Source: Coriobacteriales bacterium
GTDB taxonomy: Bacteria > Actinomycetota > Coriobacteriia > Coriobacteriales > UBA8131
Assembly (NCBI GenBank): GCA_031256715.1
Contig: JAIRQA010000012.1
Location: 525 to 64,524, forward strand
Direction of reading: 5' to 3'
Length of the DNA stretch: 64,000 bases
Shown: piece after piece, positions 1 to 64,000 of the stretch
Numbering within the stretch: position 1 is the stretch's first letter
Layout: every line of letters starts with the position of its first letter
Made by a program: the position numbers and the translations under genes
Notes under the pieces: model-generated
What the model was told of the DNA's origin: nothing
The model's database searches: none
Seen by the model: the letters and a program-made list of their open reading frames with translations, nothing else

Positions 1-423
1 TCTTCTGATCTTAACTGGGTAAACATGAACACTCCGTTCCTTGGTCGTTTCCGCAATCTCGCTTTTGGCGACATCTCTATAGACCCAACGTTTATAGCTT
101 ATGGACTGGGCGCGGTGGTTGTTGTGGCGCTGGCGGTTCATGGCTTTGGCATGAAGATCACCGGTCGCACCAAGGGTGGCGCTCCCTTTGAGCTAGAGCG
201 TAAGTGGGATGCCAAACATCCAGACCGTGCGATAGGTTCGGTTGCTGCCGCTAAGGCTGCCGCAAAATCTGCGGGCACGACAACTGTAGATAATGTTGAG
301 AAGAACGCCGATGCTGCCGCCGCAAGCGACGCCGCAAGCGACGCTGCTAGTGCAGGTGCTACAAACGCTGCCGCCGCAAGCGACGCAACCGCTAACGATG
401 CAAAGAAAGGGGGCGACGAATAA
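1..423 (+). CDS. [NiFe]-hydrogenase small subunit, C-terminal fragment (gene starts left of the window)
   Basis: The frame is open from nt 1 (SSDLNWVNMNTPF...), so the ATG at 25 is probably internal. A hydrophobic C-terminal anchor (IAYGLGAVVVVALAVHGF) is followed by an Ala-rich tail. The stop overlaps the large-subunit start (TAATG, 421-425). The call rests on position and the anchor; no Fe-S cysteine motifs fall inside the window. Confidence 0.5.
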   Translation, partial: SSDLNWVNMNTPFLGRFRNLAFGDISIDPTFIAYGLGAVVVVALAVHGFGMKITGRTKGGAPFELERKWDAKHPDRAIGSVAAAKAAAKSAGTTTVDNVEKNADAAAASDAASDAASAGATNAAAASDATANDAKKGGDE

Positions 424-2339
424 TGGCTGAAGAGACAAGCACAACTGCAACTGAAGGCACTGCTGCAGCAGGCACCGCAACCGATGCAACTGCTGTAAAA
501 CCAGATGGCGAGGGCGCCACAGCTGTTCAGGGCACTAATTCTGATGGCACTGCTGCCGCACAAGCAGCCAAGCCAATATCGGCAGAAATAGGTGGAGCCA
601 ATCTGTTAAAGCACACTGCTCCTAAACCAACAGGTCAATCTATCATCGACCCTGTTAATCGCATAGAGGGTCATTTACGTATAGACATGGAAGTCGAGAA
701 TGGCAAAGTAAGTGATGTTTGGGTTTCAGGTGGTCTTTTCCGTGGTATGGAACTCGTCTTGCAAGGACGTCAACCTGCCGATGCCGCCTACATCGCACAA
801 CGCATTTGCGGTGTTTGCCCAGTAAGTCATGCGCATTCGGCATGTTTTGCTGCCGAGAAAAGCTATGGCATAGAGATCCCCAACTCTGCTCGCATCATCC
901 GTAACCTTGTAGAGGGCGCGCAATTTCTGCATTCGCATATTCTTTGGTTTTATAACCTTGCCGCACTTGACTACGTTAACCCACTTGATGCACTTAACGC
1001 TAACTTAGCAGATACTGTAGAGATTGCTGCGGCGCTTGCTGCAGACCAGGACGTAGAAGCATATGGTAGCTATACATTCTTTAAGGGACTACAGAAACGC
1101 CTAGAGGGTTTTGCTGCCAATGGACAGCTTTCTATTTTCTCTGGCAATTGGTTTGACACAGAAGATGGCGGCGCAGATGATAGCAAGAACGCCTATCAGT
1201 TGCCACCTGAAGTAAATCTTATTGCAACAGCGCACTATCTTGAGGCCTTAGAGATGCAAGCTTGTGCTTCCGAAATCTCCGGAATTATTGGTGGCAAGAT
1301 GCCACACATCATGAGCTCTATTCCTGGTGGTACAACATTTGTTCCTACATCCGAAAAGCTAGATGATATCTTGTATCGCGCCATTCGTATTCGCGATTGG
1401 ATAGCCAATACAATGATTCCCGACACTCAGGTAATCGCGCCATATTATCTAGATGTCGCCGCATATGGTGCTGGCGTAAAGAACTACTGCGCGTGGGGTG
1501 TCTTTGATGCTCCTAGCCGCAACCCCGAGGATCGCTATTTGCCCTCAGGCATTTGGGCGTTTGGTGATAGCAGCGTGTCGTCTGTAGACGAGAAGCTGAT
1601 AACCGAGGAGACCTCGCGTTCGTTTTATTCTGATTCTGGTGCTCCCATTAATCCCCGCCAGGGCATTACCGAGCCGCACTACCCAGCAGAAGGACCTAGC
1701 CGCGACGGACGCTATACTTGGGACAAAGCCCCGCGTTACGATGGCAAACCTATAGAGGCTGGTGGTCTTTCGCGCCTGCTAGTTGCCTATAATCGTGGCA
1801 ATACATTTGTAAAGACAAACATAGACAAGCTGCTTAGCTATCTTTCTACCAAAGCAGGTACAAATTTAGGTGTAGATGTTTTGGCTTCTACCCTAGGTCG
1901 CACGGCTGCCCGCAATGTAGAGACCCTTTATGTCGCAACATTAATGGTAGAGTGGGTAGAGGAGCTTATAGAAGCCATTAAGGGCGGCGATACCGCAACA
2001 TTTGTAGAGCCCAAGCAATTTGATGGCGAGGGCGCAGGCATGTGGGAAGCACCACGTGGAGCGCTTTATCATTATGAAAAGATTTCTGGCAATAAGATAG
2101 ATAAGTACCAAATCATTATTCCTTCTAGCTGGAATATCTCGCCACGTGATGCTAAGGGCGTACGTGGTCCTATGGAAGAGGCGCTAGTAGGTGTGCCTGT
2201 GGGAGATTTAGAGAAACCCATACATGCCTTGCGCACAGTTCATAGTTTTGATCCTTGCGTTGCTTGCGCAGTGCATATCTCTGAGCCAGCAACCGGTAAG
2301 AAATTCTCAACCGTCACGAGCCCCTGGGGGGTGAAGTAA
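423..2339 (+). CDS. [NiFe]-hydrogenase large subunit
   Basis: N-terminal metal-site motif RIEGH...RICGVCPVSH and C-terminal motif DPCVACAVH, followed by a short tail of the kind removed by the maturation protease. About 60 aa of Thr/Ala-rich N-terminal extension precede the conserved DPVNRIEGH. Confidence 0.95.
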   Translation: MAEETSTTATEGTAAAGTATDATAVKPDGEGATAVQGTNSDGTAAAQAAKPISAEIGGANLLKHTAPKPTGQSIIDPVNRIEGHLRIDMEVENGKVSDVWVSGGLFRGMELVLQGRQPADAAYIAQRICGVCPVSHAHSACFAAEKSYGIEIPNSARIIRNLVEGAQFLHSHILWFYNLAALDYVNPLDALNANLADTVEIAAALAADQDVEAYGSYTFFKGLQKRLEGFAANGQLSIFSGNWFDTEDGGADDSKNAYQLPPEVNLIATAHYLEALEMQACASEISGIIGGKMPHIMSSIPGGTTFVPTSEKLDDILYRAIRIRDWIANTMIPDTQVIAPYYLDVAAYGAGVKNYCAWGVFDAPSRNPEDRYLPSGIWAFGDSSVSSVDEKLITEETSRSFYSDSGAPINPRQGITEPHYPAEGPSRDGRYTWDKAPRYDGKPIEAGGLSRLLVAYNRGNTFVKTNIDKLLSYLSTKAGTNLGVDVLASTLGRTAARNVETLYVATLMVEWVEELIEAIKGGDTATFVEPKQFDGEGAGMWEAPRGALYHYEKISGNKIDKYQIIIPSSWNISPRDAKGVRGPMEEALVGVPVGDLEKPIHALRTVHSFDPCVACAVHISEPATGKKFSTVTSPWGVK

Positions 2340-2341
2340 CC

Positions 2342-3034
2342 ATGGCACATCTTGCACATTATCGTGAGGCGCATCCATTGGTCTTTGTTATTACTCACTG
2401 GATAAACCTTATAGCTATGCTAGTACTTATCTTTACTGGCTTTTATATTCACTTCCCGTTCTTTGCGGGTTTCATGGGCATTGCTCGCGGCGCTCATGTC
2501 TTTTGCGGTATTGTCTTGCTATTTAATTGCATCTTCCGCTGCATAGCGGCTTTTATTGTGAAGTCTGCACCTGCTGGTGGTACTCGCAAACTTCAGCCAG
2601 ACTACAAGAGCTTTTTCCCACAAAAAGACAATCGCCACCAATTAGGCGCCTGGATTAAGTATTACCTTTTCTTTAAAAAGGATCACCCTCTAGGCGGCAA
2701 GTATGGCGTGCCACAAAAGATTTCTTATTTGGCAATCCCATTTCTGATTCTAATTATCGCCTTTACCGGTTTTTGCCTTTGGGGTCCAACGATGTTTAAT
2801 GGCCCATTTGCTGCCTTTAATGATTTGGTTGGCGGCTTAATGATTACTCGCATTATTCACTATTATCTAATGTGGGTTTTCATCCTGTTCATGTTCATTC
2901 ACATCTATTTGGCTAATGTAGAGGGACTTGCTCCCACAAAGATGATGTTTGCCTGGAAGGAACATGGCGGACTGGTTTATGACCCAGAGGTTCACAACAT
3001 AGTTGGCAACGATGATTTGGGAGAAAAGCACTAG
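2342..3034 (+). CDS. Ni/Fe-hydrogenase b-type cytochrome subunit (membrane anchor)
   Basis: It starts 3 nt after the large-subunit stop. The 230-aa polytopic membrane protein has conserved His in predicted helices (ITHWINL..., IIHYYLMW, FIHIYL), as in the HyaC/HupC cytochrome b family. Confidence 0.8.
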   Translation: MAHLAHYREAHPLVFVITHWINLIAMLVLIFTGFYIHFPFFAGFMGIARGAHVFCGIVLLFNCIFRCIAAFIVKSAPAGGTRKLQPDYKSFFPQKDNRHQLGAWIKYYLFFKKDHPLGGKYGVPQKISYLAIPFLILIIAFTGFCLWGPTMFNGPFAAFNDLVGGLMITRIIHYYLMWVFILFMFIHIYLANVEGLAPTKMMFAWKEHGGLVYDPEVHNIVGNDDLGEKH

Positions 3035-3038
3035 TTTT

Positions 3039-3225
3039 TGCTTTTGCTAGTCTGCTTGAGTGCTAGCATGCTTTTGCTAGTTTGCTTGAGTGCTAGTCTG
3101 TCTGAGCGCTAGCAAGCATGAGTGCTAGTATGCTTTTGCTAGTCTGCTTGTGTGTTAGTCTGTCTGAGCGCTAGCAAGCATGAGTGCTAGTATGCTATTA
3201 AGCTAGCGTGCTAGCGAATGTTAGC
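3039..3225. repeat. intergenic tandem repeat, 62-bp unit x2 (3069, 3131) plus partial copies, TGCTAG-rich
   Basis: By direct reading, 'tgcttttgctag...gagtgctagta' recurs at 3039 (30 bp), 3069 and 3131, with a partial copy at 3193. It begins 5 nt after the cytochrome b stop. Confidence 0.85.
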
Positions 3226-3477
3226 ACTGCTCGTTGCCGGCAATAATGTTTAGTTGTTAAGTTGTTAAGAAACGACCCGCGAGTGAAATACCTGCGGGTC
3301 GTTTGCTGTTTTGGGAGTTTTCGCGAGTTGTTATTACTGCTGCACAGGCAAGCGAAACCCTGCACCTTTCCTGTGCGTCGTTTGCTATTTTGGCTGCATT
3401 TGCTATTATTATAAAGAAGAAAGATCTAAGTGGGCGGTTATAGGTAGCATGGCAGAATTTATTATGGTGTACGGGCG

Positions 3478-5118
3478 ATGCGCTGTAACCAGACTGATGG
3501 CAGCATGTGGGCGAAAATGAGCAAAATAACAATAGAATCAAACAACGATATCTCTACAGCAGACCACACTGTAAATGAGCAAACACCTGCGAAGGCTTGG
3601 CTGATTTTAGCAGTTGTATATTTCGCGTCTATTATGGCACCACTGTCGCAATTTAAAATCCCTCCACTGGCAACCTGGCTATTTGCAGCCTACGGTAGCT
3701 ATGGATTAGATAATGTCAGCTTTGGCCTATTAATGTCTAGCATGGCGATAGTTGGCTGTCTGTTGGCATTCCCAGCTGCTTTTATTACGAGACGCATTGG
3801 TCTAAAAGCTACCGTCTTGCTATCATTGGCGTGTTTGGCCATAGGAAATGCATTGGGAGCGGCGATTACTGAGCTTGGTGCCCTGATGATTGGGCGACTT
3901 ATAGAGGGCATAGGTATAGGTTTAATAGGCGTAGCTGCGCCTGCCTGCGTGTCTGTGTGGTTTCCAGAAAAGTCGCGGGGAAAAGCTTTGGGCATTTGGG
4001 CGACATGGGTGCCTGTGGGTATCATCGTTATGTTTAATTTAGCGCCTGCATTTGCGGGTGTAGCCGGCGACCCAGCGACACTAACTGCCGACCACGTTCA
4101 ACTTGCAACATATGCGTCTAATGCTACTATCTTAAGTGAATTAAGCCAGGAAGATATCACTTTAAGCAGAGAGGTTGGCATAGATGGTTATTGCGCCATT
4201 TATTGGGGATGTGCGTTTTTCTCGACATTAGCTTTTTTACTTTTTGCATTGGTTTTTAAGATGCCCCATTCTTCTGGCACGGGCGCAGAAAAAGTAAAAA
4301 ACACCACCGCGCTTAGCGCAAAAGACGAGGATCTGAACTCTAGGCGCGACGCACTAGATGCAAGTGGCGAAGCTACAAACACAAAAGTTGTAGAATTTTA
4401 CACAAAAGATAGGGTTCAGGACGCAAAACAACTTGACGAACAAAAACATGCTTCGAATATTATGGAATTTAAGGGCAGCCTATTAACTAGCTTTTGTCTT
4501 TTAAGGAATCGCAATATTTGGCTTTTGGGCATTGTCTTTTTTGTTTTTTGCTGGTGCACATTGGGGGTTGTTAATACTTTTCATGGTAATTTTGTTATGG
4601 GACCGCCGTTAAATTTGACGCAGCAAGAGGCGTCATCGCTTACTAGCATCATCATGTTTATAGCAATTTTCTCTTCTGCTGCTGCCGGTGTTGCTTTTGA
4701 TAAGGTTTCTGCACCAAAGAAGAAGTACCTAATTGTTGTCACATTAAGTGTCTTGCTTGTAAGCAACCTTTTTGGCTTTAATGCTACTCCTGCTCTGGCA
4801 TTTCCGTTTTTGATAGTGATGGTTGTTTGCCAGGGTATTTCTGGAGGTGCAACCGGAGGGGTTTGTCGTCCGTTTGCGCCCTTGCTAATGGGTGGTACAC
4901 CTATGGGTGCTATTATTGCCATGGCGCTCTTACAGTTTATGCAAAATTTTGGCAATGCTTTGGCGTCACCGCTTTTTGGCGCGTTATTGGGTATTACGGG
5001 CGGCGATTATTATTTTTGCTCGATAGTTTTTCAGGCGCCTGCTCTGCTTATTGGCATTGTTGCAGCACTACTAATTAATGTGCGTCAAGAAGTGCTTGCT
5101 AAGTCTGGGTCTGTCTGA
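3478..5118 (+). CDS. MFS transporter (substrate unknown)
   Basis: Predicted 12-TM-like hydrophobic profile with a long central hydrophilic loop and a motif-A-like loop (FITRRIGLKATVLL). Alternative in-frame starts lie at 3505 and 3517. Confidence 0.8.
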   Translation: MRCNQTDGSMWAKMSKITIESNNDISTADHTVNEQTPAKAWLILAVVYFASIMAPLSQFKIPPLATWLFAAYGSYGLDNVSFGLLMSSMAIVGCLLAFPAAFITRRIGLKATVLLSLACLAIGNALGAAITELGALMIGRLIEGIGIGLIGVAAPACVSVWFPEKSRGKALGIWATWVPVGIIVMFNLAPAFAGVAGDPATLTADHVQLATYASNATILSELSQEDITLSREVGIDGYCAIYWGCAFFSTLAFLLFALVFKMPHSSGTGAEKVKNTTALSAKDEDLNSRRDALDASGEATNTKVVEFYTKDRVQDAKQLDEQKHASNIMEFKGSLLTSFCLLRNRNIWLLGIVFFVFCWCTLGVVNTFHGNFVMGPPLNLTQQEASSLTSIIMFIAIFSSAAAGVAFDKVSAPKKKYLIVVTLSVLLVSNLFGFNATPALAFPFLIVMVVCQGISGGATGGVCRPFAPLLMGGTPMGAIIAMALLQFMQNFGNALASPLFGALLGITGGDYYFCSIVFQAPALLIGIVAALLINVRQEVLAKSGSV

Positions 5119-5162
5119 AGTGCAGGCAGGACAAGTCGTGTATGTTGCTGTGTGGTGGGATG

Positions 5163-5355
5163 TAATTGCTAAGGCCGCCAGTTGAGCAGCATGAAGTGTG
5201 TGCTAAGGCCGCCAGTTGAGCAGCGCGAAGTGTGTGCTAAGGCCGCCAGTTGAGTAGCGCGAAGTGTGTGCTAAGGCCGCCAGTTAAACAGTGCAAAGCG
5301 ATTGTTAAGGCAATTGCGTGAACAGTGCAAAGCGAATGCTAAGGCCGTTGGCCGA
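5163..5355. repeat. 34-bp tandem repeat x4 plus degenerate copies ('tgctaaggccgccagttgagcagcgcgaagtgtg')
   Basis: Unit starts at 5167, 5201, 5235 and 5269 give an exact 34-bp period, with degenerate copies near 5301 and 5336. The array overlaps the 5' end of ORF 5302, which argues for a later start for that gene. Confidence 0.85.
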
Positions 5356-5385
5356 TTTGCTACCTGGTTTAATGTGGTGGTGGCG

Positions 5386-6672
5386 ATGGCAAAGTCGTAC
5401 AATAGCATCATGAATAATCAATTTTTAAGTAATAATTCTAGAGTCTCTAGCATTGGTGAGGTGCAACAGGGTGCATCTGACGCGAGCGAAACGAGCATTG
5501 GCATCTTTTGCATTGGCAATATGTTAATGCTAGATGAAGGCCTTGGACCAAGAGTGGCTGCCGAACTAAACGCTTCTTTCGCGTTTCCCTCTAATGTGCA
5601 GGTATTAGATGCTGGCACAATGGGCATGTCGCTCCTAAGCGAATTTAAACGTTTTACAGATATACTAGTTATAGATGCTGTTGATAAAACCGGTGAGCCT
5701 CCGGGCACTGTAGTTACATTTCTGCCTGAAGAAATTGCTCCATATCAGGCATTTCATGGCGCTCATGACACGCGTTTCATAGATGTTTTGCAAGCAAGTG
5801 CCCTAATGGGACATGAGGTAAAGGGCTTTTGTGTGGGCGTACAGATTGCCAATATGTCTCCCGAACAATTTAGCATAGGATTGACACCAGCAGTTGAAGA
5901 TTCGCTGCCTTTGCTCTTGCATACGGTGTTGGCTTACTTAAAGAACAAAGGCATTACTGTCGTGAATAAAGATACAGGCTGTGCGTGGAGCGGCGAGTGT
6001 GTGTTGGCAACGCTGAGGCAGAGTTTTCTGCAGAATGCCTTAACGGGAACCGGCATGTGTAACAACTCTGCAGGGCCTCTTTTAGAACAGGATATGCGAA
6101 CCTTAATAGCTGCCAAGAAGATAGCAGACCCTGCCCACGATGATGTTTTTTCACACGAGCTTTTAAATAAGCTAAAACCTGAATGTCAGATAGCAGACTC
6201 TGCCCACGATGATGTTTCTTTACAGGCAGGTGCTGCTCTGTTGCAACAAGAAGTTGCTGTTGATTGCTGCGAGCTGCCTTTAGTGTCGCTTCCGGCGCTC
6301 ATAATGCCTGCTGTCTGGGGGCCGGCGCATGGGCTATGGGCGGCAATTGGCTTTTATCCACTTTGGATGCTCGCCGACAACTGTTTTGTAGCAGCGATAG
6401 AGTATGGCGGTTTGGCGATTGTCTTGGCAATATTAGTCTTTGCCGGCATGGTGGCAGTGACAATCTTTTTTGCGCGTACATCTGTAAAACCAGCATACAG
6501 ATATGCTAAGGCGCGTGCAGAGCGTAAAGGTGAAGAGCTAACAATTGAGAAGTATCGTAGTCGCGAACATAAGTGGGCTTTCATTAGCATTGCCGTAGCT
6601 GTTGTCTTTATCATCTTGGCAACTTGGTATAATCTTGCTGTACGTATACCTGGGCTTTATGCCGGAGGCTAA
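5386..6672 (+). CDS. hydrogenase maturation endopeptidase (HyaD/HybD family) fused to a C-terminal membrane domain
   Basis: The N-terminal ~150 aa align with HybD-type proteases (IGIFCIGNMLMLDEGLGPRVA...VLDAGTMGMSLL...VIDAV...PGTV). The C-terminal ~240 aa contain a duplicated IADxAHDDV segment (DNA 6121-6147 and 6190-6216) and 3-4 hydrophobic helices. The start was chosen at ATG 5386 (ATG 5410 is an alternative) because 5302-5355 is repeat DNA. Confidence 0.8.
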   Translation: MAKSYNSIMNNQFLSNNSRVSSIGEVQQGASDASETSIGIFCIGNMLMLDEGLGPRVAAELNASFAFPSNVQVLDAGTMGMSLLSEFKRFTDILVIDAVDKTGEPPGTVVTFLPEEIAPYQAFHGAHDTRFIDVLQASALMGHEVKGFCVGVQIANMSPEQFSIGLTPAVEDSLPLLLHTVLAYLKNKGITVVNKDTGCAWSGECVLATLRQSFLQNALTGTGMCNNSAGPLLEQDMRTLIAAKKIADPAHDDVFSHELLNKLKPECQIADSAHDDVSLQAGAALLQQEVAVDCCELPLVSLPALIMPAVWGPAHGLWAAIGFYPLWMLADNCFVAAIEYGGLAIVLAILVFAGMVAVTIFFARTSVKPAYRYAKARAERKGEELTIEKYRSREHKWAFISIAVAVVFIILATWYNLAVRIPGLYAGG

Positions 6673-6768
6673 TCTGTGGCTTATAGAACCAGATGGCAAG
6701 ATAGCATGCTAGCATAATAGCAAGATAGTAAGAGAATAAGATAACAATCACTTAAGATAACGTCAATC

Positions 6769-7980
6769 ATGATTAAAATCACAGATAAAAAAGATATGTT
6801 TAGAAGAACAACGTCTGAAACGCAGCATGAGGCGAAGTGCGAAAACTTAAAAGTGTCTTTGCGCGATCTTGACAGCAAAGCTTCTACCGCTAACAAGGCT
6901 CTTGCCAACTGTATGCTTTGTCCAAGATGTTGTGGCGTAAATCGCTTGAAAGGGCAGCTAGGGCATTGTGGCTCAGATGCCAGATTGCGGGTGGCTCGTG
7001 CAGCGCTTCATCATTGGGAGGAGCCTCCCATTAGTGGCTGGCGTGGGAGCGGTACTATCTTTTTTGTAGGGTGTCCGCTACATTGTGTCTATTGCCAAAA
7101 CATTCAGATATCTGCGAGTGACTTTGGCTCACAGAAGTCAACAGCCGTCGTTAGTGAAACTAATTTGCATATGGTGGCGCACTGCGATGACTTAGACTCA
7201 CAGGTAGCGTTAACAGCTTGCGGCTCACCAAGCTCAAAGGCGACAACGGCAACCAGCAGCTCACCAAACTTGCAGGGGACTATGCTAACTCATGAAAGCC
7301 ACGACGCTCACGTCATAAGCGAGCAACAGCTTGCAAATATTTTCTTGAACTTAGAAAAACAGGGAGCGCATAATATTAATCTGGTTACACCAACACATTA
7401 TTTGTATAGCATAATAGCTGCAATTAAGCTTGCTCGTTTAGAAGGATTTAATCTGCCAATTGTTTATAACACCAGTGGTTATGAACGACCTGAGTCCATT
7501 GCGCTTTTAACCAATTTTGTAGATGTTTTTTTAACAGACTTTAAGTATGCCTCTGCAGCATTAGCTAAGCGCTACTCATGCGCGAGTGATTATCCAGAGG
7601 TTGCGTTTGCTGCCCTGCAAGCAATGTATGCTCAGACAGGTGCTTGTACATTTAATTCGGATGGTATTATGACCAAGGGCATTATTGTACGGCATCTAAT
7701 GTTGCCTGGACAACTTCAAGACTCTAAGGCGGTGATAAAAAAAGTATTTCAGGAATTTGATAATAATGTTTGCCTAAGCTTAATGAACCAATATACACCA
7801 ATGCCTCAATTTTTACAGAAGAATCGCTTCCCTGAACTATGTCGCACAGTTAGCGAATACGAGTACGACGAATTAATAGAGTATGCCTTAGACTTGGGCG
7901 TATCCAATAGTTTTATGCAAGAAGAGGGAACTGTAGATGCAAGCTTCGTGCCAGCGTTTGATGGTACAGGTGTTTACTAG
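6769..7980 (+). CDS. radical SAM protein, PflX-like (COG1313 type)
   Basis: CMLCPRCCGVNR...HCG N-terminal Cys motif, HHWEEPPISG, and the radical SAM cluster motif FFVGCPLHCVYCQN (CxxxCxxC). A ~70-aa low-complexity insertion follows the cluster motif (about 7120-7339). Confidence 0.8.
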   Translation: MIKITDKKDMFRRTTSETQHEAKCENLKVSLRDLDSKASTANKALANCMLCPRCCGVNRLKGQLGHCGSDARLRVARAALHHWEEPPISGWRGSGTIFFVGCPLHCVYCQNIQISASDFGSQKSTAVVSETNLHMVAHCDDLDSQVALTACGSPSSKATTATSSSPNLQGTMLTHESHDAHVISEQQLANIFLNLEKQGAHNINLVTPTHYLYSIIAAIKLARLEGFNLPIVYNTSGYERPESIALLTNFVDVFLTDFKYASAALAKRYSCASDYPEVAFAALQAMYAQTGACTFNSDGIMTKGIIVRHLMLPGQLQDSKAVIKKVFQEFDNNVCLSLMNQYTPMPQFLQKNRFPELCRTVSEYEYDELIEYALDLGVSNSFMQEEGTVDASFVPAFDGTGVY

Positions 7981-8379
7981 ATGGCTACACCCCTAAACTC
8001 GCCGGCTTACACTGTGAACAATGTTTGCTGGCGCAGGTGTTTAGTAGTATGGCCACACTGGAATTTTTAAGGAGTTTTAGAGGTAAGAATGCTCATTATA
8101 AACAGGTTTGCACCCCCTTTAGTTAACTATTTGGCAAATTTTAGTATAATATCAGCATAAAATCACCCGAAAATCACACAATTTAGCGATTGTTGTATTG
8201 ACCATCGCCTGCTAACTGGTACTATTAAGAGTGTATGCTTTTTGGGCGTATTTTTGCATTTGTATAATTAATTGCAAACGCCCGGTCTAGCACGAGATTT
8301 AACGAGACCTGTAAAGTCAGGAAGTAGACAGCAGTAAGGCGAGAAACATAGTATAAACGTTACAGTCGCTGGAGGAACC

Positions 8380-9591
8380 ATGTCGGATTATAGTACGAAC
8401 TACGCAAGCACGATGAGTTATACCAAAAGTGAATACAACCCAGCCGACCATTTGGCAATCATTAAGGTTGTTGGCGTTGGTGGCGGTGGGACCAACGCTG
8501 TTAACCGCATGGTCGAGGCAGGCATTAAGGGTGTAGAATTCATTGCCATTAATACAGACCAGCAAGCTTTGCTGATGTCTGATGCCGATCGCACCGTACA
8601 TATTGGCGACAATCTTACGCGAGGTCTTGGAGCTGGCGCTAACCCAGAGATTGGCGCTCAGGCCGCAGAAGAAAGTCGCGACAAAATACTTGAGGCTCTA
8701 AAAGATGCCGACATGGTTTTTATTACCGCTGGCGAGGGTGGTGGCACTGGTACCGGCGCTGCCCCCATTGTGGCCGAGATTGCCCATGACGAGGTACGCG
8801 CACTTACTGTTGGTGTCGTTACCAAGCCTTTTGGCTTCGAGGGGCGCAAACGCCGCGAGCAAGCCGAAGACGGCATTATGTTGTTGGCACAAAAAGTTGA
8901 CACCTTAATAGTAATTCCTAATGATCGGCTTTTGCAAATTGTTGAGAAGAAAACAACTATGCTAGACGCGTTTCGCAAGGCAGACGACATCTTGCGTCAG
9001 GGCACGCAAGGCATTACCGATCTGATAACCATCCCTGGTCTTATTAACTTAGACTTTAATGATGTGCGCACGGTGATGAAAGACGCCGGCACGGCTATGA
9101 TGGGCATTGGCTTGGCATCAGGCGAAAACCGAGCCGTAGAGGCAGCGACGCAGGCGATATCCTCGACATTATTAGAATCTTCAATCGTGGGTGCGAATCG
9201 GATACTCGTATCTGTAACCGGAGCATCAGACATGGGCCTTATAGAGGTCAGCGAGGCTGCCGACACCGTAACCGAAGCTGCCGACCCCGACGCAATTATC
9301 ATTTTTGGTTCGGTTATAGATGACACCTTAGACGACTCTGTGCGCGTTACAGTTATTGCTACAGGATTTGACGACACAGACACGCAAAGCTCGATGGACT
9401 TTGGTAATGGCTTTGGTCAAACTGCTTATGTTGAGGAGCCGCCCTTGCAAACTGGTTTTGGGCGTGAGCGTGAGCGCGATCGCGACCGTGGTCGACTTTC
9501 GGGCACAGAGCGCAATCGCGTTAGACAGCCGCAGGTGAGCTCCGGTTTTGATGATGACTATATACCTGATTTCTTAAAGCGCAGCTTCTAG
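8380..9591 (+). CDS. ftsZ: cell division protein FtsZ
   Basis: Tubulin signature [10 protein letters not shown] and [21 protein letters not shown] at 8371-8376. The C-terminal peptide [10 protein letters not shown] is typical of FtsZ tails. Confidence 0.97.
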
Positions 9592-9680
9592 GGATGAAAC
9601 AAATAAAGCATATGACTTGTAGGATGGGCAAAAACATTACAAAATGTCATTTAGAACTCGTTTTAGAATTTCATGATGCC

Positions 9681-9722
9681 GCTTGCGAGGATTCTGCTTG
9701 CGAGGATTCTGCTTGCGAGATT
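9681..9722. repeat. 15-bp tandem repeat x2.8 ('gcttgcgaggattct')
   Basis: Copies at 9681, 9696 and 9711, downstream of ftsZ. Confidence 0.8.
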
Positions 9723-9836
9723 GTGGGTCGTGCCCACAGCAATCAGCTTAACCGTTCCTACGCAGACTACTGTTCGCTTTCGCTCATTGTTGCAAGTTGA
9801 TGATTAGCGCTAGGATAACAAGGAAGCTAGGCTGGT

Positions 9837-10544
9837 TTGCTAAGCAGCGATAACATTTCGCAAAACATTAAAATTGTTAGGCAAGAGATAGATGCTGCCT
9901 GCAAGCGCTCTGGCCGTACTATTAATGAAGTTAGACTTGTGGCAGTGAGCAAAACGGTTGGGCTTAGCGAAGTAGAAGCTGCTGTGCGGGCTTCTCAAAA
10001 AGATTTTGGAGAAAATCGCACAACAGAGTTACAAGCAAAGGCAAGTGCATTTCCCTTACAAAGCTGGCACTTCATTGGCCGCTTGCAGTCTAACAAGCTT
10101 AAAGATATTGTTGGTGTCGCTTCCCTAATACATTCGGTTGCCAAGGAGCGCACTTTAAAAGTGCTCGCAGATTTGGCAGGCAAGCGCGGCGTTTGTCAAG
10201 ACATTCTTATAGAGGTTAATGTTTCTGGCGAACAGAGCAAAGATGGAGTTTCTGCAAAAGAGCTGCTGGACATCCTTATGCTAGCAAGCGAGCTTGATAA
10301 CATAATAGTACGTGGCTTAATGACTATGGCTCCGCTAGAGCTTGGTGCCTACAAAAACTATGACGATAGCGCGCGCGCAACATTTTCTGCACTGCGCGAG
10401 TTGCGTGACAGCATGCTGCCTGAATTTGCCGGAAGCTCGAGTGTTTGCTTGCACGAATTGTCTATGGGCATGAGTGACGATTACGCTATTGCAGTTGAGG
10501 AAGGTGCAACTATCGTTCGCGTTGGCAGGGCAATTTGGAGGTAG
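9837..10544 (+). CDS. yggS: YggS-family pyridoxal-phosphate-binding protein
   Basis: VAVSKT (PLP lysine context), HFIGRLQSNK and MGMSDDY motifs. TTG start with SD AAGGAAG at 9821-9827. Conserved position after ftsZ. Confidence 0.9.
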   Translation: MLSSDNISQNIKIVRQEIDAACKRSGRTINEVRLVAVSKTVGLSEVEAAVRASQKDFGENRTTELQAKASAFPLQSWHFIGRLQSNKLKDIVGVASLIHSVAKERTLKVLADLAGKRGVCQDILIEVNVSGEQSKDGVSAKELLDILMLASELDNIIVRGLMTMAPLELGAYKNYDDSARATFSALRELRDSMLPEFAGSSSVCLHELSMGMSDDYAIAVEEGATIVRVGRAIWR

Positions 10545-10565
10545 CAGCTAAAGAAAAATATCAAC

Positions 10566-10745
10566 TAATGCAACAAATCAATGCAACTAGATAATGCAAC
10601 TAGATAATGCAGCTAGATAATGCGGTAAAATAAAGAGCAAAGTATAGCAGCAAAATAAAGTAGCAAAATAAGGCACCAAGCAAAATAGGGCAGCCAAACA
10701 AGGCACCAAGCAAAATAGGGCAGCTAAACAAGGCGCCTAGCAAAC
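10566..10745. repeat. two adjacent tandem arrays: 13-bp 'aatgcaactagat' x3.5 (10580-10625) and 30-bp 'aaggcaccaagcaaaatagggcagccaaac' x2.5 (10670-10745)
   Basis: Direct reading of the yggS-sepF intergenic region. The 13-bp unit contains TAG and TAA. Confidence 0.85.
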
Positions 10746-10789
10746 AACAAACGCAAAACAAACGCAGCAAAGGAATTGGGAGAAGAATC

Positions 10790-11596
10790 ATGGGCTTCTT
10801 AGATGACATGAAAAATCGCATCAGCGGACTTGGTAAAGGCGCCAAAGACGAGTATGACAATGCCGAATATAATGGTTATGAAGAGTATGACGAGGACGAA
10901 TTAAACGGGCGCCAGTCTTTAGATGGGCGATACGATTCTAGTAGTGACTATAATGACGATTACGATTTGGGCTACGAGGACGATTTTGAAGACAGTCGTG
11001 CGCCATTACCAAGCAATGCAAGCCTTGGCGCAGCGCGGCAAAGTTACCAGATAGACGACCATGTTCCACTGGTTACACTTAGTGATGTGCGTTCTGCAGG
11101 TGTCGCCGAGTTGCAAAGTGCTGCTAGGGCAATGCAGCGCAATGGCACCGGAAGCATACGTACAGTACGCGAACCCTATGCGACAAGTGAGACCGGCAGT
11201 ATGCGCACTGTGCGCGAACCCTATGCGACAAGCGAAACTCAACTTCGCGGCGATACGCCAGAGTATTATGCGAGTCGCTCTGGGCAAGTTAAGGCAAGAT
11301 CTACAACAGGAAATCTGGCAAAACATCCATTTAGACAACTTGTGGTAGTACGCCCCAATTCTTATGGCGAGGCAGAAAAAATTAGCTTGGCACTTAAAGA
11401 AAATCATGCTGTTGCCGTAGACTTGCGTAGTACCAGACCAGAGTTGGGCAAGCGTATTCTAGACTTTACTTTTGGCGCAGCCAGTGCTTTGGGTGCTCAA
11501 GTAGATACCCCCGCAAATCGTGTTTATGCCATAACTATAGGACATGCCCTAACCGATGAAGAGCATGAGTTGTTAGTAGCTCGCGGCATAATATAA
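10790..11596 (+). CDS. sepF: cell division protein SepF
   Basis: N-terminal MGFLDDMKNRI membrane-targeting-like helix and a conserved C-terminal SepF domain (VVVRPNSYGEAEKISLALKENHAVAVDL...RILDFTFGAASALGAQV). The middle is a long acidic, low-complexity linker. Confidence 0.85.
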   Translation: MGFLDDMKNRISGLGKGAKDEYDNAEYNGYEEYDEDELNGRQSLDGRYDSSSDYNDDYDLGYEDDFEDSRAPLPSNASLGAARQSYQIDDHVPLVTLSDVRSAGVAELQSAARAMQRNGTGSIRTVREPYATSETGSMRTVREPYATSETQLRGDTPEYYASRSGQVKARSTTGNLAKHPFRQLVVVRPNSYGEAEKISLALKENHAVAVDLRSTRPELGKRILDFTFGAASALGAQVDTPANRVYAITIGHALTDEEHELLVARGII

Positions 11597-11685
11597 GGCG
11601 CCTGCAAAGTTGTTGTTAGTATTTTGCGGCATAATATAAAGCGCTTGCAAGGTGAAAGACAAATGAGGAAATGAGGCAATCTTAA

Positions 11686-12717
11686 ATGGTTGAGAAGGAC
11701 GCGCTTATTGGCAAATTAGGTTTCGTTGTACTTGTTGGTGGTGGCAGGATGGGCGAAGCTTTGCTCGCCGGGATGATTGGTAAACTTGGCATGCCTGCTA
11801 GTATGATAGCAATTGTTGAGCCAAAGCAAGCGCGGCTGCAAGAGTTTCAGAGTAAGTATGGCTGCACAGGCTTTACAAGCATAGACGCACTTGCAGACAG
11901 CTATGTTGCTGAGCCTAAGGGTGCATCTGCCGCCGCTGAGTTAAAGAGTGCACCTGCCGCTGCTGAGTCTAAGAGCGCATCTGCCGCTAATCCCACAACT
12001 GTTATACTTGCGGTTAAGCCACAGGTAATAAAGGATGTTATGCGCAACTTAGCTCAAGTTATTAATAGCACGCAAGAAACCGCAGCGGGTAACGATCAGG
12101 TAGAGCAGCAAAGCCATCACAGTTTATGCGGTGACACTAATAGCAAAGTAGATGGCTTAAGTCTAGCCAATGTTGTACGCCCGCGGCGCGTGATTTCTAT
12201 TGCGGCAGGTGTTACACGTGCGACGCTTAAGGAGTTTTTTCCTAACGATTATGTCATTCGCGTTATGCCTAACGTCGCACTTCTTGCCGGCGAGGGTGCA
12301 AGCGCTATCTGTGGCGGCTTAAGCGAGGCAGAGCGCAGCGAGGTTCATTTAGTTAGGGATTTTTTTGCCTGTATGGGAGAGGCAGTAGTGGTTCCTGAGG
12401 CACTCATTAACGCGGCAACTGCAATCAGCGGTTCCGGTCCGGCATATTTTGCGAGGCTGGCAATGGCGATGGCCGAGGCAGGTGAGGCGCTTGGCTTGCC
12501 GCCCGAAACTGCTGCGACTTTGGCAAGACAGACGCTTGTGGGAACGGCTGCGTATTTGCAGCAAACAGGAGCTAGTCCTAAGGAGCTTGCTATTGCGGTT
12601 GCTAGCCCGGGTGGTACGACTGAGGCAGCCTTAGAGTCTTTTACGGCAGATAATTTTGAGCAGGTGGTTTATAAGGCTGCTGACGCTGCTGTGAGCCGCG
12701 CAGAAAAGTTAGCCTAA
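11686..12717 (+). CDS. proC: pyrroline-5-carboxylate reductase
   Basis: Rossmann motif VGGGRMGEAL, plus PNVALLAGEGASAI and SPGGTTEAAL motifs. Two low-complexity insertions lie at about 11899-11992 and 12064-12184. Confidence 0.85.
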   Translation: MVEKDALIGKLGFVVLVGGGRMGEALLAGMIGKLGMPASMIAIVEPKQARLQEFQSKYGCTGFTSIDALADSYVAEPKGASAAAELKSAPAAAESKSASAANPTTVILAVKPQVIKDVMRNLAQVINSTQETAAGNDQVEQQSHHSLCGDTNSKVDGLSLANVVRPRRVISIAAGVTRATLKEFFPNDYVIRVMPNVALLAGEGASAICGGLSEAERSEVHLVRDFFACMGEAVVVPEALINAATAISGSGPAYFARLAMAMAEAGEALGLPPETAATLARQTLVGTAAYLQQTGASPKELAIAVASPGGTTEAALESFTADNFEQVVYKAADAAVSRAEKLA

Positions 12718-12733
12718 GAGATTAAAAGTGCTT

Positions 12734-12789
12734 AACTAGAAAAGCTTAACTAGAAAAGCTGAACTAGAAAAGCTGAACTAGAAAAAATG
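12734..12789. repeat. 14-bp tandem repeat x4 ('aactagaaaagctt/g')
   Basis: Units at 12734, 12748, 12762 and 12776, each containing TAG. The 3' end of proC (gcagaaaagttagcctaa) resembles the unit. Confidence 0.85.
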
Positions 12790-12898
12790 CAGAGCCATAA
12801 ACAGAATTGAGTCACAGAATAAATGCAGAATTGCAGAAAAAACAGAGCCAAAAGAAAGAACTAAGCCAAAAAGATCTGAATCATAAAAAGGAGCTAGT

Positions 12899-13165
12899 AT
12901 GCTAGTATCATTAATTCAAAGCGTTGTTTATATATATACGATACTTATTATAGTTTGGACACTTTTTTCGTGGATTAACCACTCTACAGGTGTGGCAAAT
13001 GATATCTATCAGGTGTTAGATTTACTTGTTAAGCCATACGTGAGTATTTTTAGGCGCGTTATTCCGCCGATGGGTGGCTTTGACATATCGCCTGTTATTG
13101 CCCTGATTGTCTTGCAGGTTGCCTCAGGTTTCTTGATTCGAATTTTGGCAGGAATTTTAATATGA
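12899..13165 (+). CDS. YggT-family membrane protein
   Basis: 88 aa with two hydrophobic segments and the typical position after sepF/proC. SD AAAGGAG at 12887-12893. Confidence 0.8.
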   Translation: MLVSLIQSVVYIYTILIIVWTLFSWINHSTGVANDIYQVLDLLVKPYVSIFRRVIPPMGGFDISPVIALIVLQVASGFLIRILAGILI

Positions 13166-13383
13166 TAAAGCTGTATATAGCTTGGCGTGGCTAAGTTTGC
13201 TGCGAGTTGTCATAGTGCATGGCAGTATGATATGGTAGCATGGCATAGACCAACTAGTGGTCAACTTGGGAACAACTCGTGAAATAGGCCATTTTAACGC
13301 AGGCTCGCAAGATCTAGACCAGTGATATTGGTCTGTATTTTAGCGTGAATATATCGTAATTTTCTTACAAATTCACGCCAAAC

Positions 13384-13411
13384 TTGACTTTTAACGTGAA
13401 TCATGTACAAT
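13384..13411 (+). promoter_or_regulatory. sigma70-like promoter placed for a leaderless Fic mRNA
   Basis: -35 TTGACT (13384-13389), 16-nt spacer, -10 TACAAT (13406-13411), then 6 nt to ATG 13418 (Met6 of the ORF). The upstream inverted repeat gcgtgaat/attcacgc (13343-13350 / 13371-13378) could be an operator. Confidence 0.4.
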
Positions 13412-14398
13412 AATCGTATGATTGATAATGAGACAAAAGAACAGATAAGCACCTTGCGCAAAGAATACGAAAGGTTGCGTACGCAAAAACAAGCATTGCT
13501 TAGATTGCTAGATGAAACCGAACTGCCCGAGCAGGTGTATAACTCAAATGCAATAGAGAACTCTACACTTAGCCTAAAAGAAACAGAACGTATTTTGCTA
13601 GAGTTAGAAACATCTCGCAATGTGAATGTCAGAGAGCTATTTGAAGCAAAAAATCTGGGAAGAGTAATAGAGTATCTGCGCGACAAACCTAATCTCACTC
13701 TAGATTGCGGCACAATCAAGCTATTGCACAAGATGTTGCTAGCTGGCATTAATGACAATTACGCGGGCAGACTAAGAGCAGAAGGTGAATACGTTAGAGT
13801 TGGCAGGCACATAGCGCCACCACCGCAGTTTGTGCCAGAACTGCTTAACGAAATTATAATTGACTACAATAGCAAATTAGAGATTTATTTTTTGGAGAGA
13901 ATTGCCCGCTTTCACTTGGAATTTGAGAGGATACATCCGTTTTGCGATGGTAATGGACGCATTGGGCGAGTTTTAATAAATCTACAGCTCGCTGCGCTTG
14001 GGTACCCAAGTGTGATTATAAGGTCTAAGGGAAAGCAAAAAGATTACTATCCTTTGTTTCAGGCATACTCTGATAATGGGCATACGGCAGGAATGACCTT
14101 GTTGCTGTCTAGAGCTTTGCGCGAATCGCTGCATAGAAGGCTGGCTTATATGCGCGACCAAAATATAATTAAGCTTACAGACTATGCGCGCTCTAAAGGC
14201 GACTTGAAGAACGATTCTAAAAACAAAGCAATGAAAAACAAAACAAGCAACACATCAAGCAATACAGCAGGCAACACAGCAAGCAGCGCCATAAATAGTT
14301 CTAAGAATAGCAATATTAGCGCGATTTTAAATGCCGCAAAGCGACAAACTATACCAGCGTTTCGCGAGCGCGGGGTGTGGATGATTGGCAGCGAATAA
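13403..14398 (+). CDS. Fic family protein (AMPylase-type active site)
   Basis: Canonical Fic motif HPFCDGNGRIGR (HxFx(D/E)GNGRxxR) and an N-terminal inhibitory-helix motif SNAIEN ((S/T)xxxE(G/N)). The S/N/K-rich C-terminal tail is low complexity. The true start may be ATG 13418. Confidence 0.9.
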   Translation: MYNNRMIDNETKEQISTLRKEYERLRTQKQALLRLLDETELPEQVYNSNAIENSTLSLKETERILLELETSRNVNVRELFEAKNLGRVIEYLRDKPNLTLDCGTIKLLHKMLLAGINDNYAGRLRAEGEYVRVGRHIAPPPQFVPELLNEIIIDYNSKLEIYFLERIARFHLEFERIHPFCDGNGRIGRVLINLQLAALGYPSVIIRSKGKQKDYYPLFQAYSDNGHTAGMTLLLSRALRESLHRRLAYMRDQNIIKLTDYARSKGDLKNDSKNKAMKNKTSNTSSNTAGNTASSAINSSKNSNISAILNAAKRQTIPAFRERGVWMIGSE

Positions 14399-14611
14399 AT
14401 TGTAAGCAGCGAATAAGTAGTAGTGCGCAAACGAGCAGGGGATACGTGCTAAGTGTTTTGCCGACCTGAAATTAACGTGAAATTAATGCGAACTTAATGC
14501 GTGGGCAAAGAGGTTAAATTGCCGCAAGCCCTTATCCACACCCCAGCAGGACAGCAATCGCGGGCTTCCATCAACTTATCCAGGTTAAACAGTGCAGATG
14601 GCATAAAAGCC

Positions 14612-14786
14612 GTCTGGCGGGACGCTGTGGACAGCGTCCCCTACGTCAATTTACATAAGCCCCGAACTATTTTCTGCTTGCATTCTCCTCGTAGGGGACG
14701 CTGTCCACAGCGACCCGTTTACATAAGGCCGAATTCCCCTTGCATCCCTCTCGTAGGGGACGCTGTCCACAGCGTCCCGTTTGCAT
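14612..14786. repeat. REP-like palindromic element array, family B (3 hairpins, GGGGACGCTGT-nn-ACAGCGTCCCC)
   Basis: Hairpins at 14619-14640, 14694-14716 and 14756-14778, flanked by CGTAGGGG / CCCGT and spaced about 65-75 bp apart. The same unit occurs in the opposite orientation at 27462-27563. Confidence 0.9.
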
Positions 14787-14994
14787 CACCAACGAAAAGT
14801 TCGCCCGACATAAGACGAGGTAAAAGCTCATCCATACAAAGCGGCCAGGCATAATCGCGCTCTACATCAGGCCCGTAGGCATTACCGTGGTCAAGCGTCT
14901 CACGAAACACCTCGAAAACTGTGTTCTCGTAGCTTGCCTCCGTGAAGTTCGTATTTGTGAAATGGTATTGGTATGGCATGAGCGTATACCTCAT
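14719..14994 (-). pseudogene. possible truncated gene remnant (N-terminal ~65 codons look protein-like, 3' part is REP-derived)
   Basis: The ORF begins MRYTLMPYQYHFTNTNFTEASYENTVFEVFRETLDHGNAYGPDVERDYAWPL..., then runs into the REP-B array. It has no recognisable family and only a weak SD. Confidence 0.25.
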
Positions 14995-15299
14995 CTTTCA
15001 TGCATTAATTTGCCGTTTTAAATCGTTATAATCTTATTTGCTTTTCAATAGCCCTTTTATTTGCTGGCGATTTCAGTAAGCTATACGTTTTGGTCAGAGC
15101 CCTATGCATACAGTTCTGCCTTAAGGGCTGCCTCTCCGTCGTTCTCTCGGTTTTCTTTTCGTCATAAATTATCATATTGCCGCAAGCCCTTATCCACATA
15201 CTTATAAAGGATGTGATATCATAGTAGGTTGCTGGCAACACCTCTGTATCGCGCCAGTAAACCGACTTGTATAATAAACACATAAAGAAGGAGTTTGTT

Positions 15300-15545
15300 T
15301 TGGCAGTAAAGATTCGTCTGGCGCGTCATGGTGCCACAAAAAGACCATATTATCGCGTAATTGTCGCCGACGCTCGCGCTCGCCGCGACGGGCGCTTTAT
15401 TGAGGAAGTTGGTCGTTACAATCCTTGTGTAGATCCAGCACTTATCAAGCTTGATTTAGACAAGATAGACACTTGGGTATCAAATGGCGCTCAACCCACA
15501 GACACTGTGGCTCGCCTGATAAAGACCGCGAAAGAGCAGGCATAA
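15300..15545 (+). CDS. rpsP: 30S ribosomal protein S16
   Basis: [44 protein letters not shown] start at 15300 preceded by SD GAAGGAG (15287-15293). The upstream part of ORF 15267 is not conserved. TGTATAAT lies at 15268-15275. Confidence 0.95.
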
Positions 15546-15548
15546 ATT

Positions 15549-15956
15549 ATGGCCGCGCAAGAACATGAAGAGTTTGATGCAGGCTCTGGCGCAGCAGCAA
15601 TCTCTGAAGCGACCGACACAATAAATGTTGCTAGTGCAACAGATTTATCTGGCGCGGCAGACTCAGCTGGCATAGCCGGTGCAATAGATGCACCCGCTGG
15701 TGCTAGCTCAGTAGATGCCAAAATAGATAAAGTGGTGTTGGAAGTGGTCTGTGCCGTGGTGGATACGCCAGAAGCCGTGCAGGTGTCTTCTGTAGAGGAA
15801 GGTCAGTCGCTGGTTGTAGAAATCAGGGTTGCCGAAGGCGAGGCAGGCAAGATTATTGGCCGTCAGGGGCGCATCATTAAATCATTGCGTACGCTGGCTC
15901 GCGCCGCATCGTCTTACATGGACGGCGGGCACGTTGAGGTTGAAATCATCGACTAG
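15549..15956 (+). CDS. KH-domain RNA-binding protein (YlqC/UPF0109-like)
   Basis: Conserved rpsP-KH-rimM-trmD order and a KH GxxG loop (GKIIGRQGRIIKSLRTLA). About 60 aa of Ala-rich N-terminal extension. Confidence 0.8.
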   Translation: MAAQEHEEFDAGSGAAAISEATDTINVASATDLSGAADSAGIAGAIDAPAGASSVDAKIDKVVLEVVCAVVDTPEAVQVSSVEEGQSLVVEIRVAEGEAGKIIGRQGRIIKSLRTLARAASSYMDGGHVEVEIID

Positions 15957-15997
15957 AATGAACTCATCAACTAGAATGAACTCATCAACTAGAAAAG
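15947..15997. repeat. 18-bp tandem repeat x2.8 whose first copy contains the KH-gene stop codon
   Basis: 'catcgactagaatgaact' at 15947-15964 (TAG at 15954-15956), 'catcaactagaatgaact' at 15965-15982, and a partial copy at 15983-15997. Confidence 0.9.
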
Positions 15998-16088
15998 TGC
16001 TCATTAAAGCAAATGTCAAACAGATTTCACTTAAGTAACTTAGGCTAAGCAGGCGCCGTTTATCACACGATTGCATTAAATAGCATAA

Positions 16089-16649
16089 ATGTCTAGTACT
16101 AATACAAAAAGCGCCTACACAAAAGTTGCCTGTTTGGCAAAACCCAAAGGTATCAAGGGGGAGATTGTTGCCATTGCTTCCGGCAACGGTCTCCCTTTGT
16201 GCATTTACGAGGGCATGAAGGTCTGGATTGTGCCACCTGTACTTCGTGGCGTGCGCGAGACGGAAATTACCAGTATAGGCGAAAATTATGTTGAGAAGAC
16301 CGGCGAGCTTCAGAGGGCAGTTATCACCTTGCAAGGCGTAAATGATGTAACTTCTGCCTATGAACTTCAGGGACGCTATTTATTGGCAAGCTGCGATGAT
16401 GTTATTATTAATGTAGAGAAAAACTTGTGCCATTCACGTAGTTCCGTTGGAAAGAGGGTAAGCGATGTGCGCTTTGGCGACGTTGGCGTTATTGTGCAAG
16501 AGCGTGACAATATTGCACAACTCTTGTGGGTTGTAGATGGCGAGTACGGTGAGGTGCTAATTCCTGCTGTAGAGGAACTGATTGTTAGCTCAACTGAAGA
16601 TGAAGTAATAGTGAATTTGCCGGATGGACTTTTGGAGCTTAATCGATGA
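16089..16649 (+). CDS. rimM: 16S rRNA processing protein RimM
   Basis: Position in the rpsP operon, N-terminal RimM-like beta-barrel region (VACLAKPKGIKGEI) and PRC-barrel-like C-terminus (GEVLIPAVEELIV...). Confidence 0.85.
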   Translation: MSSTNTKSAYTKVACLAKPKGIKGEIVAIASGNGLPLCIYEGMKVWIVPPVLRGVRETEITSIGENYVEKTGELQRAVITLQGVNDVTSAYELQGRYLLASCDDVIINVEKNLCHSRSSVGKRVSDVRFGDVGVIVQERDNIAQLLWVVDGEYGEVLIPAVEELIVSSTEDEVIVNLPDGLLELNR

Positions 16650-16670
16650 ACGCTATGTTGATAGTCATGA

Positions 16671-16770
16671 TACCAACTATGATGACAACTATGATGACAA
16701 CTACAGTGACAATTATGATGACAGGCGTTGTGACAACTACGATGAGATCTATGATGACAGCGATGATAGC
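16671..16770. repeat. 12-bp degenerate tandem repeat ('aactatgatgac') in the rimM-trmD spacer
   Basis: About 8 degenerate units. In one frame they read (D/N)(D/N)NYDD, which gives rise to the spurious-looking ORF 16624-16887. Confidence 0.8.
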
Positions 16771-16781
16771 AGCCATGCCTT

Positions 16782-17729
16782 TTGGAGCCAAAGTTGCGTA
16801 TTGATGTCGTCTCAGTCTTTCCGGAGGTTTTTGAACCATATATGGGGGCATCTATACTTGGGCGTGCCCGAACATCTGGACTTTTAGAATTTTATGCATA
16901 TGACTTGCGCGAGTGGACTCATGACAAACATCGTACGACAGATGATGAACCTTACGGTGGCGGTCAAGGGCAGCTAATGAAAGTGGAGCCTGTTTTTGAA
17001 GCCTTGGATTATTTGCTAGCGATTAATCGCGAAGGGTGTAAGTTAGCTAATGCTAACACCTCAGACACCTCAGATACCTCAGACACCGCTAACACCTCAA
17101 ACACATCAGACACCGCTAACACCTCAAGCACATCAGACAGCTCTAGCATCTATAACACCTCAGACATCTCTAGCGCTTTAAGCGAAAAGGAAAGCTCCAA
17201 TAAAAAAGGCACTGAAGTTCTTTTCTTTGCGCCACATGGTAAACCTTTTAACCAACGCATTGCAGAAGAGCTAGCAAGCGAACAAGATATCATAATGGTA
17301 TGCGGGCGCTACGAAGGTATGGATGAACGTGTTTATAGTCGTGCAACTCGTATTATTTCTGTTGGCGATTATGTTTTAACTGGCGGCGAGCTGGCTGCTA
17401 TGGTGGTTGCCGATGCTATTGTGCGCCTTATACCCGGAGTTTTAGGTGACGAGATGTCTAATGTAGATGAGTCCTTCTCTACAGAAGGTTTATTAGAATA
17501 CCCACAATACACTCGACCTGCCAATTACCGCGGCATGAACGTGCCAGAGGTACTACTCAGCGGTAATCATGCGGCCATAGCCAAATGGCGACGCGAAATG
17601 TCTATAATCAGAACTGCACAATTACGACCTGATTTGTTGGACGGCGCCAATTTGACGCAAGCCGAACGCGATTTAGCAAATAGGCAGGGTGCCAAGTTGC
17701 GCGAGAGTTCAATTCAGACGTCATGCTAA
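16782..17729 (+). CDS. trmD: tRNA (guanine37-N1)-methyltransferase TrmD
   Basis: IDVVSVFPEVFEPYM, DDEPYGGGQGQLM, VCGRYEGMDERV and GDYVLTGGELAAMVVADA motifs. TTG start. About 60 aa of S/T/N/D-rich insertion (about 17025-17214). Confidence 0.9.
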   Translation: MEPKLRIDVVSVFPEVFEPYMGASILGRARTSGLLEFYAYDLREWTHDKHRTTDDEPYGGGQGQLMKVEPVFEALDYLLAINREGCKLANANTSDTSDTSDTANTSNTSDTANTSSTSDSSSIYNTSDISSALSEKESSNKKGTEVLFFAPHGKPFNQRIAEELASEQDIIMVCGRYEGMDERVYSRATRIISVGDYVLTGGELAAMVVADAIVRLIPGVLGDEMSNVDESFSTEGLLEYPQYTRPANYRGMNVPEVLLSGNHAAIAKWRREMSIIRTAQLRPDLLDGANLTQAERDLANRQGAKLRESSIQTSC

Positions 17730-17750
17730 CTAAAACCGAGCGCGACTTAG

Positions 17751-17899
17751 CAAGCAAGAAATGAAGACACAAGACACAAGCAACAAGACACAAGCAAGAA
17801 ACGAAGACGCAAGACACAAGACACAAGCAAGAAACGAAGACACAAGACACAAGCAACAAGCTGTAACAAGCAGCAACAAGCTGCAACAAGCAGAAAAAT
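17751..17899. repeat. CA/AAG-rich degenerate tandem repeats ('aagacacaagacacaagcaa...'), strongly T-depleted
   Basis: By direct reading, these fill the trmD-glyQS spacer, with only a handful of T in ~150 nt. Confidence 0.8.
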
Positions 17900-17929
17900 G
17901 AACCAACAAGCACCGAGAGGGAACGACCT

Positions 17930-20900
17930 ATGACCTACCAAGAGATTATTCTTAGACTGCAAGCATTTTGGGCAGAGCGGGGTTGTGTTGTTTTGCAGCC
18001 CTATGATAACGAAGTTGGCGCTGGTACCTTTCACCCGGCTACGACATTGCGCTCGTTAGGTCCTGGTGTTTGGAATACAGCTTATGTGCAGCCCTCGCGC
18101 CGGCCAACAGATGGTCGTTATGGCGAGAATCCCAACCGCTTGCAGCACTACTATCAATTTCAGGTGTTATTAAAGCCATCGCCTGACAACATTCAGGAGT
18201 TGTATCTAGATTCTTTGCGCGAGATTGGCATCGAACCGCACGAGCATGACATACGTTTTGTAGAAGACGATTGGGAATCACCCACCTTAGGCGCTTGGGG
18301 GTTGGGCTGGGAAGTTTGGCTTAATGGCATGGAGGTCACTCAATTTACTTACTTTCAGCAGGTAGGAGGCTTAGAATGCCGTCCGGTTCCAGGCGAAATT
18401 ACCTATGGCTTAGAGCGCTTGGCAATGTATATACAAGGTGTGAATAGCGTTTTTGATATCGTTTGGAGCGAAGATGCGGCGGGCAACAAGTTTACCTATG
18501 GCGATGTCTACCTAAATAACGAGCGCGAATTCTCGGAGTATAACTTCGAGATTGCCAATACCGAAATGCTTTTTAATAATTTTGAGAATTACGAACGCGA
18601 GTGCAACCGTATCCTTGAAAAAGGTCTGCCCCTACCTGCCTATGATTGTGTGCTTAAATGCTCGCATGCCTTTAATCTTTTGGATGCTCGAGGAGCCATT
18701 AGCGCCACCGAACGCATGGGCTATATATTGCGAGTGCGAGCTATAGCCAAGGCTTGTTGCGTGGCTTACAGCGAGAAACTGCAAGCAACTAGCGAAAACA
18801 ATGCCGTTGATTCCTTAAGTGCAACTGATGCCTTAAGTGCAACTGATTCCTTAGGTGTAGCAGATGACCTAAGTGCAACTGATTCCTTAGGTGTAGCAGA
18901 TGACCTAAACACTGCAGGTACCTTAGGTGTTGTTAAGGCTGCAGATACCGCAGATGCCTCAGATGTATCCCGTGAAGCTAACGCGGCAAATGCGGCTTTC
19001 GTCAAAGATGCTGGCGAAAGCAACGGGGTACTTCTCGACATAAATAAATTGCCAAAAGAACCAACCACTTTTGTTTTAGAGATTGGTACCGAAGAGATTC
19101 CCTCTGCGCCTTTGTATAAGGCGACCGAACAGCTTGCCGCACTTGCTAAGGAAGCTTTAACCGAAGCACGTATCGAGCATGGTGAGATAAGCACGTGGTC
19201 TACGCCGCGTCGCCTGATTTTAGAGGTTAAGCGGCTGGCGCTGCAAAGCACGCCTTTGGTGCAAAAATCTAAAGGCCCAACCGTTGCCATTGCTTTTGAT
19301 GCTAATGGTGAACCTACAAAGGCAGCTATTGGTTTTGCTCGTGGCAAGGGTTTAGATGTTCGCGACCTTATTCGCGACAAGGAGGGCGACATAGAGTATG
19401 TTTATGCGCTTGTAGAGCAGCACTCTAAGCGAACCGAAAACATTTTGCCTGAGCTATTAAGCTCGCTTATAACTAAGATAGCATGGCATAAGTCTCAGCG
19501 TTGGGGCATAGGCGAAGCGACGTTTTCTAGACCTGTTAGATGGTTACTTGCCTTATGGGGAGAAGCGATCATTCCCGTGCAATTCGCGGGTCTTGTTGCC
19601 GGTCGCACGACATGGGGACACCGCTTGATGGCTAATCAGCCGTTGGATGTGCAAAATGCTAGTGAGCTAGCAAGCGCGCATACTAGGGCGTGGGTAATAG
19701 AGTCTGCAGAGATGCGCGCGGCACATATTAAGATGCAAATTAAGGCCTTAGAAGAAAAGCACGATCTAAAGGCATATGTTCCCATAGATATTCTTGCAGA
19801 GGTTATAAATCTGGTGGAGTTTCCCACCACGCTTATGGGCAGTTTTGATGCTGAGTTTCTTGCTGTTCCCAAAGAGATTATTATTGACGCAATGCTTAAG
19901 CACCAGCGCTATTTTCCGCTTTATAATGCCGATGGCTCCTTAAGCAATCATTTTTTGGTAGTCTCTAATGGCTCGCCTGCCTACAACACGCAAATCATTG
20001 CCGGTCATGAGCGTGTTGTGCGCCCGCGCTTGTCTGATGCCGCATTCTTTTACCACGAAGATCTTAAACGTCCATTAGAAGATTATGTTCAGGATTTACA
20101 AAAAGTAGTCTTTCACGAGAAGCTGGGAAGTCTTTACAAGAAGGTTCAGCGCATCACTTTTCTTAGCGAACAAGCTTGCGAACTTGCTGGTGTTACAGAA
20201 AGTCAGGCCAAAAACGCTCGTCGTGCGGCGTGGCTTTGTAAGGCAGACTTGCTAACGTCTGCCGTTGTCGAGTTCACTAAACTTCAAGGCGTCATGGGAA
20301 GCTATTATGCTAGCGCCGCAGGCGATGCTCCCGAGGTTGCTCAGGCAATTGCCGAACATTACCGTCCACGTTTTGCCGGAGACGAGCTACCGGCAACTGT
20401 AGAGGGACGCATTGTTGCACTTGCAGACAAGATTGATACTATCTGCGGCATTTTTGCTGCGGGTCAAGGCCCAACAGGGTCATCGGATCCATTTGCGCTC
20501 AGACGTGCGGCAATAGGTATTATAAATATATTGCTAGCAAACGATGATGCTAGCATAAATGTATCTTTAGATAAGTTAATCGCCATTGCAATTGACGCAT
20601 TAAAGGGCGTAGAGTTTAATTGCGATAAAGTTATCACGCAAGTGCGTGAATTTTTTGCCACTCGTTTAGAGGTTATTGCCAAAGACCAAGGCTTTGCGGC
20701 AGACGCTGTTCAGGCAGTTATGGCTACAGGTGTATTAGAGCCAACCGACGTTGTTGCTCGTTTGGCTGTGCTTAGCGAGGCGCGCCAGCGTCAACCAGAA
20801 CTTTTTGCTAATTTGGCTACTGCCTATGCTCGCGCCAATAACTTGCGCGATCCTGAACTTAAAGGTGAGCTTGATGAAAGCCTAATGGGCGCCCCCGAGC

Positions 20901-21139
20901 AGGCACTTTGGGCTGCAATTTGCAAGGTTTCTGAGGGAGTTGCAGCTGCCTTAGAAAAGGGGCAGTACAATCATGCCTTGGAGTATTTGGCATCGCTTAG
21001 AAACCCCATAGACACATTCTTTACTGAGGTCATGATTATGAGCGAGGATAATCGCTTGCGTACTAATAGGCTACTGCTGCTTAATAGATTTGTAAGTGTG
21101 TTTGCAAACGTAGCAGATTTTGCCAAGCTGGCAGGATAA
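17930..21139 (+). CDS. glyQS: glycine--tRNA ligase, fused alpha and beta subunits
   Basis: The N-terminal ~285 aa are GlyQ ([36 protein letters not shown]...). A ~90-aa repeat-containing linker (about 18775-19060) follows, then a GlyS-like beta chain ([12 protein letters not shown]...RRAA..). Confidence 0.93.
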
Positions 21140-21174
21140 AGCTGGTTAGTAAAAATATTTATGTGCTGTTGCAT

Positions 21175-21284
21175 GGTGTTCTGTGAGCTGCCGCGAGGTG
21201 ATCTGTGAGCTGCCGCGAGGTGATCTGTGAATTGCCGCATGGTGATCTGTGAGCTGCCACGAGGTGATCTGTGAATTGCCGCAT
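21175..21284. repeat. 22-bp tandem repeat x5 ('ggtgatctgtgagctgccgcga')
   Basis: Units at 21175, 21197, 21219, 21241 and 21263 (exact 22-bp period), each containing TGA. Downstream of glyQS. Confidence 0.9.
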
Positions 21285-21314
21285 GACTTGTATTAACGGA
21301 ATGGAGCAAAAATT

Positions 21315-22145
21315 ATGAGTGAAGTCCCTACCATTAATATTGTTTCTGATTCGCTAGGAGATAGCGCGTCTACAATTGCTGTTGCGGCAGCCAGTCAGTT
21401 TACCGATGGCAATTGTATCATCGAGCGTTTGCCAAACGCCACTAGCTTCGAGCAGATAGAGACCTTTATTAATCACCTATTGCAGCAAAGTAAGGGCGAA
21501 GAAATTGTCCTTTTTTATACCATAGTTACTCCGGATTTACGCAATAAACTAAAGGATTTTGTTAAAGGAAAAAACATTGCGGCCGTGGACTTAATTGGTC
21601 CTGCTATAGAGGCAATTGCCGAGGCAACCGGTATGCGCCCGCGAGGCAAAGCCGGACTTATTCATAGAACAGACTCAGGCTATTACAATAGGGTAGAAGC
21701 CATGGAGTTTGCCGTTGATCACGATGATGGCCGAAACCCAGAGGAGTTAGACAAGGCTGATATTGTGCTTATTGGTGCTTCGCGAACATCGAAAACTCCG
21801 CTTTCGATTTTCCTTGCGACACAAGGTTATCGCGTGGCAAATGTTCCATTAGCTTTGGGAGTGCAACCACCAAGCCAGTTGTTTGAGCTTGCTCCATTTC
21901 GGATTTTTGGGCTAACATCTAAGCAAGATTTGCTTGCAGAAATACGTACAAGGAGGCTAGGTGATGCTATTGATGTAGCAGGCGAGTATGCTAGCCCAGA
22001 GTATGTGCAAAATGATTTAGATGAGGCGCGCGCGCTAATGCGCCGCCTTGGATGTATTGTTGTGCGCACTGACAACCGTGCCATTGAAGAGACAGCTTCC
22101 GAGATTTTACGCTACTATCACGCCGCAATTCCAAAACACGATTAG
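21315..22145 (+). CDS. pyruvate,phosphate dikinase / PEP synthase regulatory protein (DUF299 kinase-pyrophosphorylase)
   Basis: The family-typical P-loop VLIGASRTSKTPLS and overall length of 276 aa. Confidence 0.9.
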   Translation: MSEVPTINIVSDSLGDSASTIAVAAASQFTDGNCIIERLPNATSFEQIETFINHLLQQSKGEEIVLFYTIVTPDLRNKLKDFVKGKNIAAVDLIGPAIEAIAEATGMRPRGKAGLIHRTDSGYYNRVEAMEFAVDHDDGRNPEELDKADIVLIGASRTSKTPLSIFLATQGYRVANVPLALGVQPPSQLFELAPFRIFGLTSKQDLLAEIRTRRLGDAIDVAGEYASPEYVQNDLDEARALMRRLGCIVVRTDNRAIEETASEILRYYHAAIPKHD

Positions 22146-22147
22146 TG

Positions 22148-22428
22148 CGCTCGTAGGGGCGAACTGTGTTCGTCCGCCTGTGGGGAGGAATTGCTGTCGC
22201 CCGTGTGAAACGGAATGTGTCTTTGGAGCGCTCGTAGGGGCGAACTGTGTTCGCCCGTGTGAAACGGAATGTGTCTTTGAACACTCGTAGGGGCGAACTG
22301 TGTTCGCCCGTGTGAAACGGAATGCGTTTGTGGATATGTCGAGAAGAACTTCGCAACACTAAGACAAACAGATCAAGCATGGCAAAGTGTCCTTCTCAAC
22401 ATTGTAAAAAAATAACAACTCTAGAAAA
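22148..22428. repeat. REP-like array, family A (3 units) plus a 115-bp conserved tail (left copy of a long direct repeat)
   Basis: Units 'tcgtaggggcgaactgtgttcgcccgtgtgaaacggaatgtgtc' at about 22151, 22231 and 22284. The tail at 22314-22428 is about 97% identical to 25336-25451. Confidence 0.9.
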
Positions 22429-22444
22429 CTGAAGTTTTCCTATT

Positions 22445-22567
22445 CTGAACCCTAGAAAAAGTGGCAATTCGCATATCCTGAACCCTAGGAAAAGTGGCAA
22501 TCTTCATAGTTTGAACCCTAGAAAAAGTGGCAATTTCGCGTCTAGTTACCCTTAAAAAATTGGCAAT
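22445..22567 (+). promoter_or_regulatory. four 24-bp direct repeats with exact 33-bp period (iteron/operator-like)
   Basis: 'ctgaaccctagaaaaagtggcaat' at 22445, 22478 and 22511, and a degenerate copy 'agttacccttaaaaaattggcaat' at 22544 that overlaps the -35 of the downstream promoter. Confidence 0.7.
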
Positions 22568-22588
22568 CAGAAGATATTGCTGTATAAT
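22560..22588 (+). promoter_or_regulatory. sigma70-like promoter for a leaderless transcript of the AAA ATPase gene
   Basis: -35 TTGGCA (22560-22565), 17-nt spacer, TG + -10 TATAAT (22581-22588), then 6 nt to ATG 22595. There is no SD. Confidence 0.6.
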
Positions 22589-22594
22589 TGAGGC

Positions 22595-23911
22595 ATGAAA
22601 AGAAACTTTTATCAGAATTTATGCAAATGGAAAAACGCAAGCAATCGCAAGCCGTTAATGGTAATTGGTGCGCGCCAGGTAGGCAAGACGTTTACCTTGC
22701 AGGAGTTTTGCGCGAATGAATATGGCAGTCATACAATGGTTAATTTGTTTGAGCGCGGCGACATAGTTGAATTGTACGAGACAGAGAAGATGGCACAAGG
22801 GCGCTTTGAGCAATTGCTTTTGTTGTTAAACATTAACCCAAACAACACTGATCACATTCTTTTTGTTGACGAAGTACAGGAATCTGAGGTGTTTATTTCT
22901 GATCTTAAATACATCAATGAAAAACATCCAAACTTTAATATTGTTACTGCCGGTAGTTTGCTTGGGGTTAAATTAAAGCGTTTTAATAGACATTTTCCGG
23001 TTGGGCAAGTTTCATTTTTACGTGTGTATCCAATGACTTTTGACGAGTTTCTGATAGCTCTAGACGCTTCGCGCTATGTAGACTTGATTGTTGATAGTTT
23101 TGTAAACGATAAGCCAATTGCTGGGGTGATTCACGAGCAACTTATTCGCTATTATCGGGAATATCTTTGCGTGGGAGGAATGCCTGAATCTGTATTACGA
23201 TTTATAGAAAATGGCACGACTTTAGTTGGATTTGAACGCAATATTTTAGATGATATTGTGCTTGCCTATAAAAATGATATGAATAAATATGTTAGCACAG
23301 ATGCCGAAGCTCTAAAAATAGCTTCTACGTATGATAGTTTGCCTGGTCAGATGAGTAATGTGGCAAGAAAGTTTATGTATAACAAAATTCAGAAATCTGC
23401 TCGCAAACGAACCTACGAGATTGCTATAGACTGGTTGATTGCCGCGCAGATGGTGGCACCATGCTTTTTGGTCTCGAAGCCAGATTCGCCCCTAAATAGA
23501 TATCGCGATACTGACTCATTTAAGCTTTATATTAGCGACATTGGTCTGCTGGCAAACGCATCGCGCTATTCTCTAGCCAATATTGTTACCGGCAAACTTG
23601 GCGAAAAAGGAGGTATTCTTGCAGAAAGCTATGTTGCACAGGAGTTAGTGGCAGGGGGGATTCCTCTTTATTATTGGATGTCAAAAGGCACAGCCGAGAT
23701 TGACTTTTTGTTGGAAACTGATGACGGTGTCATTCCTGTAGAGGTTAAGGCTGGCGATAATGTGCGTTCAAAAAGCTTGGTGACTTATTGCAATAAATAT
23801 AATCCATGTTATGCAATTCGTGTGTCAAGTAAAAATTTTGGGTATCAGAACATGATTAAATCTGTTCCGCTATATGCCGCATTTTGTTTGCGTGATTATA
23901 AGGTTAAATAA
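22595..23911 (+). CDS. AAA-family ATPase with C-terminal DUF4143 / PD-(D/E)xK-like domain
   Basis: Walker A GARQVGKT, Walker B ILFVDEVQ, and a C-terminal nuclease-like AEIDFLLE...IPVEVKAG. Confidence 0.85.
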   Translation: MKRNFYQNLCKWKNASNRKPLMVIGARQVGKTFTLQEFCANEYGSHTMVNLFERGDIVELYETEKMAQGRFEQLLLLLNINPNNTDHILFVDEVQESEVFISDLKYINEKHPNFNIVTAGSLLGVKLKRFNRHFPVGQVSFLRVYPMTFDEFLIALDASRYVDLIVDSFVNDKPIAGVIHEQLIRYYREYLCVGGMPESVLRFIENGTTLVGFERNILDDIVLAYKNDMNKYVSTDAEALKIASTYDSLPGQMSNVARKFMYNKIQKSARKRTYEIAIDWLIAAQMVAPCFLVSKPDSPLNRYRDTDSFKLYISDIGLLANASRYSLANIVTGKLGEKGGILAESYVAQELVAGGIPLYYWMSKGTAEIDFLLETDDGVIPVEVKAGDNVRSKSLVTYCNKYNPCYAIRVSSKNFGYQNMIKSVPLYAAFCLRDYKVK

Positions 23912-23938
23912 AGATCATGTACGAGAGCCAACGATAAT

Positions 23939-24496
23939 CTATGATCTATTTTTTTTTGTGTGGGAGAAATTAAGGGCGTACTCCATTATTGCTCTAGCGG
24001 TATCGCGGCTAACCTTGGTGGCATCACCATATTTTAGAAAAGCATTTATGTTGCCAGGGTTAAGTTCTAGGTCTGTATAAATACGGTATTTGCTAAGTTT
24101 TTTTTCGCGCATTGCTGCAAGCGTCTTTTCGCGCATTAAAAGACTAACATCTCTGTCAGTCTTAATCCTATTGGCGCGCGAGAGATAGCTCCTGTAAACC
24201 TTGTGGTAGCGAACGGGCAACTGTTTGTCGTTTTCCTCAAGAGCGCGCAAGATGTGACTTGCAGTTGGGAAGGATATACTTATTTGTGTGTATTCCTTTT
24301 CTAGGCGGGTAGCTTTTGCAGCTGCCAGGAGATTCTTTACTTTGCCATTCATGGCAACAAGCAAAAACAGCGGCTCTGTAATTCGAGGGCTATTTGTTGC
24401 TGCCAGATTGCATAGCTTAAACATGCTTTGAGTATCATCTCCAGCAAGCTCGCAGCAGTAGCGCTTAAGATAACCAGTAAAAGTTAGTCTGCGCAT
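23939..24496 (-). CDS. hypothetical protein with a C-terminal HTH-like segment
   Basis: It overlaps the upstream gene by 13 nt, implying an operon. The C-terminal segment LSKYRIYTDLELNPGNINAFLKYGDATKVSRDTARAIMEY looks like an XRE-type HTH. No family was recognised. Confidence 0.5.
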   Translation of the reverse strand: MRRLTFTGYLKRYCCELAGDDTQSMFKLCNLAATNSPRITEPLFLLVAMNGKVKNLLAAAKATRLEKEYTQISISFPTASHILRALEENDKQLPVRYHKVYRSYLSRANRIKTDRDVSLLMREKTLAAMREKKLSKYRIYTDLELNPGNINAFLKYGDATKVSRDTARAIMEYALNFSHTKKNRS

Positions 24497-25017
24497 AAAG
24501 TGTGTCTTTCTTTGTACTGCTCGTAGGCGTAAACCATCTCGTCATAGCGTCGTCTGCTAAGTGCACTAGCTAGAGCCTCATCTGCATCGTACACCAATTT
24601 GTCTAATTTATCCCAGTCGATCGCATTAACCACTCCTTGGCTCTCTAGATCTTCAATGTCCGACTGGCGCATCGCATAGAGCTTCGATACCACCAGATCC
24701 TCTAACGATGGGGTAAAGAAGTCTACTATCTTTCCTGTTATAGGTAGCGAGATACACCTGTCTTTGTATCCGTAGGGAAAGGAGTCTATAAAGGCGGTTA
24801 CTCGTGTGTTTATGTCGTATTTCTTAAGAAGCGAAGCCAGATTTGCTGGTGCGCTTAGTACGTCAATGTCGTGAGTGGCACGATTTGTGTAGCCATGCAC
24901 AAGCAATGCGCTACCGCCAACGATAAGCACTGTGAAGCGAACATCGTGGTTACCAAAGAGAAGAAACGCTTCTTCGTCAAAGGCTAAAAGGTTTTTGTGT
25001 AACTCTGATGTATTCAT
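24484..25017 (-). CDS. nucleotidyltransferase-fold protein (DUF6036 / MNT-AbiEii-like minimal NTase)
   Basis: GGSALLVHGYTNRATHDIDV (the G-S...DxD NTase signature) and LEDLVVSKLYAMRQSDIEDL. 177 aa. Confidence 0.6.
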   Translation of the reverse strand: MNTSELHKNLLAFDEEAFLLFGNHDVRFTVLIVGGSALLVHGYTNRATHDIDVLSAPANLASLLKKYDINTRVTAFIDSFPYGYKDRCISLPITGKIVDFFTPSLEDLVVSKLYAMRQSDIEDLESQGVVNAIDWDKLDKLVYDADEALASALSRRRYDEMVYAYEQYKERHTLCAD

Positions 25018-25164
25018 AAGTAATCTTTCAATAATAGTATTATTAAAAATAGTATAACAGAATTTTTACTATCGTAGAGATGTAAAAATCTTTGCCTAGT
25101 AACTTCGCTAAGGTTTAGACCTGACATCGTTCATGACGAGGCATGCGTATCGAGAGCTCGGCAT

Positions 25165-25451
25165 CTTGTAGGGGCGACCTGTGGTCGCCCGCGTGAAACG
25201 GAATGTGTCTGTGGAACGCTCGTAGGGGCGACCTTTGGTCGCCCGCATCCGTGGGGAGGAATTGCGGTCGCCCGCGCCCGTAGGGGCGAACTGTGTTCGC
25301 CCGTGTCCGTAGGGGCGAACTGTGGTCGCCCGCTTGAAACGGAATGTGTTTGTGGATATGTCGAGAAGAACTTCGCAACACTAAGACAAACAGATCGAGC
25401 ATGGCAAAGTGTCCTTCTCAACATTGTAAAAAAATAACAACTCTAGGAAAA
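25165..25451. repeat. REP-like array, family A (4-5 units) plus a 115-bp conserved tail (right copy of the direct repeat)
   Basis: Hairpins include ggggcgacc-tgt-ggtcgccc, ggggcgacc-ttt-ggtcgccc and ggggcgaac-tgt-gttcgccc. The tail at 25336-25451 matches 22314-22428 with 3 differences. Confidence 0.9.
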
Positions 25452-25498
25452 TTTTTGTGTCGCAATGACGAGCTCGTATGTCATTTTAAGGCTCCGTT

Positions 25499-26953
25499 TT
25501 AAGGCTCCATTTTAAGGAGAGTCGCCTTGTGTTTTCGCCATTGACGGCGTTGGTTGGCATGCCAAAGCGTTTCGCCTATTGCCAGTGCTTTGTAAACTCC
25601 TTTGGCTTTAAAAAGCGCCAGTATCAACCTGCGAAACGAGTATACCTTGCGGCTGGCATTTATGATTTCTTGCTGAAGCTCGGCAGGCGACATGTTCTTT
25701 GGTTTGTGAACTACGCTGCCATTGTATAAATCCCAGTTTTGGTGCAACAGTCTGTCTTTATTTTGCTCATAGACAGGTGTACCAGGAACGAAAAACATCG
25801 ACTGCAACAGGCAACCTTCAATTTTATTGTTAATAATAAACTGAGCTAGTCGCTCGCCAGCTCCTGGGGTGTCTTCGTCTGTGCCAAGTATAAATAGACC
25901 GCGTACGCCAATGCCATGCGCATGAATATTGGCAATTGCCTGCTCGATGCGCTCGCGTGTGCAATTCTTTTTGTGCCGCACAAAAGAGGTATCATCTATG
26001 AACTCTATTCCTAAGCTAACCTCAAAGAAGTTTGCTTGTTTCATGAGGTCAAGCATTTCGTTATCAAAGCCCAGATCCCAACGCGCTTGCACGGTTATTG
26101 GCCAGCTGATGTCGCTTTTAATGATGGCATGCAAGACAGACATTGCCCATTTTCTGCAAAGCGCAAAATTGTCGTCGGTAAGCCAAACCGCTTTGGTAAG
26201 TCGTGGAGGGAAGCTACGGTTGTGAAACGCGATGCTTTGGCGGATGTCTTCGACAACAACCTCGGGTGAGCGTGTGCGCACATTGCGTCCAAAGTGGGCG
26301 ATGACGCAACAGTAGTCGCAGGTGCCCGTACAACCACGAGAGGCGTGAACTTGCGGCCAAAGTGTATCGTAGCTAGCAGCCATACGAGCATAATCGTATA
26401 CTAGCATACGATCTGGAATTGTATCTATATTTAAAGGCTGTTCGCGTTTTTCAGTTAGCACTAGCTTGCTCATGTTTTGCAAATAGGCAAGTCCGGCAAC
26501 ATTAAATACGCTGCCATCGCCAGCAGCAAGTGCATCTAGGAGCTCAACGATGGCATCGTCGCCGTCGCCTAACATCACGAAATCTGCGTGCTGTGTTGCC
26601 TCGGCAAAGTTTAAAGATGCGTGCATTCCGCCCATCACAACCAGCGGACGTAAAAGATTCGACGCCTCGGAAACGCCCCTTAAAGCATCGGCAATCGCAT
26701 AGCCGCGCATTGCATTAAAAGTGTTTATCGAAATAAAAACGACATCTGCATCTACAACATCTTCCCAAACAATCTCGCTAATGGCCTCGCTGTACATCAG
26801 CGTATCGTTTACATGTTTTTTGGCGATGGTCGCCAAAGTTATTAGCCCAGTAGAGGGGTTGCAAATGTTGCCATTGTAAATGATACGGTTCTTCCATGTT
26901 TTGCGGTAGCGATTGATGGCACCTGGCTCTATGAAACGCAGTTTCTTAAGCAT
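25499..26953 (-). CDS. B12-binding-domain radical SAM protein (class B)
   Basis: N-terminal cobalamin-binding-like Rossmann region (VVFISINTFNA...VVMGGMHAS) and the radical SAM motif ASRGCTGTCDYCCV (CxxxCxxC). SD AGGAAGGG. Confidence 0.9.
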   Translation of the reverse strand: MLKKLRFIEPGAINRYRKTWKNRIIYNGNICNPSTGLITLATIAKKHVNDTLMYSEAISEIVWEDVVDADVVFISINTFNAMRGYAIADALRGVSEASNLLRPLVVMGGMHASLNFAEATQHADFVMLGDGDDAIVELLDALAAGDGSVFNVAGLAYLQNMSKLVLTEKREQPLNIDTIPDRMLVYDYARMAASYDTLWPQVHASRGCTGTCDYCCVIAHFGRNVRTRSPEVVVEDIRQSIAFHNRSFPPRLTKAVWLTDDNFALCRKWAMSVLHAIIKSDISWPITVQARWDLGFDNEMLDLMKQANFFEVSLGIEFIDDTSFVRHKKNCTRERIEQAIANIHAHGIGVRGLFILGTDEDTPGAGERLAQFIINNKIEGCLLQSMFFVPGTPVYEQNKDRLLHQNWDLYNGSVVHKPKNMSPAELQQEIINASRKVYSFRRLILALFKAKGVYKALAIGETLWHANQRRQWRKHKATLLKMEP

Positions 26954-27110
26954 ACTGCCCTTCCTATCTTTTTTATGTCGAGAAACCCTTTGTGGCTTTA
27001 AACTGTTTCAACCTGCAATACAAATCCCGTATTTAGCTCCATCTCGCCGCGCTGCGGCGACACAAAACGTTATGTAAGATTGTCAGTCTTTCCCGTATTT
27101 TCGCTACTCC

Positions 27111-27274
27111 TATGCTTTGTTTCTGTTCACGCCCCCCCCATGCGTCATCCTGAGATTGCCGTAAGTCAATGCTTAAGGCTCTGAGACTTCGGTCTGGCGA
27201 GCTAGAACCTTTAAGCCCTCGCTTCGCTCGCCTCTAGATGACATTGGGTATGGCGTGAACAGAAACTATGCTTT
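27111..27274. mobile_element. MITE-like non-autonomous element (148 bp) with 15-bp terminal inverted repeats and 8-bp target-site duplication
   Basis: The TIR gtttctgttcacgcc (27119-27133) pairs with ggcgtgaacagaaac (27252-27266). It is flanked by the direct repeat tatgcttt (27111-27118 and 27267-27274). The interior is a long imperfect palindrome centred on agac-ttcg-gtct (27184-27195). Confidence 0.6.
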
Positions 27275-27461
27275 GCTTGTTACTTGTTTGACGCTATCGC
27301 CATGCTTGAAACAATCTTAAAGTTTAGAATAGAGTGTGGTTATGTATTTGTCAAGCAAACGTGAGGGCAACTCAACCAGCCCAACCCAGCCAACGTTAAA
27401 TGCCATCCGAACCGCAGCGTGGGTAATGGGTGGGTGTACGGAGGAAATGGTTCGGGGATTA

Positions 27462-27563
27462 TGCAAACGGGACGCTGTGGACAGCGTCCCCTACGAAGGT
27501 AATGCAAGCATAAAAATAATTCGGAGCTTATGCAAACGGGACGCTGTGGACAGCGACCCTACG
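27462..27563. repeat. REP-like array, family B (2 units), inverted relative to 14612-14786
   Basis: 'tgcaaacgggacgctgtggacagcgtcccctacga' at 27462-27496 and a second unit at 27531-27563. The ~35-bp linker between them also matches the reverse complement of the linker at 14641-14690. Confidence 0.9.
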
Positions 27564-27786
27564 GGAGGGGGTGCGCTAAGCCTTGCACGCAAACCAAAAA
27601 AAATCAAAAGAATTTCTAAAAACCTAATACTGGATGAATTGCATTGCAAAAACAGAAGATCTACACTAGATGCAGGCTAGCGTACTTTACCTAGTGTTTT
27701 ATGTCGTATTCTTGTTTTTAGGTTTCTATGTTTAAAGGTGTTTTAAGCAAGCAAGTAGTTAAACGAGTGTAAAGGAGGGTCGTAAG

Positions 27787-30700
27787 ATGAGTAGAAGAAG
27801 ACTGGTTATACGAAGGTTTTTAAGCATCATGTTAACGCTTGCGCTTGTTGTTGCGCTATTGCCAACAACAGCAATGGCATTTCCTATTAACACGGGGGTC
27901 GATGGTGCTACGGTAAGCACTAGCGTCGCAGGAGATTTTGCTAGCGATTCAAGCGCCGCCAACGCCGCAGGTTCCAGTGGCGGCAATAGCTCAAGCGACG
28001 CCAACGCCGCAGGTTTCAGTGGCGCCAATAGCTCAATCGACGCCAACGCCATAGTTGGCGCAGATAGTAGCAGCATTAGCGCTGCCAGCGATTCCGATAT
28101 CAACAATGCTAGTGGAACTAACAACGCCAGCACTACAATCGTCACGGACATTGCCAACGATGCCGGTGCAACAGACGACGCAGGCTCCAGCGGTGCCACC
28201 AGCGCCGTCAGCACCACTGGCACCACAGACCACAACAGCACCAACGTCGTTAGCACCACAGAAACAACAAGCCCCAGCGGCACCAGCGCAACAGACGTCG
28301 CAGACTCCAATAGCACTAGCGGCGCCAACCCATCAAGCAATTCAGGCATCAACAACGCCAGCACCACAAGCACCACAGGCAATGCAGCAAGCACACCTAA
28401 TGGCAAGGCAAAAAGCATCAAGCCACGTGTAGGCTACGATGACTCTGCCGAATGGGTAGATTATGTAGAGCTAGAAGCTTTATATGTAACATTTATATCG
28501 GCAAGTAGCGACGACACAGTTTCATTTGAAACTGTCATGGGGGTTATAGACTACAACGGCAATGTTACAATTGAGCTGCCTGCTGGTGTTGCGGTGGTGT
28601 CCTTATCAACACATTATACTGTACCCAAAGGAAACTACATTAACTTTAACGATGGTGTTGCCATTGGTAGCGGCTACGCACATGATTTCACCGAGCCCCT
28701 TAATTGTACGCTTGCTAGTTACAAAGCAGGTGTTGCGCCAAAAGACTTTACCATAACCATAACTTATAGGTACCATGATGGCTATCAGTTTAAAGGTGAG
28801 TATTTAATAAATGGTTGCCTTGGCACCTATGACCCATTTGGTAATATAGAAGTCGTTTTGCCGGTTGCGTCATATGGCGACGAGCTAGATTTAAGCTCGT
28901 TGATAGCCGAGTTTAAACTTGGTGGAGGCTATTCGTTTTACGTGAACAACGTAAAGCAAAGAAGTGGCGTTAGCGCAAATAACTTTTGGGTTCCGGTTAC
29001 ATACAAAGTGGTTAATAACGAAACCGGCGAAACCATTCAGACACTAACGGTTACTGCGCGTCAGGTACTTAAGCCTGATTTTCTTGGCTTTTCTATTAAT
29101 GGCGTGCAGGGCGAGATTTTTTATGCGGACAAGCTTGTCACGGTGAACCTTCCCTATGATGCAGAGCTTAGTAATGTTAAGCCTGTGTTCTCGCTGCCAG
29201 ATGGAGCCGTGGCAAGAGTTAATGGCGCAACACAGATATCAGGAGTTAGCAGCCAAAACTTCACATCAGATAAAACATATGTAATTACTTCCGGCAACCT
29301 GACACAAAATTGGAAGGTAAGCGTAAAGGTAAATAAAGATGCCCGCGAGTATCGCGGTATTGTTTTAGACCAAAATGGCAATCCTGTGCAAGGCGCCCAA
29401 TTTTTCTGGGATGGACCTGCTTGGGCAACTACCGCTGCCGATGGCAGCTTTAGCTTTGCCTTTGACAACTATTGGGGTCTGGGAAGTCACTGGAACTACA
29501 CATCTTATGTCTTTGAGGTTCGCAAGTCAGGATATCTTAATTCACGCGTTACAATTTATCCTTCGTCTGCTCAAGAGGCTGCAGCGCAAAGCGATGTTGG
29601 ATATGTAGATCTGGGTATTATTAGAATGGTGGCCGCATCATCTGGTTCTATTGGTGGAGAAGTAAGCGTTTCTGCAACCTATACGCAACGAGGCAAGCAA
29701 ATACAGGCGCGCATTGCATGGGTAACTTCTAGCAGTTTGTCTAACGCTAGCCTTAGCGTTACAGTTCCTGCCGGCGTTAGCTTTGTGCAAGGCTCTGCTA
29801 GCGACAGCACTGCCATCATTAATGATGATGCTAGCATGCTAGCATTAACTAAGGACGTGCCGGCAGATACACCGCAGGTGCTTACGGTCTTGCTTGCAAT
29901 AGATAAGTCCTTCTTAGGTCGCGGTTTCGAGGTCATGGCAAAAGTGAACAACACAAATTTGCTGCCTGCGGCAGTGGTCATAACCGATATCACTTTAAAT
30001 ATCCCTTACGAGGTGGACGTCTCTGATGTTGTTGGCGAAGATTACAGCGATGCGTTTTCTATATGTGGAGAAGCAATGGCACAAGCAGGGTACACGGTTA
30101 ACGTGCAAGTAACCGATGACTTGGGAAACCTTTGCCTCACAAACAAAGATGATGTCTTGCGCAGTGTAGCGGTGGGAAGTTATTCGCCATGGTGGAATGT
30201 AAATGGCGTAAAGATCGCCGGCGCGAAAAGCCGCGCAACGAATGTTTATTTTGTAAAAGCGACACTAATAGATGATGCCGGAAATATAGTTACCACTGTT
30301 AAAGATACATTATTAGTAAAGAAGAATGCCTTAAAGCTAAAGTCTATTAAGCTTGATACCCCACGGCTTAGTGCTCAAGCTTCTCCTCCAATAAGTAACT
30401 CTAGCTATGTAGTGGCAAGTGTTTTTGTTGATATTAACTACAAAGGCCTAGACACTATTAACATTTCTACAAATTGGGAGAATACTGAAGACGTTGTAGA
30501 GTGGGAATATACTTTAGTTAGCAGTATAGGTGTCTATCGCTTAGGTGGCACCGGCAACGAAAATGGCACTTTTGCCACGAGTTTTGCCAAAAATAGTTAT
30601 CGCGGTTTTGGTGCTGCAAAGCTTTATCTTACACTCACACGCGCAGATGGTAGTAAGCAGACATTTACTGTTGGCTTGCTTACGTTAATCATCGATCCAT

Positions 30701-33700
30701 CTGGCTATGTATATAATGCAAAGACAGGAGACCCTGTAGTTGGCGCAACGGTAACGCTGCAGGTACTTGACGATTCTTTGCCAGATGCAACATGGCAAGA
30801 CTGGAGCGCCGAGGAATACCAACAAACTAATCCCCAGCTTACAGGTGATGATGGTAGTTATGGCTGGATGGTGCCACCGGGGACATACCGCGTTTGCGCA
30901 AGCAAGGATGGCTATGAATCTGCCACTACCACAGATGAAACACCTGATGCATATGGGCAAATTCAGGTGCCGCCCGCACATACCGACGTAGATATCTACC
31001 TTACGCCTATGGCAACAAACATCATCAACCTTAATGACGATAATCCTGTTGGTGGTGACGGCTGGTCGTATTCAGATCCGAATTATTATATTGAGGATGG
31101 CGCTGATGTTGTTATTACGGGCTGGCACAACGGGCGATCTGTTTTTGTGCGCGAGAATGCCACAGCGCATATCACCTTGCGGAACGCTCGTATTGCGTCT
31201 TGGTCACCTTTAGCGTTGTTAGGGGGATCTAACTTAAGATTAACGCTAGAAGGGAACAATCTGCTTTATGGGAACGAGAGATTTGCACGCCCAGGATTAT
31301 TTGTTCCTGTTAGTACTAGCTTGATAATAGATGGCGATGGCTGGCTAGTTGCAGATACAGATGGTATTGCTGCGGGCATAGGCGCGGCACCAAGCGATGC
31401 TCAAAATAATAGAGCTTGTGGCGAAATAATAATTAATGGTGGTTTTGTTACTGCCACAAGTAGCGATAGGGGCGGTGATGGTATTGGTGGCGTGCTTGGT
31501 AGTGGACATACTTCCGGTAGTCTAACAATAAATGGTGGCACTGTCAGATGTATAGGAATTGATTATGATATTGGTGTTGGTTCAATAACAATAAATGGCG
31601 GCAGCGTTAACGCCTTAAATAGAGATTTGAATGTTCAGCCAAAAAATAGTAGCGGCGAAAATGTCTATCTGAACACTTTGGCGCTTGACGCAACTTTTTC
31701 TAGCAATTGGAAAAGCATAGCTTCTGGGATTATAGGCGGCGTAGAATGCGATGCGTCGGCGCCAGGTAATGGACATCCCGCCGCTGGTTCTTACGGTATC
31801 TATTGCGCACTTGTGGATATGAGTAAGCAACTCTATTTTTGGTTGCCGCCAAGCACAGAGACAGAAAAAATCAGGCTTACTGTTAATAGCATAGATGGAG
31901 CATTAAGCAATACCTACATTAGGGAGGCAAACAATAATAATGCTTCTGTGCTGCGTTTTCCTGTAGCAACAACCCCCATCACATTTATGGCAGAGCAGGT
32001 GGGTGGCGCAAGTGGCATAGCAGATAGCGCGGCAATTAAGATTGATTTCAGCGAACCTGTAACAGATTTGTTTGCCAGCGACATTGCTATCACAGGCGGT
32101 ACAGGCGCTATTACCAAAGGCACACTTACCGGTAGTGGACAGTCATATACACTTGCCTTAAGTAGCGTAGCAGCAGAGGGCACGCTAAGCATATCTATTG
32201 GCGACTTTGGCAGTTATACCGTAACCAACAACCCGCAAACTATTGCAGTGTATAAAGACACGCGTACTTGGACGGCATCTATAGACCAAACAGGCAAATA
32301 TACTTTTCCTAGTGCAGAGCCTGGATATAGCAGTCATGAGCTGGAACGCATATTTACCATTACAAACACTGGCACACAAAAGCTTGAAAATGTTAGCGTA
32401 AGCTTCGAGTCTGACTCATTACCTTTTGAGATTAGCACGCCGTTAACTAATAGTACAATTCCTGTTGGCGAAAGCGTCAGCTTTGGTGTGCGGCCAAAGA
32501 TGGGACTTGGGCTTGCACCAGAAGGTGGCTCGCGTATGTACGTAGATGTTTTGCATGTTAACTGGAACAATGATGCTTCTAATAAGGGTCTATATTTTGC
32601 ATTGTTGTTCACAGTGAATGAAGCCCCTATTGAGCCTCCACAGCAGCAGACTGCGCATTATAACGTTGACGATATAAAGGTCATAAATGCTATCATAGAT
32701 AACAATGGTCTGGATTTTCCCAAGGCAGCAACAGATGGCACAGTGAGCAATCTATGGATGAACACTAATTGGCTCGCTGAAACTATCGTTTGGGATTCTC
32801 ATTTCTCGGAGTTAGGTGAAGAGCGAATAATTGCTTTAAATTTCGCTGGCAAACCGCTAACTGGAGACTTAGATATACGTGGTCTGTCTGAGTTGCGAAG
32901 TTTGCAAAGCAGTAACAGTGTCGTTAATCCCGGGACAAATTTAACCAGAATAGATGCTAGCGGTTTAAGTTCATTAAGAATTCTTAATTGCGATGGTAAT
33001 ATAGGGCTAACAAGTTTAAACGTTAGTGGAGCGGTAGCGCTTGAAGTGTTAAGTTGTTCCAGCACTATGTTAACTAGCTTGGATATTAGCAGTCTGACGT
33101 CGCTAAAAGAATTAGATTGTCACTACAGCAAGCTAGCTGAGCTAGATGCCAGCAATGCAACACAGCTGGAAGTTTTAAATTGTCGTAACGTATCCAATCT
33201 TAGCAACTTAAATATTCAAGGATTAAGCCAACTGCGGGAATTAAACTGCCGCGAGAACCTCATAAGTAACTTAAACTTGGATGGTTTAGAACAACTAGAA
33301 AAGTTGGACTGTTCTGGTAATAAGCTAAACATTTTGGATGTAAGCAACTCGCCTAACTTGTTGTATTTAGACTGTCATAACAATCGTCTGCTGATGCTGG
33401 ACTTAAAAGGATTGTCGCAGTTGGAACGTTGTTATGCTAGCATGCAAAAAGTCTCTGTTCAGCTGATGAAGAACGGCGATGGTAGCTACAGCGGCAGTAT
33501 TTTAATGCATCCAAGCAGCGAATTTGCTAGTGTTTCACTTTTTTATAGCAATGGAGTTCTTACAAGTACGGATGCTACAGTTCTTTTATCTGAGTTTACT
33601 AGCCCTACAAATTTTGAAGATGAGGCTATCGAGTCACCATATTTGTTGTCGGGCACTTTAAGTTTGACCTATGCAGATGAAAAACTTACGCCAACCATAG

Positions 33701-35598
33701 CAGACTTAGATTATCAGCTAGAGTACACTTCTGGTGTAAGTAATGTATACAATGGCACCGAGCAACCTATTAGTTATTGCAATGCCGCAGATGGAGTTAA
33801 TGGCCTTGGTGCTATTACAATATATTACGAGGGTGCTAGCAATACTGTTTATGCTAAAACTACAACTGCTCCTACAGATGCGGGCAGCTATATAGTATCT
33901 GTTGATATAGCTGAAGGTGCAAACTACGCAGAAGCCTTTGATATTGTTCTGGGTGAGTATCAAATTCTTAAGGCAGAAGCGCCAAGTATTACATGGCCAA
34001 CATCTACAACAATTGAATATGGTATGTCATTGGCAGAATCTACCTTGGTTGGCAACACAGCTTTTGGTAGCTTTAGTTGGACAAATCCAGAAACAATACC
34101 TACAGTAACTAATAGTGGTTATAGCGTGACTTTTACAGCAAACGCGAACACTATAGCAAATTATGAGGCTGTGACACCAGTCACAAGAATAGTTGCGATT
34201 ACAGTAAGCAAGGCAGAGGGAACTTTTCCAATTCTTGATAAACTTGTTGCAACGTGGAGCGCTACCTTAAAACTAAGTGATATCACTTTGCCCATTGGCT
34301 ACGCTTGGGTTAACCCGGATTTGGCTATACTAGAGGCTTTTGACAATCAGGATTTTGAGGCAAGCTATACAGACCCATCTGGCAATTACGAAACTGTGAC
34401 ATCGGTAGTTATGGTAGATGTTAAAAAAGCGGCAGGTCCTGCTGCCCCGGCACTTGATTACAAGATTAGTGGTGCGACCTTCCCCAAGACATTAACGATA
34501 ACAGCAGTTGCCGGTGCCGAGTATAGTTTTAATGGTGGCGCAACATATAGTTTAATAAACACCTATTCCCTAGCAGCAAACGAGACTGTAGAAATTGCAA
34601 TTAGATTTGCCGAGACAAGAACTCACTTTGCGTCTGCCGCAATGAAGACAACGGTTGTGGCTGTAAACGATGATCAGAATCCTCCGGCAGCTTTTACACT
34701 TATTTATGAGGCGAATGGCGAGCTAGACTACACCGTTACTATACCAGCGACTTTTGGTGCGGAATATAGCTTTGATGGTTTATTCTGGAGCGTGGCAAAC
34801 GTGCGAAGCGGCTGCTTACCAGGTAGCACAATCACCGGCTATAAGCGCATGGCGGCAAAAATTGGCTACAACGCCAGTAGCGTAGTGTCTGCCAGTATCA
34901 CATTGCCACTTTTTGATAATGGCGACGGAGACGAAGACGGCGACGATGATAGTAACGGCGGCGGTGACGGCAACGGTGATAATGGTGACGGCACTGATGA
35001 TGGCGGTGGCAGCTCAGGAAACGGCGATAATGGCGATAACAGCAACAATGGTATCGGTGGCACTGGTGGCGATAACAACAGTAACAATGGTACCGATGGC
35101 ACAGGAAACGGCGATGGTGCTAACAATGGTTCCGGAGACAATAATGGTAGCGATAATGGCAATGCCGGTAACAATACAGGTGGCGAGAATACCGGCAACA
35201 CCAATAACACCAATAATACAAACAATACAAACAATACAAACAATGCTAACAACACCAGCAACACAGGTCAAAACAATTCCAACACCGGTCTACAAACGCC
35301 TGATAACCAAAGCAGCAGTGGCAACAATAATGATGACGATGACGAGCAAGCGCCACAAAACACACCAAGCAGCACTAGGTCATCAGGCAGCAGTAGTTTG
35401 GGAAGTGGGTCTGCCTCTGGTAACTCTATAGCAGAGAACTCAACGCCTTTGGCGGCCGCGGGAACAGAAATGGCAAACGCGCAAGCAAGTGATGGCTTGT
35501 TGTTGTGGCCGTGGATACTTCTGGCACTGGTTTTAGTAGCTACTGTTTTGGGCGTGACAATTTATCTTAGAGCTAAAAGGCAAAGAAGCTTGAAATAA
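27787..35598 (+). CDS. giant cell-surface protein (2603 aa) with signal peptide, LRR region and C-terminal membrane anchor
   Basis: SD AAGGAGGG and an N-terminal signal-like MSRRRLVIRRFLSIMLTLALVVALLPTTAMAF. S/T/N/A-rich spacer (about 27900-28420). Prealbumin/CarboxypepD_reg-like segments (GIVLDQNGNPVQGAQF..., GYVYNAKTGDPVVGATVTLQ...PPGTYRV). A beta-helix-like GG-repeat region (about 31150-31620). About eight 22-aa leucine-rich repeats (about 32860-33440). A G/N/D-rich tract (about 34910-35400). A C-terminal TM helix plus basic tail (LLLWPWILLALVLVATVLGVTIYLRAKRQRSLK). Confidence 0.85.
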   Translation: MSRRRLVIRRFLSIMLTLALVVALLPTTAMAFPINTGVDGATVSTSVAGDFASDSSAANAAGSSGGNSSSDANAAGFSGANSSIDANAIVGADSSSISAASDSDINNASGTNNASTTIVTDIANDAGATDDAGSSGATSAVSTTGTTDHNSTNVVSTTETTSPSGTSATDVADSNSTSGANPSSNSGINNASTTSTTGNAASTPNGKAKSIKPRVGYDDSAEWVDYVELEALYVTFISASSDDTVSFETVMGVIDYNGNVTIELPAGVAVVSLSTHYTVPKGNYINFNDGVAIGSGYAHDFTEPLNCTLASYKAGVAPKDFTITITYRYHDGYQFKGEYLINGCLGTYDPFGNIEVVLPVASYGDELDLSSLIAEFKLGGGYSFYVNNVKQRSGVSANNFWVPVTYKVVNNETGETIQTLTVTARQVLKPDFLGFSINGVQGEIFYADKLVTVNLPYDAELSNVKPVFSLPDGAVARVNGATQISGVSSQNFTSDKTYVITSGNLTQNWKVSVKVNKDAREYRGIVLDQNGNPVQGAQFFWDGPAWATTAADGSFSFAFDNYWGLGSHWNYTSYVFEVRKSGYLNSRVTIYPSSAQEAAAQSDVGYVDLGIIRMVAASSGSIGGEVSVSATYTQRGKQIQARIAWVTSSSLSNASLSVTVPAGVSFVQGSASDSTAIINDDASMLALTKDVPADTPQVLTVLLAIDKSFLGRGFEVMAKVNNTNLLPAAVVITDITLNIPYEVDVSDVVGEDYSDAFSICGEAMAQAGYTVNVQVTDDLGNLCLTNKDDVLRSVAVGSYSPWWNVNGVKIAGAKSRATNVYFVKATLIDDAGNIVTTVKDTLLVKKNALKLKSIKLDTPRLSAQASPPISNSSYVVASVFVDINYKGLDTINISTNWENTEDVVEWEYTLVSSIGVYRLGGTGNENGTFATSFAKNSYRGFGAAKLYLTLTRADGSKQTFTVGLLTLIIDPSGYVYNAKTGDPVVGATVTLQVLDDSLPDATWQDWSAEEYQQTNPQLTGDDGSYGWMVPPGTYRVCASKDGYESATTTDETPDAYGQIQVPPAHTDVDIYLTPMATNIINLNDDNPVGGDGWSYSDPNYYIEDGADVVITGWHNGRSVFVRENATAHITLRNARIASWSPLALLGGSNLRLTLEGNNLLYGNERFARPGLFVPVSTSLIIDGDGWLVADTDGIAAGIGAAPSDAQNNRACGEIIINGGFVTATSSDRGGDGIGGVLGSGHTSGSLTINGGTVRCIGIDYDIGVGSITINGGSVNALNRDLNVQPKNSSGENVYLNTLALDATFSSNWKSIASGIIGGVECDASAPGNGHPAAGSYGIYCALVDMSKQLYFWLPPSTETEKIRLTVNSIDGALSNTYIREANNNNASVLRFPVATTPITFMAEQVGGASGIADSAAIKIDFSEPVTDLFASDIAITGGTGAITKGTLTGSGQSYTLALSSVAAEGTLSISIGDFGSYTVTNNPQTIAVYKDTRTWTASIDQTGKYTFPSAEPGYSSHELERIFTITNTGTQKLENVSVSFESDSLPFEISTPLTNSTIPVGESVSFGVRPKMGLGLAPEGGSRMYVDVLHVNWNNDASNKGLYFALLFTVNEAPIEPPQQQTAHYNVDDIKVINAIIDNNGLDFPKAATDGTVSNLWMNTNWLAETIVWDSHFSELGEERIIALNFAGKPLTGDLDIRGLSELRSLQSSNSVVNPGTNLTRIDASGLSSLRILNCDGNIGLTSLNVSGAVALEVLSCSSTMLTSLDISSLTSLKELDCHYSKLAELDASNATQLEVLNCRNVSNLSNLNIQGLSQLRELNCRENLISNLNLDGLEQLEKLDCSGNKLNILDVSNSPNLLYLDCHNNRLLMLDLKGLSQLERCYASMQKVSVQLMKNGDGSYSGSILMHPSSEFASVSLFYSNGVLTSTDATVLLSEFTSPTNFEDEAIESPYLLSGTLSLTYADEKLTPTIADLDYQLEYTSGVSNVYNGTEQPISYCNAADGVNGLGAITIYYEGASNTVYAKTTTAPTDAGSYIVSVDIAEGANYAEAFDIVLGEYQILKAEAPSITWPTSTTIEYGMSLAESTLVGNTAFGSFSWTNPETIPTVTNSGYSVTFTANANTIANYEAVTPVTRIVAITVSKAEGTFPILDKLVATWSATLKLSDITLPIGYAWVNPDLAILEAFDNQDFEASYTDPSGNYETVTSVVMVDVKKAAGPAAPALDYKISGATFPKTLTITAVAGAEYSFNGGATYSLINTYSLAANETVEIAIRFAETRTHFASAAMKTTVVAVNDDQNPPAAFTLIYEANGELDYTVTIPATFGAEYSFDGLFWSVANVRSGCLPGSTITGYKRMAAKIGYNASSVVSASITLPLFDNGDGDEDGDDDSNGGGDGNGDNGDGTDDGGGSSGNGDNGDNSNNGIGGTGGDNNSNNGTDGTGNGDGANNGSGDNNGSDNGNAGNNTGGENTGNTNNTNNTNNTNNTNNANNTSNTGQNNSNTGLQTPDNQSSSGNNNDDDDEQAPQNTPSSTRSSGSSSLGSGSASGNSIAENSTPLAAAGTEMANAQASDGLLLWPWILLALVLVATVLGVTIYLRAKRQRSLK

Positions 35599-35611
35599 CA
35601 AGTGTTGTGGC

Positions 35612-35652
35612 AGCGCAGTTGCTCCTTTTAAAGGGGTAACTGCGCTGAGTTT
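35612..35652 (+). terminator. putative intrinsic terminator after the surface-protein gene
   Basis: Imperfect ~14-17-bp stem agcgcagttgctccttt / aaaggggtaactgcgct (35612-35646), followed by gagTTTTcg. A related copy of the 3' half recurs at about 35690-35725. Confidence 0.45.
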
Positions 35653-35710
35653 TCGTAGGGTAGTAAACTCTTTATGATCCTTTGGCGTCCTAGCGCCTTT
35701 TAAGGTGTAA

Positions 35711-37321
35711 CTATGCCGAGTTTTCGCAGACCTGTTTGCGCAAAGGCTTTATGCACAACAATAGCAAAATAATACCAAGCAGATCAGCAACTGCCAAGAA
35801 TAATAGCACCACTGCGGCATCAAGCCCAATTTGCAATAATGCACCGCCAATTACAGGAGACGCCACGGCACCCAAACGGCCGACACCTAAAGTAAAGCCA
35901 AGGGCACCTGTGCGTATGTGTGAGGCAAAGGCGTTAGAGACAAGCGTGTTGGTTAGGTTTTGTGCGCTTATGGCGCCAACACCGGCACAAAAGACCAGGC
36001 AGAACAATAAGATGGGGTTATCTATACGTAGAGCAATTGCAGACAATGAGACTGCAGCCAAAAGCGCGCAACTTATAGCAACAAGATTAACGCCAAGTTT
36101 GCCGGCAACTCTAGCGGTAAGTAGTGAGCCCAAGACACAACCCAAATTTAATGTCATCATTAATTGCAAGGAGTTGTCTAAAGGAATATTAAACTCTCGC
36201 ATTAATTGTACAAGCCAGGTGCTAATCCCATAATATGCCATAAGAAACATAAAGGTGGCAAGCGCAAGTAGTAGCAACAATAAGCGACCTGTCTTCCCAA
36301 AAGCTCGCAGACTAAAACGTGAGCATTGGGCATCTTCGGCTTCTTGCTTGGTGGTAGACGTGCTTACTTCTCTACATAATTCTTTATATAATTCACCATT
36401 CGTTTCATTGCATATCTTTGCGTTTGCAGTTGCATTAGTTTTTGCGCTAATTTTTGCTGCGGAGATTTGCTTTGCCTCGCCTTTTGCAAGTTTGCTATAC
36501 GTTGCTAAGACTAACGCCAAGCCTATGACTCCCGCAACAACCATTATCATTCGCCATCCGCTTAGGGCAAGAATCAGGCTTGTGCTTGCTGCGGCAGCAA
36601 ATCCACCCAAGGGTACTCCAGACATCACCAGGCTAATTACAAAGGCAGACTGACTTTGCTTGCACTGCCCGCGCGCAAAAGATAGAGCGACAGGAAGCAC
36701 TACTCCAAGACCAAGGCCCGCCAATGCACGTGATGCGCCCAGAACATAAAGGTTTAAAGAGATAGCTCCAAGAAACATTGCCAAGCTAAACCAGATGATT
36801 CCTAAGCATATGGTTTTGGTGTGTCCCCAGAAGTTATTAACTTTGCCTGCGAATATGCCACCTACGAACATGCCAAGAAATGTGATACTGCCAATGGCAC
36901 CGCCTATGACTTTGTTTACACCCATAGAGGTATCTTGTATTAAAGATGGCAAAACACTGCTGTAGGCAATGAGGTCAAAGCCTTCGCAAAACATTACAAG
37001 TGCAACTATGACAACAAGCGACCAAGAACATTTTGTATGCGCTTGAGTTGATGACTGCGTTTGAGCAAGCTGCTGCGCTTGTGTTTGAGTTTTAGCGTGC
37101 TCGTGCTCCTGCTTCTGCACTTGCGCTTGAGTTGGCATATGCGCTTGGATGTTGGGTGAGTTGTTTAGGGAATCGCTTGGTAACTTGTTTGGTAAATGAA
37201 GATCGCTCTTAGTGCGCACATCATCCCGCTCGCTTTCCCGCACATCATCCCGCTTGCTATCCCGCCCATCATTTCCTACATCATTTCCTACATCATCCCG
37301 TTCGCTATTATTCACGTTCAT
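35711..37321 (-). CDS. MFS transporter with ~100-aa charged/low-complexity N-terminal extension
   Basis: Predicted 12-TM profile and a motif-A-like loop (GGIFAGKVNNFWGHTKTI). The N-terminus has DDV(G/R)-type repeats. It lies immediately downstream of the AraC gene on the same strand. Confidence 0.85.
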   Translation of the reverse strand: MNVNNSERDDVGNDVGNDGRDSKRDDVRESERDDVRTKSDLHLPNKLPSDSLNNSPNIQAHMPTQAQVQKQEHEHAKTQTQAQQLAQTQSSTQAHTKCSWSLVVIVALVMFCEGFDLIAYSSVLPSLIQDTSMGVNKVIGGAIGSITFLGMFVGGIFAGKVNNFWGHTKTICLGIIWFSLAMFLGAISLNLYVLGASRALAGLGLGVVLPVALSFARGQCKQSQSAFVISLVMSGVPLGGFAAAASTSLILALSGWRMIMVVAGVIGLALVLATYSKLAKGEAKQISAAKISAKTNATANAKICNETNGELYKELCREVSTSTTKQEAEDAQCSRFSLRAFGKTGRLLLLLLALATFMFLMAYYGISTWLVQLMREFNIPLDNSLQLMMTLNLGCVLGSLLTARVAGKLGVNLVAISCALLAAVSLSAIALRIDNPILLFCLVFCAGVGAISAQNLTNTLVSNAFASHIRTGALGFTLGVGRLGAVASPVIGGALLQIGLDAAVVLLFLAVADLLGIILLLLCIKPLRKQVCENSA

Positions 37322-37342
37322 ATAGAACTCCTTAATCTGTAA

Positions 37343-37481
37343 TCACACGAAACGCTAGTTGCCGGCGATTTCGTTTCGCTTGCGGCTATGCAAGCTATTC
37401 TCAACAAAATTCACACGAAACGCTAGTTGCCAGCATTTCCGTTTCGCTTGCGGTTGTACAAGTTATTCTCAACAAAATTCA
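37343..37481. repeat. 68-bp tandem duplication x2 between the AraC stop and the MFS start
   Basis: Copies start at 37343 and 37411. Each contains the inverted repeat cgaaacg...cgtttcg. Confidence 0.85.
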
Positions 37482-37490
37482 AATAAATTG

Positions 37491-38510
37491 CTAGCTGTTG
37501 CAAGCCTGAGACTCGTTTCTGTTCATACTCATGCGGTCGCGATAAGCCGAGGGCGCTTCTCCAAAGACTCGCTTGAATGCTGCCGCGAACTTGCTGGGAC
37601 TTTCGTAGCCCATTGCCTCGGCAACCGAAAACACCAACTCGCCATCTGCGAGCATTGTGCTTGCCTGCTCCATGCGTGTTCGTGTCATGAAGCGTGCATA
37701 GGGCTCGCCATATAACTCTTTAAAAGCGGTTTTAAACATCGTTGGGCACATGCCAAATTTTCTAGAGATATCGCCAATTGTGTATCGCGTAAAAAGATGA
37801 TTGACTGCATGGTTTTTGGCTTCGCTCGTTAGGCGCAAAATTTCAAACGCGCATTCCGGGCGGCTAAGGCTTTTTTTAGGAACAGCGCGCGCATCTATTC
37901 TTGCCAAGAGTTCTAGAACTCCAAGACGAAGTAGCGGTATAGCCGCATTGCGCTTATGAAGCTCGATGGTGTCAACGGCTTTCTCGATCCCTAAATCTAT
38001 AGACATAATAAATAGCATTTCGTTTTGGCAATATGAATCTATGAGACTAGACAATTTAATGCCCAAAGGCTCAAGTAAATCCTTAGAGTGCGACTCTACA
38101 AGCGCAATGTCTATAATCAAGCCAAAGCCACGATATCTATTTGATGGCAACTCTAAGTTCCAGCAGGCGTCAGGATTGGCGATGGGGGCACGCGCCCAAT
38201 CGGACACGCTGGTTAGGGCGAGCGAGACATCATTAGGAAGTAATGTAGAGAAGGACTTCCGCTTGGGAAACAAAACGCGAAGCATGCCTTCACGACAGAT
38301 GTTAACTTCTAAAATTGTGCGGGGGTTGGGTGAATCGCCAATGATGTCACGGGCGATTGCCATGTCGTTAAAGACGTAACAGTTTGATGAATTATACTGA
38401 TGAAAAGCGGCATAAAGTCCGGGAATTACCTTATAAACCCACATAAATGAGCTTTTTTCATTTCTGTGCGGCAGCAACTCAAATGCCAGAGAGTCATCGT
38501 CTTTGTACAT
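37491..38510 (-). CDS. AraC-family transcriptional regulator
   Basis: C-terminal double HTH (ISRKFGMCPTMFKTAFKELYGEPYARFMTRTRMEQA...VAEAMGYESPSKFAAAFKRVFGEAPSAYR). It is divergent from the ECF/NRPS operon. Confidence 0.9.
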   Translation of the reverse strand: MYKDDDSLAFELLPHRNEKSSFMWVYKVIPGLYAAFHQYNSSNCYVFNDMAIARDIIGDSPNPRTILEVNICREGMLRVLFPKRKSFSTLLPNDVSLALTSVSDWARAPIANPDACWNLELPSNRYRGFGLIIDIALVESHSKDLLEPLGIKLSSLIDSYCQNEMLFIMSIDLGIEKAVDTIELHKRNAAIPLLRLGVLELLARIDARAVPKKSLSRPECAFEILRLTSEAKNHAVNHLFTRYTIGDISRKFGMCPTMFKTAFKELYGEPYARFMTRTRMEQASTMLADGELVFSVAEAMGYESPSKFAAAFKRVFGEAPSAYRDRMSMNRNESQACNS

Positions 38511-38787
38511 CTGAACAATGTTGTCGCCAAGATGATATATATGCTTTGTAGGCTCCTTAATAGCTCTCGCCTCCTCTTCCTATAAATAAAAAATCTTTAT
38601 ATCCCAAACAGAATAAAACAGTTGCATTTGTCTTATTGCGTACAGATATCACGTCCGAATGGGCTAGTGAATATGTCCGTATGGTTCTTTTAGGATCATA
38701 AAAGTTAGCTTATACTAACTAATGTTATCACAACTTCTGCACATTGTGCAATAGAGAAATTTTTATAAAAGTATTTTTATAAGAGCG

Positions 38788-39618
38788 ATGGCTGCGAGGA
38801 GGCAGCGTTTAAGTATGACAGTGGCAATAAAAAGCTGGCGGGAAACAAGGAAAGGTAAACGCGCCTTAGATATAGAGCGCCAAATTGAGCGTTCTATGAA
38901 CGAAAGGCGTTCGCTTGATCCTCGTGCGCAAATAATAATTCTTATTGCAATGAATCTTATGGCAACGACACCTACGCCTATGGCCTTAGACATCATTGGT
39001 GTGTTTTTAGCCGCGGCAATTCTTGTTTACTGTAAGCGCTTGGCAGCGGCAACTGTTTGGCTTGTGGTCTATGTTATAGTTTGGCTTGCCGCGCTATTGT
39101 GCGCGATGTCGGCAGATCCTTTATTTGTGTCATCTGGGGCAATGCTCATGATGATGCGCAAGGTTTTTAGCATCGCTATGTTGGCAACAAACCTGATTTT
39201 TACAATTCGTGTAGGTGAGTTGGCTTGTGCGCTGCAAAGCATGCATGTGCCGCGTTTGGTAATCATAGCTCTTTGTGTGGTATTGCGTTTCTTTCCTATT
39301 TTGGGTGCAGAGGCATCTGCTGTTGTGCAAGCAATGAAGTTGCGTGGTATTCGGCTATCTTTAAAAAATATTGTTCGGCATCCGCTAAAAATGATTGAGT
39401 ACTTTGCAGTGCCACTGCTTTTGCGCATTTCTGTTGTTACAGATGAGATTGCTCGCGCTGTTACTGTGCGCGGAATAGACTCTAAGCACAAGCGTACATC
39501 ATTGCATGTGCTTCGCATAGGAGTTGCCGGATGGATTTTTCTGATTTTGGTTGCCATTTTTGCTGTTGCCTCTATAGTACTTGTTCGTGACGAAATTACC
39601 TTCATGGGGCTGTTTTAA
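38788..39618 (+). CDS. ECF transporter transmembrane (T) component, EcfT/CbiQ family
   Basis: Polytopic membrane protein with the two coupling-helix xRG motifs (AMKLRGIRL, AVTVRGID). The start is uncertain: ATG 38815 has SD GGAGG, and ATG 38896 gives a typical MxxxxSLDPRAQ N-terminus. Confidence 0.8.
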   Translation: MAARRQRLSMTVAIKSWRETRKGKRALDIERQIERSMNERRSLDPRAQIIILIAMNLMATTPTPMALDIIGVFLAAAILVYCKRLAAATVWLVVYVIVWLAALLCAMSADPLFVSSGAMLMMMRKVFSIAMLATNLIFTIRVGELACALQSMHVPRLVIIALCVVLRFFPILGAEASAVVQAMKLRGIRLSLKNIVRHPLKMIEYFAVPLLLRISVVTDEIARAVTVRGIDSKHKRTSLHVLRIGVAGWIFLILVAIFAVASIVLVRDEITFMGLF

Positions 39619-41441
39619 TGGCATACGCTATAGAATTTAAAGACGTAAGTTTTAGTTATGGTGCTTTATCAGAGCAGAAAAACGCTGTGCTTTCTAACAT
39701 TCACTTAAACGTGGCGCAAGGTGAATGCGTTTGTGTTACAGGCTCATCCGGATGCGGTAAGACTACACTCACGCGACTCGTTAATGGCCTTATTCCTTCT
39801 TTTTATGAGGGCACAAAGCAAGGTGAGGTTTTTGTTAATGGCATAGAGCTTGAGCAATGGGAGATGGACGAACTTTGTCGTGCGGTTGGGTCGGTGTTTC
39901 AAAACCCACGCAGTCAGTTCTTTAATTTAGACACGACGTCTGAACTTGCCTATGGTTGCGAGAATCTAGGGGTTAGTCGCGCAGAAACCCTGAGTAATGT
40001 TACTCGCGCGGCGGAGCTTTTAAACCTTCAGCATCTTTTAGATCGTGACATACACGATCTTTCTGGTGGCGAGCGCCAGCTACTGGCACTAGGCGCGGCG
40101 TGTGCCATGGGTGCTGACATCTTTGTTTTAGATGAGCCCACAGCCAACCTTGACGCGATTGCAACACAGGCGGTAAAGCGTACACTTCAGGCTCTTAAAA
40201 GCCAAGGGAAAACTATTCTTATGGTAGAGCATCGCCTGCATTGGCTTGATGGTTTGGTAGATCGCATGGTGTGCATGAGCGATGGGCGCATTATTAACGA
40301 TTATACAGTTAGCGAGTTTTGCAGATTGTCTACGGATGAGTTGGCTTTGATGGGGCTGCGTGCTTGGACGCTTTGCGATTTGCGTGTAAGCAAACATGAG
40401 ATAAACGCTTGCGAAAACGAACTACAAAATAGCGATGCGATCACAGTGGCACCATTTAGCATTCAGGCCGATAGCCTGCGTGCCAAACACCGTAAAAACA
40501 ATGAGGTGCTTAAGGGTCTGTCGTTTACGGTAACAGGGGGTCACGCGATTGCTGTCGTGGGGCGCAACGGACAGGGAAAGTCTACGTTGGCACATGTTAT
40601 TGCGGGACTTATGCGCGAGACCTATGGTGGCATCTCTGTTGACGCTCGCCCGCTTAGCGTGCGCGACCGCGTTGGCAACATCTATTTGGTGTTACAAGAA
40701 TCTGGGTATCAGCTTTTCGCTTCTAGCGTGCGCAAGGAGTTTACTATTGGCATGAAATCTGTAAGCGAAAATGACATGGCAGAAATTGATGATTTAATTT
40801 CGCGCTTTGCGCTTGTAGATAAAAGCGAGCGTCATCCGGCAAGTTTGTCGGGAGGCGAAAAGCAGCGGCTTGCCTTGGCGGTTGGCATTCATGCCGGAGC
40901 AAAGCTTTTAGTGCTAGATGAACCAACAAGTGGCTTAGATTATACAAATATGCGTCGCTGTGCCTTAGAGATTCGGCGACTTGTAAATTCTGGTCGTTGT
41001 GTTTTTGTAATCACGCACGATGTAGAGCTGGTTGCGGCGGCTTGCGATCAGGTTATAGAGGTAAATCGTGGTAGGGCGCATAGCACTTATGAGCTTAATG
41101 AGCGCACTTTGCCACGTGTGCTAAATATTTTGGCACCTGATTATGGCGAGTGTGCGCATGAGCAAGTGGCCTCGCATGAAAGCGAAAAAACGGCTTCACA
41201 TGAGCATGAGCAAGTGGTTGTGCGTGAAGACGAAAATTCGGCTTCGCATGAACGTGAACAAGTTGTTGCGCGCGGGCAAGACGAAGTGCTTATGCGCGGG
41301 CAAGACGAAGCGGTTGTAGTATCTGGCCTGCAAGCGCAAAGAAGGGATGTTGTTTATGCGCAGGAGCAAACGTTAAATGGCGCCGTCTTTTCTCGACATA
41401 AAAAAACTTTAAATGACAGGACGCAAGATATTCCGCCCTAA
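39618..41441 (+). CDS. ECF transporter ATPase, fused duplicated ABC domains (EcfA-EcfA')
   Basis: Two Walker A motifs (GSSGCGKTT, GRNGQGKST), two signatures (LSGGERQ, LSGGEKQ), and Walker B motifs IFVLDEPT / LLVLDEPT. The ATG overlaps the EcfT stop. About 100 aa of repeat-rich C-terminal tail. Confidence 0.9.
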   Translation: MAYAIEFKDVSFSYGALSEQKNAVLSNIHLNVAQGECVCVTGSSGCGKTTLTRLVNGLIPSFYEGTKQGEVFVNGIELEQWEMDELCRAVGSVFQNPRSQFFNLDTTSELAYGCENLGVSRAETLSNVTRAAELLNLQHLLDRDIHDLSGGERQLLALGAACAMGADIFVLDEPTANLDAIATQAVKRTLQALKSQGKTILMVEHRLHWLDGLVDRMVCMSDGRIINDYTVSEFCRLSTDELALMGLRAWTLCDLRVSKHEINACENELQNSDAITVAPFSIQADSLRAKHRKNNEVLKGLSFTVTGGHAIAVVGRNGQGKSTLAHVIAGLMRETYGGISVDARPLSVRDRVGNIYLVLQESGYQLFASSVRKEFTIGMKSVSENDMAEIDDLISRFALVDKSERHPASLSGGEKQRLALAVGIHAGAKLLVLDEPTSGLDYTNMRRCALEIRRLVNSGRCVFVITHDVELVAAACDQVIEVNRGRAHSTYELNERTLPRVLNILAPDYGECAHEQVASHESEKTASHEHEQVVVREDENSASHEREQVVARGQDEVLMRGQDEAVVVSGLQAQRRDVVYAQEQTLNGAVFSRHKKTLNDRTQDIPP

Positions 41442-41507
41442 GATCTAAGGCACCTATAGGACGCAAGATATTTTGCCTTAAGACCTAATGCGCCTATAGG
41501 ACGCAAC
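41418..41507. repeat. 40-bp tandem repeat x2.25 whose first copy contains the ECF-ATPase stop codon
   Basis: Units at 41418-41457 (TAA at 41439-41441) and 41458-41497, with a partial copy at 41498-41507. Confidence 0.9.
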
Positions 41508-41693
41508 AAAATCTAGCAAAAGAAGTTAATTAAAAAGCAAGCCAAAAAGCTGGGCAAAAATTAAGCAAGAACGAAGGTTATTTGATAATCAAGCAAGTAC
41601 AAAAGTTAGTCTTATACAACATTTGTAAGTGTAATATCTGTAAGCTCTCGCAGCTACAAGAGCCGCGGGAATTTAGAAAGGAAGCGTGATCTT

Positions 41694-42296
41694 ATGGCAA
41701 TAGGAAGTAATAATAAATGGCAAGGCAAGGATGTCATTCGTCTTGCGGTTTTTTCGCTCGTGCTATTTTTGGCAATGCTGGTGGGGGCGATGCCTTTTAG
41801 CATCACCTTAACCTCGTATTTTTATGGTGACGCGCTGGGAGCTGTGTTTGCCGGCATAGTTTGGATGTATATGCGTGGCACAATTCGCAAACCATGGGCT
41901 TGCCTGATTTCGTCGATCATTGTTGCCGCAGTTGCCTTTTTAATGGGGCAGATTTGGACGGCAGTACTTGGTATTGTTATTGGCGGCATTATCGCTGAGT
42001 TAATCGTGCGCGCAGGAAAATACACCAGTGCTGTAAGCAATATTATTGCTTTTGTTGTCTGGGTCTTGTGCTTTTGGGTGGGTCATGGCATTCTTGCGGT
42101 CTTTTCTGCCGATATGTTCAGAGAAATGATGCTTAACGCTCATATGACTGGCGAGCAGGTAGATTTGTTATTAAATGGCATTACAGGCATTAACTTAGTT
42201 CTTGCCCCCATTGCTTGCGTCGCTGGCGCACTAATTGGCAGTGGCTTGGGTTATGTCATCTTTAAAAAGCACTTTGCCCGCGCCACAGCATCGTAA
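41694..42296 (+). CDS. putative ECF transporter substrate-binding (S) component, MptD/Trep_Strep-like
   Basis: 200 aa and very hydrophobic (5-6 TM), with a basic C-terminal motif (FKKHFARATAS). It sits next to the ECF T and A-A genes. The family assignment is from memory of TIGR02185-type proteins and has not been verified. Confidence 0.55.
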   Translation: MAIGSNNKWQGKDVIRLAVFSLVLFLAMLVGAMPFSITLTSYFYGDALGAVFAGIVWMYMRGTIRKPWACLISSIIVAAVAFLMGQIWTAVLGIVIGGIIAELIVRAGKYTSAVSNIIAFVVWVLCFWVGHGILAVFSADMFREMMLNAHMTGEQVDLLLNGITGINLVLAPIACVAGALIGSGLGYVIFKKHFARATAS

Positions 42297-42314
42297 GGAA
42301 GGTTTGGGTTAGCG

Positions 42315-44381
42315 ATGACAAGCGAACAGCAAAAAAGCGTTAATACAAGCAATAACGAACGTAACGGCGAGCGCAGCAACGAACGCAGTGACGGACGTAA
42401 CAGCGAGCGCAGCAACGAGCGCAGCGGCGGACGTAATAGCGAACGTAATGACGAACGCACCAACGAACGCACCAACGAACGCGCAGAAACAAAAGGCGAT
42501 GGTCTTATTGCTTTAATTCGCTATGCTGGCAATCATCAGTGGCAGATTGTTCTTGGCTGTATATTGTCTGGCATCTCTGCGGTGCTAGCGCTCGTACCAT
42601 TTCTTTGCATTTGGCAGATTGCCTGCGAGCTATTAAGTGTGTTTCCAGATTTTTCTGCCGCCATAGATGTTGCGTTATACGCTTGGGTTGCTGCGGCTTC
42701 GGCGGCGGCAAGTGTCATCGCCTATATGGCTAGCTTGGGCTGCGCTCATCGTGCGGCGTTTCATGTTGCAACAAAAATTCGCAGTGTTTGCTGCAATCAT
42801 TTACTTCATGTGCCACTTGGTTACTATCAAAGTGTTTCTTCTGGTGAGTTGCGCCGCCGTATAGATTCCGGGGCCGACCTTACCGAAGACGTCATTGCGC
42901 ATAAATTACCAGATGTTGTTACTGCGATTGTAACACCTGTAGGCTTTATTGCCTTAAGTTTTGTTTTTGATTGGCGCTTGGGTTTGGCATGCCTGATACC
43001 TATCCTGCTTGGCTTTGTCTTATTAAGCATGACAATGGGCAAGGGAGCCGCAACCTCTATGGATGATTATCAGGATGCTCTTGATGCTATGAATGGTGAA
43101 GCTGTAGAGTATGTGCGCGGAATTCCTGTGGTAAAAATGTTTCAGCAGACGGTTTACTCGTTTAAGAGGTTTCATCACACCATCGTAGCCTACGGCAACC
43201 TTGCCTTTGGTTTTGCTCAATCTGGCTTAAAGCCGCAGCTTTATTTTGCGCTTGCCACGGCATCAACCTTTGTCATACTTATTCCGGTGGCGGCTTTTGC
43301 CGCAACGGCAGTAAGTAGCGATGCTTGGGCAGTTTTTGCGGCCGATGTTGTTTTTTATGCGGCGCTTTGTGGCATTACCTCCAGCATGCTTACACGCGTT
43401 ATGTACATAGGACAGTCTGTGATGTCGGCGCGTACTGCCATGCGCAATGTTAATGCGGTACTTGCGATAAAGCCTTTGTCGCAATTAGAGGTTCCTAAGC
43501 AGATGCGCAACGCCTCCATTGTTTTTGAAGATGTTTGCTTTACCTACCCAGATGCCTCTTATGAAGCCATCGCGCATGTTTCATTTAGTGTTCAACCTGG
43601 CATGCGCGTGGCGCTCGTTGGTCCATCTGGTGGTGGAAAATCTACTTGCGCATCGTTAATTCCTCGCTTTTGGGATGTAGACTCTGGCGCGGTAAAAGTA
43701 GGCGGATGCGATGTTCGCGATTTAGATCCTCGCGATTTAATGGAAAACGTGGCCTTTGTTTTTCAGGGTGGCAAGCTCTTTCGCGACTCTATTTTAGAAA
43801 ACGTGCGTGCTTCTCGCCCCGATGCAACGCGCGAAGAAGTTATGTTGGCACTAGCAGAAGCACACTGCGATGATATCATAGCTAAACTGCCTCAGGGAAT
43901 AGATACAGTTATTGGTGCTAGTGGCGTTTATCTTTCTGGTGGAGAGCACCAGCGCATCTTGCTTGCGCGAGCAATTCTTAAAGACGCGGCAATCGTTGTG
44001 TTAGACGAAGCAACAGCCTTTGCCGATGCCGATAACGAGGCGCGTATTCAGGAGAGCCTAAAGCGCATTATGAGTGGACGCACGGTTGTAACTATTGCAC
44101 ATAGGTTAACAACTGTTGTAGATGCCGATCAGATTTTGGTGCTTGCAAATGGAGCCATCGTAGAGCGCGGTACACATGAAGAGCTAATAAATGCAGCAGG
44201 GACATATAAGCGCATGTGGGACGACTACTGCAACTCTTTAACATGGGAGGTAACCGGCTTTGACGCAGGCGAAGATTTAAGCGCGCAAGCGCAGGGAGGC
44301 TCTGCAACAAATTTTCATCAACATCGCGAAACTCGCACAGGCGGGGCTGCAATCGCGCAAGCGCAGGGAGGTTACGAATGA
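42315..44381 (+). CDS. ABC transporter, fused permease-ATPase (type I exporter fold)
   Basis: N-terminal TMD and C-terminal NBD with Walker A GPSGGGKST, signature LSGGEHQR and Walker B VVLDEAT. About 60 aa of N-terminal (N/S/D)ER(S/N/T) repeat extension. Confidence 0.9.
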   Translation: MTSEQQKSVNTSNNERNGERSNERSDGRNSERSNERSGGRNSERNDERTNERTNERAETKGDGLIALIRYAGNHQWQIVLGCILSGISAVLALVPFLCIWQIACELLSVFPDFSAAIDVALYAWVAAASAAASVIAYMASLGCAHRAAFHVATKIRSVCCNHLLHVPLGYYQSVSSGELRRRIDSGADLTEDVIAHKLPDVVTAIVTPVGFIALSFVFDWRLGLACLIPILLGFVLLSMTMGKGAATSMDDYQDALDAMNGEAVEYVRGIPVVKMFQQTVYSFKRFHHTIVAYGNLAFGFAQSGLKPQLYFALATASTFVILIPVAAFAATAVSSDAWAVFAADVVFYAALCGITSSMLTRVMYIGQSVMSARTAMRNVNAVLAIKPLSQLEVPKQMRNASIVFEDVCFTYPDASYEAIAHVSFSVQPGMRVALVGPSGGGKSTCASLIPRFWDVDSGAVKVGGCDVRDLDPRDLMENVAFVFQGGKLFRDSILENVRASRPDATREEVMLALAEAHCDDIIAKLPQGIDTVIGASGVYLSGGEHQRILLARAILKDAAIVVLDEATAFADADNEARIQESLKRIMSGRTVVTIAHRLTTVVDADQILVLANGAIVERGTHEELINAAGTYKRMWDDYCNSLTWEVTGFDAGEDLSAQAQGGSATNFHQHRETRTGGAAIAQAQGGYE

Positions 44382-46144
44382 TGGCAAATGCTAACATAGA
44401 TAATAAACAACATGCTAGCTTTTTTATGCGCAAGTATAATCTGTCTAAGCAAGGGACACGAGTCTTTTATCGTGGTTTAGTTTGGTCTGCCATATCTAAC
44501 ATTGTTAATATGGCACCTGCTCTTATCTTGCTTATGGCACTTGTAGATATCGTGCGCCCTTTAGAAAATGGCGAAAGTTACGCGATTGAGCCATGGAAAT
44601 ATCTGCTCGCGTTTTTACTAACACTGCTTGCGGTGGGTATCGCGCAGGCACGCAAGTATCGCGCTACATTTTGCGATACTTACGAAGAAAGCAGCCGCCG
44701 TCGTATTGGAATTGCCGAGCGCCTGCGCGTCTTGCCCCTGTCCTTTTTTAGCAAACGCGACCTGGCAGACCTAACAACTGTCATCATGGGCGACTCCGAA
44801 AACAATGAGTTTGCAATCTCGCACACATTACCGCAACTTTGGGGCATGGTTGCCTTCATAATTGTCTCTGCTGTCGCGCTGCTTATTTGCGATTGGCGTA
44901 TGGCTTTGGCAAGTCTTTGGGTTGTGCCTGTTGCCTTAGGCGTAGTTTATGCCAGCAGAAGCACACAGAGAAAAATGGGCCGAGCCGTGGCTAATGCCAA
45001 GGTAGAAAGTGCCGAGTCTATACAAGAGTTAATCGAGTGCGCTCAAGACATTCGCGCTTGCAACCGCCAAGAGATTGTTGACGAGCACTTGTTGCAAAAA
45101 TTTATTTATGTCGAGAAGATGCAAGGGCGCTATGAGCTCTTTGCGTCGGTGGCACTTACTTCGGCACGTTCTTTTTTACAACTGGGCATAGCCACAACGT
45201 TACTTGTGGGTGTGGCGCTTCTTGTTATGGGCAGTCTTAGCTTGCCAATGTTTTTGCTTTTTGTTTTGGTGGCAACCCGAATCTATGACCCGGTTACAGA
45301 AATGCTGATGAACATTTTGGCGACCTTTGCCGCAGACGTGAGCAACGAGCGACTTGCCGCCATAGAAAACCACCCTATTGCCGGTGGCACAACAAGTTTT
45401 GTTCCTGAAAGTTTTAATATCACGTTTAAGGATGTGCATTTTGCCTATGATGAGGACGCAGATCCGGTTTTACATGGCGTTTCATTTATAGCGCGACAAG
45501 GACAAACCACCGCATTGGTAGGTCCATCAGGCTCAGGAAAGACTACGGTTTCTAAACTTGCTGCACGTCTTTGGGATGCACGGGAGGGAACTATTTGCTT
45601 GGACAACACAGACGTTACTTCTGTAGATCCGGAAACTTTACTAAGCAACTTTTCTCAGGTGTTTCAGGATGTTGTCTTGTTTAGTGGCACGATACGCGAA
45701 AATATACGTCTTGGTAAACGCGATGCTACAGATGAAGAGATAGAGGCTTGCGCACATGCTGCACAGTGCGATGAGTTCATTTTGCGTTTGCCAAAAGGCT
45801 TAGACACAGAACTTGCAGAAAATGGCGCGACACTATCTGGCGGTGAACGACAGCGCATCTCTATCGCTCGCGCTTTGCTTAAAGACGCGCCCATAGTCTT
45901 GCTTGACGAAGCAACTGCATCCCTAGACCCAGAGAGCGAAACGCTGGTGCAGCAGGCCATTGCCACGCTTACGGCAGGCAAGACAGTGCTCATGGTTGCT
46001 CATCGCATGCGTACTGTGCTACATGCCGACCACATAGTTGTGCTTGATGGCGGTCGTGTGGTAGAAGATGGCGCTCCCGACGAGCTGCTTAAACATGAGG
46101 GAATGTTTAAGCATCTATGCCAGTTGCAGGGTGCGTTGTCGTAA
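44378..46144 (+). CDS. ABC transporter, fused permease-ATPase (partner of the previous gene)
   Basis: The ATGA overlap with the upstream gene (44378-44381) implies coupling. Walker A GPSGSGKTT, signature LSGGERQR, Walker B VLLDEAT. Confidence 0.9.
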   Translation: MMANANIDNKQHASFFMRKYNLSKQGTRVFYRGLVWSAISNIVNMAPALILLMALVDIVRPLENGESYAIEPWKYLLAFLLTLLAVGIAQARKYRATFCDTYEESSRRRIGIAERLRVLPLSFFSKRDLADLTTVIMGDSENNEFAISHTLPQLWGMVAFIIVSAVALLICDWRMALASLWVVPVALGVVYASRSTQRKMGRAVANAKVESAESIQELIECAQDIRACNRQEIVDEHLLQKFIYVEKMQGRYELFASVALTSARSFLQLGIATTLLVGVALLVMGSLSLPMFLLFVLVATRIYDPVTEMLMNILATFAADVSNERLAAIENHPIAGGTTSFVPESFNITFKDVHFAYDEDADPVLHGVSFIARQGQTTALVGPSGSGKTTVSKLAARLWDAREGTICLDNTDVTSVDPETLLSNFSQVFQDVVLFSGTIRENIRLGKRDATDEEIEACAHAAQCDEFILRLPKGLDTELAENGATLSGGERQRISIARALLKDAPIVLLDEATASLDPESETLVQQAIATLTAGKTVLMVAHRMRTVLHADHIVVLDGGRVVEDGAPDELLKHEGMFKHLCQLQGALS

Positions 46145-47385
46145 TGATGTCTGCGAGTGCATCTTTGCCAAAAGCTTCTCTGGTTGGTTCTTGTAAGACT
46201 AGCTTTTTGCCAATGACAACTGTGCCGGCGACTTCTTTAATTGGTGCAGCCCCTACAGCTTCTACAGCAGCATCCTTTTCTGCCATTAATGTGGCATATG
46301 TCATGCTTGATGGCTATGAACATGAAAGCGAAGCAAGAATTTCTTCATTAATCTCGCGCTTAAGCAGACGCGTGTCTGAGGCTCGTATAGAAAAAGCAAG
46401 GCGGTTGCGACAACCAATAGACAAGCTAGCGTCTTTAACCGCCGGGGTACTTATTAACATTGTTGCTGAACCTTTTAAGGATAGACGAACCCTGCCGCTT
46501 AACTACGAACACAATGAGCACAATGAGCGCTATGAGCACAATGAGTATAACGGCTTCAGCAACAAGGACAGCTCTGGCAAGAATGGCAGCTATAGCAACA
46601 ATGATGGCTATAGCTACAATGGCAGCTATAGCAACAATGGCTGTTATGGCAACAATGATGGCTATAGCAACAATGGCAGCTATAGCAAGCCCGATTTTCC
46701 AAATGCTATGGGGCTGCACTATAACCTCTCGCATAGCAGGGCAGTTGCTTGTTGCGCAGTCTCGCGGTTTCCCGTTGGCATAGATGTAGAGGGCTATATT
46801 CATCACTTTGACGAGCTTTGCGCGATGTGTTTAACAACTGACGAGGACAGGCATATTAAAAAGCAAGCAAATCGCGCCGAACGCGTTAGATGCTTTACAA
46901 GGCTGTGGACGCGCAAAGAGGCACTTGGTAAGTATATAGGCTGCGGAATAGACGAGAGCATCTTGCGTGCTGACTTACTTCATTGGCCTCAAGGAGCGAA
47001 AGCTATTCTTGCGTCGCGACGTGTTAGTGATATAGCTAACACAGAAATCGCAAGTGTGGCGTCTGGCACACGAACAGCGTCATACTCAGACGCAACGCGT
47101 GACACACGAACAGCGTCAAGCTCAGACGCAACGCGTAGCACAAGCGATACGGCCAGTGGTGTTCCTCAGATAACAACCTACGACTTGCACGAAGCGTGCA
47201 TGTCTGTTTGCGGTCATGGCGAGGTGCATGTTTCTTGTTATTCCTTAGACGAGGTTATTGCGCTTGCTACCTTAGCACCTACCACTTTGCATCACTGTGC
47301 CCAGACGCCTAGCGCTTCTGAGCACTGTGCCCAGACGCCAGTGTTGCAGAACCATTGTAAAACCGAATTACATGAAAGCGAATAA
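46144..47385 (+). CDS. 4'-phosphopantetheinyl transferase, Sfp type
   Basis: Motifs LSHSRAVACCAVSRFPVGIDVE and FTRLWTRKEALGKYIGCG (the W/FxxKE(A/S)xxK motif). The start is uncertain. ATG 46144 overlaps the ABC stop (TAATG), while the conserved core begins near ATG 46303. A (N/G)(G/S)YSNN repeat insertion lies at about 46500-46690. Confidence 0.85.
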   Translation: MMSASASLPKASLVGSCKTSFLPMTTVPATSLIGAAPTASTAASFSAINVAYVMLDGYEHESEARISSLISRLSRRVSEARIEKARRLRQPIDKLASLTAGVLINIVAEPFKDRRTLPLNYEHNEHNERYEHNEYNGFSNKDSSGKNGSYSNNDGYSYNGSYSNNGCYGNNDGYSNNGSYSKPDFPNAMGLHYNLSHSRAVACCAVSRFPVGIDVEGYIHHFDELCAMCLTTDEDRHIKKQANRAERVRCFTRLWTRKEALGKYIGCGIDESILRADLLHWPQGAKAILASRRVSDIANTEIASVASGTRTASYSDATRDTRTASSSDATRSTSDTASGVPQITTYDLHEACMSVCGHGEVHVSCYSLDEVIALATLAPTTLHHCAQTPSASEHCAQTPVLQNHCKTELHESE

Positions 47386-47390
47386 TGTAA

Positions 47391-48995
47391 ATGAACGAAC
47401 AAATAGAGGCTCAACTAATAAAATCATATATAGATGGTGGCTACTGGCAAGATATAACACTAGGCGACTTTCTGCGCGATTGTGCGCGTAAATGGCCTAA
47501 GAATATTGCCGTGCTTGATGCCATGGAATCACTGACCTATGAAGAGCTTAATAAGGCGAGCGATAGCATCGCTTGTTATCTTGCAAAACTTGGCATCGCT
47601 TGTGGCGATCGTATTTTGTTTCAGATGAAGAATTGCGTTTGGCACACTGCTACATTATTTGGCATAGCCAAGGCAGGAGCTATACCCATTATGGCGCTTG
47701 GAGCGCATCGTTATAAAGAGCTTTTAAGCTTTGCGCAACGTGCCAATCCTGTGGCATTTATCACAAATGAGATATATCAGGGTTTTAACTATCCTGCTCT
47801 TGCCAAAGAGGTGCAATTAGATGCCCCAAGCATACGCGATGTCTTAACAGTTAGTGACATGATGCGTGCTGCTCATGAGGGTAACGTGCTTACGGCAGAA
47901 CAGTATGCAAAACGCAGACCAGAATTTACAGACCCTTGCGTGCTTACTTGTTCTGGCGGTTCTACTAACGTACCCAAGCTTATTCCGCGCAGACATACAG
48001 ATTACCTTTACGATGCCCAAACATTTGCCGCATTTTTAGACATGAAGCAAAGCGATGTTTATCTGATTGCCTTGCCAGCTTCGCATAATTTTGTCTTTGG
48101 TAACCCAGGGGTGTTGGGCACACTTTCGTTAGGGGCTACTGCCGTAATGTGTGAAAATCCCAGCCCAGACGAGATTTTACCCATGATAGACGAACATCGC
48201 GTAACTATCACCGCCTTAGTGCCCGCAGTACTTTCTGCCATGCTTGACACCTTGTCATGGGACGATGCCTATGACACAACTTGCTTGCGCCTCCTTTTGG
48301 TGGGAGGAGCCGTGCTAGAAGAACAACTTGCGCGTAAAACGCTACAAAAGTTTCCTGGTTGTTTGCGGCAGGTGTTTGGTACGGCCGAGGGTATTAACTT
48401 TTGTACGTCTGCTAACGACTCTGACGATATTGTAGTTAGCTGCCAAGGTAAGCCAATTTCGCCAGCTGATAAATGGCGCATTGTTAACGAAGATTTGTGT
48501 GAGGTTGCTCAAGGCGAGTCTGGCGAGCTTATTGCTTTGGGTGCGTATACCATACAGCACTATTATAATGCCCCTGAGGCCGAAGACTCTTTTACTGCGG
48601 ATGGCTATTATCGTACTGGCGATAAGGCTCATGTTAGCGCAGAAGGAAATCTGGTGGTAGAAGGTCGCGTTACAGAACAGATTAATCGAGGTGGCGAGAA
48701 GGTCATGCCCAGCGAAATTGAAGGCTATCTTGCTGCCTTTCCGGGCATTGAAGAAGTTCAGGTTGTTGGTGTTGCCGACGAATTGCTTGGTCAGCGTGTT
48801 TGCGTGTATCTGATTGGTGAGCCTGAGCAAACTCCTGAGCAAACGCCCACGCCCATGCAGTTAAATAGTTACCTTGCTAATTTGGGGGTTGCGGCGCACA
48901 AAAGTGTCGATCAAGTGCGCAGCATAGACTCATGGCCGCTTACAAGTGTTGGCAAGATTAATCGCAAGTTGCTTTGCGAATGGGCGGCGTCTTAA
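47391..48995 (+). CDS. aryl-acid (DHB/salicylate-type) AMP ligase, EntE/DhbE/YbtE family
   Basis: The family-typical N-terminus (YIDGGYWQDITLGDFL...WPKNIAV), A3-like CSGGSTNVPKLIPRRHTDY, YYRTGD and GRVTEQINRGGEKV. It stands alone directly upstream of an NRPS that begins with a carrier domain. Confidence 0.85.
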   Translation: MNEQIEAQLIKSYIDGGYWQDITLGDFLRDCARKWPKNIAVLDAMESLTYEELNKASDSIACYLAKLGIACGDRILFQMKNCVWHTATLFGIAKAGAIPIMALGAHRYKELLSFAQRANPVAFITNEIYQGFNYPALAKEVQLDAPSIRDVLTVSDMMRAAHEGNVLTAEQYAKRRPEFTDPCVLTCSGGSTNVPKLIPRRHTDYLYDAQTFAAFLDMKQSDVYLIALPASHNFVFGNPGVLGTLSLGATAVMCENPSPDEILPMIDEHRVTITALVPAVLSAMLDTLSWDDAYDTTCLRLLLVGGAVLEEQLARKTLQKFPGCLRQVFGTAEGINFCTSANDSDDIVVSCQGKPISPADKWRIVNEDLCEVAQGESGELIALGAYTIQHYYNAPEAEDSFTADGYYRTGDKAHVSAEGNLVVEGRVTEQINRGGEKVMPSEIEGYLAAFPGIEEVQVVGVADELLGQRVCVYLIGEPEQTPEQTPTPMQLNSYLANLGVAAHKSVDQVRSIDSWPLTSVGKINRKLLCEWAAS

Positions 48996-49065
48996 TTTAT
49001 GGCTGGCAGTCACAGGCAGCTTTCTTTGTGTTTACACCTGTTAGAAATGTAGTGAAAGGAACTTT

Positions 49066-52000
49066 ATGCAATCTGTTGATACTTGCGAAATTGCAGATGA
49101 TACTTGCGAAATTGCAGATATTATTCACAAACATACGCTACCATACGGCGGCAAGGATGAGACAAATCTAATTAAGGCAGGCATGAATTCATTGGCAATT
49201 ATGCGCCTTGCAAACCAATTGCGTCGTCAAGGTGCGCGAAAAGTCACTTTCTCTAAGCTGATGGTAGAACCTACACGCTGTGCTTGGCTAAAACTTGCGG
49301 GAGCAAATGTATCTAGTGCAACATGTGAAGTTTTCGCAACAACAACCGCGCCATCTACATTAACAATCGCGGCAGCCGAACAGACGGCCGTGACAAATGA
49401 ACAAACAACCGCACCATCTACACCAACAATCGCGACTGCCGAACAGACGGCCGTGACAAATGAACAAACAACCGCGTCCAATGAAGCAACAATCGCAACC
49501 ACTTCTAAAGACGACTTTCAACCTTTTGCGCTCACAGACATTCAACGAGCCTACTTTATTGGACGACAAGATGGAATACCCATGGGAGGCAATGGCTGCC
49601 ACGCATATCTAGAATTGCATGGACAAAATGTTGATCCCAAACGTTTACAGGATGCCTGGCAAATGCTATTTAATACTCATGCTATGTTGCGAGCATACTT
49701 TACAGATGATGGCAAGCAATGTATTAGCGAACAAGCATCACCATCTGCAAGTGAGCTTGTTGTCTGCAACTTAAGCATGTTAGAGCCAACGCGTGCACAG
49801 CAAGAGTTTATGGCTATTCGCGAAAAACTCGCGCATAGGCGTTTAGATGTAGCATCTGGACAAACATGTGGACTTTGCCTTGTCTTGCTTCCAAATTCTT
49901 TAACGCGGGTTTGCTTTGACATCGATCTTCTTGTCTGCGATGTTCAGAGCTTTCAGATTCTGTTACGCGATTTGGCCGCTGCCTATGCAGATGCTAGCTT
50001 ACCTTTGGCAGATCCTGCTTGGAGTTTCGCATCGTATCTTGCTCATGAAGATGTCTTGGCTAAGGCAGCTTCGCTAGAGCGCGAACAGGACGCGGCATAT
50101 TGGCAAGCACGCATCAGCAATCTTGCGCACGGTCCTAAGCTGCCAACTGTTGTGGACCCAGATACTGTCTTTTCTCCACATTATACAAATTATGCGCATC
50201 AGGTTTCTTCTGAAGCTTATGAGGCGTTAAAGCATCACGCGAATGCTCGCGGCGCGACGGTGGCCATGGTGTTGCTTACAGCCTATGCGCAAATCATTGC
50301 GGCGTGGAGCGAGAATCAGCGCTTCCTGATTAACATGCCGGTTTTTGCCCGTAATACCAGCGTTTCCGGCATTGAGGATGTCGTCTCGGATTTTTCGGAC
50401 ATACTTTTGTTTGAGGTTAACTGCCAAGAGCCTGCGACTTTTGAGGAACGCTTAAAGCAGATTAGCGAGCGTTTTTTGCAGGACATGGCGCATCGTTCCT
50501 ACAATGGTATCGCGGTGCAGCGCGATATCGCGGCGGCAGGAGGACCACAAATGGGCTTGGCGCCGCTGGTGTTTGCCTGCAATCTTGGCGAGCAGCTCTT
50601 AACGGATGTCTGCTTAAAGCATCTGGGCGAGCTTGGCTATATGACCTCGCAGACTCCGCAGGTACAAATAGATTGCCAGGCTTTTGACCACAAACAAGGA
50701 CTGCGACTTTCTTGGGACGTTGCTTTGGAGCTGTATCCAAATGGCATGTGTCAAACGATGTTTGTTGCGTTTTGTAATTTTGTCGAGAAACTCGCGGCTT
50801 CAGACGATGCCTGGCTTGCGCCCATTGATGTTTTGCCCAACGAACAGCGAATGCGTCGCAAGGCAGAGCTTGAGTTAATGCTTGAGCAGTCAGCGTTAGA
50901 TGCAGATTTGGCGCCGTTGCGCAAGGAGCTGCGTGAGGGGCAGACGTCAGGTGCAGATTTGGCGCCGGTGCGCGAGGAGTTGCGTGAGGGGCAGACGTCA
51001 GGTGCAGATTTGGCGCCGCTACATGCAGCTTTTGTTGTTAACGTGCATTCTAAACCTGAGGCAATAGCTCTAATAGATGCGCAGTCGGGAGAGAAAAGCA
51101 GTTATCGCCAGCTATATTTACGTGCCGGTGCCATTGCTGAATACATTCTTAGTGCCGGCACACAACATGGTGAGCTTGTTGCCATATGCCTTAAGCGAGG
51201 GCGCGACCAGGTGTGCGCGATGCTTGGTATTTGCATGGCTGGTTGCGCGTATGTGCCTATAGATGTTTCTCAGCCGCAGTCTCGTAAGCGCTTGATGGCA
51301 GAGAAATTAATGGCGCGGTATGTGCTTACGAGCAAGTCGTTGGCAGATGAGAGTACGATGTTTGAGCATGTTTTAGCTATAGAGGATGTAGCCGAGGTAG
51401 CTGAGGTTGCGTTTGAGGATAGTGCAGAATTTGCCATATCACAGTCACGCATTAATGATCTGGTTAAAAAGCATATGCCGCAAGCTAATGATACCGCATA
51501 CATCATCATGACCAGTGGTTCTACGGGAACGCCCAAGGGCGTAGAGATGTCTCATGGCGCAACATGGAACACACTTAGCGATGTTAATTCACGTCTGAAC
51601 GTAGGTGTGGGCGACACAATGTTAGCTGTATCTAACTATGATTTTGACCTTTCGGTCTACGATGTCTTTGGCATCTTGGGTGCCGGAGCGACCTTGGTTT
51701 GCATGCCCGATGATGCCCGACGCGACGCGGCGCGCGAGTTAGATTTTGTTTTGCGCTACAAGGTGACATTATGGAACACCGTCCCTATGCTTTTAGACAT
51801 GCTCATTACCGAGGCCGAGAGTAAAAAAGCCGAGCTGCCCTTGCGCGTTGTCATGCTTTCTGGTGATTGGATAGGCTTAGACTTACCGCAGCGCCTGAAA
51901 AATCTGGCTGCGAATTGCCGTTTTATTGCGATGGGCGGCGCCACCGAGGCAGCGGTTTGGTCTAACTGGCAAGAAGTTAATTTGCCTATACCAACGCATT

Positions 52001-55000
52001 GGAAGAGTATTCCTTATGGTCGTCCACTGCGGGCGCAATGCTATCGTGTGGTTGATGCTTGTGGCAACGATCGTCCGGATTGGGCAATTGGCGAGCTTCT
52101 TATTGGCGGTGTTGGTGTTGCCAAAGGATATCGCGGCGACGAGGAACTTACAGCCGCGCATTTTTTGCAACAGGATAAGACGCGCTGGTATCGCACTGGC
52201 GACATGGGACGCTTTTGGGATGATGACACGATAGAATTTTTGGGGCGGCGCGATTTTCAGGTTAAGGTAAAAGGACATCGTATAGAACTTGGCGAGATAG
52301 AATCTGTGCTTGTAGAGCATCCTGACGTCTTAGCTTGTGCGCTTTGTGTTGCACAGTCTTCTAATCAGCTAATTGCTCTGGTACAACCAGTTGCAATGCA
52401 TTCAGATATGGGACAACCAGTTGCAATGCATTCAGATATCTTAGAACCAAGCACCAACGCTATACAGCCAAGCACAGGCCATGCGCTAGACCTTGATTCT
52501 TTGGCAGACTTCATGGCGCAACGACTACCCGCTTACATGGTGCCATCGCGCTTTGTGCTTATAGATGCCCTACCTATTTCTGCAAATGGAAAGCTTGATC
52601 GCAAGGCAATTGCTGCGCTTGCCCAACAGGCGGCCGAAACTCTTAGAACAGACGACGATTTGCCTAAGACAGCCACAGAAGAATGCATCATCCAAATTTG
52701 GGAAGAGGCGATGGGCATTAAAAACATTGGGCGCAACGAAAGTTATTACGAGTTGGGCGGTAATTCCTTAATAGCAACACGTGTAATTGGCGTCGTGCGC
52801 GAGCGTTTAAACATCAATCTTACCACTGCAGATGTGTTTACGCATACAACCGTAGCCGAGCTTGCTCGCTTAATAGACGAGCGTGTAAGTTTTTCTCGAC
52901 ATAATAACCAGCCAGATAGTCAGCCAAGTAGCCAATCAAGTAGCTTACCAAGCAGTCAACAAGATAACCAAATTAGCAGCCAACAAAAAGATTATTCTAA
53001 GACGAGGAGCATAGTGCAAGACACACAAGACATTCAAGGCATTCAAGACATTCAAGAGGCGCAAAACGCTCAAGACACTCAAGACGCAATAACAAGCGCG
53101 CAGTTACAGGCAAGCGCGGCAAAACTTCCCGAGCTTGCGGCGCGCGAAGATGAGCTAGACGCTCCTTTTGCCCTTACTGCTTTGCAACGCGCTTATCTAA
53201 TTGGGCGCATGAAAGGTATGGTTTTAGGAGGGCAGGCGACGCGCGCCTATTTAGAGGTTACCGTTAGCAACTTAGATATGAGTCGCCTTGGTGCGGCCAT
53301 GACAGAGTTGGTTAAAGTTCAAAGCGCGCTGCGTATTTCGGTTGATGCCGCAAGCGCCACGCAGGTTATTAACGAAAAAGTGCCTTTGGTTGTCATTCCC
53401 CTTGCCGATGTCTCATACCTTAACAATGATGCCTATGACGAGTTCCTAGATAACAAGCGTGAGCAAATGTTTAATCACGAGTTTGATTTATCGCGTCCGT
53501 TTCTTTGGATGATGGAGGTTACGCGCAGAAATGACGAGTGGCATATTCACTTTTGCCATGATGGCATTCTTATGGATGGCTGGAGTTGTGAGCGCCTATT
53601 TGCCGACTTAGAAACCCTGTATCATAATGGCACATTTGAAGTGGGTATCTCTTATCGCGATTATGTTTATTGGTTGCAAGAGATTCATGATAGCGAGACC
53701 TATACAAAAGATGAGCAGTATTGGCTGGCCAAAGCTCAGGAATTTCCCGAAACTCAAGCTCTTAAGCCAGCTTGCCTTCCAGAGGCAATTACTAATCCCG
53801 AAACTGCTCATGTGACACGTACGATTTCACTCGATCGCTTTAATGCCATCAAGCGCGCTGCTGCCTCTTACGAAATGACAGTTTTCGCGGCCATGCTTTG
53901 TGCCTTTGGCAAAGCGCTTGAACTTAATGGAGGCTGCCACGATTTTCTTATTAACACGCCAGTTGCTTATCGACCTTTAACCAGTAGCAACGCTCAAGTT
54001 AATAGCGATCTTTATAAGCTTCTTGGAGAATGCTCAGATTATCGTCTTTTTCATTTTAGTACTCTAGCAAACGAGACGATTGCCCAAACTGCCAAAAAGG
54101 TATTCGCTCAACTTACAGACGAGGGTTTGCACACAGCGTATCGTGGCAGTGACCTCTCGCGTGCAATGCAGCAATATTCGGGGGCGTCTGCGCTTGCGCC
54201 AATAGTGTTTACAAGTACCGCCGAGGTAGATCTTAAGCCGTCAACATGGTATCGCAAAGTGGCGTCGCGTACGCATACTAGCCAGGTTTGGATGGACGCT
54301 GTGGTCATGCCCATAGATCAAGGTATCATGTTAAACATAGATTACGTAGATGGTTTGCTTGAGGCAGGTACACCTGAGCGCGTGGCAGACGCTTTTGTTA
54401 GGGCACTAGATTTACTTGTAGATGAACCCGGTGCCTGGGACAAATTAACTCAGTTGCCATTGTCGCCAACCGAACAAGAACTCATTAACCAAACTAATGC
54501 GACAGATGTTTTGCCTGTTGCCACAACATATGCGCCATTGCTTCGCAATGCCTTTAGCAATTATGCTAGCAAGATAGCAATTAAAAATGTCGAGAAAAAC
54601 CTGACCTACCGCGAGTTAGAACAGTTAACGAGTTGCATTAGCGCGGCAATAGAAGCAAAGCTGGCTGAGCCTGCTGAGCCTGCTGAGCTTGATGCTGCGC
54701 CCGCTTCCGTCTTAGACAAAGACACTCGCGCAAGAATTGGTATAGCAGTTGGCAAGGGTGCAAAACAGGTGGCCGCCGCATTGGCGTGTGCTGCTGGTGG
54801 CTACCCCTTTATGCCTATAGATATCGAATACCCTGCACAAACAATACGCGCATGCTATCTAGCTAGTAAGCTAGCATTTGTTATTGTAGACTCGCAAACC
54901 GCGCACCTTGTTCCCGAAGATGTCCCAACACTTAATGTTTGCGAAGCGCTTCCTAAAGAAGGCTCAATCACATGGCGTGACGCTTGCGAAAGCGATGTGT

Positions 55001-56745
55001 TGGCAATTATTAACACATCTGGTTCTACGGGCGCACCAAAAGGTATACAGCTAACCAACGAGGGAGTGGTTAACTGTTTGCTTTGGAGCAAAGAAGCATT
55101 TAGTATAGACGAAACCAGCTGCGTGCTGGCAATAACAAATTTCGCCCACGACATGGCGCTATATGATACGCTTGGGCCATTGCTTTCGGGCGCAAGCCTT
55201 GCAGTTTTAGATGAGCAGACACGCCGCGAACCACGTGCTTGGGCAAAAACTATGGATGTTTGCAATGTGACTTTTTGGAATTCAGTACCGGCGCTAATGC
55301 GTATGTTGCTTGAGGTGGCAGGCCCTATAAGCGCAAACGCGCTGAAGTCGCTGCGTTGCGTAGTGCATGGTGGAGACTGGCTAGACCCTGCCTTGGCGCG
55401 TCAGATAACAGAAACGTTTCCCAATGTTCGCCTATTTAATGTTGGTGGTCCTACAGAAACAACTATTTGGAATATCGCTCATGAGGTTACCGACGACGAC
55501 ATTCAAAGTGGCGTTATTCCTTATGGGCGCCCAATCTGGAACACCAAATATTTTGTGCTTGATGACCGCATGAACCTTTGCCCACCTGAAGTGGCTGGCA
55601 TTATGCATGTTGCCGGCGTTGGGGTTTCTGCAGGTTATATAAATGCAGTTGCGCTTAATGATGTCGTCTCTGACGATGTTGCCTCTAAAGATGTTGTCTC
55701 TGACGATGTTGCCTCTAAAGATGTTGTTGGTACTTTAACTACCGCAACAGATCTTGATGCAAAAGACAATGGTTCTTGCGATGAACCTCAGGTCTTTACG
55801 AACTTAAATGGAATGCGCGTCTGCTGCACTGGCGATCGCGGAATGTATTTGCCTAGCGGTGAGCTGCGCATTTTGGGTCGCGCCGATTTGCAAGTTAAGG
55901 TTAATGGAAAGCGCATAGAGATTGGCGGTATAGAGCGCCTTTTAAATCAGATAGATGGCATAAGCGCAAGTGCCGTAGTTGTAAATGAGGCTGTTGGACG
56001 ATTGATCGCCTATTTCATTGGCGATACCAATGATGCCATTATTCCCGAGGATGAAATTCGCTCGCAACTGTCGTGCTGGCTGCCAGCCTACATGATACCA
56101 ACGCGTTTTATTGCCATTGAACAGATGCCACTAACACGCAATGGCAAACCAGATCGCAAGGCATTAGCTAAGTATGAATTGCCTGGACACAGTTGCTCAG
56201 ATCATAGCCGTGAGGCTGCACTGCCTAAAGCAGCGGAAATTAAGAGTGTGGCAGCTACAGAGAATGCAGAACAGCTTACGCCTGCTATTACGAAAGAACA
56301 GCTTACGCCTGCTACTAGGATAGAGCAACAAACTTCAGTCACTGCGATAGAGCAACAAGCGTCTTTTGCATCGTTAATTTCTTCAAGCTCGTTAGACGCC
56401 TTAGCTGATACTAGCTTGGCAGAAGCTTCTGCAGCAGATGAGCTTGCATTTTTAGGCAAAGCCGGCAATGACGCTGCAGTTTTGTCATCAAACAAGAACG
56501 TAAATGAAGAGGCAGAAAATCGCTTTAATGATGTTTTATTAAAACTGGTGACATTTTGTCGCGAATCAATTGGCGATGAGACAATCCAGCCTGACGACAA
56601 CTTCTTTGCTATTGGTGGCGACTCGCTTACAGCAATGAAGATCGGTGCTTGGGCTTACGATCAATTTGGACGCGAACTTACGGTAGTGCAAATTATGGCA
56701 CAGCCCACAGTTAGAGAGTGGGCTGAAATCCTCTGTGATGAATAA
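49066..56745 (+). CDS. non-ribosomal peptide synthetase, ArCP-Cy-A-T-Cy-A-T (2559 aa)
   Basis: ArCP at about 49108-49305 (GMNSLAIM, Ser codon 49189). Cy1 at about 49519-50865 (PFALTDIQRAYFIGR; DLLVCDVQS = DxxxxDxxS at 49924-49950). A1 at about 51013-52620 (TSGSTGTPKG, FDLSVYD, LSGDWI, GGATEAAVWS, YRTGD, GRRDFQVKVKGHRIELGEIE, NGKLDRK). T1 at about 52663-52881 (GGNSL, Ser 52765). Cy2 at about 53161-54465 (PFALTALQRAYLIGR; DGILMDGWS at 53560-53586; IVFTST). A2 at about 54508-56163 (TSGSTGAPKG, HDMALYD, GGDWL, GGPTETTIWN, TGD, GRADLQVKVNGKRIEIGGIE, NGKPDRK). T2 at about 56518-56730 (GGDSL, Ser 56623). No TE, R or terminal C domain. Confidence 0.95.
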   Translation: MQSVDTCEIADDTCEIADIIHKHTLPYGGKDETNLIKAGMNSLAIMRLANQLRRQGARKVTFSKLMVEPTRCAWLKLAGANVSSATCEVFATTTAPSTLTIAAAEQTAVTNEQTTAPSTPTIATAEQTAVTNEQTTASNEATIATTSKDDFQPFALTDIQRAYFIGRQDGIPMGGNGCHAYLELHGQNVDPKRLQDAWQMLFNTHAMLRAYFTDDGKQCISEQASPSASELVVCNLSMLEPTRAQQEFMAIREKLAHRRLDVASGQTCGLCLVLLPNSLTRVCFDIDLLVCDVQSFQILLRDLAAAYADASLPLADPAWSFASYLAHEDVLAKAASLEREQDAAYWQARISNLAHGPKLPTVVDPDTVFSPHYTNYAHQVSSEAYEALKHHANARGATVAMVLLTAYAQIIAAWSENQRFLINMPVFARNTSVSGIEDVVSDFSDILLFEVNCQEPATFEERLKQISERFLQDMAHRSYNGIAVQRDIAAAGGPQMGLAPLVFACNLGEQLLTDVCLKHLGELGYMTSQTPQVQIDCQAFDHKQGLRLSWDVALELYPNGMCQTMFVAFCNFVEKLAASDDAWLAPIDVLPNEQRMRRKAELELMLEQSALDADLAPLRKELREGQTSGADLAPVREELREGQTSGADLAPLHAAFVVNVHSKPEAIALIDAQSGEKSSYRQLYLRAGAIAEYILSAGTQHGELVAICLKRGRDQVCAMLGICMAGCAYVPIDVSQPQSRKRLMAEKLMARYVLTSKSLADESTMFEHVLAIEDVAEVAEVAFEDSAEFAISQSRINDLVKKHMPQANDTAYIIMTSGSTGTPKGVEMSHGATWNTLSDVNSRLNVGVGDTMLAVSNYDFDLSVYDVFGILGAGATLVCMPDDARRDAARELDFVLRYKVTLWNTVPMLLDMLITEAESKKAELPLRVVMLSGDWIGLDLPQRLKNLAANCRFIAMGGATEAAVWSNWQEVNLPIPTHWKSIPYGRPLRAQCYRVVDACGNDRPDWAIGELLIGGVGVAKGYRGDEELTAAHFLQQDKTRWYRTGDMGRFWDDDTIEFLGRRDFQVKVKGHRIELGEIESVLVEHPDVLACALCVAQSSNQLIALVQPVAMHSDMGQPVAMHSDILEPSTNAIQPSTGHALDLDSLADFMAQRLPAYMVPSRFVLIDALPISANGKLDRKAIAALAQQAAETLRTDDDLPKTATEECIIQIWEEAMGIKNIGRNESYYELGGNSLIATRVIGVVRERLNINLTTADVFTHTTVAELARLIDERVSFSRHNNQPDSQPSSQSSSLPSSQQDNQISSQQKDYSKTRSIVQDTQDIQGIQDIQEAQNAQDTQDAITSAQLQASAAKLPELAAREDELDAPFALTALQRAYLIGRMKGMVLGGQATRAYLEVTVSNLDMSRLGAAMTELVKVQSALRISVDAASATQVINEKVPLVVIPLADVSYLNNDAYDEFLDNKREQMFNHEFDLSRPFLWMMEVTRRNDEWHIHFCHDGILMDGWSCERLFADLETLYHNGTFEVGISYRDYVYWLQEIHDSETYTKDEQYWLAKAQEFPETQALKPACLPEAITNPETAHVTRTISLDRFNAIKRAAASYEMTVFAAMLCAFGKALELNGGCHDFLINTPVAYRPLTSSNAQVNSDLYKLLGECSDYRLFHFSTLANETIAQTAKKVFAQLTDEGLHTAYRGSDLSRAMQQYSGASALAPIVFTSTAEVDLKPSTWYRKVASRTHTSQVWMDAVVMPIDQGIMLNIDYVDGLLEAGTPERVADAFVRALDLLVDEPGAWDKLTQLPLSPTEQELINQTNATDVLPVATTYAPLLRNAFSNYASKIAIKNVEKNLTYRELEQLTSCISAAIEAKLAEPAEPAELDAAPASVLDKDTRARIGIAVGKGAKQVAAALACAAGGYPFMPIDIEYPAQTIRACYLASKLAFVIVDSQTAHLVPEDVPTLNVCEALPKEGSITWRDACESDVLAIINTSGSTGAPKGIQLTNEGVVNCLLWSKEAFSIDETSCVLAITNFAHDMALYDTLGPLLSGASLAVLDEQTRREPRAWAKTMDVCNVTFWNSVPALMRMLLEVAGPISANALKSLRCVVHGGDWLDPALARQITETFPNVRLFNVGGPTETTIWNIAHEVTDDDIQSGVIPYGRPIWNTKYFVLDDRMNLCPPEVAGIMHVAGVGVSAGYINAVALNDVVSDDVASKDVVSDDVASKDVVGTLTTATDLDAKDNGSCDEPQVFTNLNGMRVCCTGDRGMYLPSGELRILGRADLQVKVNGKRIEIGGIERLLNQIDGISASAVVVNEAVGRLIAYFIGDTNDAIIPEDEIRSQLSCWLPAYMIPTRFIAIEQMPLTRNGKPDRKALAKYELPGHSCSDHSREAALPKAAEIKSVAATENAEQLTPAITKEQLTPATRIEQQTSVTAIEQQASFASLISSSSLDALADTSLAEASAADELAFLGKAGNDAAVLSSNKNVNEEAENRFNDVLLKLVTFCRESIGDETIQPDDNFFAIGGDSLTAMKIGAWAYDQFGRELTVVQIMAQPTVREWAEILCDE

Positions 56746-56753
56746 CAACTGCA

Positions 56754-57563
56754 ATGAATAACAGCTGCAAGGAAAAAATAATTGTAATGAATAACAACCA
56801 ACAAAAAGCCGCTATTCGCACAAACCCATGGGTGCTTTTCTCAACAGATTCTTTAATAGATGTTTCGGCACAGGTAATTTGTTTTCACGCTGCTGGGTGC
56901 CAGCCAACAGGCTTTGTAAGTTGGCGGCGATATTTTTCTAAGCAAGTTGCTGTTGTGCCCATTGTCTTGCCAATGCATGGCAGTCGTCTAAGGGAATGCA
57001 TGCCTTATAGCCTGCAAGAGATTGCCGGCAATTTTGTTGCCACGAGTTTAGAGCTATTCAGCCGCCCTACGATTTTGTTTGGGCATAGCATGGGTGCGAT
57101 GATTGCCTACGAGGTAGCCTGCTTGCTTGAGGCGCGTGGCAGATTGCCTTTGGCGCTTGTTGTTTCTGGGGCTCAGTCTCCAGACAGACGCGAGGTGGTA
57201 GATCGCACCATTGGGCTTACAGATGAAGAATTTCTTGATGTGTTGCGCGCCTATGGTAGCATCAGCGAAGAACTGCTGCAAAATCGCGAATTTTTAGATT
57301 ACTACTTGCCTGTTGCTCGCAGCGATTTTGCCCTATGCGAACGTTACAAGTGGCGGCGACAACCAGCGCTTATGTTGCCTATTCACACTTTTAATGGCGT
57401 GGATGATACCCATATTAGCAAGGATGGCATAGAGCAATGGAGCAGCTTTTCTAGGATTTGTTGTATGCATCATTTTTTTGATGGCGGGCATTTTTATTGC
57501 GACCAGAGCCCCGAAGAGGTGTGTGCGCGCATTGAAGCACTGATTAGAATGACATTACGATAG
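56754..57563 (+). CDS. type II thioesterase (alpha/beta hydrolase)
   Basis: GHSMGAMIAYEVA (GxSxG) and a C-terminal GGHFY, at about 250-270 aa as in YbtT/PchC/GrsT-type enzymes. Alternative start at 56787. Confidence 0.85.
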   Translation: MNNSCKEKIIVMNNNQQKAAIRTNPWVLFSTDSLIDVSAQVICFHAAGCQPTGFVSWRRYFSKQVAVVPIVLPMHGSRLRECMPYSLQEIAGNFVATSLELFSRPTILFGHSMGAMIAYEVACLLEARGRLPLALVVSGAQSPDRREVVDRTIGLTDEEFLDVLRAYGSISEELLQNREFLDYYLPVARSDFALCERYKWRRQPALMLPIHTFNGVDDTHISKDGIEQWSSFSRICCMHHFFDGGHFYCDQSPEEVCARIEALIRMTLR

Positions 57564-57787
57564 AAGAAAATGCTTTTGGCTTCTGGGCATTTTAAGCTAG
57601 GCATCGAAGCGCAGATTAGAATGAACTTACGTTAGACGTAAATGCTTTGGGCTTTGGGTATTTTGAGCCAAGCATCGAAGCGCAGATTAGAATGAGCTTG
57701 TGATAGACGTAAATTAGAGTGAACTTATGATGGACGTAAGTTAGAGTGAACTTATGATGGACGTAAGTTAGAGCAAACTTACTTTAG
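57529..57787. repeat. ~72-bp tandem repeat x2.6 followed by 27-bp repeat x2.5; the first copy is the 3' end of the thioesterase gene
   Basis: 72-bp units at 57529-57600 (includes ...RIEALIRMTLR-TAG, stop at 57561-57563), 57601-57671 and 57672-57713 (partial). 'ttagagtgaacttatgatggacgtaag' occurs at 57714 and 57741, with a degenerate copy at 57768. Confidence 0.9.
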
Positions 57788-57826
57788 ATGTTGATAAGAA
57801 TGAACACACGAGGAGAGATCAAAACA

Positions 57827-59278
57827 ATGACAATTACACAGACAGATGAGCACAAGGGCAGTACAGATTGTGCAAATCACGCAGCTACTGCAGAGCTAAT
57901 TGATCACACTGGCTTTATGGTTGACAACAAAGGCAATTCAATTTTTCAGGTACCATTTCAGGCACGCTATCCTGTGCAGGGCTTAGTTATCTTTGGTAAG
58001 GGCAGAACCGGCCGTCCCTTTTATGGAGGCCTTGGCGGTGGTTTGCTTGTAGAAGGCGATCTTGATCTTTGCCTTGTAGAAGAAGCGGTGCAGCGCCTGT
58101 TTGATGACATCGACAGCACGCGCATCATGTTTCCCGCATCACCTGATTTACCAATACATTATCGAATTCGCGATCATGTTAGCTTTAAGCTGGAAGTATT
58201 TCCTATTTATGAAGGCAGCTTTAAAGAAAGGGTTGCGGCGGCGGCTGCCAGTGAGTACCCGCACTTATCAACATTAAAAACTTATGTAGATGTTGCCTTA
58301 CGTGTTGTCGTTTACGATTTAGGCATAGCTCCAAGCGGCAAACATGGCTGGGTCATCGCTTTTTCTGCAAGTCATGTTGCGGTTGACGACCAAGGCATCT
58401 TTTTAGTGATTGATCAATTTATGGCCAACTATAGAGGCGAAAACCGCATGGTTGTGCACCAACATAGTCTTTTAGATTGCCTTAATTATATGAATGATAA
58501 CCCAGACTGCGATGACCCTGAGGCAAATCGTGCCTATTGGAGGCGCGAGATGCAGGGCTTTGTAACACCATCTTTACATGAAAGCAATCCCGATCGTACA
58601 ACGCCCATAGACCCCGCTGATTTAAAGTTTATGCTAGACACAGAGCAAGTAAAAAGGCTTGCGCTTGCCTGCCAGACAACTTTGCCATCGTTATTTATGG
58701 CAGCCTTGCATATTGGGATAGCTGCTGGCTTTAATTTGCGCGATTCGGCAATTTGCATGTTAACTGAGGCGCGCCCAAACTATATATTTTGGAATACGGT
58801 TGTGCATGGACTAATGTCAATGAACCATCGTATGCAAATTGAAGACAGCGAAAGCTTCTTAGAGTTCGCGCGAAGAACTGTTCTAAAAATGTCTTCGAAC
58901 TTGCAAAACCTTGCCAGTGAAGAATACGTTGGCGGCGCGGCACCTGTGTATTATACCTATGTTTCGCCGGTGAAATCTCCAAATCTTGGTGAGGGGCTTG
59001 ATTGCAAAACGTGGATGCCTGACCTCATTGGCGATGATGCCGGTTATTTGCCTTGGCCAGAGGTGGCAATTGTAGAGGGCGCAGACACTATGGAGTTTAT
59101 GCTCTTGGTGCTAGATCAATCCATTTGTTTCTTTACACCTAATGAGGCACGCGCTTTTGCCTATGGGGTCAGGCGCTGCCTTGAGCTTGCAATAGAAAAC
59201 CCTGGTGTTTTAGTAGCAGATATTGTTGAGAAGGTACAAACCGAGCTTAGGGCGAAGGGGGTGATAACAGAATTTTAA
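57827..59278 (+). CDS. free-standing condensation-domain-superfamily protein (paralog 1)
   Basis: HxxxD-type motif AFSASHVAVDDQGIF (58370-58390), aligning with the NRPS C3 motif (MHHxISDGWS). About 480 aa, a VibH-like size. The start was chosen at ATG 57827 (SD AGGAGAG at 57811-57817); the ORF opens at 57788. Confidence 0.6.
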   Translation: MTITQTDEHKGSTDCANHAATAELIDHTGFMVDNKGNSIFQVPFQARYPVQGLVIFGKGRTGRPFYGGLGGGLLVEGDLDLCLVEEAVQRLFDDIDSTRIMFPASPDLPIHYRIRDHVSFKLEVFPIYEGSFKERVAAAAASEYPHLSTLKTYVDVALRVVVYDLGIAPSGKHGWVIAFSASHVAVDDQGIFLVIDQFMANYRGENRMVVHQHSLLDCLNYMNDNPDCDDPEANRAYWRREMQGFVTPSLHESNPDRTTPIDPADLKFMLDTEQVKRLALACQTTLPSLFMAALHIGIAAGFNLRDSAICMLTEARPNYIFWNTVVHGLMSMNHRMQIEDSESFLEFARRTVLKMSSNLQNLASEEYVGGAAPVYYTYVSPVKSPNLGEGLDCKTWMPDLIGDDAGYLPWPEVAIVEGADTMEFMLLVLDQSICFFTPNEARAFAYGVRRCLELAIENPGVLVADIVEKVQTELRAKGVITEF

Positions 59279-59352
59279 ACATGCATAAGAACAACCTAGA
59301 GAATAAAAACTTGAATAATCAATTAACAAACAAACAACCTAAGGAGCAAGTA

Positions 59353-60702
59353 ATGAGTGAATTAAACTACTTAACCGACAATCGCGGGAACCAAGATTTC
59401 GACCTTTTTTATCAATGCACGTTTTTCTTAAATGGTATGGAGTACTTTGACACCGGAAGCAGTGGTCAGGGCTGGTATTCAGGTATAGGTATTGGCGTGA
59501 TTATAGAGGGCGAACCAGATTTGCCGCGTATAGAAAGTGTCATGCAGCGCCTCTTTAACGAGATTGATTCTCTGCGCGTTTGTTACCCGGCATCTGAGGG
59601 AGACATTACACACTTTAAAATTCGCGATAGCTATGATTTTAAGCTGGAACTAATTTGCCCAGAGGGTAAGACTTATGATGAGCGCCTGCAATTTGCTAAC
59701 GAGCAAGAGAGCCAATTTGTGTCTAACGTGGGCAATTTTGCCAACATTGCTTGCCGTGCTGTTATTTACGATTTGGGAGAAGGACCTAGTGCTGCCCATA
59801 CCTGGCTGTTGGCTTTAACCTTTAACCATATGATTATCGACGACCAGGGCTTGATCTTGGTTTGGGATCAATTCATGCGCTATTACCGTGGCGAGGATAA
59901 GCAAATTGCAAACACTAAGAGCCTGATCGACTATTTTAACTTCATTAACGAAAATCCCAATCTGTTTGACAAGGATGCCGTTGTCTCTTATTGGAAAGAA
60001 CAGATGAATGGTTATGAAACACCTGCGATGCGTGAGCCAGAAGGCATGGAAGCTTTGGCAACATTTTCACTGGCAGATTATGTAGAAAGCTATGACATTG
60101 CTCACCTTAAGCAAGTTGCGGCATCGTGCAAGGTGACTCTTCCGGCATTGTTTGTTTCGGCATTTCATATTGCTTTTGCTAAGACCTTTGCAGTTCGAGA
60201 CTCTGTGGTTACACTGGGCACAGAGGCTCGCCCAAACTTTGATTTCTGGTCTACAGTAGTGCATTCATTGGTATCAATGAATAATCGCATGGACATTAAA
60301 GAAGATGAGCTTTTTACAGACTTCGCCCATCGTACATTGGTAAAAATGTCTGAAAACATAAAGAACGCTCCGGACCAAAGATATGTAGGTGGCATTTCGC
60401 ACGTGGGCATTACATACGCAAGCCAGCCATCGTTGCCCAATTTGGGCGAGGGCTTAATATGTACACCTTGGATACCTGTTACAGCATTTGCTGATAGCAG
60501 AACAGAACCAAAGGAATTTGTTTTACCACCCAAGCAACTAATAATGGGTATTATCGAGCACGGCGAAGTGGTGCGCACAGAATGCGTCTTTACACCGTTG
60601 TCGTTTAGCATGGCCGACGCAAAAAGCATAAGCGATGGCATTAAGCGTTGTTTTACGATGCTTGAAGCAAATCCGCAGCTTACAGTTGGTGAAGTGCTGT
60701 AG
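59353..60702 (+). CDS. free-standing condensation-domain-superfamily protein (paralog 2)
   Basis: Roughly 35-40% identical to paralog 1 by eye along the whole length. Motif LTFNHMIIDDQGLI (59824-59844). The start was chosen at ATG 59353 (SD AAGGAG at 59341-59346); the ORF opens at 59281, 2 nt after the paralog-1 stop. Confidence 0.6.
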   Translation: MSELNYLTDNRGNQDFDLFYQCTFFLNGMEYFDTGSSGQGWYSGIGIGVIIEGEPDLPRIESVMQRLFNEIDSLRVCYPASEGDITHFKIRDSYDFKLELICPEGKTYDERLQFANEQESQFVSNVGNFANIACRAVIYDLGEGPSAAHTWLLALTFNHMIIDDQGLILVWDQFMRYYRGEDKQIANTKSLIDYFNFINENPNLFDKDAVVSYWKEQMNGYETPAMREPEGMEALATFSLADYVESYDIAHLKQVAASCKVTLPALFVSAFHIAFAKTFAVRDSVVTLGTEARPNFDFWSTVVHSLVSMNNRMDIKEDELFTDFAHRTLVKMSENIKNAPDQRYVGGISHVGITYASQPSLPNLGEGLICTPWIPVTAFADSRTEPKEFVLPPKQLIMGIIEHGEVVRTECVFTPLSFSMADAKSISDGIKRCFTMLEANPQLTVGEVL

Positions 60703-60705
60703 CTT

Positions 60706-60838
60706 CGTAGGGGCGCGCCTGTGTCAGGCAAAGTCGCACGTAGGGGCGACCTTCGGTCGCCCGTCTGTGTCAGGCAAAGCAGCTCCCGTAGGGGCGCGCC
60801 TGTGTTCGCCCGCTTGATGAAGTCGCGTTCGCCTGCCT
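60706..60838. repeat. REP-like array, family A variants (3 units)
   Basis: cgtaggggcgcgcctgtg..., cgtaggggcgacc-ttc-ggtcgcccg (60740-60763) and cgtaggggcgcgcctgtgttcgcccg. It starts 4 nt after the stop at 60702. Confidence 0.85.
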
Positions 60839-60851
60839 GTGCCAAACACAC

Positions 60852-60886
60852 GCAAAGCCGTCAACACTTTTTGTTGACGGCTTTGC
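60852..60886. terminator. perfect 15-bp hairpin between convergent operons (bidirectional terminator candidate)
   Basis: gcaaagccgtcaaca (60852-60866), loop ctttt, tgttgacggctttgc (60872-60886). The U-tract is weak on both strands. Confidence 0.55.
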
Positions 60887-60938
60887 TATTGATGCTCTAG
60901 GTACGAATGCCAATAATTGCGTACTCTTGCTTTAAGCT

Positions 60939-61169
60939 CTAAGTCGCGCGTCTTATTGCACTTATGGCAGCATTCGGGCAGCGGTCGATGCATTTCATGC
61001 AACCGGCACATGCCATCTCGCGACTACGATGCACACGACCGTCGCTACCTTGTTCAAGCACAGTTCCAAGTGGACAAAAACGCATACAAAGGGTACAACC
61101 TACGCACTTCTGGGCATTAATAACAATGCTCAGGCGATTTTCTAAGAACTCTCTTGGTGTGCCATACAT
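60939..61169 (-). CDS. 2x[4Fe-4S] ferredoxin-type protein
   Basis: Two CxxCxxCxxxCP motifs (CVGCTLCMRFCP, CAGCMKCIDRCP). 76 aa, 26 nt downstream of the oxidoreductase gene. Confidence 0.85.
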   Translation of the reverse strand: MYGTPREFLENRLSIVINAQKCVGCTLCMRFCPLGTVLEQGSDGRVHRSREMACAGCMKCIDRCPNAAISAIRRAT

Positions 61170-61195
61170 ACCCTAGTAACTGCTTTCTTAATGAC

Positions 61196-63844
61196 TTAAG
61201 CGCGAATTTCCCAAGCTCCAAGTTTATCATAGGCATCATTAAACAAAGTGTCTCCATTTAAGAAATCCTCACCAGTGTAAGACGTGTCTGAGCGATCTTC
61301 GGGATCGATGCAAGGATAAACACGGCAAAGCAGGCCACGGCAAGTCCAAGTGCCTGTTGCTTTGTCCGAGGCTTCAACCGAGCCATCTGTTAGCACATTA
61401 GCGTTAGACATAAAGATACCTTGACTCCAGGGTTCTTCTGCTGGCAACTCTGGATACCACCAACTGGGCATGACTTGTACTGTTCCTTTAACAATGGCTT
61501 GGTCTACTTGGGCTTTTTGGCGTATACGTCCACGCTCGTTCTCGATCCAAACCCAATCACCATCGCGGATTCCCAGCTCTCTGGCATCCTCGCGGTGCAT
61601 GTAGCAACGCGGCCATGGAAACATAGAGCGTGTGCCTTGCCCAGGAACGCGATTTTCAGAGTGATAAAGCACGCTTACTCTGCCGCCGGTTGTTAGTCTA
61701 AGTGGATACTTCTTTGCCAGTTCTGGGTTAGAAAGAGGTGTTTCGGGTAGTTCTTTATAAATGGGCAATGGATTGTAGCCTAAATCTTGCATAAAGGATG
61801 GGAAGATTTCTGCTTTGCGCGATGGTGTAACAAATCCTCGTGTCTGACCATTGGGCAAAAGTTCAGTATACTTGCGAAAACGTGTTGGCGAGGGGAAGTA
61901 TGTGCCCATCTCTACCATTTCGTTATAACTAAACGTTGTGCCACGAGATATTCTGTATTCTATAAGTTCCTCGTAGGTTTTCCATGGCCAGTATTCTTCC
62001 TGACCCATGGCTATGCCAAGTGAGCGGAAGAAGTCGTAGTCCATACGGCGGTCGTAAAGCGGCTTACTGCCGCGATCACCACAGACGCTAAAGTCGTTAG
62101 AGTCCTCGGCGGTTGTATAGCATGGACGCTCTAAAGAATCTGCCGCGGGGAAGATATAGTCTGCAAGTGCTGCTGTTGGTGTTTTCCAGTACTCGACTAC
62201 AACCAAAAGCTCCAAGGCTTTAAGCGCCTCATAAACGCGTTTTGTATCTGCGCACCAGGCAAGCGGATTAGAGCTCCAACAAATCATTGCCGTTACAGGG
62301 TAGGGGTTTTTGTCTATAATTGCGTCCCACATTAAAGTTGGCGAGCAAAGCATCTGGTGCAACATTGGTCTGGGAATGCCAAAAATCTTTTTGTAGCAGT
62401 CATAAATTGGCTCGAATCCCTTCCAGCTCATTGCTTTAAAGATATCGTTGCCAATGAACTTGGGGCGAATCTCTGGCTTGCAAAGCTCACTTAATTCTAG
62501 TTCTGCGTCGCGCACCGGAAAACTTAAGACACCATCTTCGCCTGGAGGTGTGCCTGGCTCACCTACAAATTCGCCGCCAGGGATGTCTATGTAGTTACAT
62601 AAGATACGGCAAATTGTCTTAGCGATGCACAAGCCAGAAGCATTTGGCCCATGTTGGTCGCCACCACCTAAGCCCCAAGTGATAAAGGCTGTGCCATTAG
62701 TTGCGTAGGTCTTGGCGGTGTCGCGAATCTTGTTTTCTGGTAAGCCAGTAATCTCGGCTGCCCACTCTACACTATATTCTGCAGCCATAGCTTTTATGGC
62801 ATCAAACGCGGTTTGGCAGACAACAGTGCTGCCATCTTTTAAGGTAATCTTGAAGTCTCCTTCTAGTGCTGCTAATACTTCGCCTGCATAGTAGCGGTTT
62901 TCGTCCGAGCACCATTGTGTTGCTGCGTTTGTCTTTTCATCCCAAACTACAAAGTCTTCGTGTTTCCCATCTGTGACAATATCTGATGCTCTTATCATCT
63001 GATTATCAGATTTGCGCACAAGAAAGACTGCGTTAGACCAGTAACGTAAAAACTCTTCGTCATACCATTTATTGGCGATAATCTCGTGCATCCACGCTAA
63101 TGCCAAAGCCTGATCTGTTCCTGGACGAATTGCCAACCAGTGGTCGGCAAGAAGAGCTTGGGTTGTGCATACTGGATCTATGACAATCAACTTGGGTTTC
63201 TTGCCTGGACGATTCATAGATGCCAGATAGCTGCGCCACATAGGCGATTGTGGACCATATTTTTCGGAAGCGCTTAAGCCCCAAATAACAAAGGTGTCGG
63301 CCTGGTCTATTCCTGCCGGCACAATAGATTCTATTGGCCAGCCGCACATAGCCATGTTTAAGGTGTAGTTCCAGCACCAGCAAATTGTGCCAGGGTCTAC
63401 AACATTGCCAGGGTTGCCAAGGATATTTGTGAAGCGTGAGCGCGCCCAAAGATGATCGGAGCGATATGTACCCTCAGAAGAGACAAGTGTTTCAGGGCCA
63501 TGTTTGTTAATAAGCGCTTGAAGCTTTTCGGCAACTTCGCCTATCGCTTGGTCGTAGCCTATCTGCTCCCAGCGATCTTCTCCACGTTTGCCAACGCGTT
63601 TTAGTACGTGATTGATGCGCTTGGGATGATAGTGCATCTGGATGGCCTTCTCGCCATTTTTACCCATGCGATCGCAAAGTACTGTGCCTTCTTTGGGATT
63701 ACCCTTAATTTTAACGACGCGATCTGTGGCAGTGTCTACGCCAATAATTATGCCGCAGTTCATGTGGCAAAAAAAGCAGCGTGAATAAGTCCACTGTATC
63801 CCGTCTTCGTCTATGTGCTTGTTGGGCATGAACTCTGTACTCAT
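61196..63844 (-). CDS. molybdopterin (bis-MGD) oxidoreductase, DMSO-reductase superfamily, no Tat signal
   Basis: N-terminal Fe-S motif CFFCHMNCG (Cx2Cx3C) at residues ~23-30 with no twin-arginine leader. 882 aa. SD AAGGAG. Typical MGD-binding stretches (VIDPVCT..., ITWGLGGG...). The substrate cannot be inferred. Confidence 0.88.
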   Translation of the reverse strand: MSTEFMPNKHIDEDGIQWTYSRCFFCHMNCGIIIGVDTATDRVVKIKGNPKEGTVLCDRMGKNGEKAIQMHYHPKRINHVLKRVGKRGEDRWEQIGYDQAIGEVAEKLQALINKHGPETLVSSEGTYRSDHLWARSRFTNILGNPGNVVDPGTICWCWNYTLNMAMCGWPIESIVPAGIDQADTFVIWGLSASEKYGPQSPMWRSYLASMNRPGKKPKLIVIDPVCTTQALLADHWLAIRPGTDQALALAWMHEIIANKWYDEEFLRYWSNAVFLVRKSDNQMIRASDIVTDGKHEDFVVWDEKTNAATQWCSDENRYYAGEVLAALEGDFKITLKDGSTVVCQTAFDAIKAMAAEYSVEWAAEITGLPENKIRDTAKTYATNGTAFITWGLGGGDQHGPNASGLCIAKTICRILCNYIDIPGGEFVGEPGTPPGEDGVLSFPVRDAELELSELCKPEIRPKFIGNDIFKAMSWKGFEPIYDCYKKIFGIPRPMLHQMLCSPTLMWDAIIDKNPYPVTAMICWSSNPLAWCADTKRVYEALKALELLVVVEYWKTPTAALADYIFPAADSLERPCYTTAEDSNDFSVCGDRGSKPLYDRRMDYDFFRSLGIAMGQEEYWPWKTYEELIEYRISRGTTFSYNEMVEMGTYFPSPTRFRKYTELLPNGQTRGFVTPSRKAEIFPSFMQDLGYNPLPIYKELPETPLSNPELAKKYPLRLTTGGRVSVLYHSENRVPGQGTRSMFPWPRCYMHREDARELGIRDGDWVWIENERGRIRQKAQVDQAIVKGTVQVMPSWWYPELPAEEPWSQGIFMSNANVLTDGSVEASDKATGTWTCRGLLCRVYPCIDPEDRSDTSYTGEDFLNGDTLFNDAYDKLGAWEIRA

Positions 63845-64000
63845 TTAATACTCCTTTCGTTAGAAATTTCAACTTGATTTACTAAGCATGCTTCCCTTTG
63901 GGATATAGCGATTTTCGGACATCTATTTTTGCCAAACATGACCTTTTAAGGGTGAACTTAATGGGTGATAGAGGGTGAGGCTATTGGTTATGATGCGGTA

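Follow-up and report, generated by a model that had tools for sequence, protein, structure and literature searches.

The 64-kb stretch of Coriobacteriales DNA analysed here (the window) raises the question of why a complete ECF importer and an exporter-fold ABC pair stand at the head of a string of NRPS genes, and what these transporters carry. Profile searches recovered all the parts that a preliminary description had placed at 38788-46144, as well as the PPTase and NRPS that follow. Together with the biosynthesis genes, this region is a new gut-actinobacterial example of the equibactin-type metal-scavenging locus, a kind of locus already known yet poorly characterised. Its most likely function, which we regard as probable, is that of a metal-repressed aryl-thiazoline metallophore system with uptake via the ECF transporter.

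Transport and biosynthesis genes

ORF and Pfam profile searches placed the genes from the T component through the NRPS on the same strand, with short gaps between the biosynthesis genes, and the ECF module and ABC pair do stand at the head of this string, as had been described:

38815..39618, + strand: ECF T component, CbiQ family (PF02361, 55.8 bits; two invariant xRG motifs; ORF opens at 38788, likely start 38815)
39618..41441, + strand: fused A-A ATPase with a low-complexity C-terminal tail (two ABC_tran domains; TIGR01166 above cut-off)
41694..42296, + strand: ECF S component, MptD/Trep_Strep family (PF09605 and TIGR02185 above cut-offs)
42315..44381, + strand: ABC half-transporter 1, YbtP/IrtA-like; (NERS)n low-complexity tail at the N-terminus, SID domain absent (TMD-NBD profiles)
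44378..46144, + strand: ABC half-transporter 2, YbtQ/IrtB-like (TMD-NBD profiles; ATGA overlap with half-transporter 1)

The ECF module is complete. In the T component the two xRG motifs (LRG 185-187 and VRG 227-229) are invariant in an alignment with eight orthologues, which also indicates that the true start is the ATG at 38815 (M10; 267 aa). The Walker A, signature and Walker B-Glu motifs of the A-A ATPase are canonical at both sites. The protein exceeds the cut-off of TIGR01166, the cbiO subfamily model, with 244 against 212 bits, but at 287 bits stays below those of the ECF_ATPase equivalogs (315 and 330). The third protein, initially called S-like, matched both TIGR02185 ("MptD family putative ECF transporter S component"; 103 bits, cut-off 76.45) and PF09605 (Trep_Strep; 125.5 bits, cut-off 28.7), and carries the basic C-terminal KKHF motif of the MptD family. 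Its AF2 model (pLDDT 94; six long and two short helices) is of high confidence, and Foldseek retrieved no solved S component with it. The sole structural-family link is a borderline profile match (E = 0.0012) to YkoE (5edl), S component of the group I ECF transporter YkoEDC and the only solved protein found by the S-family profile; the match is colinear, the two proteins are equal in size and each belongs to a dedicated ECF module, the substrate of YkoE being thiamine or HMP.

Among solved half-transporters, the best matches of the first ABC protein were YbtP (315.6 bits) and IrtA (299.6 bits) and those of the second YbtQ (284.5 bits) and IrtB (247 bits), all scoring above MsbA and Sav1866. 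The pairing is cognate with that of YbtPQ (Yersinia/UPEC, 6p6i) and IrtAB (Mycobacterium, 6tej and 7wiu), and on sequence grounds the pair is a member of the YbtPQ/IrtAB clade, in agreement with the preliminary assignment; the ATGA overlap is likewise real. YbtPQ and IrtAB import aryl-thiazoline/aryl-oxazoline siderophores with an exporter fold. In contrast to IrtA, the window pair lacks an N-terminal reductase (SID) domain, and pairs of the window type are always partnered with an ECF system, whereas YbtPQ and IrtAB are not.

The biosynthesis genes follow:

46117..47385, + strand: Sfp-type PPTase with a low-complexity insert, start uncertain (ACPS domain)
47391..48995, + strand: stand-alone aryl-AMP ligase, DhbE/EntE-like (TIGR02275, 460 bits, under the equivalog cut-off)
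49066..56745, + strand: NRPS, ArCP-Cy-A-T-Cy-A-T (Pfam and motifs)
56754..57563, + strand: type II thioesterase (PF00975, 127.5 bits)
57788..60702, + strand: two stand-alone condensation-like proteins with xHxxxDD motifs (57788-59278 and 59281-60702; PF00668)

The NRPS contains two Cy motifs of the form DxxxxDxxS (DLLVCDVQS at 287 and DGILMDGWS near 1499), along with A3 and T motifs, two of each; HHxxxDG is absent. Orthologues of the PPTase measure 260-276 aa. The aryl-AMP ligase does not reach the cut-off of the DHB equivalog, and the residues of its binding pocket look unusual in terms of the specificity code. The two condensation-like proteins may serve to release the chain or to condense an amine. 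By Pfam, the 2603-aa ORF upstream encodes an LRR surface protein and not an NRPS.

Comparison with known metal-uptake loci

Equibactin-type loci are characterised by this very layout, in which an ECF module and a YbtPQ-like pair accompany a PPTase, an aryl-AMP ligase and a Cy-type NRPS. The equibactin locus eqbA-N of S. equi ICESe2 (Heather et al. 2008, PMC3672683) likewise has an ECF S component, T component and fused ATPase (eqbHIJ) and a YbtPQ-like heterodimer (eqbKL), the annotations of eqbH, eqbI and eqbJ being ECF S, T and duplicated ATPase. Like the window, it also has a PPTase, a stand-alone aryl-AMP ligase, a Cy-domain NRPS, a type II thioesterase and an operator core GTTAG-N6-CTAAC, and lacks an aryl-acid synthase in the cluster. 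The two loci differ in gene order (T-AA-S-ABC-ABC heading the operon in the window, S-T-AA-ABC-ABC after the NRPS in S. equi), in the adjacent regulator (AraC versus the DtxR-like EqbA), in the NRPS (one protein with two A domains versus EqbE and EqbG) and in the host (a Coriobacteriales chromosome versus a Firmicutes ICE); in addition, the window has no thiazoline reductase but has two free condensation-like proteins.

The same gene combination is also on record for C. kluyveri, C. difficile RT023, S. lugdunensis and Mycobacterium avium subsp. paratuberculosis (MAP). The earlier interpretation is sustained as to the MptD-type ECF module, the YbtPQ/IrtAB clade, the position of the genes and the link to the MAP island, and is not supported where it held the arrangement to be unusual or barely documented. 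In MAP, LSP14 carries mptABC-mptDEF and a sid NRPS cluster, and as in the window an IrtAB-like ABC set is accompanied by a CbiQ-type permease, a cobalt-type ATPase and MptD, after which the family is named, with an MFS gene and a siderophore-like NRPS adjoining; this transport set is induced by metal starvation (PMC4298942). Unlike the window locus, it is Zur-controlled and zinc-specific, has three mptABC genes, and adjoins an NRPS that differs in type and includes a thioester reductase (PMC4298942). SP1433-SP1438 of S. pneumoniae also combines an AraC regulator, an ABC pair and ECF S, T and A components, but has the gene order ABC-ABC-S-T-A and no NRPS; it is a single operon whose induction by metal chelators needs the AraC protein (bioRxiv 10.1101/367086). 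Homology of the window proteins to the named Eqb, Mpt and SP143x proteins is proposed from annotation, gene order and the common operator.

Operator, regulators and proposed mechanism

The cassette promoter and its surroundings contain the following features:

35711..37321, - strand: MFS transporter (PF07690, 143.5 bits; TIGR00895, 204 bits, below cut-off)
37491..38510, - strand: AraC-family regulator, divergent from the cassette (HTH_18, 63.4 bits)
38704..38719, no strand: palindromic operator GTTAGCTTATACTAAC (GTTAG-N6-CTAAC), core of the EqbA-type operator, in the cassette promoter
41418..41513, no strand: 40-nt tandem repeat, about 2.4 copies, across the ATPase stop codon
41605..41620, no strand: second, degenerate copy of the operator region GTTAGTCTTATACAAC, upstream of the S gene (sequence comparison)

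The palindrome at 38704-38719 exactly matches the core of the published, EMSA-tested EqbA operator, where EqbA binding responds to Fe2+, Zn2+ and Mn2+. GTTAG-N6-CTAAC occurs four times in the window against 0.05 expected and is kept upstream of the cassette in eight related loci. The loci fetched for comparison, 1.61 Mb in all, contain 113 distinct instances (about 70-fold enriched), ahead of S/T genes and of ABC pairs alike. No EqbA-like repressor gene was found in the 64-kb window. The AraC gene adjoins the cassette in seven other loci (L001, L002, L004, L009, L090, L093 and L095) and lies within 7 kb of it in 52% of the survey loci described below; in L093/L094 an MFS gene likewise adjoins AraC. 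The best family match of the window MFS protein is the aromatic acid/H+ symporter family; the protein is a candidate for import of the aryl starter acid or for metallophore export.

The ATPase and S genes are separated by 253 nt that include the tandem repeat and the degenerate promoter-operator copy. No riboswitch was found, and the gap has neither an Rfam match nor an unusual fold. As judged from its sequence, the degenerate operator may mark an internal promoter, and the gap may mean that the ECF genes are transcribed as two units; orthologues in which this gap is only 25 nt lack the degenerate copy.

We think it likely that the window holds a metal-regulated equibactin-type metallophore locus. 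Gene content, family memberships, the operator, and the conservation of the cassette and its retention without NRPS come from the present analysis; that import depends on the ECF transporter, and that EqbA binds the operator in a metal-responsive manner, is taken from the literature. The five-gene cassette (MptD-family ECF T, A-A and S plus the YbtPQ/IrtAB-clade heterodimer) would be controlled by the promoter with the EqbA-type GTTAG-N6-CTAAC, with AraC divergent alongside, and would be fused to the PPTase, aryl-AMP ligase, ArCP-Cy-A-T-Cy-A-T NRPS, type II thioesterase and two free condensation-like proteins, which are predicted to build an aryl-capped bis-thiazoline or bis-oxazoline chelator. 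Under metal scarcity the operon would be derepressed and the chelator made from an aryl acid, possibly imported by the neighbouring MFS transporter, and then exported. Within the membrane, the S component would capture the metal-loaded chelator for import through the ECF module, and the ABC pair, in the same functional unit, would act as a second importer like YbtPQ/IrtAB or as an exporter or recycler of free ligand. Both the product chemistry and the metal are predicted ones.

In S. equi, deletion of eqbHIJ abolished import, so that the ECF genes are genetically required: iron accumulation dependent on the NRPS product was blocked, and the product built up extracellularly (PMC3672683).

Cassette distribution and alternative readings

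To place the cassette in a wider context, 42 well-flanked MptD-family loci of other species were surveyed, with NRPS genes scored within 10 kb. T and A components were present in 100% of these loci each and an exporter-fold ABC pair in 81%, so that the ECF module and the ABC pair, conserved together, are not two independently recruited systems. NRPS genes lay near the cassette in only two loci (5%), and association with NRPS is accordingly mixed: L014 (A. ruminis) has Cy-domain NRPSs, and L044 (C. senegalense) only an aryl-AMP ligase match and an NRPS fragment at the locus edge, with no Cy motif detected there. The whole layout is common to Slackia exigua and another Coriobacteriales lineage. 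The nearest relatives of the window cassette, 67-80% identical across all five transport proteins, have no NRPS. The five transport genes are therefore one widespread, conserved cassette, usually without NRPS, that persists in genomes lacking it.

These data bear on the division of labour suggested in the preliminary description, in which the ABC pair only exports new metallophore and the ECF transporter only re-imports it. The pair has the fold of type IV exporters with all NBD motifs canonical, and supernatant of the S. equi eqbKL deletion, which itself had only a slight effect, was two-fold weaker in its effect, consistent with reduced export (PMC3672683). However, the ABC pair is kept in 81% of cassettes, nearly all without biosynthesis genes, and at 69-74% identity in the nearest NRPS-less relatives, which argues against a pure product exporter, since this should be lost there. 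Moreover, the solved half-transporters that it matches best, YbtPQ and IrtAB, are the two importers known to have this fold, and the neighbouring MFS transporter could export instead. Strict division of labour is thus possible but rather unlikely, and either direction of transport by the pair is a prediction.

Somewhat less likely still, the cassette could be an independent metal-starvation uptake system, its position beside an NRPS in a few lineages being due solely to the metal regulation of both, and its substrate being another metal chelate, a micronutrient or a xenometallophore from other species. Because 95% of well-flanked cassettes have no NRPS within 10 kb, the cassette may carry something other than what the window NRPS makes. 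The closest relatives of the window cassette also lack an NRPS; SP1433-SP1438, also without NRPS, responds to Zn, Co and Ni chelation (bioRxiv 10.1101/367086), and the Stomatohabitans cassette adjoins ZnuA/ABC-3 genes. On the other hand, all typable adjacent NRPSs (window, L001, L093 and L014) are Cy-type, the chemical class transported by the homologues YbtPQ and IrtAB, and L044 has an aryl-AMP ligase. The S. equi genetics link eqbHIJ to uptake of the own product (PMC3672683), a PPTase remnant retained in one nearest NRPS-less relative (L095) points to NRPS loss rather than chance adjacency, and NRPS-less cassettes are also compatible with piracy by non-producers.

A role of the NRPS product as antibiotic or signalling peptide, with the ABC pair for self-resistance or export and the ECF module unrelated, is very improbable: the role of the equibactin-like NRPS of S. 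lugdunensis is debated and a CAS assay detected no iron-chelating activity of equibactin (PMC3672683), but the promoter has a metal-responsive operator, aryl capping combined with two Cy domains is typical of pyochelin- and yersiniabactin-type chelators, the ABC pair falls in the YbtPQ/IrtAB clade, and equibactin-dependent 55Fe accumulation was measured in S. equi (PMC3672683).

Transport genes at the head of the NRPS operon

The window belongs to a metagenome-assembled genome of the Coriobacteriales and carries, from an ECF T component to two condensation-like proteins, an unbroken string of genes on the + strand, with an AraC regulator and an MFS transporter placed divergently upstream of the five-gene transport cassette:

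38788-39618, +, CbiQ-type T component (PF02361, 55.8 bits)
39618-41441, +, fused double ABC ATPase with two ABC_tran domains (TIGR01166, 244 bits; cut-off 212)
41694-42296, +, 200-aa membrane protein, the S component (MptD/Trep_Strep models)
42315-44381 and 44378-46144, +, two TMD-NBD half-transporters (ABC1 and ABC2) with overlapping ends
downstream of the ABC pair, +, PPTase, DhbE-like aryl-AMP ligase, 2559-aa NRPS (49066-56745), type II thioesterase and two free condensation-like proteins

A preliminary description of this DNA had placed a complete ECF module and an ABC pair at the head of the NRPS operon, and its parts were confirmed by Pfam and TIGRFAM scores, motifs and gene order, including the ATGA overlap that joins the two ABC genes. 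Alignment with eight orthologues shifted the start of the T component to ATG 38815, and both xRG coupling motifs attributed to this protein (R186-G187 and R228-G229) are invariant among them. Against the ECF_ATPase equivalogs (cut-offs 315 and 330) the fused ATPase falls short with 287 bits, and all four nucleotide-binding domains of the ATPase and the ABC pair have canonical motifs. The protein formerly called S-like belongs to a family of putative ECF S components, as it lies above the curated cut-offs of both PF09605 (125.5 bits; cut-off 28.7) and TIGR02185 (103 bits; cut-off 76.45); its sequence matches the NCBI entry 'MAG: MptD family putative ECF transporter S component [Coriobacteriales bacterium]' at 100% identity and the Slackia exigua counterpart at 75%. 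Its C-terminus is basic, as proposed, and reads FKKHFARATAS versus LKKHFxKAGIV in the family, the KAGI(V) end being absent, and residues K192, H193 and F194 are invariant or almost so. To our knowledge, neither a ligand nor an experimental structure has been established for any protein of the MptD/Trep_Strep family. In the window the genes for S, T and A are neighbours, and all 42 survey loci described below have T and A no further than 7 kb from S.

An Rfam search, which would have revealed a riboswitch, returned zero matches for the whole window at the gathering threshold and for 38400-42400 at E<=1. The 253-nt gap between the ATPase and S genes contains a 40-nt tandem repeat and folds no better than shuffled sequences (z = -1.05). 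Tandem-repeat low-complexity inserts are common in the proteins of this genome (41153-41441, 42315-42540, about 46480-46700 and 17040-17180), as seen in the C-terminal tail of the ATPase, at the N-terminus of ABC1 with its (NERS)n repeat, in the PPTase (a stretch rich in YSNNGSY), in the linkers of the NRPS and in a TrmD-like protein (TSDTSD); the Slackia orthologues of insert-bearing proteins are shorter and without inserts. Directly upstream of the locus, the product of 27787-35598 (2603 aa) combines LRR and CarboxypepD_reg domains and is probably located at the cell surface, and this assignment led us to reject the ORF as a part of the NRPS.

When compared with solved half-transporters, ABC1 matched YbtP best (315.6 bits) and IrtA second (299.6 bits), and ABC2 matched YbtQ best (284.5 bits) and IrtB second (247 bits), all of these scoring above MsbA and Sav1866, which justifies the label 'YbtPQ-like' given earlier to the pair; full-length P-glycoproteins score above the half-transporters only because each matches twice. 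The tandem TMD-NBD arrangement and the cognate best matches are thus as in YbtPQ and IrtAB, but the siderophore-interaction (reductase) domain found at the N-terminus of IrtA is absent from ABC1, in which Pfam detected no such domain and the N-terminal 75 residues form the (NERS)n low-complexity tail.

Related loci and the predicted product

The closest described system is the equibactin locus of Streptococcus equi, in which the annotation gives eqbH as an ECF S component, eqbI as a T component and eqbJ as a duplicated ATPase, and the ABC heterodimer encoded by eqbK and eqbL is 28-30% identical to YbtP and YbtQ (PMC3672683). Deletion of eqbHIJ stopped product-dependent iron accumulation, and active product piled up extracellularly, whereas deletion of eqbKL had little effect and import was kept (PMC3672683). 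A combination of ECF, ABC and NRPS genes has also been noted in C. kluyveri, S. lugdunensis and an AraC-bearing C. difficile conjugative element. In Mycobacterium avium subsp. paratuberculosis (MAP), mptABC (IrtAB-like) and mptDEF adjoin the sid NRPS genes and are induced by zinc starvation (PMC4298942), in agreement with the statement in the preliminary description that MptD-family S components were first noted in a MAP island with siderophore-like functions. In S. pneumoniae, SP1433-1438 form an AraC-dependent, chelator-induced operon of an ABC pair and an ECF module without an NRPS (bioRxiv 10.1101/367086). With these loci already on record, metallophore uptake linked to ECF modules counts as documented, although thinly.

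Operator core, PPTase, type II thioesterase, Cy-domain NRPS and a stand-alone aryl-AMP ligase are common to the window and the equibactin locus. The two differ in regulation, since the equibactin locus has the DtxR-like repressor EqbA and the ORF search of the 64-kb window found an AraC regulator and no EqbA/DtxR-like gene. They differ also in tailoring, as the equibactin cluster has a thiazoline reductase and no YbtU-like counterpart is present here, all ORFs of at least 150 aa in 46117-60702 falling into other families, none of them oxidoreductases. The link between the transport proteins of the window and EqbH-L rests on annotation, gene content and the operator. Taken together, the locus is a Coriobacteriia member of the known, poorly characterised equibactin-type system.

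The NRPS is organised as ArCP-Cy-A-T-Cy-A-T, given one carrier domain at its N-terminus and two each of adenylation cores and thiolation motifs. HHxxxDG is missing from both of its condensation-type domains, which contain DxxxxDxxS, the motif of heterocyclisation (DLLVCDVQS in one, DGILMDGWS in the other). Together with the stand-alone aryl-AMP ligase, this Cy-type architecture predicts an aryl-capped double thiazoline or oxazoline, that is, the chemistry of pyochelin, yersiniabactin and equibactin, as judged from the sequence. Reading by hand from landmark motifs, we take the A-domain codes to be about DLYNMSMVWK (first A domain, Cys-like) and DMYNVGVIWK, and the aryl-ligase pocket to be HNFVFGNPG, all of them weak readings. 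No aryl-acid synthase was found in the cluster, and the neighbouring MFS transporter most resembles the family of aromatic-acid symporters. Equibactin production required added salicylate (PMC3672683).

A common operator for both transporters

Alignment of the cassette-upstream regions from eight related loci revealed the palindrome GTTAG-N6-CTAAC, whose promoter copy in the window lies at 38704-38719. The window contains four matches against 0.05 expected; the three others are all intragenic and perfect, at 17042-17057 (the low-complexity insert of the TrmD-like gene), 31218-31233 (the LRR surface protein) and 51621-51636 (an NRPS A domain). Among the loci fetched for comparison, 113 distinct copies were counted in 1.61 Mb, where about 1.5 were estimated by chance, and 66 of 96 loci have a copy no more than 300 nt ahead of a cassette gene (S, 44; ABC pair, 32; T, 6; AraC, 4), with the operator centre typically ~30 nt from the start codon. 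Because it precedes ECF genes and ABC pairs alike, the two transporters are part of one regulon.

An RNA hairpin or riboswitch was considered as an explanation for the palindrome and rejected, given that its flanks pair no more than shuffled controls, which indicates a DNA site, and that Rfam was empty. The published operator of EqbA is AACTATTATTGTTAGATGTATCTAACAATAATAGTT, and EqbA is a short DtxR-like repressor whose binding to it responds to Fe2+, Zn2+ and Mn2+ (PMC3672683). The core of this published site is identical to that of the window operator, and short EqbA-like genes are embedded in 13 of the survey loci.

In two AraC-less relatives (L091 and L092) the region ahead of the T gene has a weakened operator, GTTAG-N6-CTAAT, preceded at a short distance by a sigma-70 promoter close to consensus, TTGACA-17-TATTAT, and regulation may have shifted where AraC was lost. 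Small genes just downstream of the operator in five fetched loci (L018 15991-16614, L021 12920-13543, L036 9246-9857, L085 4785-5471 and L088 14946-15566) have N-termini that by eye resemble class I SAM methyltransferases, and the regulon may extend to them; in MAP the methyltransferase MAP3738c adjoins mptA.

Distribution of the cassette and roles of its transporters

The MptD/Trep_Strep family is small: one sequence searched against 1.84 billion cluster representatives gave 257 matches. Scanning of species-representative genomes with the family C-terminal motif confirmed at least 535 relatives, of which 80 loci were fetched; the motif used is of the Firmicutes type (KKHFxKAGI), so the window's own clade was missed and the survey is skewed to Firmicutes. 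Among the 42 loci flanked by at least 7 kb on each side, T and A genes occur in 100%, a pair of exporter-fold ABC half-transporters in 81%, AraC in 52% or more, and NRPS-like genes in only two. These two are from A. ruminis, with Cy-domain NRPSs near the cassette, and C. senegalense, with an aryl-AMP ligase match and an NRPS fragment at the locus edge, in which no Cy motif was detected. The full layout including the NRPS is common to Slackia exigua and a second Coriobacteriales lineage. For the proposed co-occurrence of the S family with NRPS genes the result is mixed.

In the nearest relatives, whose five transport proteins are all 67-80% identical to those of the window, the cassette stands by itself, without AraC and without NRPS, and another relative (L095) has kept AraC and a 65-residue PPTase remnant but no NRPS; the remnant, at about 9400-9700 after the ABC pair, fits a deletion of biosynthesis genes. 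Distant loci, including those of C. sporogenes, Lysinibacillus and Stomatohabitans, likewise carry the cassette without an NRPS. The five transport genes are a single evolutionary and regulatory unit that is sometimes fused to a Cy-type NRPS, and the patchy loss of the NRPS with the cassette kept looks like a pattern of producers and non-producers.

By analogy with the eqbHIJ genetics of S. equi, the S component would mediate ATP-dependent import. The ABC pair may be a second importer, or it may recycle or export the ligand. Import is the function of its homologues YbtPQ and IrtAB, but the S. equi genetics points to the ECF module as the main import route. Since the NRPS is patchily lost and the whole cassette is kept, the pair can be argued to be necessary for chelator use, beyond secretion of a home-made product. 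The metal, judged by analogy, may be iron as in S. equi or zinc as in MAP and S. pneumoniae. The observation made in the preliminary description holds, and its interpretation is supported in part.

A broader reading, which we put forward tentatively and consider rather doubtful, is that the MptD-type ECF module and the YbtPQ-like pair form an obligate two-transporter machine under a phylum-spanning EqbA-type operator, most carriers being non-producers that pirate thiazoline-type metallophores. One transporter might then import the metal-chelate, and the other might recycle or expel free ligand or import a second metal form. Among the carriers are many Firmicutes of the gut, as well as Coriobacteriia, spirochaetes and even Methanobrevibacter. 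If true, this two-transporter and piracy reading would reveal a major unrecognised metal-acquisition route in anaerobic communities.

Siderophore-like systems have rarely been described in anaerobes such as gut and oral Coriobacteriia, and equibactin-type metallophore loci now reach these bacteria, e.g. Slackia. The transport half is a self-contained cassette with a common metal-responsive operator, and it outlives the biosynthesis genes; 535 or more family-motif matches were confirmed in species-representative genomes. The unexplained constancy of the ECF-ABC pairing, the cross-phylum operator and the spread of NRPS-less cassettes raise the locus above the routine, and the pairing together with the producer/non-producer pattern poses a testable question about uptake of thiazoline-type chelators by Gram-positive anaerobes.

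Three Methanobrevibacter MAGs (L052, L067 and L077) contain the full cassette of AraC, ABC pair and S-T-AA with a variant palindrome, TTTAGG-N4-CCTAAA, which suggests either cross-domain transfer in gut communities or contaminated assembly bins. In Stomatohabitans albus (L008, 8677-11220), three MptD-family S paralogues with one common T directly follow a ZnuA/ABC-3 zinc or manganese uptake operon, and the A-A ATPase and ABC pair are located a few kb downstream of them.

Follow-up and report, generated by a model that had tools for sequence, protein, structure and literature searches.

A stretch of 64,000 nt of a Coriobacteriales bacterium from a termite gut metagenome (the window, i.e. the whole of the DNA analysed) carries at 47391..48995 (+ strand) an intact open reading frame for a stand-alone aryl-acid adenylating enzyme of 534 aa (P0001). 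Which aromatic acid does this enzyme activate, and where does the acid come from? The metal choice and binding strength of thiazoline/oxazoline chelators are set by their aryl cap, and to our knowledge what is known of cap choice comes almost wholly from two pocket codes, Ser/Val for DHB and Cys/Leu-Ile for salicylate. The enzyme described here represents a putative third pocket type, which is conserved and recurs in several lineages of strict anaerobes without known route to either acid.

Family, fold and catalytic motifs

The sequence-only reading had assigned the protein to the EntE/DhbE/YbtE family, and profile and PDB matches, gap-free pocket alignments and the AF2 fold all bear this out. 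Both PF00501 and PF13193 are matched. The top NCBIfam match is TIGR02275 at 459.8 bits, below its cut-off of 723.55, and the score for the NF008192 equivalog (405.6) is likewise below the cut-off (783). In the PDB, 13 solved aryl-acid adenylating enzymes are matched with E-values of 1e-119 to 1e-79 (CahJ 1e-119, DhbE 2e-113). The AF2 model (pLDDT 94) has a TM of 0.88 and an rmsd of 2.9 Å against DhbE 1md9 and PchD. The core motifs SGGSTNVPK, YRTGD and GRVTEQINRGGEK are present, as is the catalytic Lys522 (A10, equivalent to PheA Lys517; 48954..48956, + strand), which is invariant in 58 homologues. The A5 segment RQVFGTAEGI shares 7 of 10 residues with QQVFGMAEGL, with Met to Thr and Leu to Ile replacements; the latter motif is said to be strictly conserved in aryl-acid adenylating enzymes (PMC11253843). 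The Thr variant is common among Firmicute-type homologues. We consider the protein to be an adenylating enzyme of the DhbE/EntE/YbtE clade of the ANL superfamily, its activity being predicted. It would adenylate an aromatic carboxylic acid with ATP, after which an ArCP would be loaded. The frame holds no fused domain, and the partner ArCP (GMNSL, Ser42) opens the next gene.

Pocket residues

HMMER alignments to four solved enzymes (DhbE, CahJ, FscC and MbtA) are gap-free across the pocket motif HNFVFGNPG (aa 232–240; 48084..48110, + strand), which aligns with HNYPLSSPG of DhbE, HNFALACPG of CahJ, HNFPMSSPG of FscC and HNFPLACPG of MbtA. Because there are no gaps, a Phe falls at the Tyr236 position and an Asn at that of Ser240 or Cys. 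The earlier placement of the motif and of these two residues was exact. However, the salicylate pattern given with it, HNF..(C/A).PG, marks the wrong residue, since the discriminating Cys directly precedes Pro-Gly (HNF[PA]L[ASC]CPG). In H232-N233-F234...P239-G240, an Asn replaces the alpha-amino-binding Asp235, as the aryl-acid clade expects. Asn233 is the reader of the ortho-OH and Phe234 the stacking partner of the ring; Asn238 occupies the position of DhbE Ser240 and of the Cys of salicylate enzymes. The Phe at position 236 is uninformative because nearly all of 120 homologues carry it. It has been reported that Ser240 hydrogen-bonds the 3-OH and Asn235 the 2-OH (PMC11253843), and that the S247C change in BasE lowers DHB efficiency more than 10-fold (PMC12005286).

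The LVGGA segment (aa 303–307; 48297..48311, + strand) has Leu303 in place of the canonical Gln (PheA position 299), and its Gly305 and Gly306 line ring positions 5 and 6. In the A5-region strand QVFGTAEGINFCT (aa 327–339; 48369..48407, + strand), which also aligns without gaps, Val328, Asn336, Phe337 and Cys338 correspond to DhbE Val329, Val337, Asn338 and Tyr339, respectively. The second discriminating residue, Val337 in DhbE and Leu or Ile in salicylate enzymes, is thus Asn336, and the residue beneath ring C4 (Tyr339) is Cys338. Ring C4 has been published to lie 3.5–4.4 Å from the equivalents of Val329, Ser240 and Val337. The 10-residue code is N-F-N-A-L-G-V-N-F-K. The reference codes, taken from Table 1 of PMC3672683, are N-Y/F-S-A-Q-G-V-V for DHB and N-F-C-A-Q-G-V-L/I for salicylate. 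The code found here departs from both the DHB (Ser240/Val337) and the salicylate type (Cys240, Leu/Ile337) at both discriminating positions, so that a check of the motif assignment revealed no error and no match with either kind of enzyme.

With the salicylate enzymes PchD, YbtE, CahJ and MbtA (PDB 7TYB, 5WM2, 5KEI), the protein shares 35–39% full-length identity, the fold, the His-Asn-Phe start of the motif and a putative priming role for a Cy-domain NRPS. They differ from it in having Cys where DhbE has Ser240, and Leu/Ile at 337, with Gln304 and an aromatic residue at 339 kept, and their producers synthesise salicylate via PchAB, YbtS or MbtI. DhbE, EntE, BasE, FbsH and FscC (PDB 1MD9, 3RG2, 3O82, 9BHY, 6E8O) show 29–39% identity (~37% for DhbE, TM 0.88) and have all catalytic motifs in common with it, but combine Ser240 and Val337 with Gln304, Asn338 and Tyr/Phe339. 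They also pass the TIGR02275 cut-off, and their genes adjoin entC/entB/entA-type genes.

His232, Asn233, Phe234 and Lys522, which would contact the carboxylate, the ortho-hydroxyl and the face of the ring, are all kept. The pocket appears remodelled around ring positions 3 and 4, by Ser240 to Asn238, Val337 to Asn336, Tyr339 to Cys338, Gln304 to Leu303 and Asn338 to Phe337. It would keep the geometry for a salicylate-like 2-hydroxy acid, with a polar and somewhat deeper base, and plain salicylate and 2,3-DHB may therefore not be its preferred substrates. Better candidates would be a salicylate with an additional hydroxyl or amino group at C3/C4 (2,4-DHB, 2,3,4-trihydroxybenzoate, amino-salicylates) or a hetero-aromatic analogue. 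Engineered enzymes show that the residues changed here set the tolerance for C3/C4 substituents: BasE V336A/G and FbsH F350A accept 4-substituted salicylates (PMC12005286, PMC11661926), and a smaller residue at the Tyr339/Phe350 equivalent, where Cys338 is found here, raises 4-amino-salicylate activity about 50-fold (PMC11661926). These are, however, laboratory mutants from which bulk was removed, whereas the natural enzyme adds two carboxamides. Wild-type FbsH accepts DHB and salicylate about equally (PMC11661926), and the family is therefore not strictly selective. Asn238 could instead block the 3-position, like the Cys of a salicylate enzyme, or hydrogen-bond a 3-OH, like the Ser of a DHB enzyme. 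SnbA (3-hydroxypicolinate), the only enzyme compared that uses neither DHB nor salicylate, has the code N-F-C-S-Q-G-V-L, and a review on bisintercalators listed no pocket codes for the ligases of quinoxaline or hydroxyquinaldate.

Gene cluster

The next gene (49066..56745, + strand) encodes an NRPS of 2559 aa with the Pfam domain order ArCP-Cy-A(Cys)-T-Cy-A-T. Its N-terminal ArCP domain (49066..49320, + strand), read from the sequence upstream of the first Cy, is the presumed acceptor of the activated acid. Both Cy domains have a DxxxxDxxS motif (DLLVCDVQS at aa 287, DGILMDGWS at aa 1499), no HHxxxDG motif was found in this NRPS, and the adenylation codes are DLYNMSMVWK (A1) and DMYNVGVIWK (A2). 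Also on the + strand are a 4'-phosphopantetheinyl transferase-like protein of 422 aa (46117..47385; PF01648, AusB/HetI-type matches), a stand-alone thioesterase (56754..57563; PF00975, 1e-36), two stand-alone condensation-like proteins (57788..60702; PF00668) that are kept in loci L008 and L009, and an ECF transporter (T, fused A-A, S) with an ABC permease/ATPase pair (38788..46144), syntenic in L009, L025 and L026. An AraC-family regulator (37491..38510, - strand) is divergent from the operon and conserved with it, 45% identical copies being in the same place in L009, L025 and L026. A molybdopterin enzyme (61196–63844) was rejected as a member of the system, as it is not conserved beside the cluster in G684, one of the genomes compared below. 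The cluster, with its ArCP-Cy-A(Cys)-T order, DxxxxD Cy domains and conserved transport and regulator genes, is predicted to be of the equibactin/pyochelin-like thiazoline metallophore type.

The closest likeness is to the EqbD cluster of Streptococcus equi ICESe2 (PMC3672683), in which a stand-alone ligase, an ArCP-Cy-A(Cys) NRPS, a PPTase and a thioesterase are likewise found with an ECF-type importer and a YbtPQ-like ABC pair. In contrast, the EqbD code is of salicylate type (N-F-C-G-Q-G-I-I versus N-F-N-A-L-G-V-N here), the S. equi regulator is IdeR/DtxR-like and not AraC-type, and the NRPS described here ends in T and is followed by the two free C-like proteins. Our best explanation, held with evenly balanced confidence, is that the 534-aa enzyme loads the starter unit of a thiazoline metallophore assembly line of the pyochelin/equibactin type, with a polar pocket for an acid that is neither salicylate nor DHB. 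The loader role is drawn from very close homology together with synteny.

L008 and L009 show synteny for the NRPS, thioesterase, PPTase, ECF importer and ABC pair. The Slackia-like loci L025 and L026 still have the ligase and the transport part, but mobile-element genes stand in place of the NRPS. The distribution is patchy, with 1 of 24 genomes of the same family and 1 of 339 of a neighbouring family. Such replacement and patchiness might indicate that the gene is a decaying remnant without current function. This is extremely improbable: the frame is open and contains every core motif as well as Lys522, the cluster as a whole is intact both here and in L008 and L009, and the differences from a related strain are mostly silent (19 of 26).

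Supply of the aryl acid

No isochorismate synthase, salicylate synthase, isochorismatase or DHB dehydrogenase is encoded among the ORFs of the window, in line with the earlier remark that the locus lacks aryl-acid synthesis genes. Three cluster-bearing genomes, all incomplete MAGs, were compared: the source genome G000 (78% complete), G684 (94%) and G402 (88%). A genome-wide search for homologues of the synthesis genes, as had been proposed, returned TrpE as the only PF00425 (chorismate-utilising) protein in G000, and the same holds for G684; in both it lies within a trpE-G-D operon. A PF00425 protein was not found in G402, nor UbiC in any of the three genomes. Because no isochorismate or salicylate synthase was found in these three genomes, the likeliest source of the acid is import from the surroundings in the termite gut, after the example of salicylate in the equibactin case, or else a synthesis route not yet recognised. 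S. equi is a direct precedent for scavenging: its equibactin cluster is also without a salicylate synthase and in defined medium depends on added salicylate, i.e. the acid must come from the medium (PMC3672683).

Since anthranilate is the sole ortho-substituted benzoate visibly synthesised by these anaerobes, the product of their own TrpEG could serve as starter of an aminophenyl-thiazoline chelator. TrpE-TrpG-TrpD is present in G000 and G684, and Asn233 could bind the 2-amino group. We nevertheless judge this very unlikely. No TrpE was found in G402, which also bears the cluster, the known anthranilate activators cited in PMC11253843 (AuaEII and PqsA) are CoA ligases with other pocket residues, and anthranilate offers nothing at C3/C4 for two Asn to read.

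The sole direct hint of uptake is an MFS transporter (35711..37321, - strand) related to aromatic acid/H+ symporters (TIGR00895, 204 bits versus a cut-off of 418). It does lie directly downstream of the AraC gene, as had been noted, but its being a part of the system is not supported: it is absent from L009/G684 and L025/L026, and G684 and G402 contained weak family matches and no close orthologue. As it is a neighbour of the cluster in this genome only, its membership is doubtful, and the idea of a conserved partner in uptake was rejected. The starter acid is probably unusual and probably comes from outside. From the pocket code, the cluster type and TrpE as the only chorismate enzyme, we propose that it is probably a polar-substituted analogue of salicylate, scavenged or from an unrecognised route, bearing in mind that pocket codes are imperfect predictors.

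Conservation and recurrence of the Asn/Asn pocket

The pocket residues are almost invariant across nine relatives with 59–73% identity (Coriobacteriales MAGs and Slackia exigua). Eight clade members share N233, F234, V235, G237, N238, P239 and G240 without exception, G330-F337 and T339 are likewise invariant within the clade, and the Leu303 position holds Leu in 8 of 9 members and Gln in P0004. Gut metagenomes of a second study contain a ~97–98% identical strain that shows, over the parts covered, 26 nt differences and 7 aa changes, none of the latter at pocket positions. This invariance and the untouched pocket of the second strain speak against chance or faulty assembly as the origin of the motif. 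At 50% identity the clade makes up one cluster out of 1.84 billion representatives, and the next match is 44% identical. Asn at 337 appears in six tree lineages, each time accompanied at 240 by one of the polar residues N, H, T or S. Four of the six have the Asn/Asn pair, so that besides the present clade at least three lineages of rumen and gut anaerobes carry it.

Among about 108 representative clusters surveyed, 30 have Cys with Leu/Ile, 4 have Asn/Asn, and 40, in one clade, have Ser with Val. In the tree, the closest neighbours are enzymes of the Firmicute type, whose codes are Cys/Leu or Cys/Ile. These neighbours, and the fact that the known equibactin/pyochelin-type clusters all use salicylate, would fit a salicylate-AMP ligase with an alternative pocket, in which Asn238 and Asn336 fill the C3 space like the Cys and Leu/Ile of YbtE, PchD and EqbD to give a hydroxyphenyl-thiazoline from scavenged salicylate. 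Asn is about the size of Leu and larger than Cys, and S. equi too uses external salicylate. We rate this reading as rather unlikely, since salicylate enzymes retain Cys and Leu/Ile across phyla, and steric exclusion alone fails to account for the pair of invariant carboxamides, for the coupled loss of Gln304 and Asn338, and for a Cys in place of the aromatic residue under C4.

The enzyme could also be a 2,3-DHB-AMP ligase. Asn238, with help from Asn336, would then form the hydrogen bond to the 3-OH in place of Ser240, and the DHB would be scavenged, for example from the breakdown of catecholate siderophores of other bacteria or from plant material. Like Ser, Asn both donates and accepts hydrogen bonds, DHB-thiazoline siderophores exist (anguibactin), and the top NCBIfam model is a DHB-AMP ligase equivalog. 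However, the score is far under the equivalog cut-off, and every surveyed DHB-type sequence retains Ser and Val. Asn at 337 is, moreover, bulkier toward C3 than Val, which is also how the rejection of DHB by Leu/Ile enzymes has been explained. A DHB starter is thus distinctly unlikely.

Beyond the preferred reading of a loader for a polar-substituted salicylate analogue, it is conceivable, although somewhat doubtful, that the Asn/Asn enzymes of anaerobes from the termite gut, the rumen and the mouth are a specificity class of their own. The acid captured for a thiazoline metallophore would then be a polyhydroxy- or amino-benzoate that stems from the diet or from lignin or flavonoids, for example 2,4-dihydroxy- or 2,3,4-trihydroxybenzoate. 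A literature search returned nothing specific on an Asn/Asn aryl ligase or on aryl-thiazoline starters of anaerobes. If such a class exists, the chelating head group of the metallophore would be supplied by the plant diet of the host and not by the bacterium, and genome-mining calls of 'DHB' or 'salicylate' ligase for Asn/Asn enzymes would mispredict the products. With a plant-derived substrate, gut communities would rely on the chemistry of the diet for their metallophore production. Isolates of Slackia exigua carry an orthologue at 59–61% identity, so that a cultured organism is available for testing the question.

Identity of the aryl ligase and its gene cluster

The open frame at 47391-48995 on the plus strand encodes a 534-aa aryl ligase. 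The sequence-only reading had placed it in the EntE/DhbE/YbtE type, and this assignment holds: the protein matched 13 solved aryl-acid adenylating enzymes (E-values from 1e-119 to 1e-79; best CahJ, FscC, DhbE and MbtA), and its AlphaFold model (mean pLDDT 94, 58-sequence alignment as input) aligns with DhbE and PchD at a TM-score of 0.88 and an rmsd of 2.9 Å. [quoted passage not shown] The enzyme very likely loads an aryl acid onto the aryl carrier protein (ArCP) of a thiazoline metallophore line.

Housekeeping genes (hydrogenase, FtsZ, SepF, ProC, GlyRS) occupy the window upstream of about 27 kb. The cluster core starts with an AraC gene (37491-38510, minus strand), followed by ECF T, A-A and S genes, two ABC permease-ATPases, a PPTase-like protein, the aryl ligase, a 2559-aa NRPS, a thioesterase and two free C-like proteins, and ends at 60702. 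The NRPS begins with the ArCP (GMNSL, Ser42), carries the DxxxxDxxS motif of cyclising (Cy) domains at aa 287 and 1499, and has no HHxxxDG motif. Its first A domain has a cysteine code (DLYNMSMVWK, compare HMWP2), and that of the second, DMYNVGVIWK, is Cys-like but unusual. This second domain (window 55018-56100, NRPS aa 1985-2345) is Cys-like at 239, 278, 330 and 331, differs with Met236, Val299, Gly301 and Val322, and contains an insertion at aa 2199-2218 made of a tandem DVVSDDVASK repeat; its substrate may be other than plain cysteine. Direct peptide repeats are also present in the NRPS N-terminus and ArCP-Cy linker (window 49066-49560, aa 1-165), namely DTCEIAD twice and the approximately 20-aa TAPST(L/P)TIA(A/T)AEQTAVTNEQT twice.

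Substrate pocket

The motif HNFVFGNPG lies exactly where it had been read, at 48084-48110 (aa 232-240). Pocket positions were taken from HMMER alignments to CahJ, FscC, DhbE and MbtA, in which the motif and the A5 strand are gap-free, and the earlier placement of Asn at Ser240 of DhbE is upheld. In DhbE numbering, His234, Asn235, Phe at 236, Gly306, Gly307, Val329 and the A10 Lys are found in the query, while Ser240 is replaced by Asn, Gln304 by Leu, Val337 by Asn, Asn338 by Phe and Tyr339 by Cys. The resulting code at the classical positions is N-F-N-A-L-G-V-N-F-K. Table 1 of PMC3672683 lists N-Y/F-S-A-Q-G-V-V for DHB enzymes, N-F-C-A-Q-G-V-L/I for salicylate enzymes and N-F-C-S-Q-G-V-L for the 3-hydroxypicolinate enzyme; the query thus has Asn at both positions used there to tell DHB and salicylate enzymes apart.

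Asn235 binds the 2-OH and Ser240 the 3-OH, and in CahJ ring positions 3 and 4 are flanked by the Cys and Leu equivalents (PMC11253843). In FbsH and BasE, the equivalents of Val329, Ser240 and Val337 are 3.5-4.4 Å from ring C4, which lies about 6 Å above the Tyr339 equivalent; smaller residues at these pocket positions lead to acceptance of 4-substituted salicylates, and Ser-to-Cys causes a more than 10-fold loss on DHB (PMC11661926, PMC12005286). In the query, the part of the pocket that holds the carboxylate and the ortho-OH and stacks on the ring appears conserved, and the C3/C4 base would have turned polar and is probably deeper. That such a pocket recognises salicylate through another steric solution is unlikely. 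Recognition of DHB by Asn, at the position where Ser240 reads the 3-OH, is less likely again.

Recurrence of the Asn/Asn pair

HNFVLGNPG and GTAEGINF(C/S)T occur in all eight relatives with 59-73% identity, which are proteins of Coriobacteriales MAGs, of Slackia exigua and of metagenomes, and no pocket residue varies among them. At 50% clustering the whole query clade collapses into a single cluster out of 1.84 billion representatives, and the next match beyond it is 44% identical. Across about 108 neighbouring representative clusters, the 240/337 pair is Ser/Val in 40, Cys/Leu in 18, Cys/Ile in 12 and Asn/Asn in 3 (4 once the query's own cluster is counted), and Asn at 337 is always paired with Asn, His, Thr or Ser at 240. 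In a phylogeny built with FastTree from 221 sequences, one Asn/Asn clade (support 0.99) unites the query clade with proteins from a Ruminococcus flavefaciens MAG and a Eubacterium MAG, and the Asn/Asn ligases P0132, P0030/P0034 and P0175 fall on separate branches. The pair arose at least three times, a lower bound because the deep nodes are weakly supported.

Since the two Asn at the C3/C4-reading positions are invariant, recurrent and coupled, and the pocket is remodelled beneath C4, an acid other than salicylate and 2,3-DHB is plausible. That the gene is a relic is very improbable. A 97-98% identical strain in the gut metagenomes of a second study has, over the covered parts, 26 substitutions and 7 amino-acid changes, none in the pocket.

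In a Eubacteriales Family XIII MAG (Po218_bin102), a 247-aa ORF (L010:6146-6886) shares only 34% identity with the query's N-terminal half, yet bears the identical HNFVLGNPG and ends just past it, with an ABC ATPase gene next. This ORF represents a truncated gene or else a split form.

The cluster in other genomes

The Coriobacteriaceae MAG G684 (locus L009) has the gene order of the window, with proteins 54-73% identical, and the order is also kept in the same-family Coriobacteriales MAG G402 (locus L008) over the part present on its short contig. Two Slackia-like metagenome loci, L025 and L026 (ENA contigs OKVV01000300.1 and OKVD01000147.1), whose ligase is 89% identical to an S. exigua protein, retain the AraC, ECF, ABC pair, PPTase and aryl ligase genes. 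Relaxase, HTH and caspase-family genes stand there in place of the NRPS, TE and C genes, and the opposite end carries a 95-aa piece of an NRPS A domain (L025:2-286). The arrangement resembles a cluster that has been rearranged or has decayed, within or next to a mobile element. The ligase was found in one of 24 other same-family genomes, in one of 339 of a neighbouring family, and in no further genome of a 401-genome class sample. The G+C content tracks the host (47% here versus 45% for the genome; 53-68% at the other loci), which points to old, patchy transfer.

A more distant, equibactin-like cluster on metagenome contig JAEEGL013440914.1 (L027) encodes a ligase (L027:9458-11026) with 39% identity to the query and with His/Asn in the pocket (HNFIIGHPG, GTAEGLNTMT); the genes that separate this ligase from the NRPS encode a hexapeptide acetyltransferase and a glycosyltransferase. 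A similar His/Asn enzyme (P0135) occurs in Butyrivibrio sp. NC3005.

Source of the aromatic acid

Aryl-acid synthesis genes are absent from the 64-kb window, as had been noticed for the locus, and also from the L027 locus. A genome-wide search for isochorismate or salicylate synthase homologues returned, in the query's genome (78% complete), a sole PF00425 chorismate-binding protein, the TrpE of a trpE-trpG-trpD operon. The only one in G684 (94% complete) is its orthologue (53.5% identity), and G402 (88% complete) has none. Chorismate lyase was not found in these three genomes. Isochorismatase-family matches were found, and they carry little meaning because no isochorismate synthase was found. 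Endogenous anthranilate is an improbable substrate. The equibactin system likewise lacks a salicylate synthase, and its defined medium had to be supplemented with salicylate (PMC3672683). DNA of the full-length ligase gene was found in a metagenome from termite gut, which is probably where it comes from; aromatic acids derived from plants would be expected in such a habitat. Whatever the acid is, it is likely scavenged or made by an unrecognised route.

The MFS transporter noticed beside the AraC regulator is indeed encoded downstream of it, and is the top aromatic acid/H+ symporter-like protein of the genome (204 bits, under the cut-off). No homologue lies beside the cluster in G684, L025 or L026, and the matches to this family elsewhere in G684 and G402 are all weak. 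It may serve uptake in the query strain, to which conservation lends no support.

Convergent on the cluster, an 882-aa molybdopterin oxidoreductase (61196-63844, minus strand) has acetylene hydratase as top solved relative (2e7z, 8e-86), with pyrogallol hydroxytransferase at only 2e-6. It may act on aromatic compounds, because the catechol dehydroxylases of Eggerthellaceae presumably lie near its branch. It is not conserved beside the cluster in G684, where a 27% paralogue is about 9 kb off. Elsewhere in the query's genome (G000:C113:59295-63055; L004, L040), the gene of a 527-aa AMP-binding ligase immediately precedes that of another MFS resembling aromatic-acid/H+ symporters (137 bits), a pair which suggests that uptake and activation of aromatic acids also serve other ends in this organism.

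Follow-up and report, generated by a model that had tools for sequence, protein, structure and literature searches.

Tandem arrays across and after stop codons

Where the thioesterase gene of an NRPS locus ends, its last codons and stop codon form the first unit of a tandem repeat array, and similar arrangements were reported for other genes in a preliminary description of the same DNA. This raises the question of whether gene ends are places where such arrays are preferentially made or needed, or whether they are simply places where duplications arising throughout the genome do no harm. The locus was analysed in the context of the window, meaning the whole 64-kb stretch of DNA, a fragment of a gut-type Coriobacteriales genome carrying 38 genes.

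The type II thioesterase gene (56754–57563, plus strand; Pfam PF00975; annotated start probably at 56787) ends in ...VCARIEALIRMTLR before its stop. Nine homologs end at the identical position in the alignment, and judged by this comparison the C-terminus is native. Tandem Repeats Finder (TRF) placed a plus-strand array of period 71, with 2.6 copies and 84 % matches, at 57529–57714, with the TAG (57561–57563) in copy 1. Based on TRF, repeat families and the sequence itself, the array overall extends over 57529–57805 (+), with 72/71-nt units starting at 57529, 57601 and 57672 and a 27-nt sub-array on the same strand with starts at 57687, 57714, 57741 and 57768 and a remnant at 57793–57810. The last seven codons with the TAG have one real occurrence and six untranslated copies. 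The downstream condensation-domain gene (57837–59278, +) has its likely start at 57837, behind a GAGGAGAG ribosome-binding site. Upstream, a 16-nt array of 3.8 copies (56738–56798, +; TRF), missing from the preliminary description, spans the NRPS stop (56743–56745) and both candidate thioesterase starts, 56754 and 56787.

Every array listed in the preliminary description was recovered by TRF and inspection of the sequence, and the recurrence that it had noted across loci was confirmed. Three further stop-spanning duplications were found, the 16-nt array being one. The KH (KhpA-like) gene array (15941–15994, +; 18 nt, 3.0 copies, 94 %; TRF) has as its first unit the last four codons and the TAG (15954–15956). 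The encoded terminus, ...EVEIID, matches ...EVEILD in the relative L052 and by this match is likewise native; the KH and thioesterase genes are the two stop-spanning cases in which the C-terminus was checked. For a fused ECF/ABC ATPase, TRF gave a 40-nt array of 2.2 copies (41418–41506, +), its first unit comprising the last seven codons and the TAA (41439–41441), and for a B12-binding radical SAM gene a 13-nt array of 2.8 copies (25482–25517, −) spanning the stop at 25499–25501. The other two additions were a 43-nt duplication of 1.9 copies across the TAA of SepF (11569–11650, +; TRF) and, below the TRF score threshold, two copies at 35627–35658 and 35698–35729 (−) with 71-nt spacing and 81 % identity, one of them lying over the stop of a minus-strand MFS gene (35711–37321).

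Other TRF arrays begin shortly after a stop. The nested, TGCTAG-rich array of the cytochrome b gene (3037–3196, +; periods 8 to 62) begins 2 nt past the TAG, and on our reading of the sequence GCACTAGT at the end of the gene is similar to the GTGCTAGT unit, which makes the stop probably a degenerate first copy. Arrays begin 48 nt past the stop of an MFS gene (5167–5311, +; 34 nt, 4.3 copies), 12 nt past that of proC (12730–12785, +; 14 nt, 4.0 copies) and 9 nt past that of an AraC-type regulator gene (37343–37481, −; 68 nt, 2.0 copies); the 530 nt between the proC array and the next gene hold one further array only (12835–12871). The 3′ arrays of yggS (10566–10766, +) are composite, with periods 13, 17, 26, 30 and 11, and that of glyQS (21171–21285, +) consists of 22/44-nt units (22 nt, 5.1 copies). 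Two spacers are filled, that of rimM–trmD by 12/36-nt units (16674–16767, +) and that of trmD–glyQS by an A/C-rich composite with periods 7, 10, 20, 30 and 33 (17751–17911, +). Array-bearing operon junctions occur in S16–KH–rimM–trmD, ftsZ–yggS–sepF–proC and NRPS–TE–C.

Array density, unit origin and reading frame

At a TRF score of at least 50, the window contained 41 tandem arrays covering 6.06 % of all bases, or 27.8 % of non-coding versus 3.5 % of coding bases in a sequence that is ~89 % coding. Shuffled versions of the window (order-3 Markov) contained 0–2 arrays, and across 75 loci from other bacteria coverage had a median of 0.30 % and did not exceed 2.2 %, the window surpassing these loci ~7-fold in array density and ~20-fold in coverage. 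Array density is therefore far above chance. The three convergent spacers, totalling 632 nt, held zero TRF-level arrays and one sub-threshold duplication, although under a selection filter such spacers would be expected to tolerate duplications best.

Units were 9–71 bp in size and usually present in 2–5 copies. TRF and sequence comparison gave copy identities of 67–100 % with nested periods, which we read as the signature of an ongoing process. When each array was compared with the whole window by blastn, 39 of the 41 had no match elsewhere; TRF resolved head-to-tail copies of a locally derived unit, and in the thioesterase and KH arrays the first such unit is the gene's own native end. The units are of local-sequence origin and locus-specific, with the exception of one REP-like family (22146–22330, 25168–25349 and 60703–60830) identified by blastn and folding, with a palindromic core GTAGGGGCGAAC...GTTCGCCC.

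The period was divisible by three in 22 of 22 fully intragenic arrays (chance 3e-11) as against 7 of the 19 that lie outside genes or cross a gene end (Fisher P=6e-6). Enzymes have grown by 15–70 %, with ~350 aa gained in the NRPS, ~150 aa in the phosphopantetheinyl transferase (PPTase) and ~65 aa in TrmD. The NRPS gene carries an in-frame 63-nt array at 49341–49496 (+), and this and the arrays at 49077, 50894, 52379, 53017 and 55648 coincide with insertions missing from orthologous NRPS proteins; likewise, the in-frame 9- and 18/54-nt arrays of the PPTase gene (46510–46688, +) match a 56-aa insertion missing from orthologs. The 9/27-nt array of TrmD (17056–17170, +) occupies a loop in which three relatives have unrelated in-frame arrays. 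Stop-codon reassignment or readthrough, with the arrays as coding C-terminal repeats, was considered and rejected, as five of the six stop-spanning arrays have periods that are not multiples of three (43, 13, 40, 16 and 71) and the homologs of both the thioesterase and the KH protein share the final residue position.

Comparison with relatives

No second strain or close relative was present in the searched collections. Exact-protein look-ups with the longest-ORF thioesterase and KH proteins gave zero matches, a RimM metagenome scan gave only relatives of 27–28 % identity, and a GlyQS scan of a genome collection gave only distant Coriobacteriia of ≤65 % identity, which served as controls. The annotated thioesterase was found only in the source metagenome-assembled genome (MAG) and in one Logan contig of run SRR14710896; the best relatives were 68 % identical for the thioesterase and about 59–73 % for TrmD. 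A literature search on the run and assembly accessions and on Coriobacteriia tandem repeats returned nothing relevant.

The array-filled gaps of 132–273 bp in the window correspond to gaps of −4 to 18 bp in the orthologous operons of relatives. The thioesterase–condensation spacer is 273 nt (224 nt with the longest ORF) versus 12, 18, −4, 15 and 12 bp in five relatives; the KH–rimM spacer is 132 nt versus 11 in L052, 16 in L093 and 3 in L095; and the rimM–trmD spacer is 132 nt versus 1 nt in L052. The orthologous NRPS operons of L082 and L083, 13–14 kb each, contained no arrays. The array-filled state is derived relative to these orthologs. Array accumulation is a tendency across the clade, with 6.4 arrays per 10 kb in the window, 3.5 in L094, 2.3 in L052, 2.2 in L093 and 1.0 in L095. 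L052 has an unrelated 9-nt array of 13.6 copies at its post-glyQS junction and a 20-nt array of 2.2 copies whose first unit contains the lepB stop. Among the explanations offered in the preliminary description, a replication or repair background prone to slippage is supported by the extreme density, the absence of arrays at orthologous loci of relatives and the 22 of 22 in-frame periods.

Possible selection or hot spots at gene ends

The preliminary description implied that arrays are enriched at stop codons. Repositioning the same 19 arrays at random, in mostly non-coding sequence, gave 3.65 ± 1.66 stop-spanning arrays as against six observed (P=0.14) and 3.84 start-spanning arrays as against three, and enrichment was not demonstrated: given the array density, stop-codon overlap in the window is not significantly above expectation. 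Such overlap is largely geometric, since long arrays fill short spacers. The excess of stop- over start-spanning arrays (6 versus 3, or 1 with the likely true starts) was in the predicted direction and not significant. A modest bias to the stop side of spacers was observed, with arrays nearer to the stop upstream than to the start downstream (Wilcoxon one-sided P=0.03), but by sign this held at only 10 of 16 junctions.

This bias would suit arrays selected as functional 3′ modules, whether back-up stops, translation-uncoupling spacers, 3′-to-5′ mRNA-decay buffers or transcript-end signals. Also consistent with selection are the array-bearing post-glyQS and post-KH junctions of both L052 and L094 and the report that MIRU-VNTR length correlates with downstream gene expression in Mycobacterium tuberculosis (PMC2734929). 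Stop triplets and CTAG were somewhat commoner in arrays than in other spacer DNA, although this richness is inflated because every unit is counted several times. Against selection, the arrays of relatives at the same junctions differ in units and periods, and in most relatives a junction of −4 to 18 bp suffices. The window arrays have no motif, RNA structure or terminator in common. Base composition and RNA structure were inconsistent among them, folding z-scores departing from ~0 only in the REP-like arrays and in the 14-nt array after proC, and neither a conserved structure nor the GC-rich hairpin and U-tract of an intrinsic terminator or 3′-UTR RNA element characterized them. Terminator-like sites in the window were at chance level (25 versus 21.6 ± 6.1 expected), only two lying within arrays; Rfam gave zero matches, and a tRNA scan of the window gave nothing associated with arrays. 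The back-up stops and 3′-UTR modules suggested in the preliminary description find no support in sequence, structure, composition, terminator signature or orthologous junctions. Nor would such modules explain the in-frame repeats put into enzymes by the same process, and we consider this explanation improbable. One candidate motif, AACTAGAA, had eight matches versus 1.75 expected; these came from only four independent loci, the excess reflecting amplification within two arrays, and the motif was rejected.

Equally improbable is that gene 3′ ends are mutational hot spots, through replication–transcription conflicts or stalled complexes, rather than survivors of a uniform input and a later filter. 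Six to seven stop-spanning duplications among 38 genes, and an array onset 0–50 nt after the stop in long spacers, are what hot spots could produce; moreover, GC skew is uniformly positive and nearly all genes are co-oriented, so the genes are probably on the leading strand. However, half of the repeat bases are intragenic and distant from gene ends, stop overlap does not exceed random placement, transcription does not terminate at operon-internal junctions, and uniform input with a filter already predicts the observed asymmetry.

A little less probable again is the specific proposal that the stop-spanning arrays were made preferentially at gene ends by termination-coupled duplication, or were selected as spacer or 3′-buffer modules and as material for C-terminal extension. 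Were the thioesterase TAG lost, the protein would gain 23 in-frame residues, the last of them nearly repeating its present C-terminus, and C-terminal variation through copy-number change is conceivable. If the termination-coupled or selected reading were true, the clade would be a natural system of actively remodelled gene ends.

It is very unlikely that the arrays belong to a mobile or dispersed repeat family, MIRU- or REP/BIME-like, that inserts at gene boundaries. The REP-like palindromic family does so at three loci, and MIRUs occupy operon junctions where they overlap flanking gene ends (PMC12548453), but the other 39 arrays are without similarity elsewhere in the window, the thioesterase and KH arrays have the neighbouring gene's native end as their first unit, and no unit has an ORF coupled to the downstream start.

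Assembly artefact is the least probable explanation: the contig comes from a short-read MAG and a Logan contig breaks in an exact 27-nt repeat, but most arrays fit within a read pair and consist of copies that have diverged, a misassembly would be blind to the reading frame that 22 of 22 cases preserve, the same features occur in relatives from other samples and assemblers, and the independent Logan assembly of SRR14710896 (L081) is identical to 55698–57743 of the window (2,046 bp), a stretch that takes in the 71-nt unit's first 2.6 copies. The break falls only inside the 27-nt repeat, so the copy number of that sub-array is uncertain.

Proposed origin of the arrays

The explanation that we favour, with a probability of roughly 0.72, is that slippage-type tandem duplication is excessive in this lineage and that selection filters its products, the genome-wide scope of this view being an extrapolation from 64 kb of one genome. 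This uncultured Coriobacteriales lineage would gain short tandem duplications at an unusually high rate, each copied from local sequence, probably through slippage during replication or through template switching; the underlying cause may be weak selection, a change in some replication or repair function, or the two together. Within genes, in-frame copies would survive only in tolerant loops, linkers and tails, and promoters and ribosome-binding regions would be kept free of arrays. Many ancestral operon junctions were probably only −4 to 18 bp long, and at such tight junctions any duplication had to include a gene end, of which the 3′ end is the harmless choice: when a duplication runs from the last codons to beyond the stop, ribosomes still terminate at the first stop and the same protein is made. 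Copies persisting where they are harmless would thus give many arrays that begin with a gene end and stop codon. The downstream copies would be untranslated pseudo-ends that diverge and then re-duplicate, as suggested by the thioesterase locus, where the 27-nt sub-array stems from the 71-nt unit.

If this holds genome-wide, the lineage would be a rare example among bacteria of minisatellite-scale tandem duplication enlarging both genome and proteins, with operon junctions expanded from ~10 bp to 130–270 bp. It would offer a natural read-out of where a bacterial genome tolerates insertions and a candidate system in which to look for the replication or repair defect behind these duplications. 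In practical terms, gene callers can be misled by pseudo-3′ ends and decoy starts, and such arrays are points at which short-read assemblies break.

Comparison with known systems

The preliminary description knew of no described function for such arrays, overlooking MIRU-VNTR at mycobacterial operon junctions and the tandem-repeat proliferation of Portiera, a whitefly symbiont. A limited likeness is to REP/BIME elements, which share with the three-locus family a GC-rich hairpin unit and clustered copies downstream of genes; that family does not account for the stop-spanning arrays. Ordinary bacterial minisatellites or VNTRs generated by slipped-strand mispairing are also alike in their locus-specific units, low copy numbers, in-frame arrays within genes and nested periods. 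They differ greatly in density: a five-genome Escherichia coli alignment yielded only 18 non-PU minisatellite loci (PMC2884548), whereas by our count ~14 arrays in the window satisfy similar criteria (unit ≥20 bp, ≥2 copies, ≥90 % matches).

The MIRU-VNTR of M. tuberculosis, also a member of the Actinomycetota, consist of units of tens of bp arranged head to tail between co-oriented operon genes and touching the flanking gene ends, and the window arrays likewise lie in tandem between co-oriented operon genes. MIRU function is debated (PMC2734929, PMC12548453). MIRUs, however, are one dispersed and apparently mobile family at 41 loci, whereas here each array has its own unit, taken from the adjacent gene 3′ end, and by blastn no consensus unit recurs at many loci, the REP-like family alone matching another locus. 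Each MIRU also encloses an ORF that is coupled, with −4 nt spacing, to the start of the next gene. The window arrays contain no such ORF; most spacers have several stops in all three frames, and no ORF that has a usable start runs up to the start of the gene that follows. The one 60-codon open stretch before glyQS was examined as a coupled ORF and rejected, as it lies in a T-poor array that lacks a start codon.

A parallel for a lineage-wide change is Portiera aleyrodidarum (Sloan and Moran 2013, PMC3673631). In Portiera of Bemisia tabaci, intergenic tandem repeats proliferated in a lineage-specific manner, spacers became larger, and genes including dnaQ and mutL were lost (PMC3673631). The systems differ in that 7-bp microsatellites predominate in Portiera, an obligate endosymbiont whose 0.36-Mb genome is 69 % coding, as against units of 9–71 bp in ~89 % coding DNA here, where arrays also inflate proteins in frame and begin in gene 3′ ends. 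In both, a lineage-specific, mainly intergenic burst has enlarged spacers relative to sister lineages, and the window likewise combines a density above that of related lineages with enlarged orthologous spacers (132–273 versus −4 to 18 bp). The Portiera burst has been read as a change in mutation spectrum tied to lost replication and repair genes (PMC3673631).

Density and placement of the tandem-repeat arrays

Arrays were defined as merged Tandem Repeats Finder (TRF) calls with a score of at least 50, and order-3 Markov shuffles and 75 loci (5–23 kb) of other bacteria were used as controls. In the window, 41 merged arrays accounted for 6.06 % of the bases, compared with 0–2 arrays in the shuffles and a median coverage of 0.30 % (maximum 2.2 %) and 0.87 arrays per 10 kb (median) in the 75 loci. 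Tandem-repeat density in the window is thus far above both chance and other bacteria. Coverage was 27.8 % for non-coding and 3.5 % for coding bases. The median array had a period of 30 nt and 2.6 copies. Identity between copies ranged from 67 to 100 % (median 90 %) and several arrays had nested periods, which indicates that duplication has occurred repeatedly over a long period.

The preliminary description held that gene 3′ ends, stop codon included, recurrently form the first unit of such arrays. All of the arrays that it listed were present in the sequence and TRF calls, no more than a few bases from where they had been placed, and three further cases were found: SepF (11569–11650), the NRPS stop together with the thioesterase start (56738–56798), and a sub-threshold, two-copy duplication spanning the stop codon of the MFS gene on the minus strand. 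Recurrence was upheld, but enrichment over chance placement was not. When the 19 arrays touching non-coding DNA were randomized to positions at least half non-coding, 6 stop-spanning arrays were observed against 3.65±1.66 expected (P=0.14, window only), and 3 start-spanning arrays against 3.84 expected. Given the array density of the window, stop-codon overlap is not clearly enriched.

In co-oriented spacers, arrays lay closer to the upstream stop than to the downstream start (one-sided Wilcoxon P=0.03; 10/16 by sign), because in long spacers the 90–530 nt before the next gene were nearly array-free. Start codons were taken from the longest ORFs, a conservative choice for this test. The spacers between divergent or convergent genes (five, 1,291 nt in total) were free of TRF-level arrays (4.5 expected, P=0.012). 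In the spacer where the 2,603-aa LRR gene and the MFS gene converge, a hairpin with 18-nt arms (35611–35647) is probably a bidirectional terminator.

Stop-spanning arrays

The arrays of the KH (KhpA-like), ECF ATPase and radical SAM genes matched their earlier description. Copy 1 of the thioesterase array, from 57529, holds the last 32 nt of the gene plus TAG (57561–57563), with copies 2 and 3 starting at 57601 and 57672. The array was re-duplicated with a 27-nt sub-unit, the source of which is the segment with the last codons and stop, so that the motif ATTAGAATGAnnTTACGnTAG is present once as the true gene end and six times untranslated. The sub-unit repeats run to about 57793, and a remnant at 57793–57810 lies directly 5′ of the next ribosome-binding site. 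Copy 2 of the gene end (57601–57635) lies exactly 72 nt past copy 1, in frame, and would encode IEAQIRMNLR* where the real end is IEALIRMTLR*; three of the six substitutions are synonymous, a number too small for a selection test. The periods of five of the six stop-spanning arrays (43, 13, 40, 16 and 71) mean that their downstream copies are untranslated.

Native C-termini were checked for two stop-spanning genes. The thioesterase C-terminus, ...VCARIEALIRMTLR*, aligned with those of nine homologs, so the gene end is native and gave rise to the downstream copies. The KH protein of a relative, locus L052, ended at the same residue as that of the window.

Sequence and structure of the units

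Similarity of arrays to other window loci was not found, with the exception of one REP-like palindromic family (22197, 25221 and 60739), the sole repeat family common to several loci. Its elements form tandem clusters 3′ of genes (22146–22330, 25168–25349 and 60703–60830), with the core CGTAGGGGCGAAC-TGT-GTTCGCCCG and pairing kept in stem variants; folding was far more stable than in shuffles (z=-3.1 and -4.2). The window arrays had neither a base composition nor an RNA structure in common, terminator-like sites in the window did not exceed chance level, and Rfam and tRNA scans of it gave no matches.

The frequency of CTAG was 13.7 per kb within non-coding arrays; the remaining spacer DNA had 4.4 per kb and genes had 2.7. 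It was present in 7/18 non-coding array units, and TAG was the stop of 12/38 genes. This richness, in counts inflated by repetition, is consistent with amplification of units that had originated at TAG stops. The 12-nt unit CAACTATGATGA of the rimM–trmD spacer (16650–16781) gives 16 stop codons in the frame common to both genes and zero in the other two.

Reading frame and protein inflation

The period was divisible by 3 in all 22 arrays lying fully within genes versus 7 of the 19 others (Fisher P=6e-6), the latter fraction matching the chance expectation of one-third. Such a pattern marks frame-blind duplication with purifying selection acting afterwards. The strictly in-frame periods within genes also rule out an assembly artefact. 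The window matched an independent assembly (L081, a Logan contig of run SRR14710896) exactly over 55698–57743.

The NRPS (49066–56745) has 2,559 aa versus 2,173–2,234 in orthologs and the PPTase (46117–47385) 422 versus 251–276, and their window-only insertions coincide with in-frame arrays. TrmD (16782–17729) has 311–315 aa versus about 245, and the KH protein (15549–15956) 135 versus 84; in the HycI-domain protein (5302–6672; 456 aa) the domain occupies only residues 83–210. These five proteins are inflated by in-frame repeats. Unrelated in-frame arrays occupied the TrmD loop in four Coriobacteriales (window 17056–17170, L093 7275–7338, L094 9545–9736 and L095 10192–10305) and the GlyQ–GlyS linker in two (window 18808–18930, L052 10894–10983). 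From these sequences, both look like recurrent insertion-tolerant sites.

Genomic setting and orthologous junctions in relatives

The GC content of the window is ~46 %, GC skew is positive along its whole length and nearly all genes are on the plus strand. Gene content comprises a [NiFe] hydrogenase large subunit, cytochrome b and the HycI-domain protein; ftsZ, yggS, sepF and proC; ribosomal protein S16, the KH protein, rimM, trmD, fused glyQS and a kinase/pyrophosphorylase; a B12-binding radical SAM gene; the LRR protein (2,603 aa); ECF and ABC transporter genes; and an NRPS operon of PPTase, A-domain gene, NRPS, thioesterase and two condensation genes. The closest relatives in the searched collections were distant (thioesterase 68 %, TrmD about 59–73 % and GlyQS 65 % identity).

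The thioesterase–condensation gap was 12, 18, -4, 15 and 12 bp in five relatives and 224–273 bp in the window, where it is made up entirely of array. The KH–rimM and rimM–trmD gaps were 11 and 1 bp in L052 and both 132 bp in the window. The orthologous NRPS operons (13–14 kb) in L082 and L083 had zero arrays, versus about 13 in the window. Array density was graded across the clade, at 6.4 per 10 kb in the window, 3.5 in L094, 2.3 in L052, 2.2 in L093 and 1.0 in L095. The contig end of L093, 5′ of its first gene (1–413), carries a large composite array built of 83-, 65- and 28-nt units that reach 98 % identity, a further sign of a minisatellite-prone clade.

In L052 the lepB stop lies inside the first unit of a 20-nt×2.2 array and a 9-nt×13.6 array begins 4 nt past the glyQS stop; in L094 a 15-nt×4.5 array begins directly after the KH stop. 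The units are unrelated to those of the window, though the architecture is alike. Since positions recur and sequences do not, the comparison fits repeated origin at tolerant sites rather than a conserved functional element.

Proposed origin and comparison with known systems

The striking feature of this 64 kb of one genome is its density of tandem duplications, and the initial observation is confirmed and extended; stop-codon inclusion most likely follows from that density as a neutral side effect. Short tandem duplications would originate frequently, presumably by slippage during replication or by template switching between short homologies lying close together, and repeats already present would favour further rounds. 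Selection would purge duplications that shift the frame, disturb folded domains or part a gene from its promoter or ribosome-binding site. A duplication from a gene's last codons to beyond its stop would leave the protein unaltered, and one including a start codon would give rise to a decoy start. At ancestral junctions of only a few bases, the duplicated unit would be forced to include a gene end, and 3′-end copies would persist. Duplication with such selection would account for the stop codon in the first unit, the stop triplets repeated in downstream units, the placement of arrays toward the stop side of spacers and the strictly in-frame intragenic arrays. More speculatively, relaxed selection would fit the lower GC content of the window (46 % versus 48–68 % in relatives).

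The mycobacterial MIRU-VNTR are operon-junction arrays in contact with flanking gene ends (PMC12548453, PMC2734929), and the window arrays resemble them in both respects. However, MIRU belong to a single dispersed family and contain an internal ORF that is coupled to the start of the downstream gene, and neither feature was found when the window arrays were tested for them. In Portiera of Bemisia tabaci, intergenic tandem repeats have proliferated and spacers have enlarged, with loss of dnaQ, mutL and other genes (PMC3673631). Portiera is the closest precedent for the whole syndrome. The window differs from it in the size of the units, in its in-frame protein inflation and in the type of genome.
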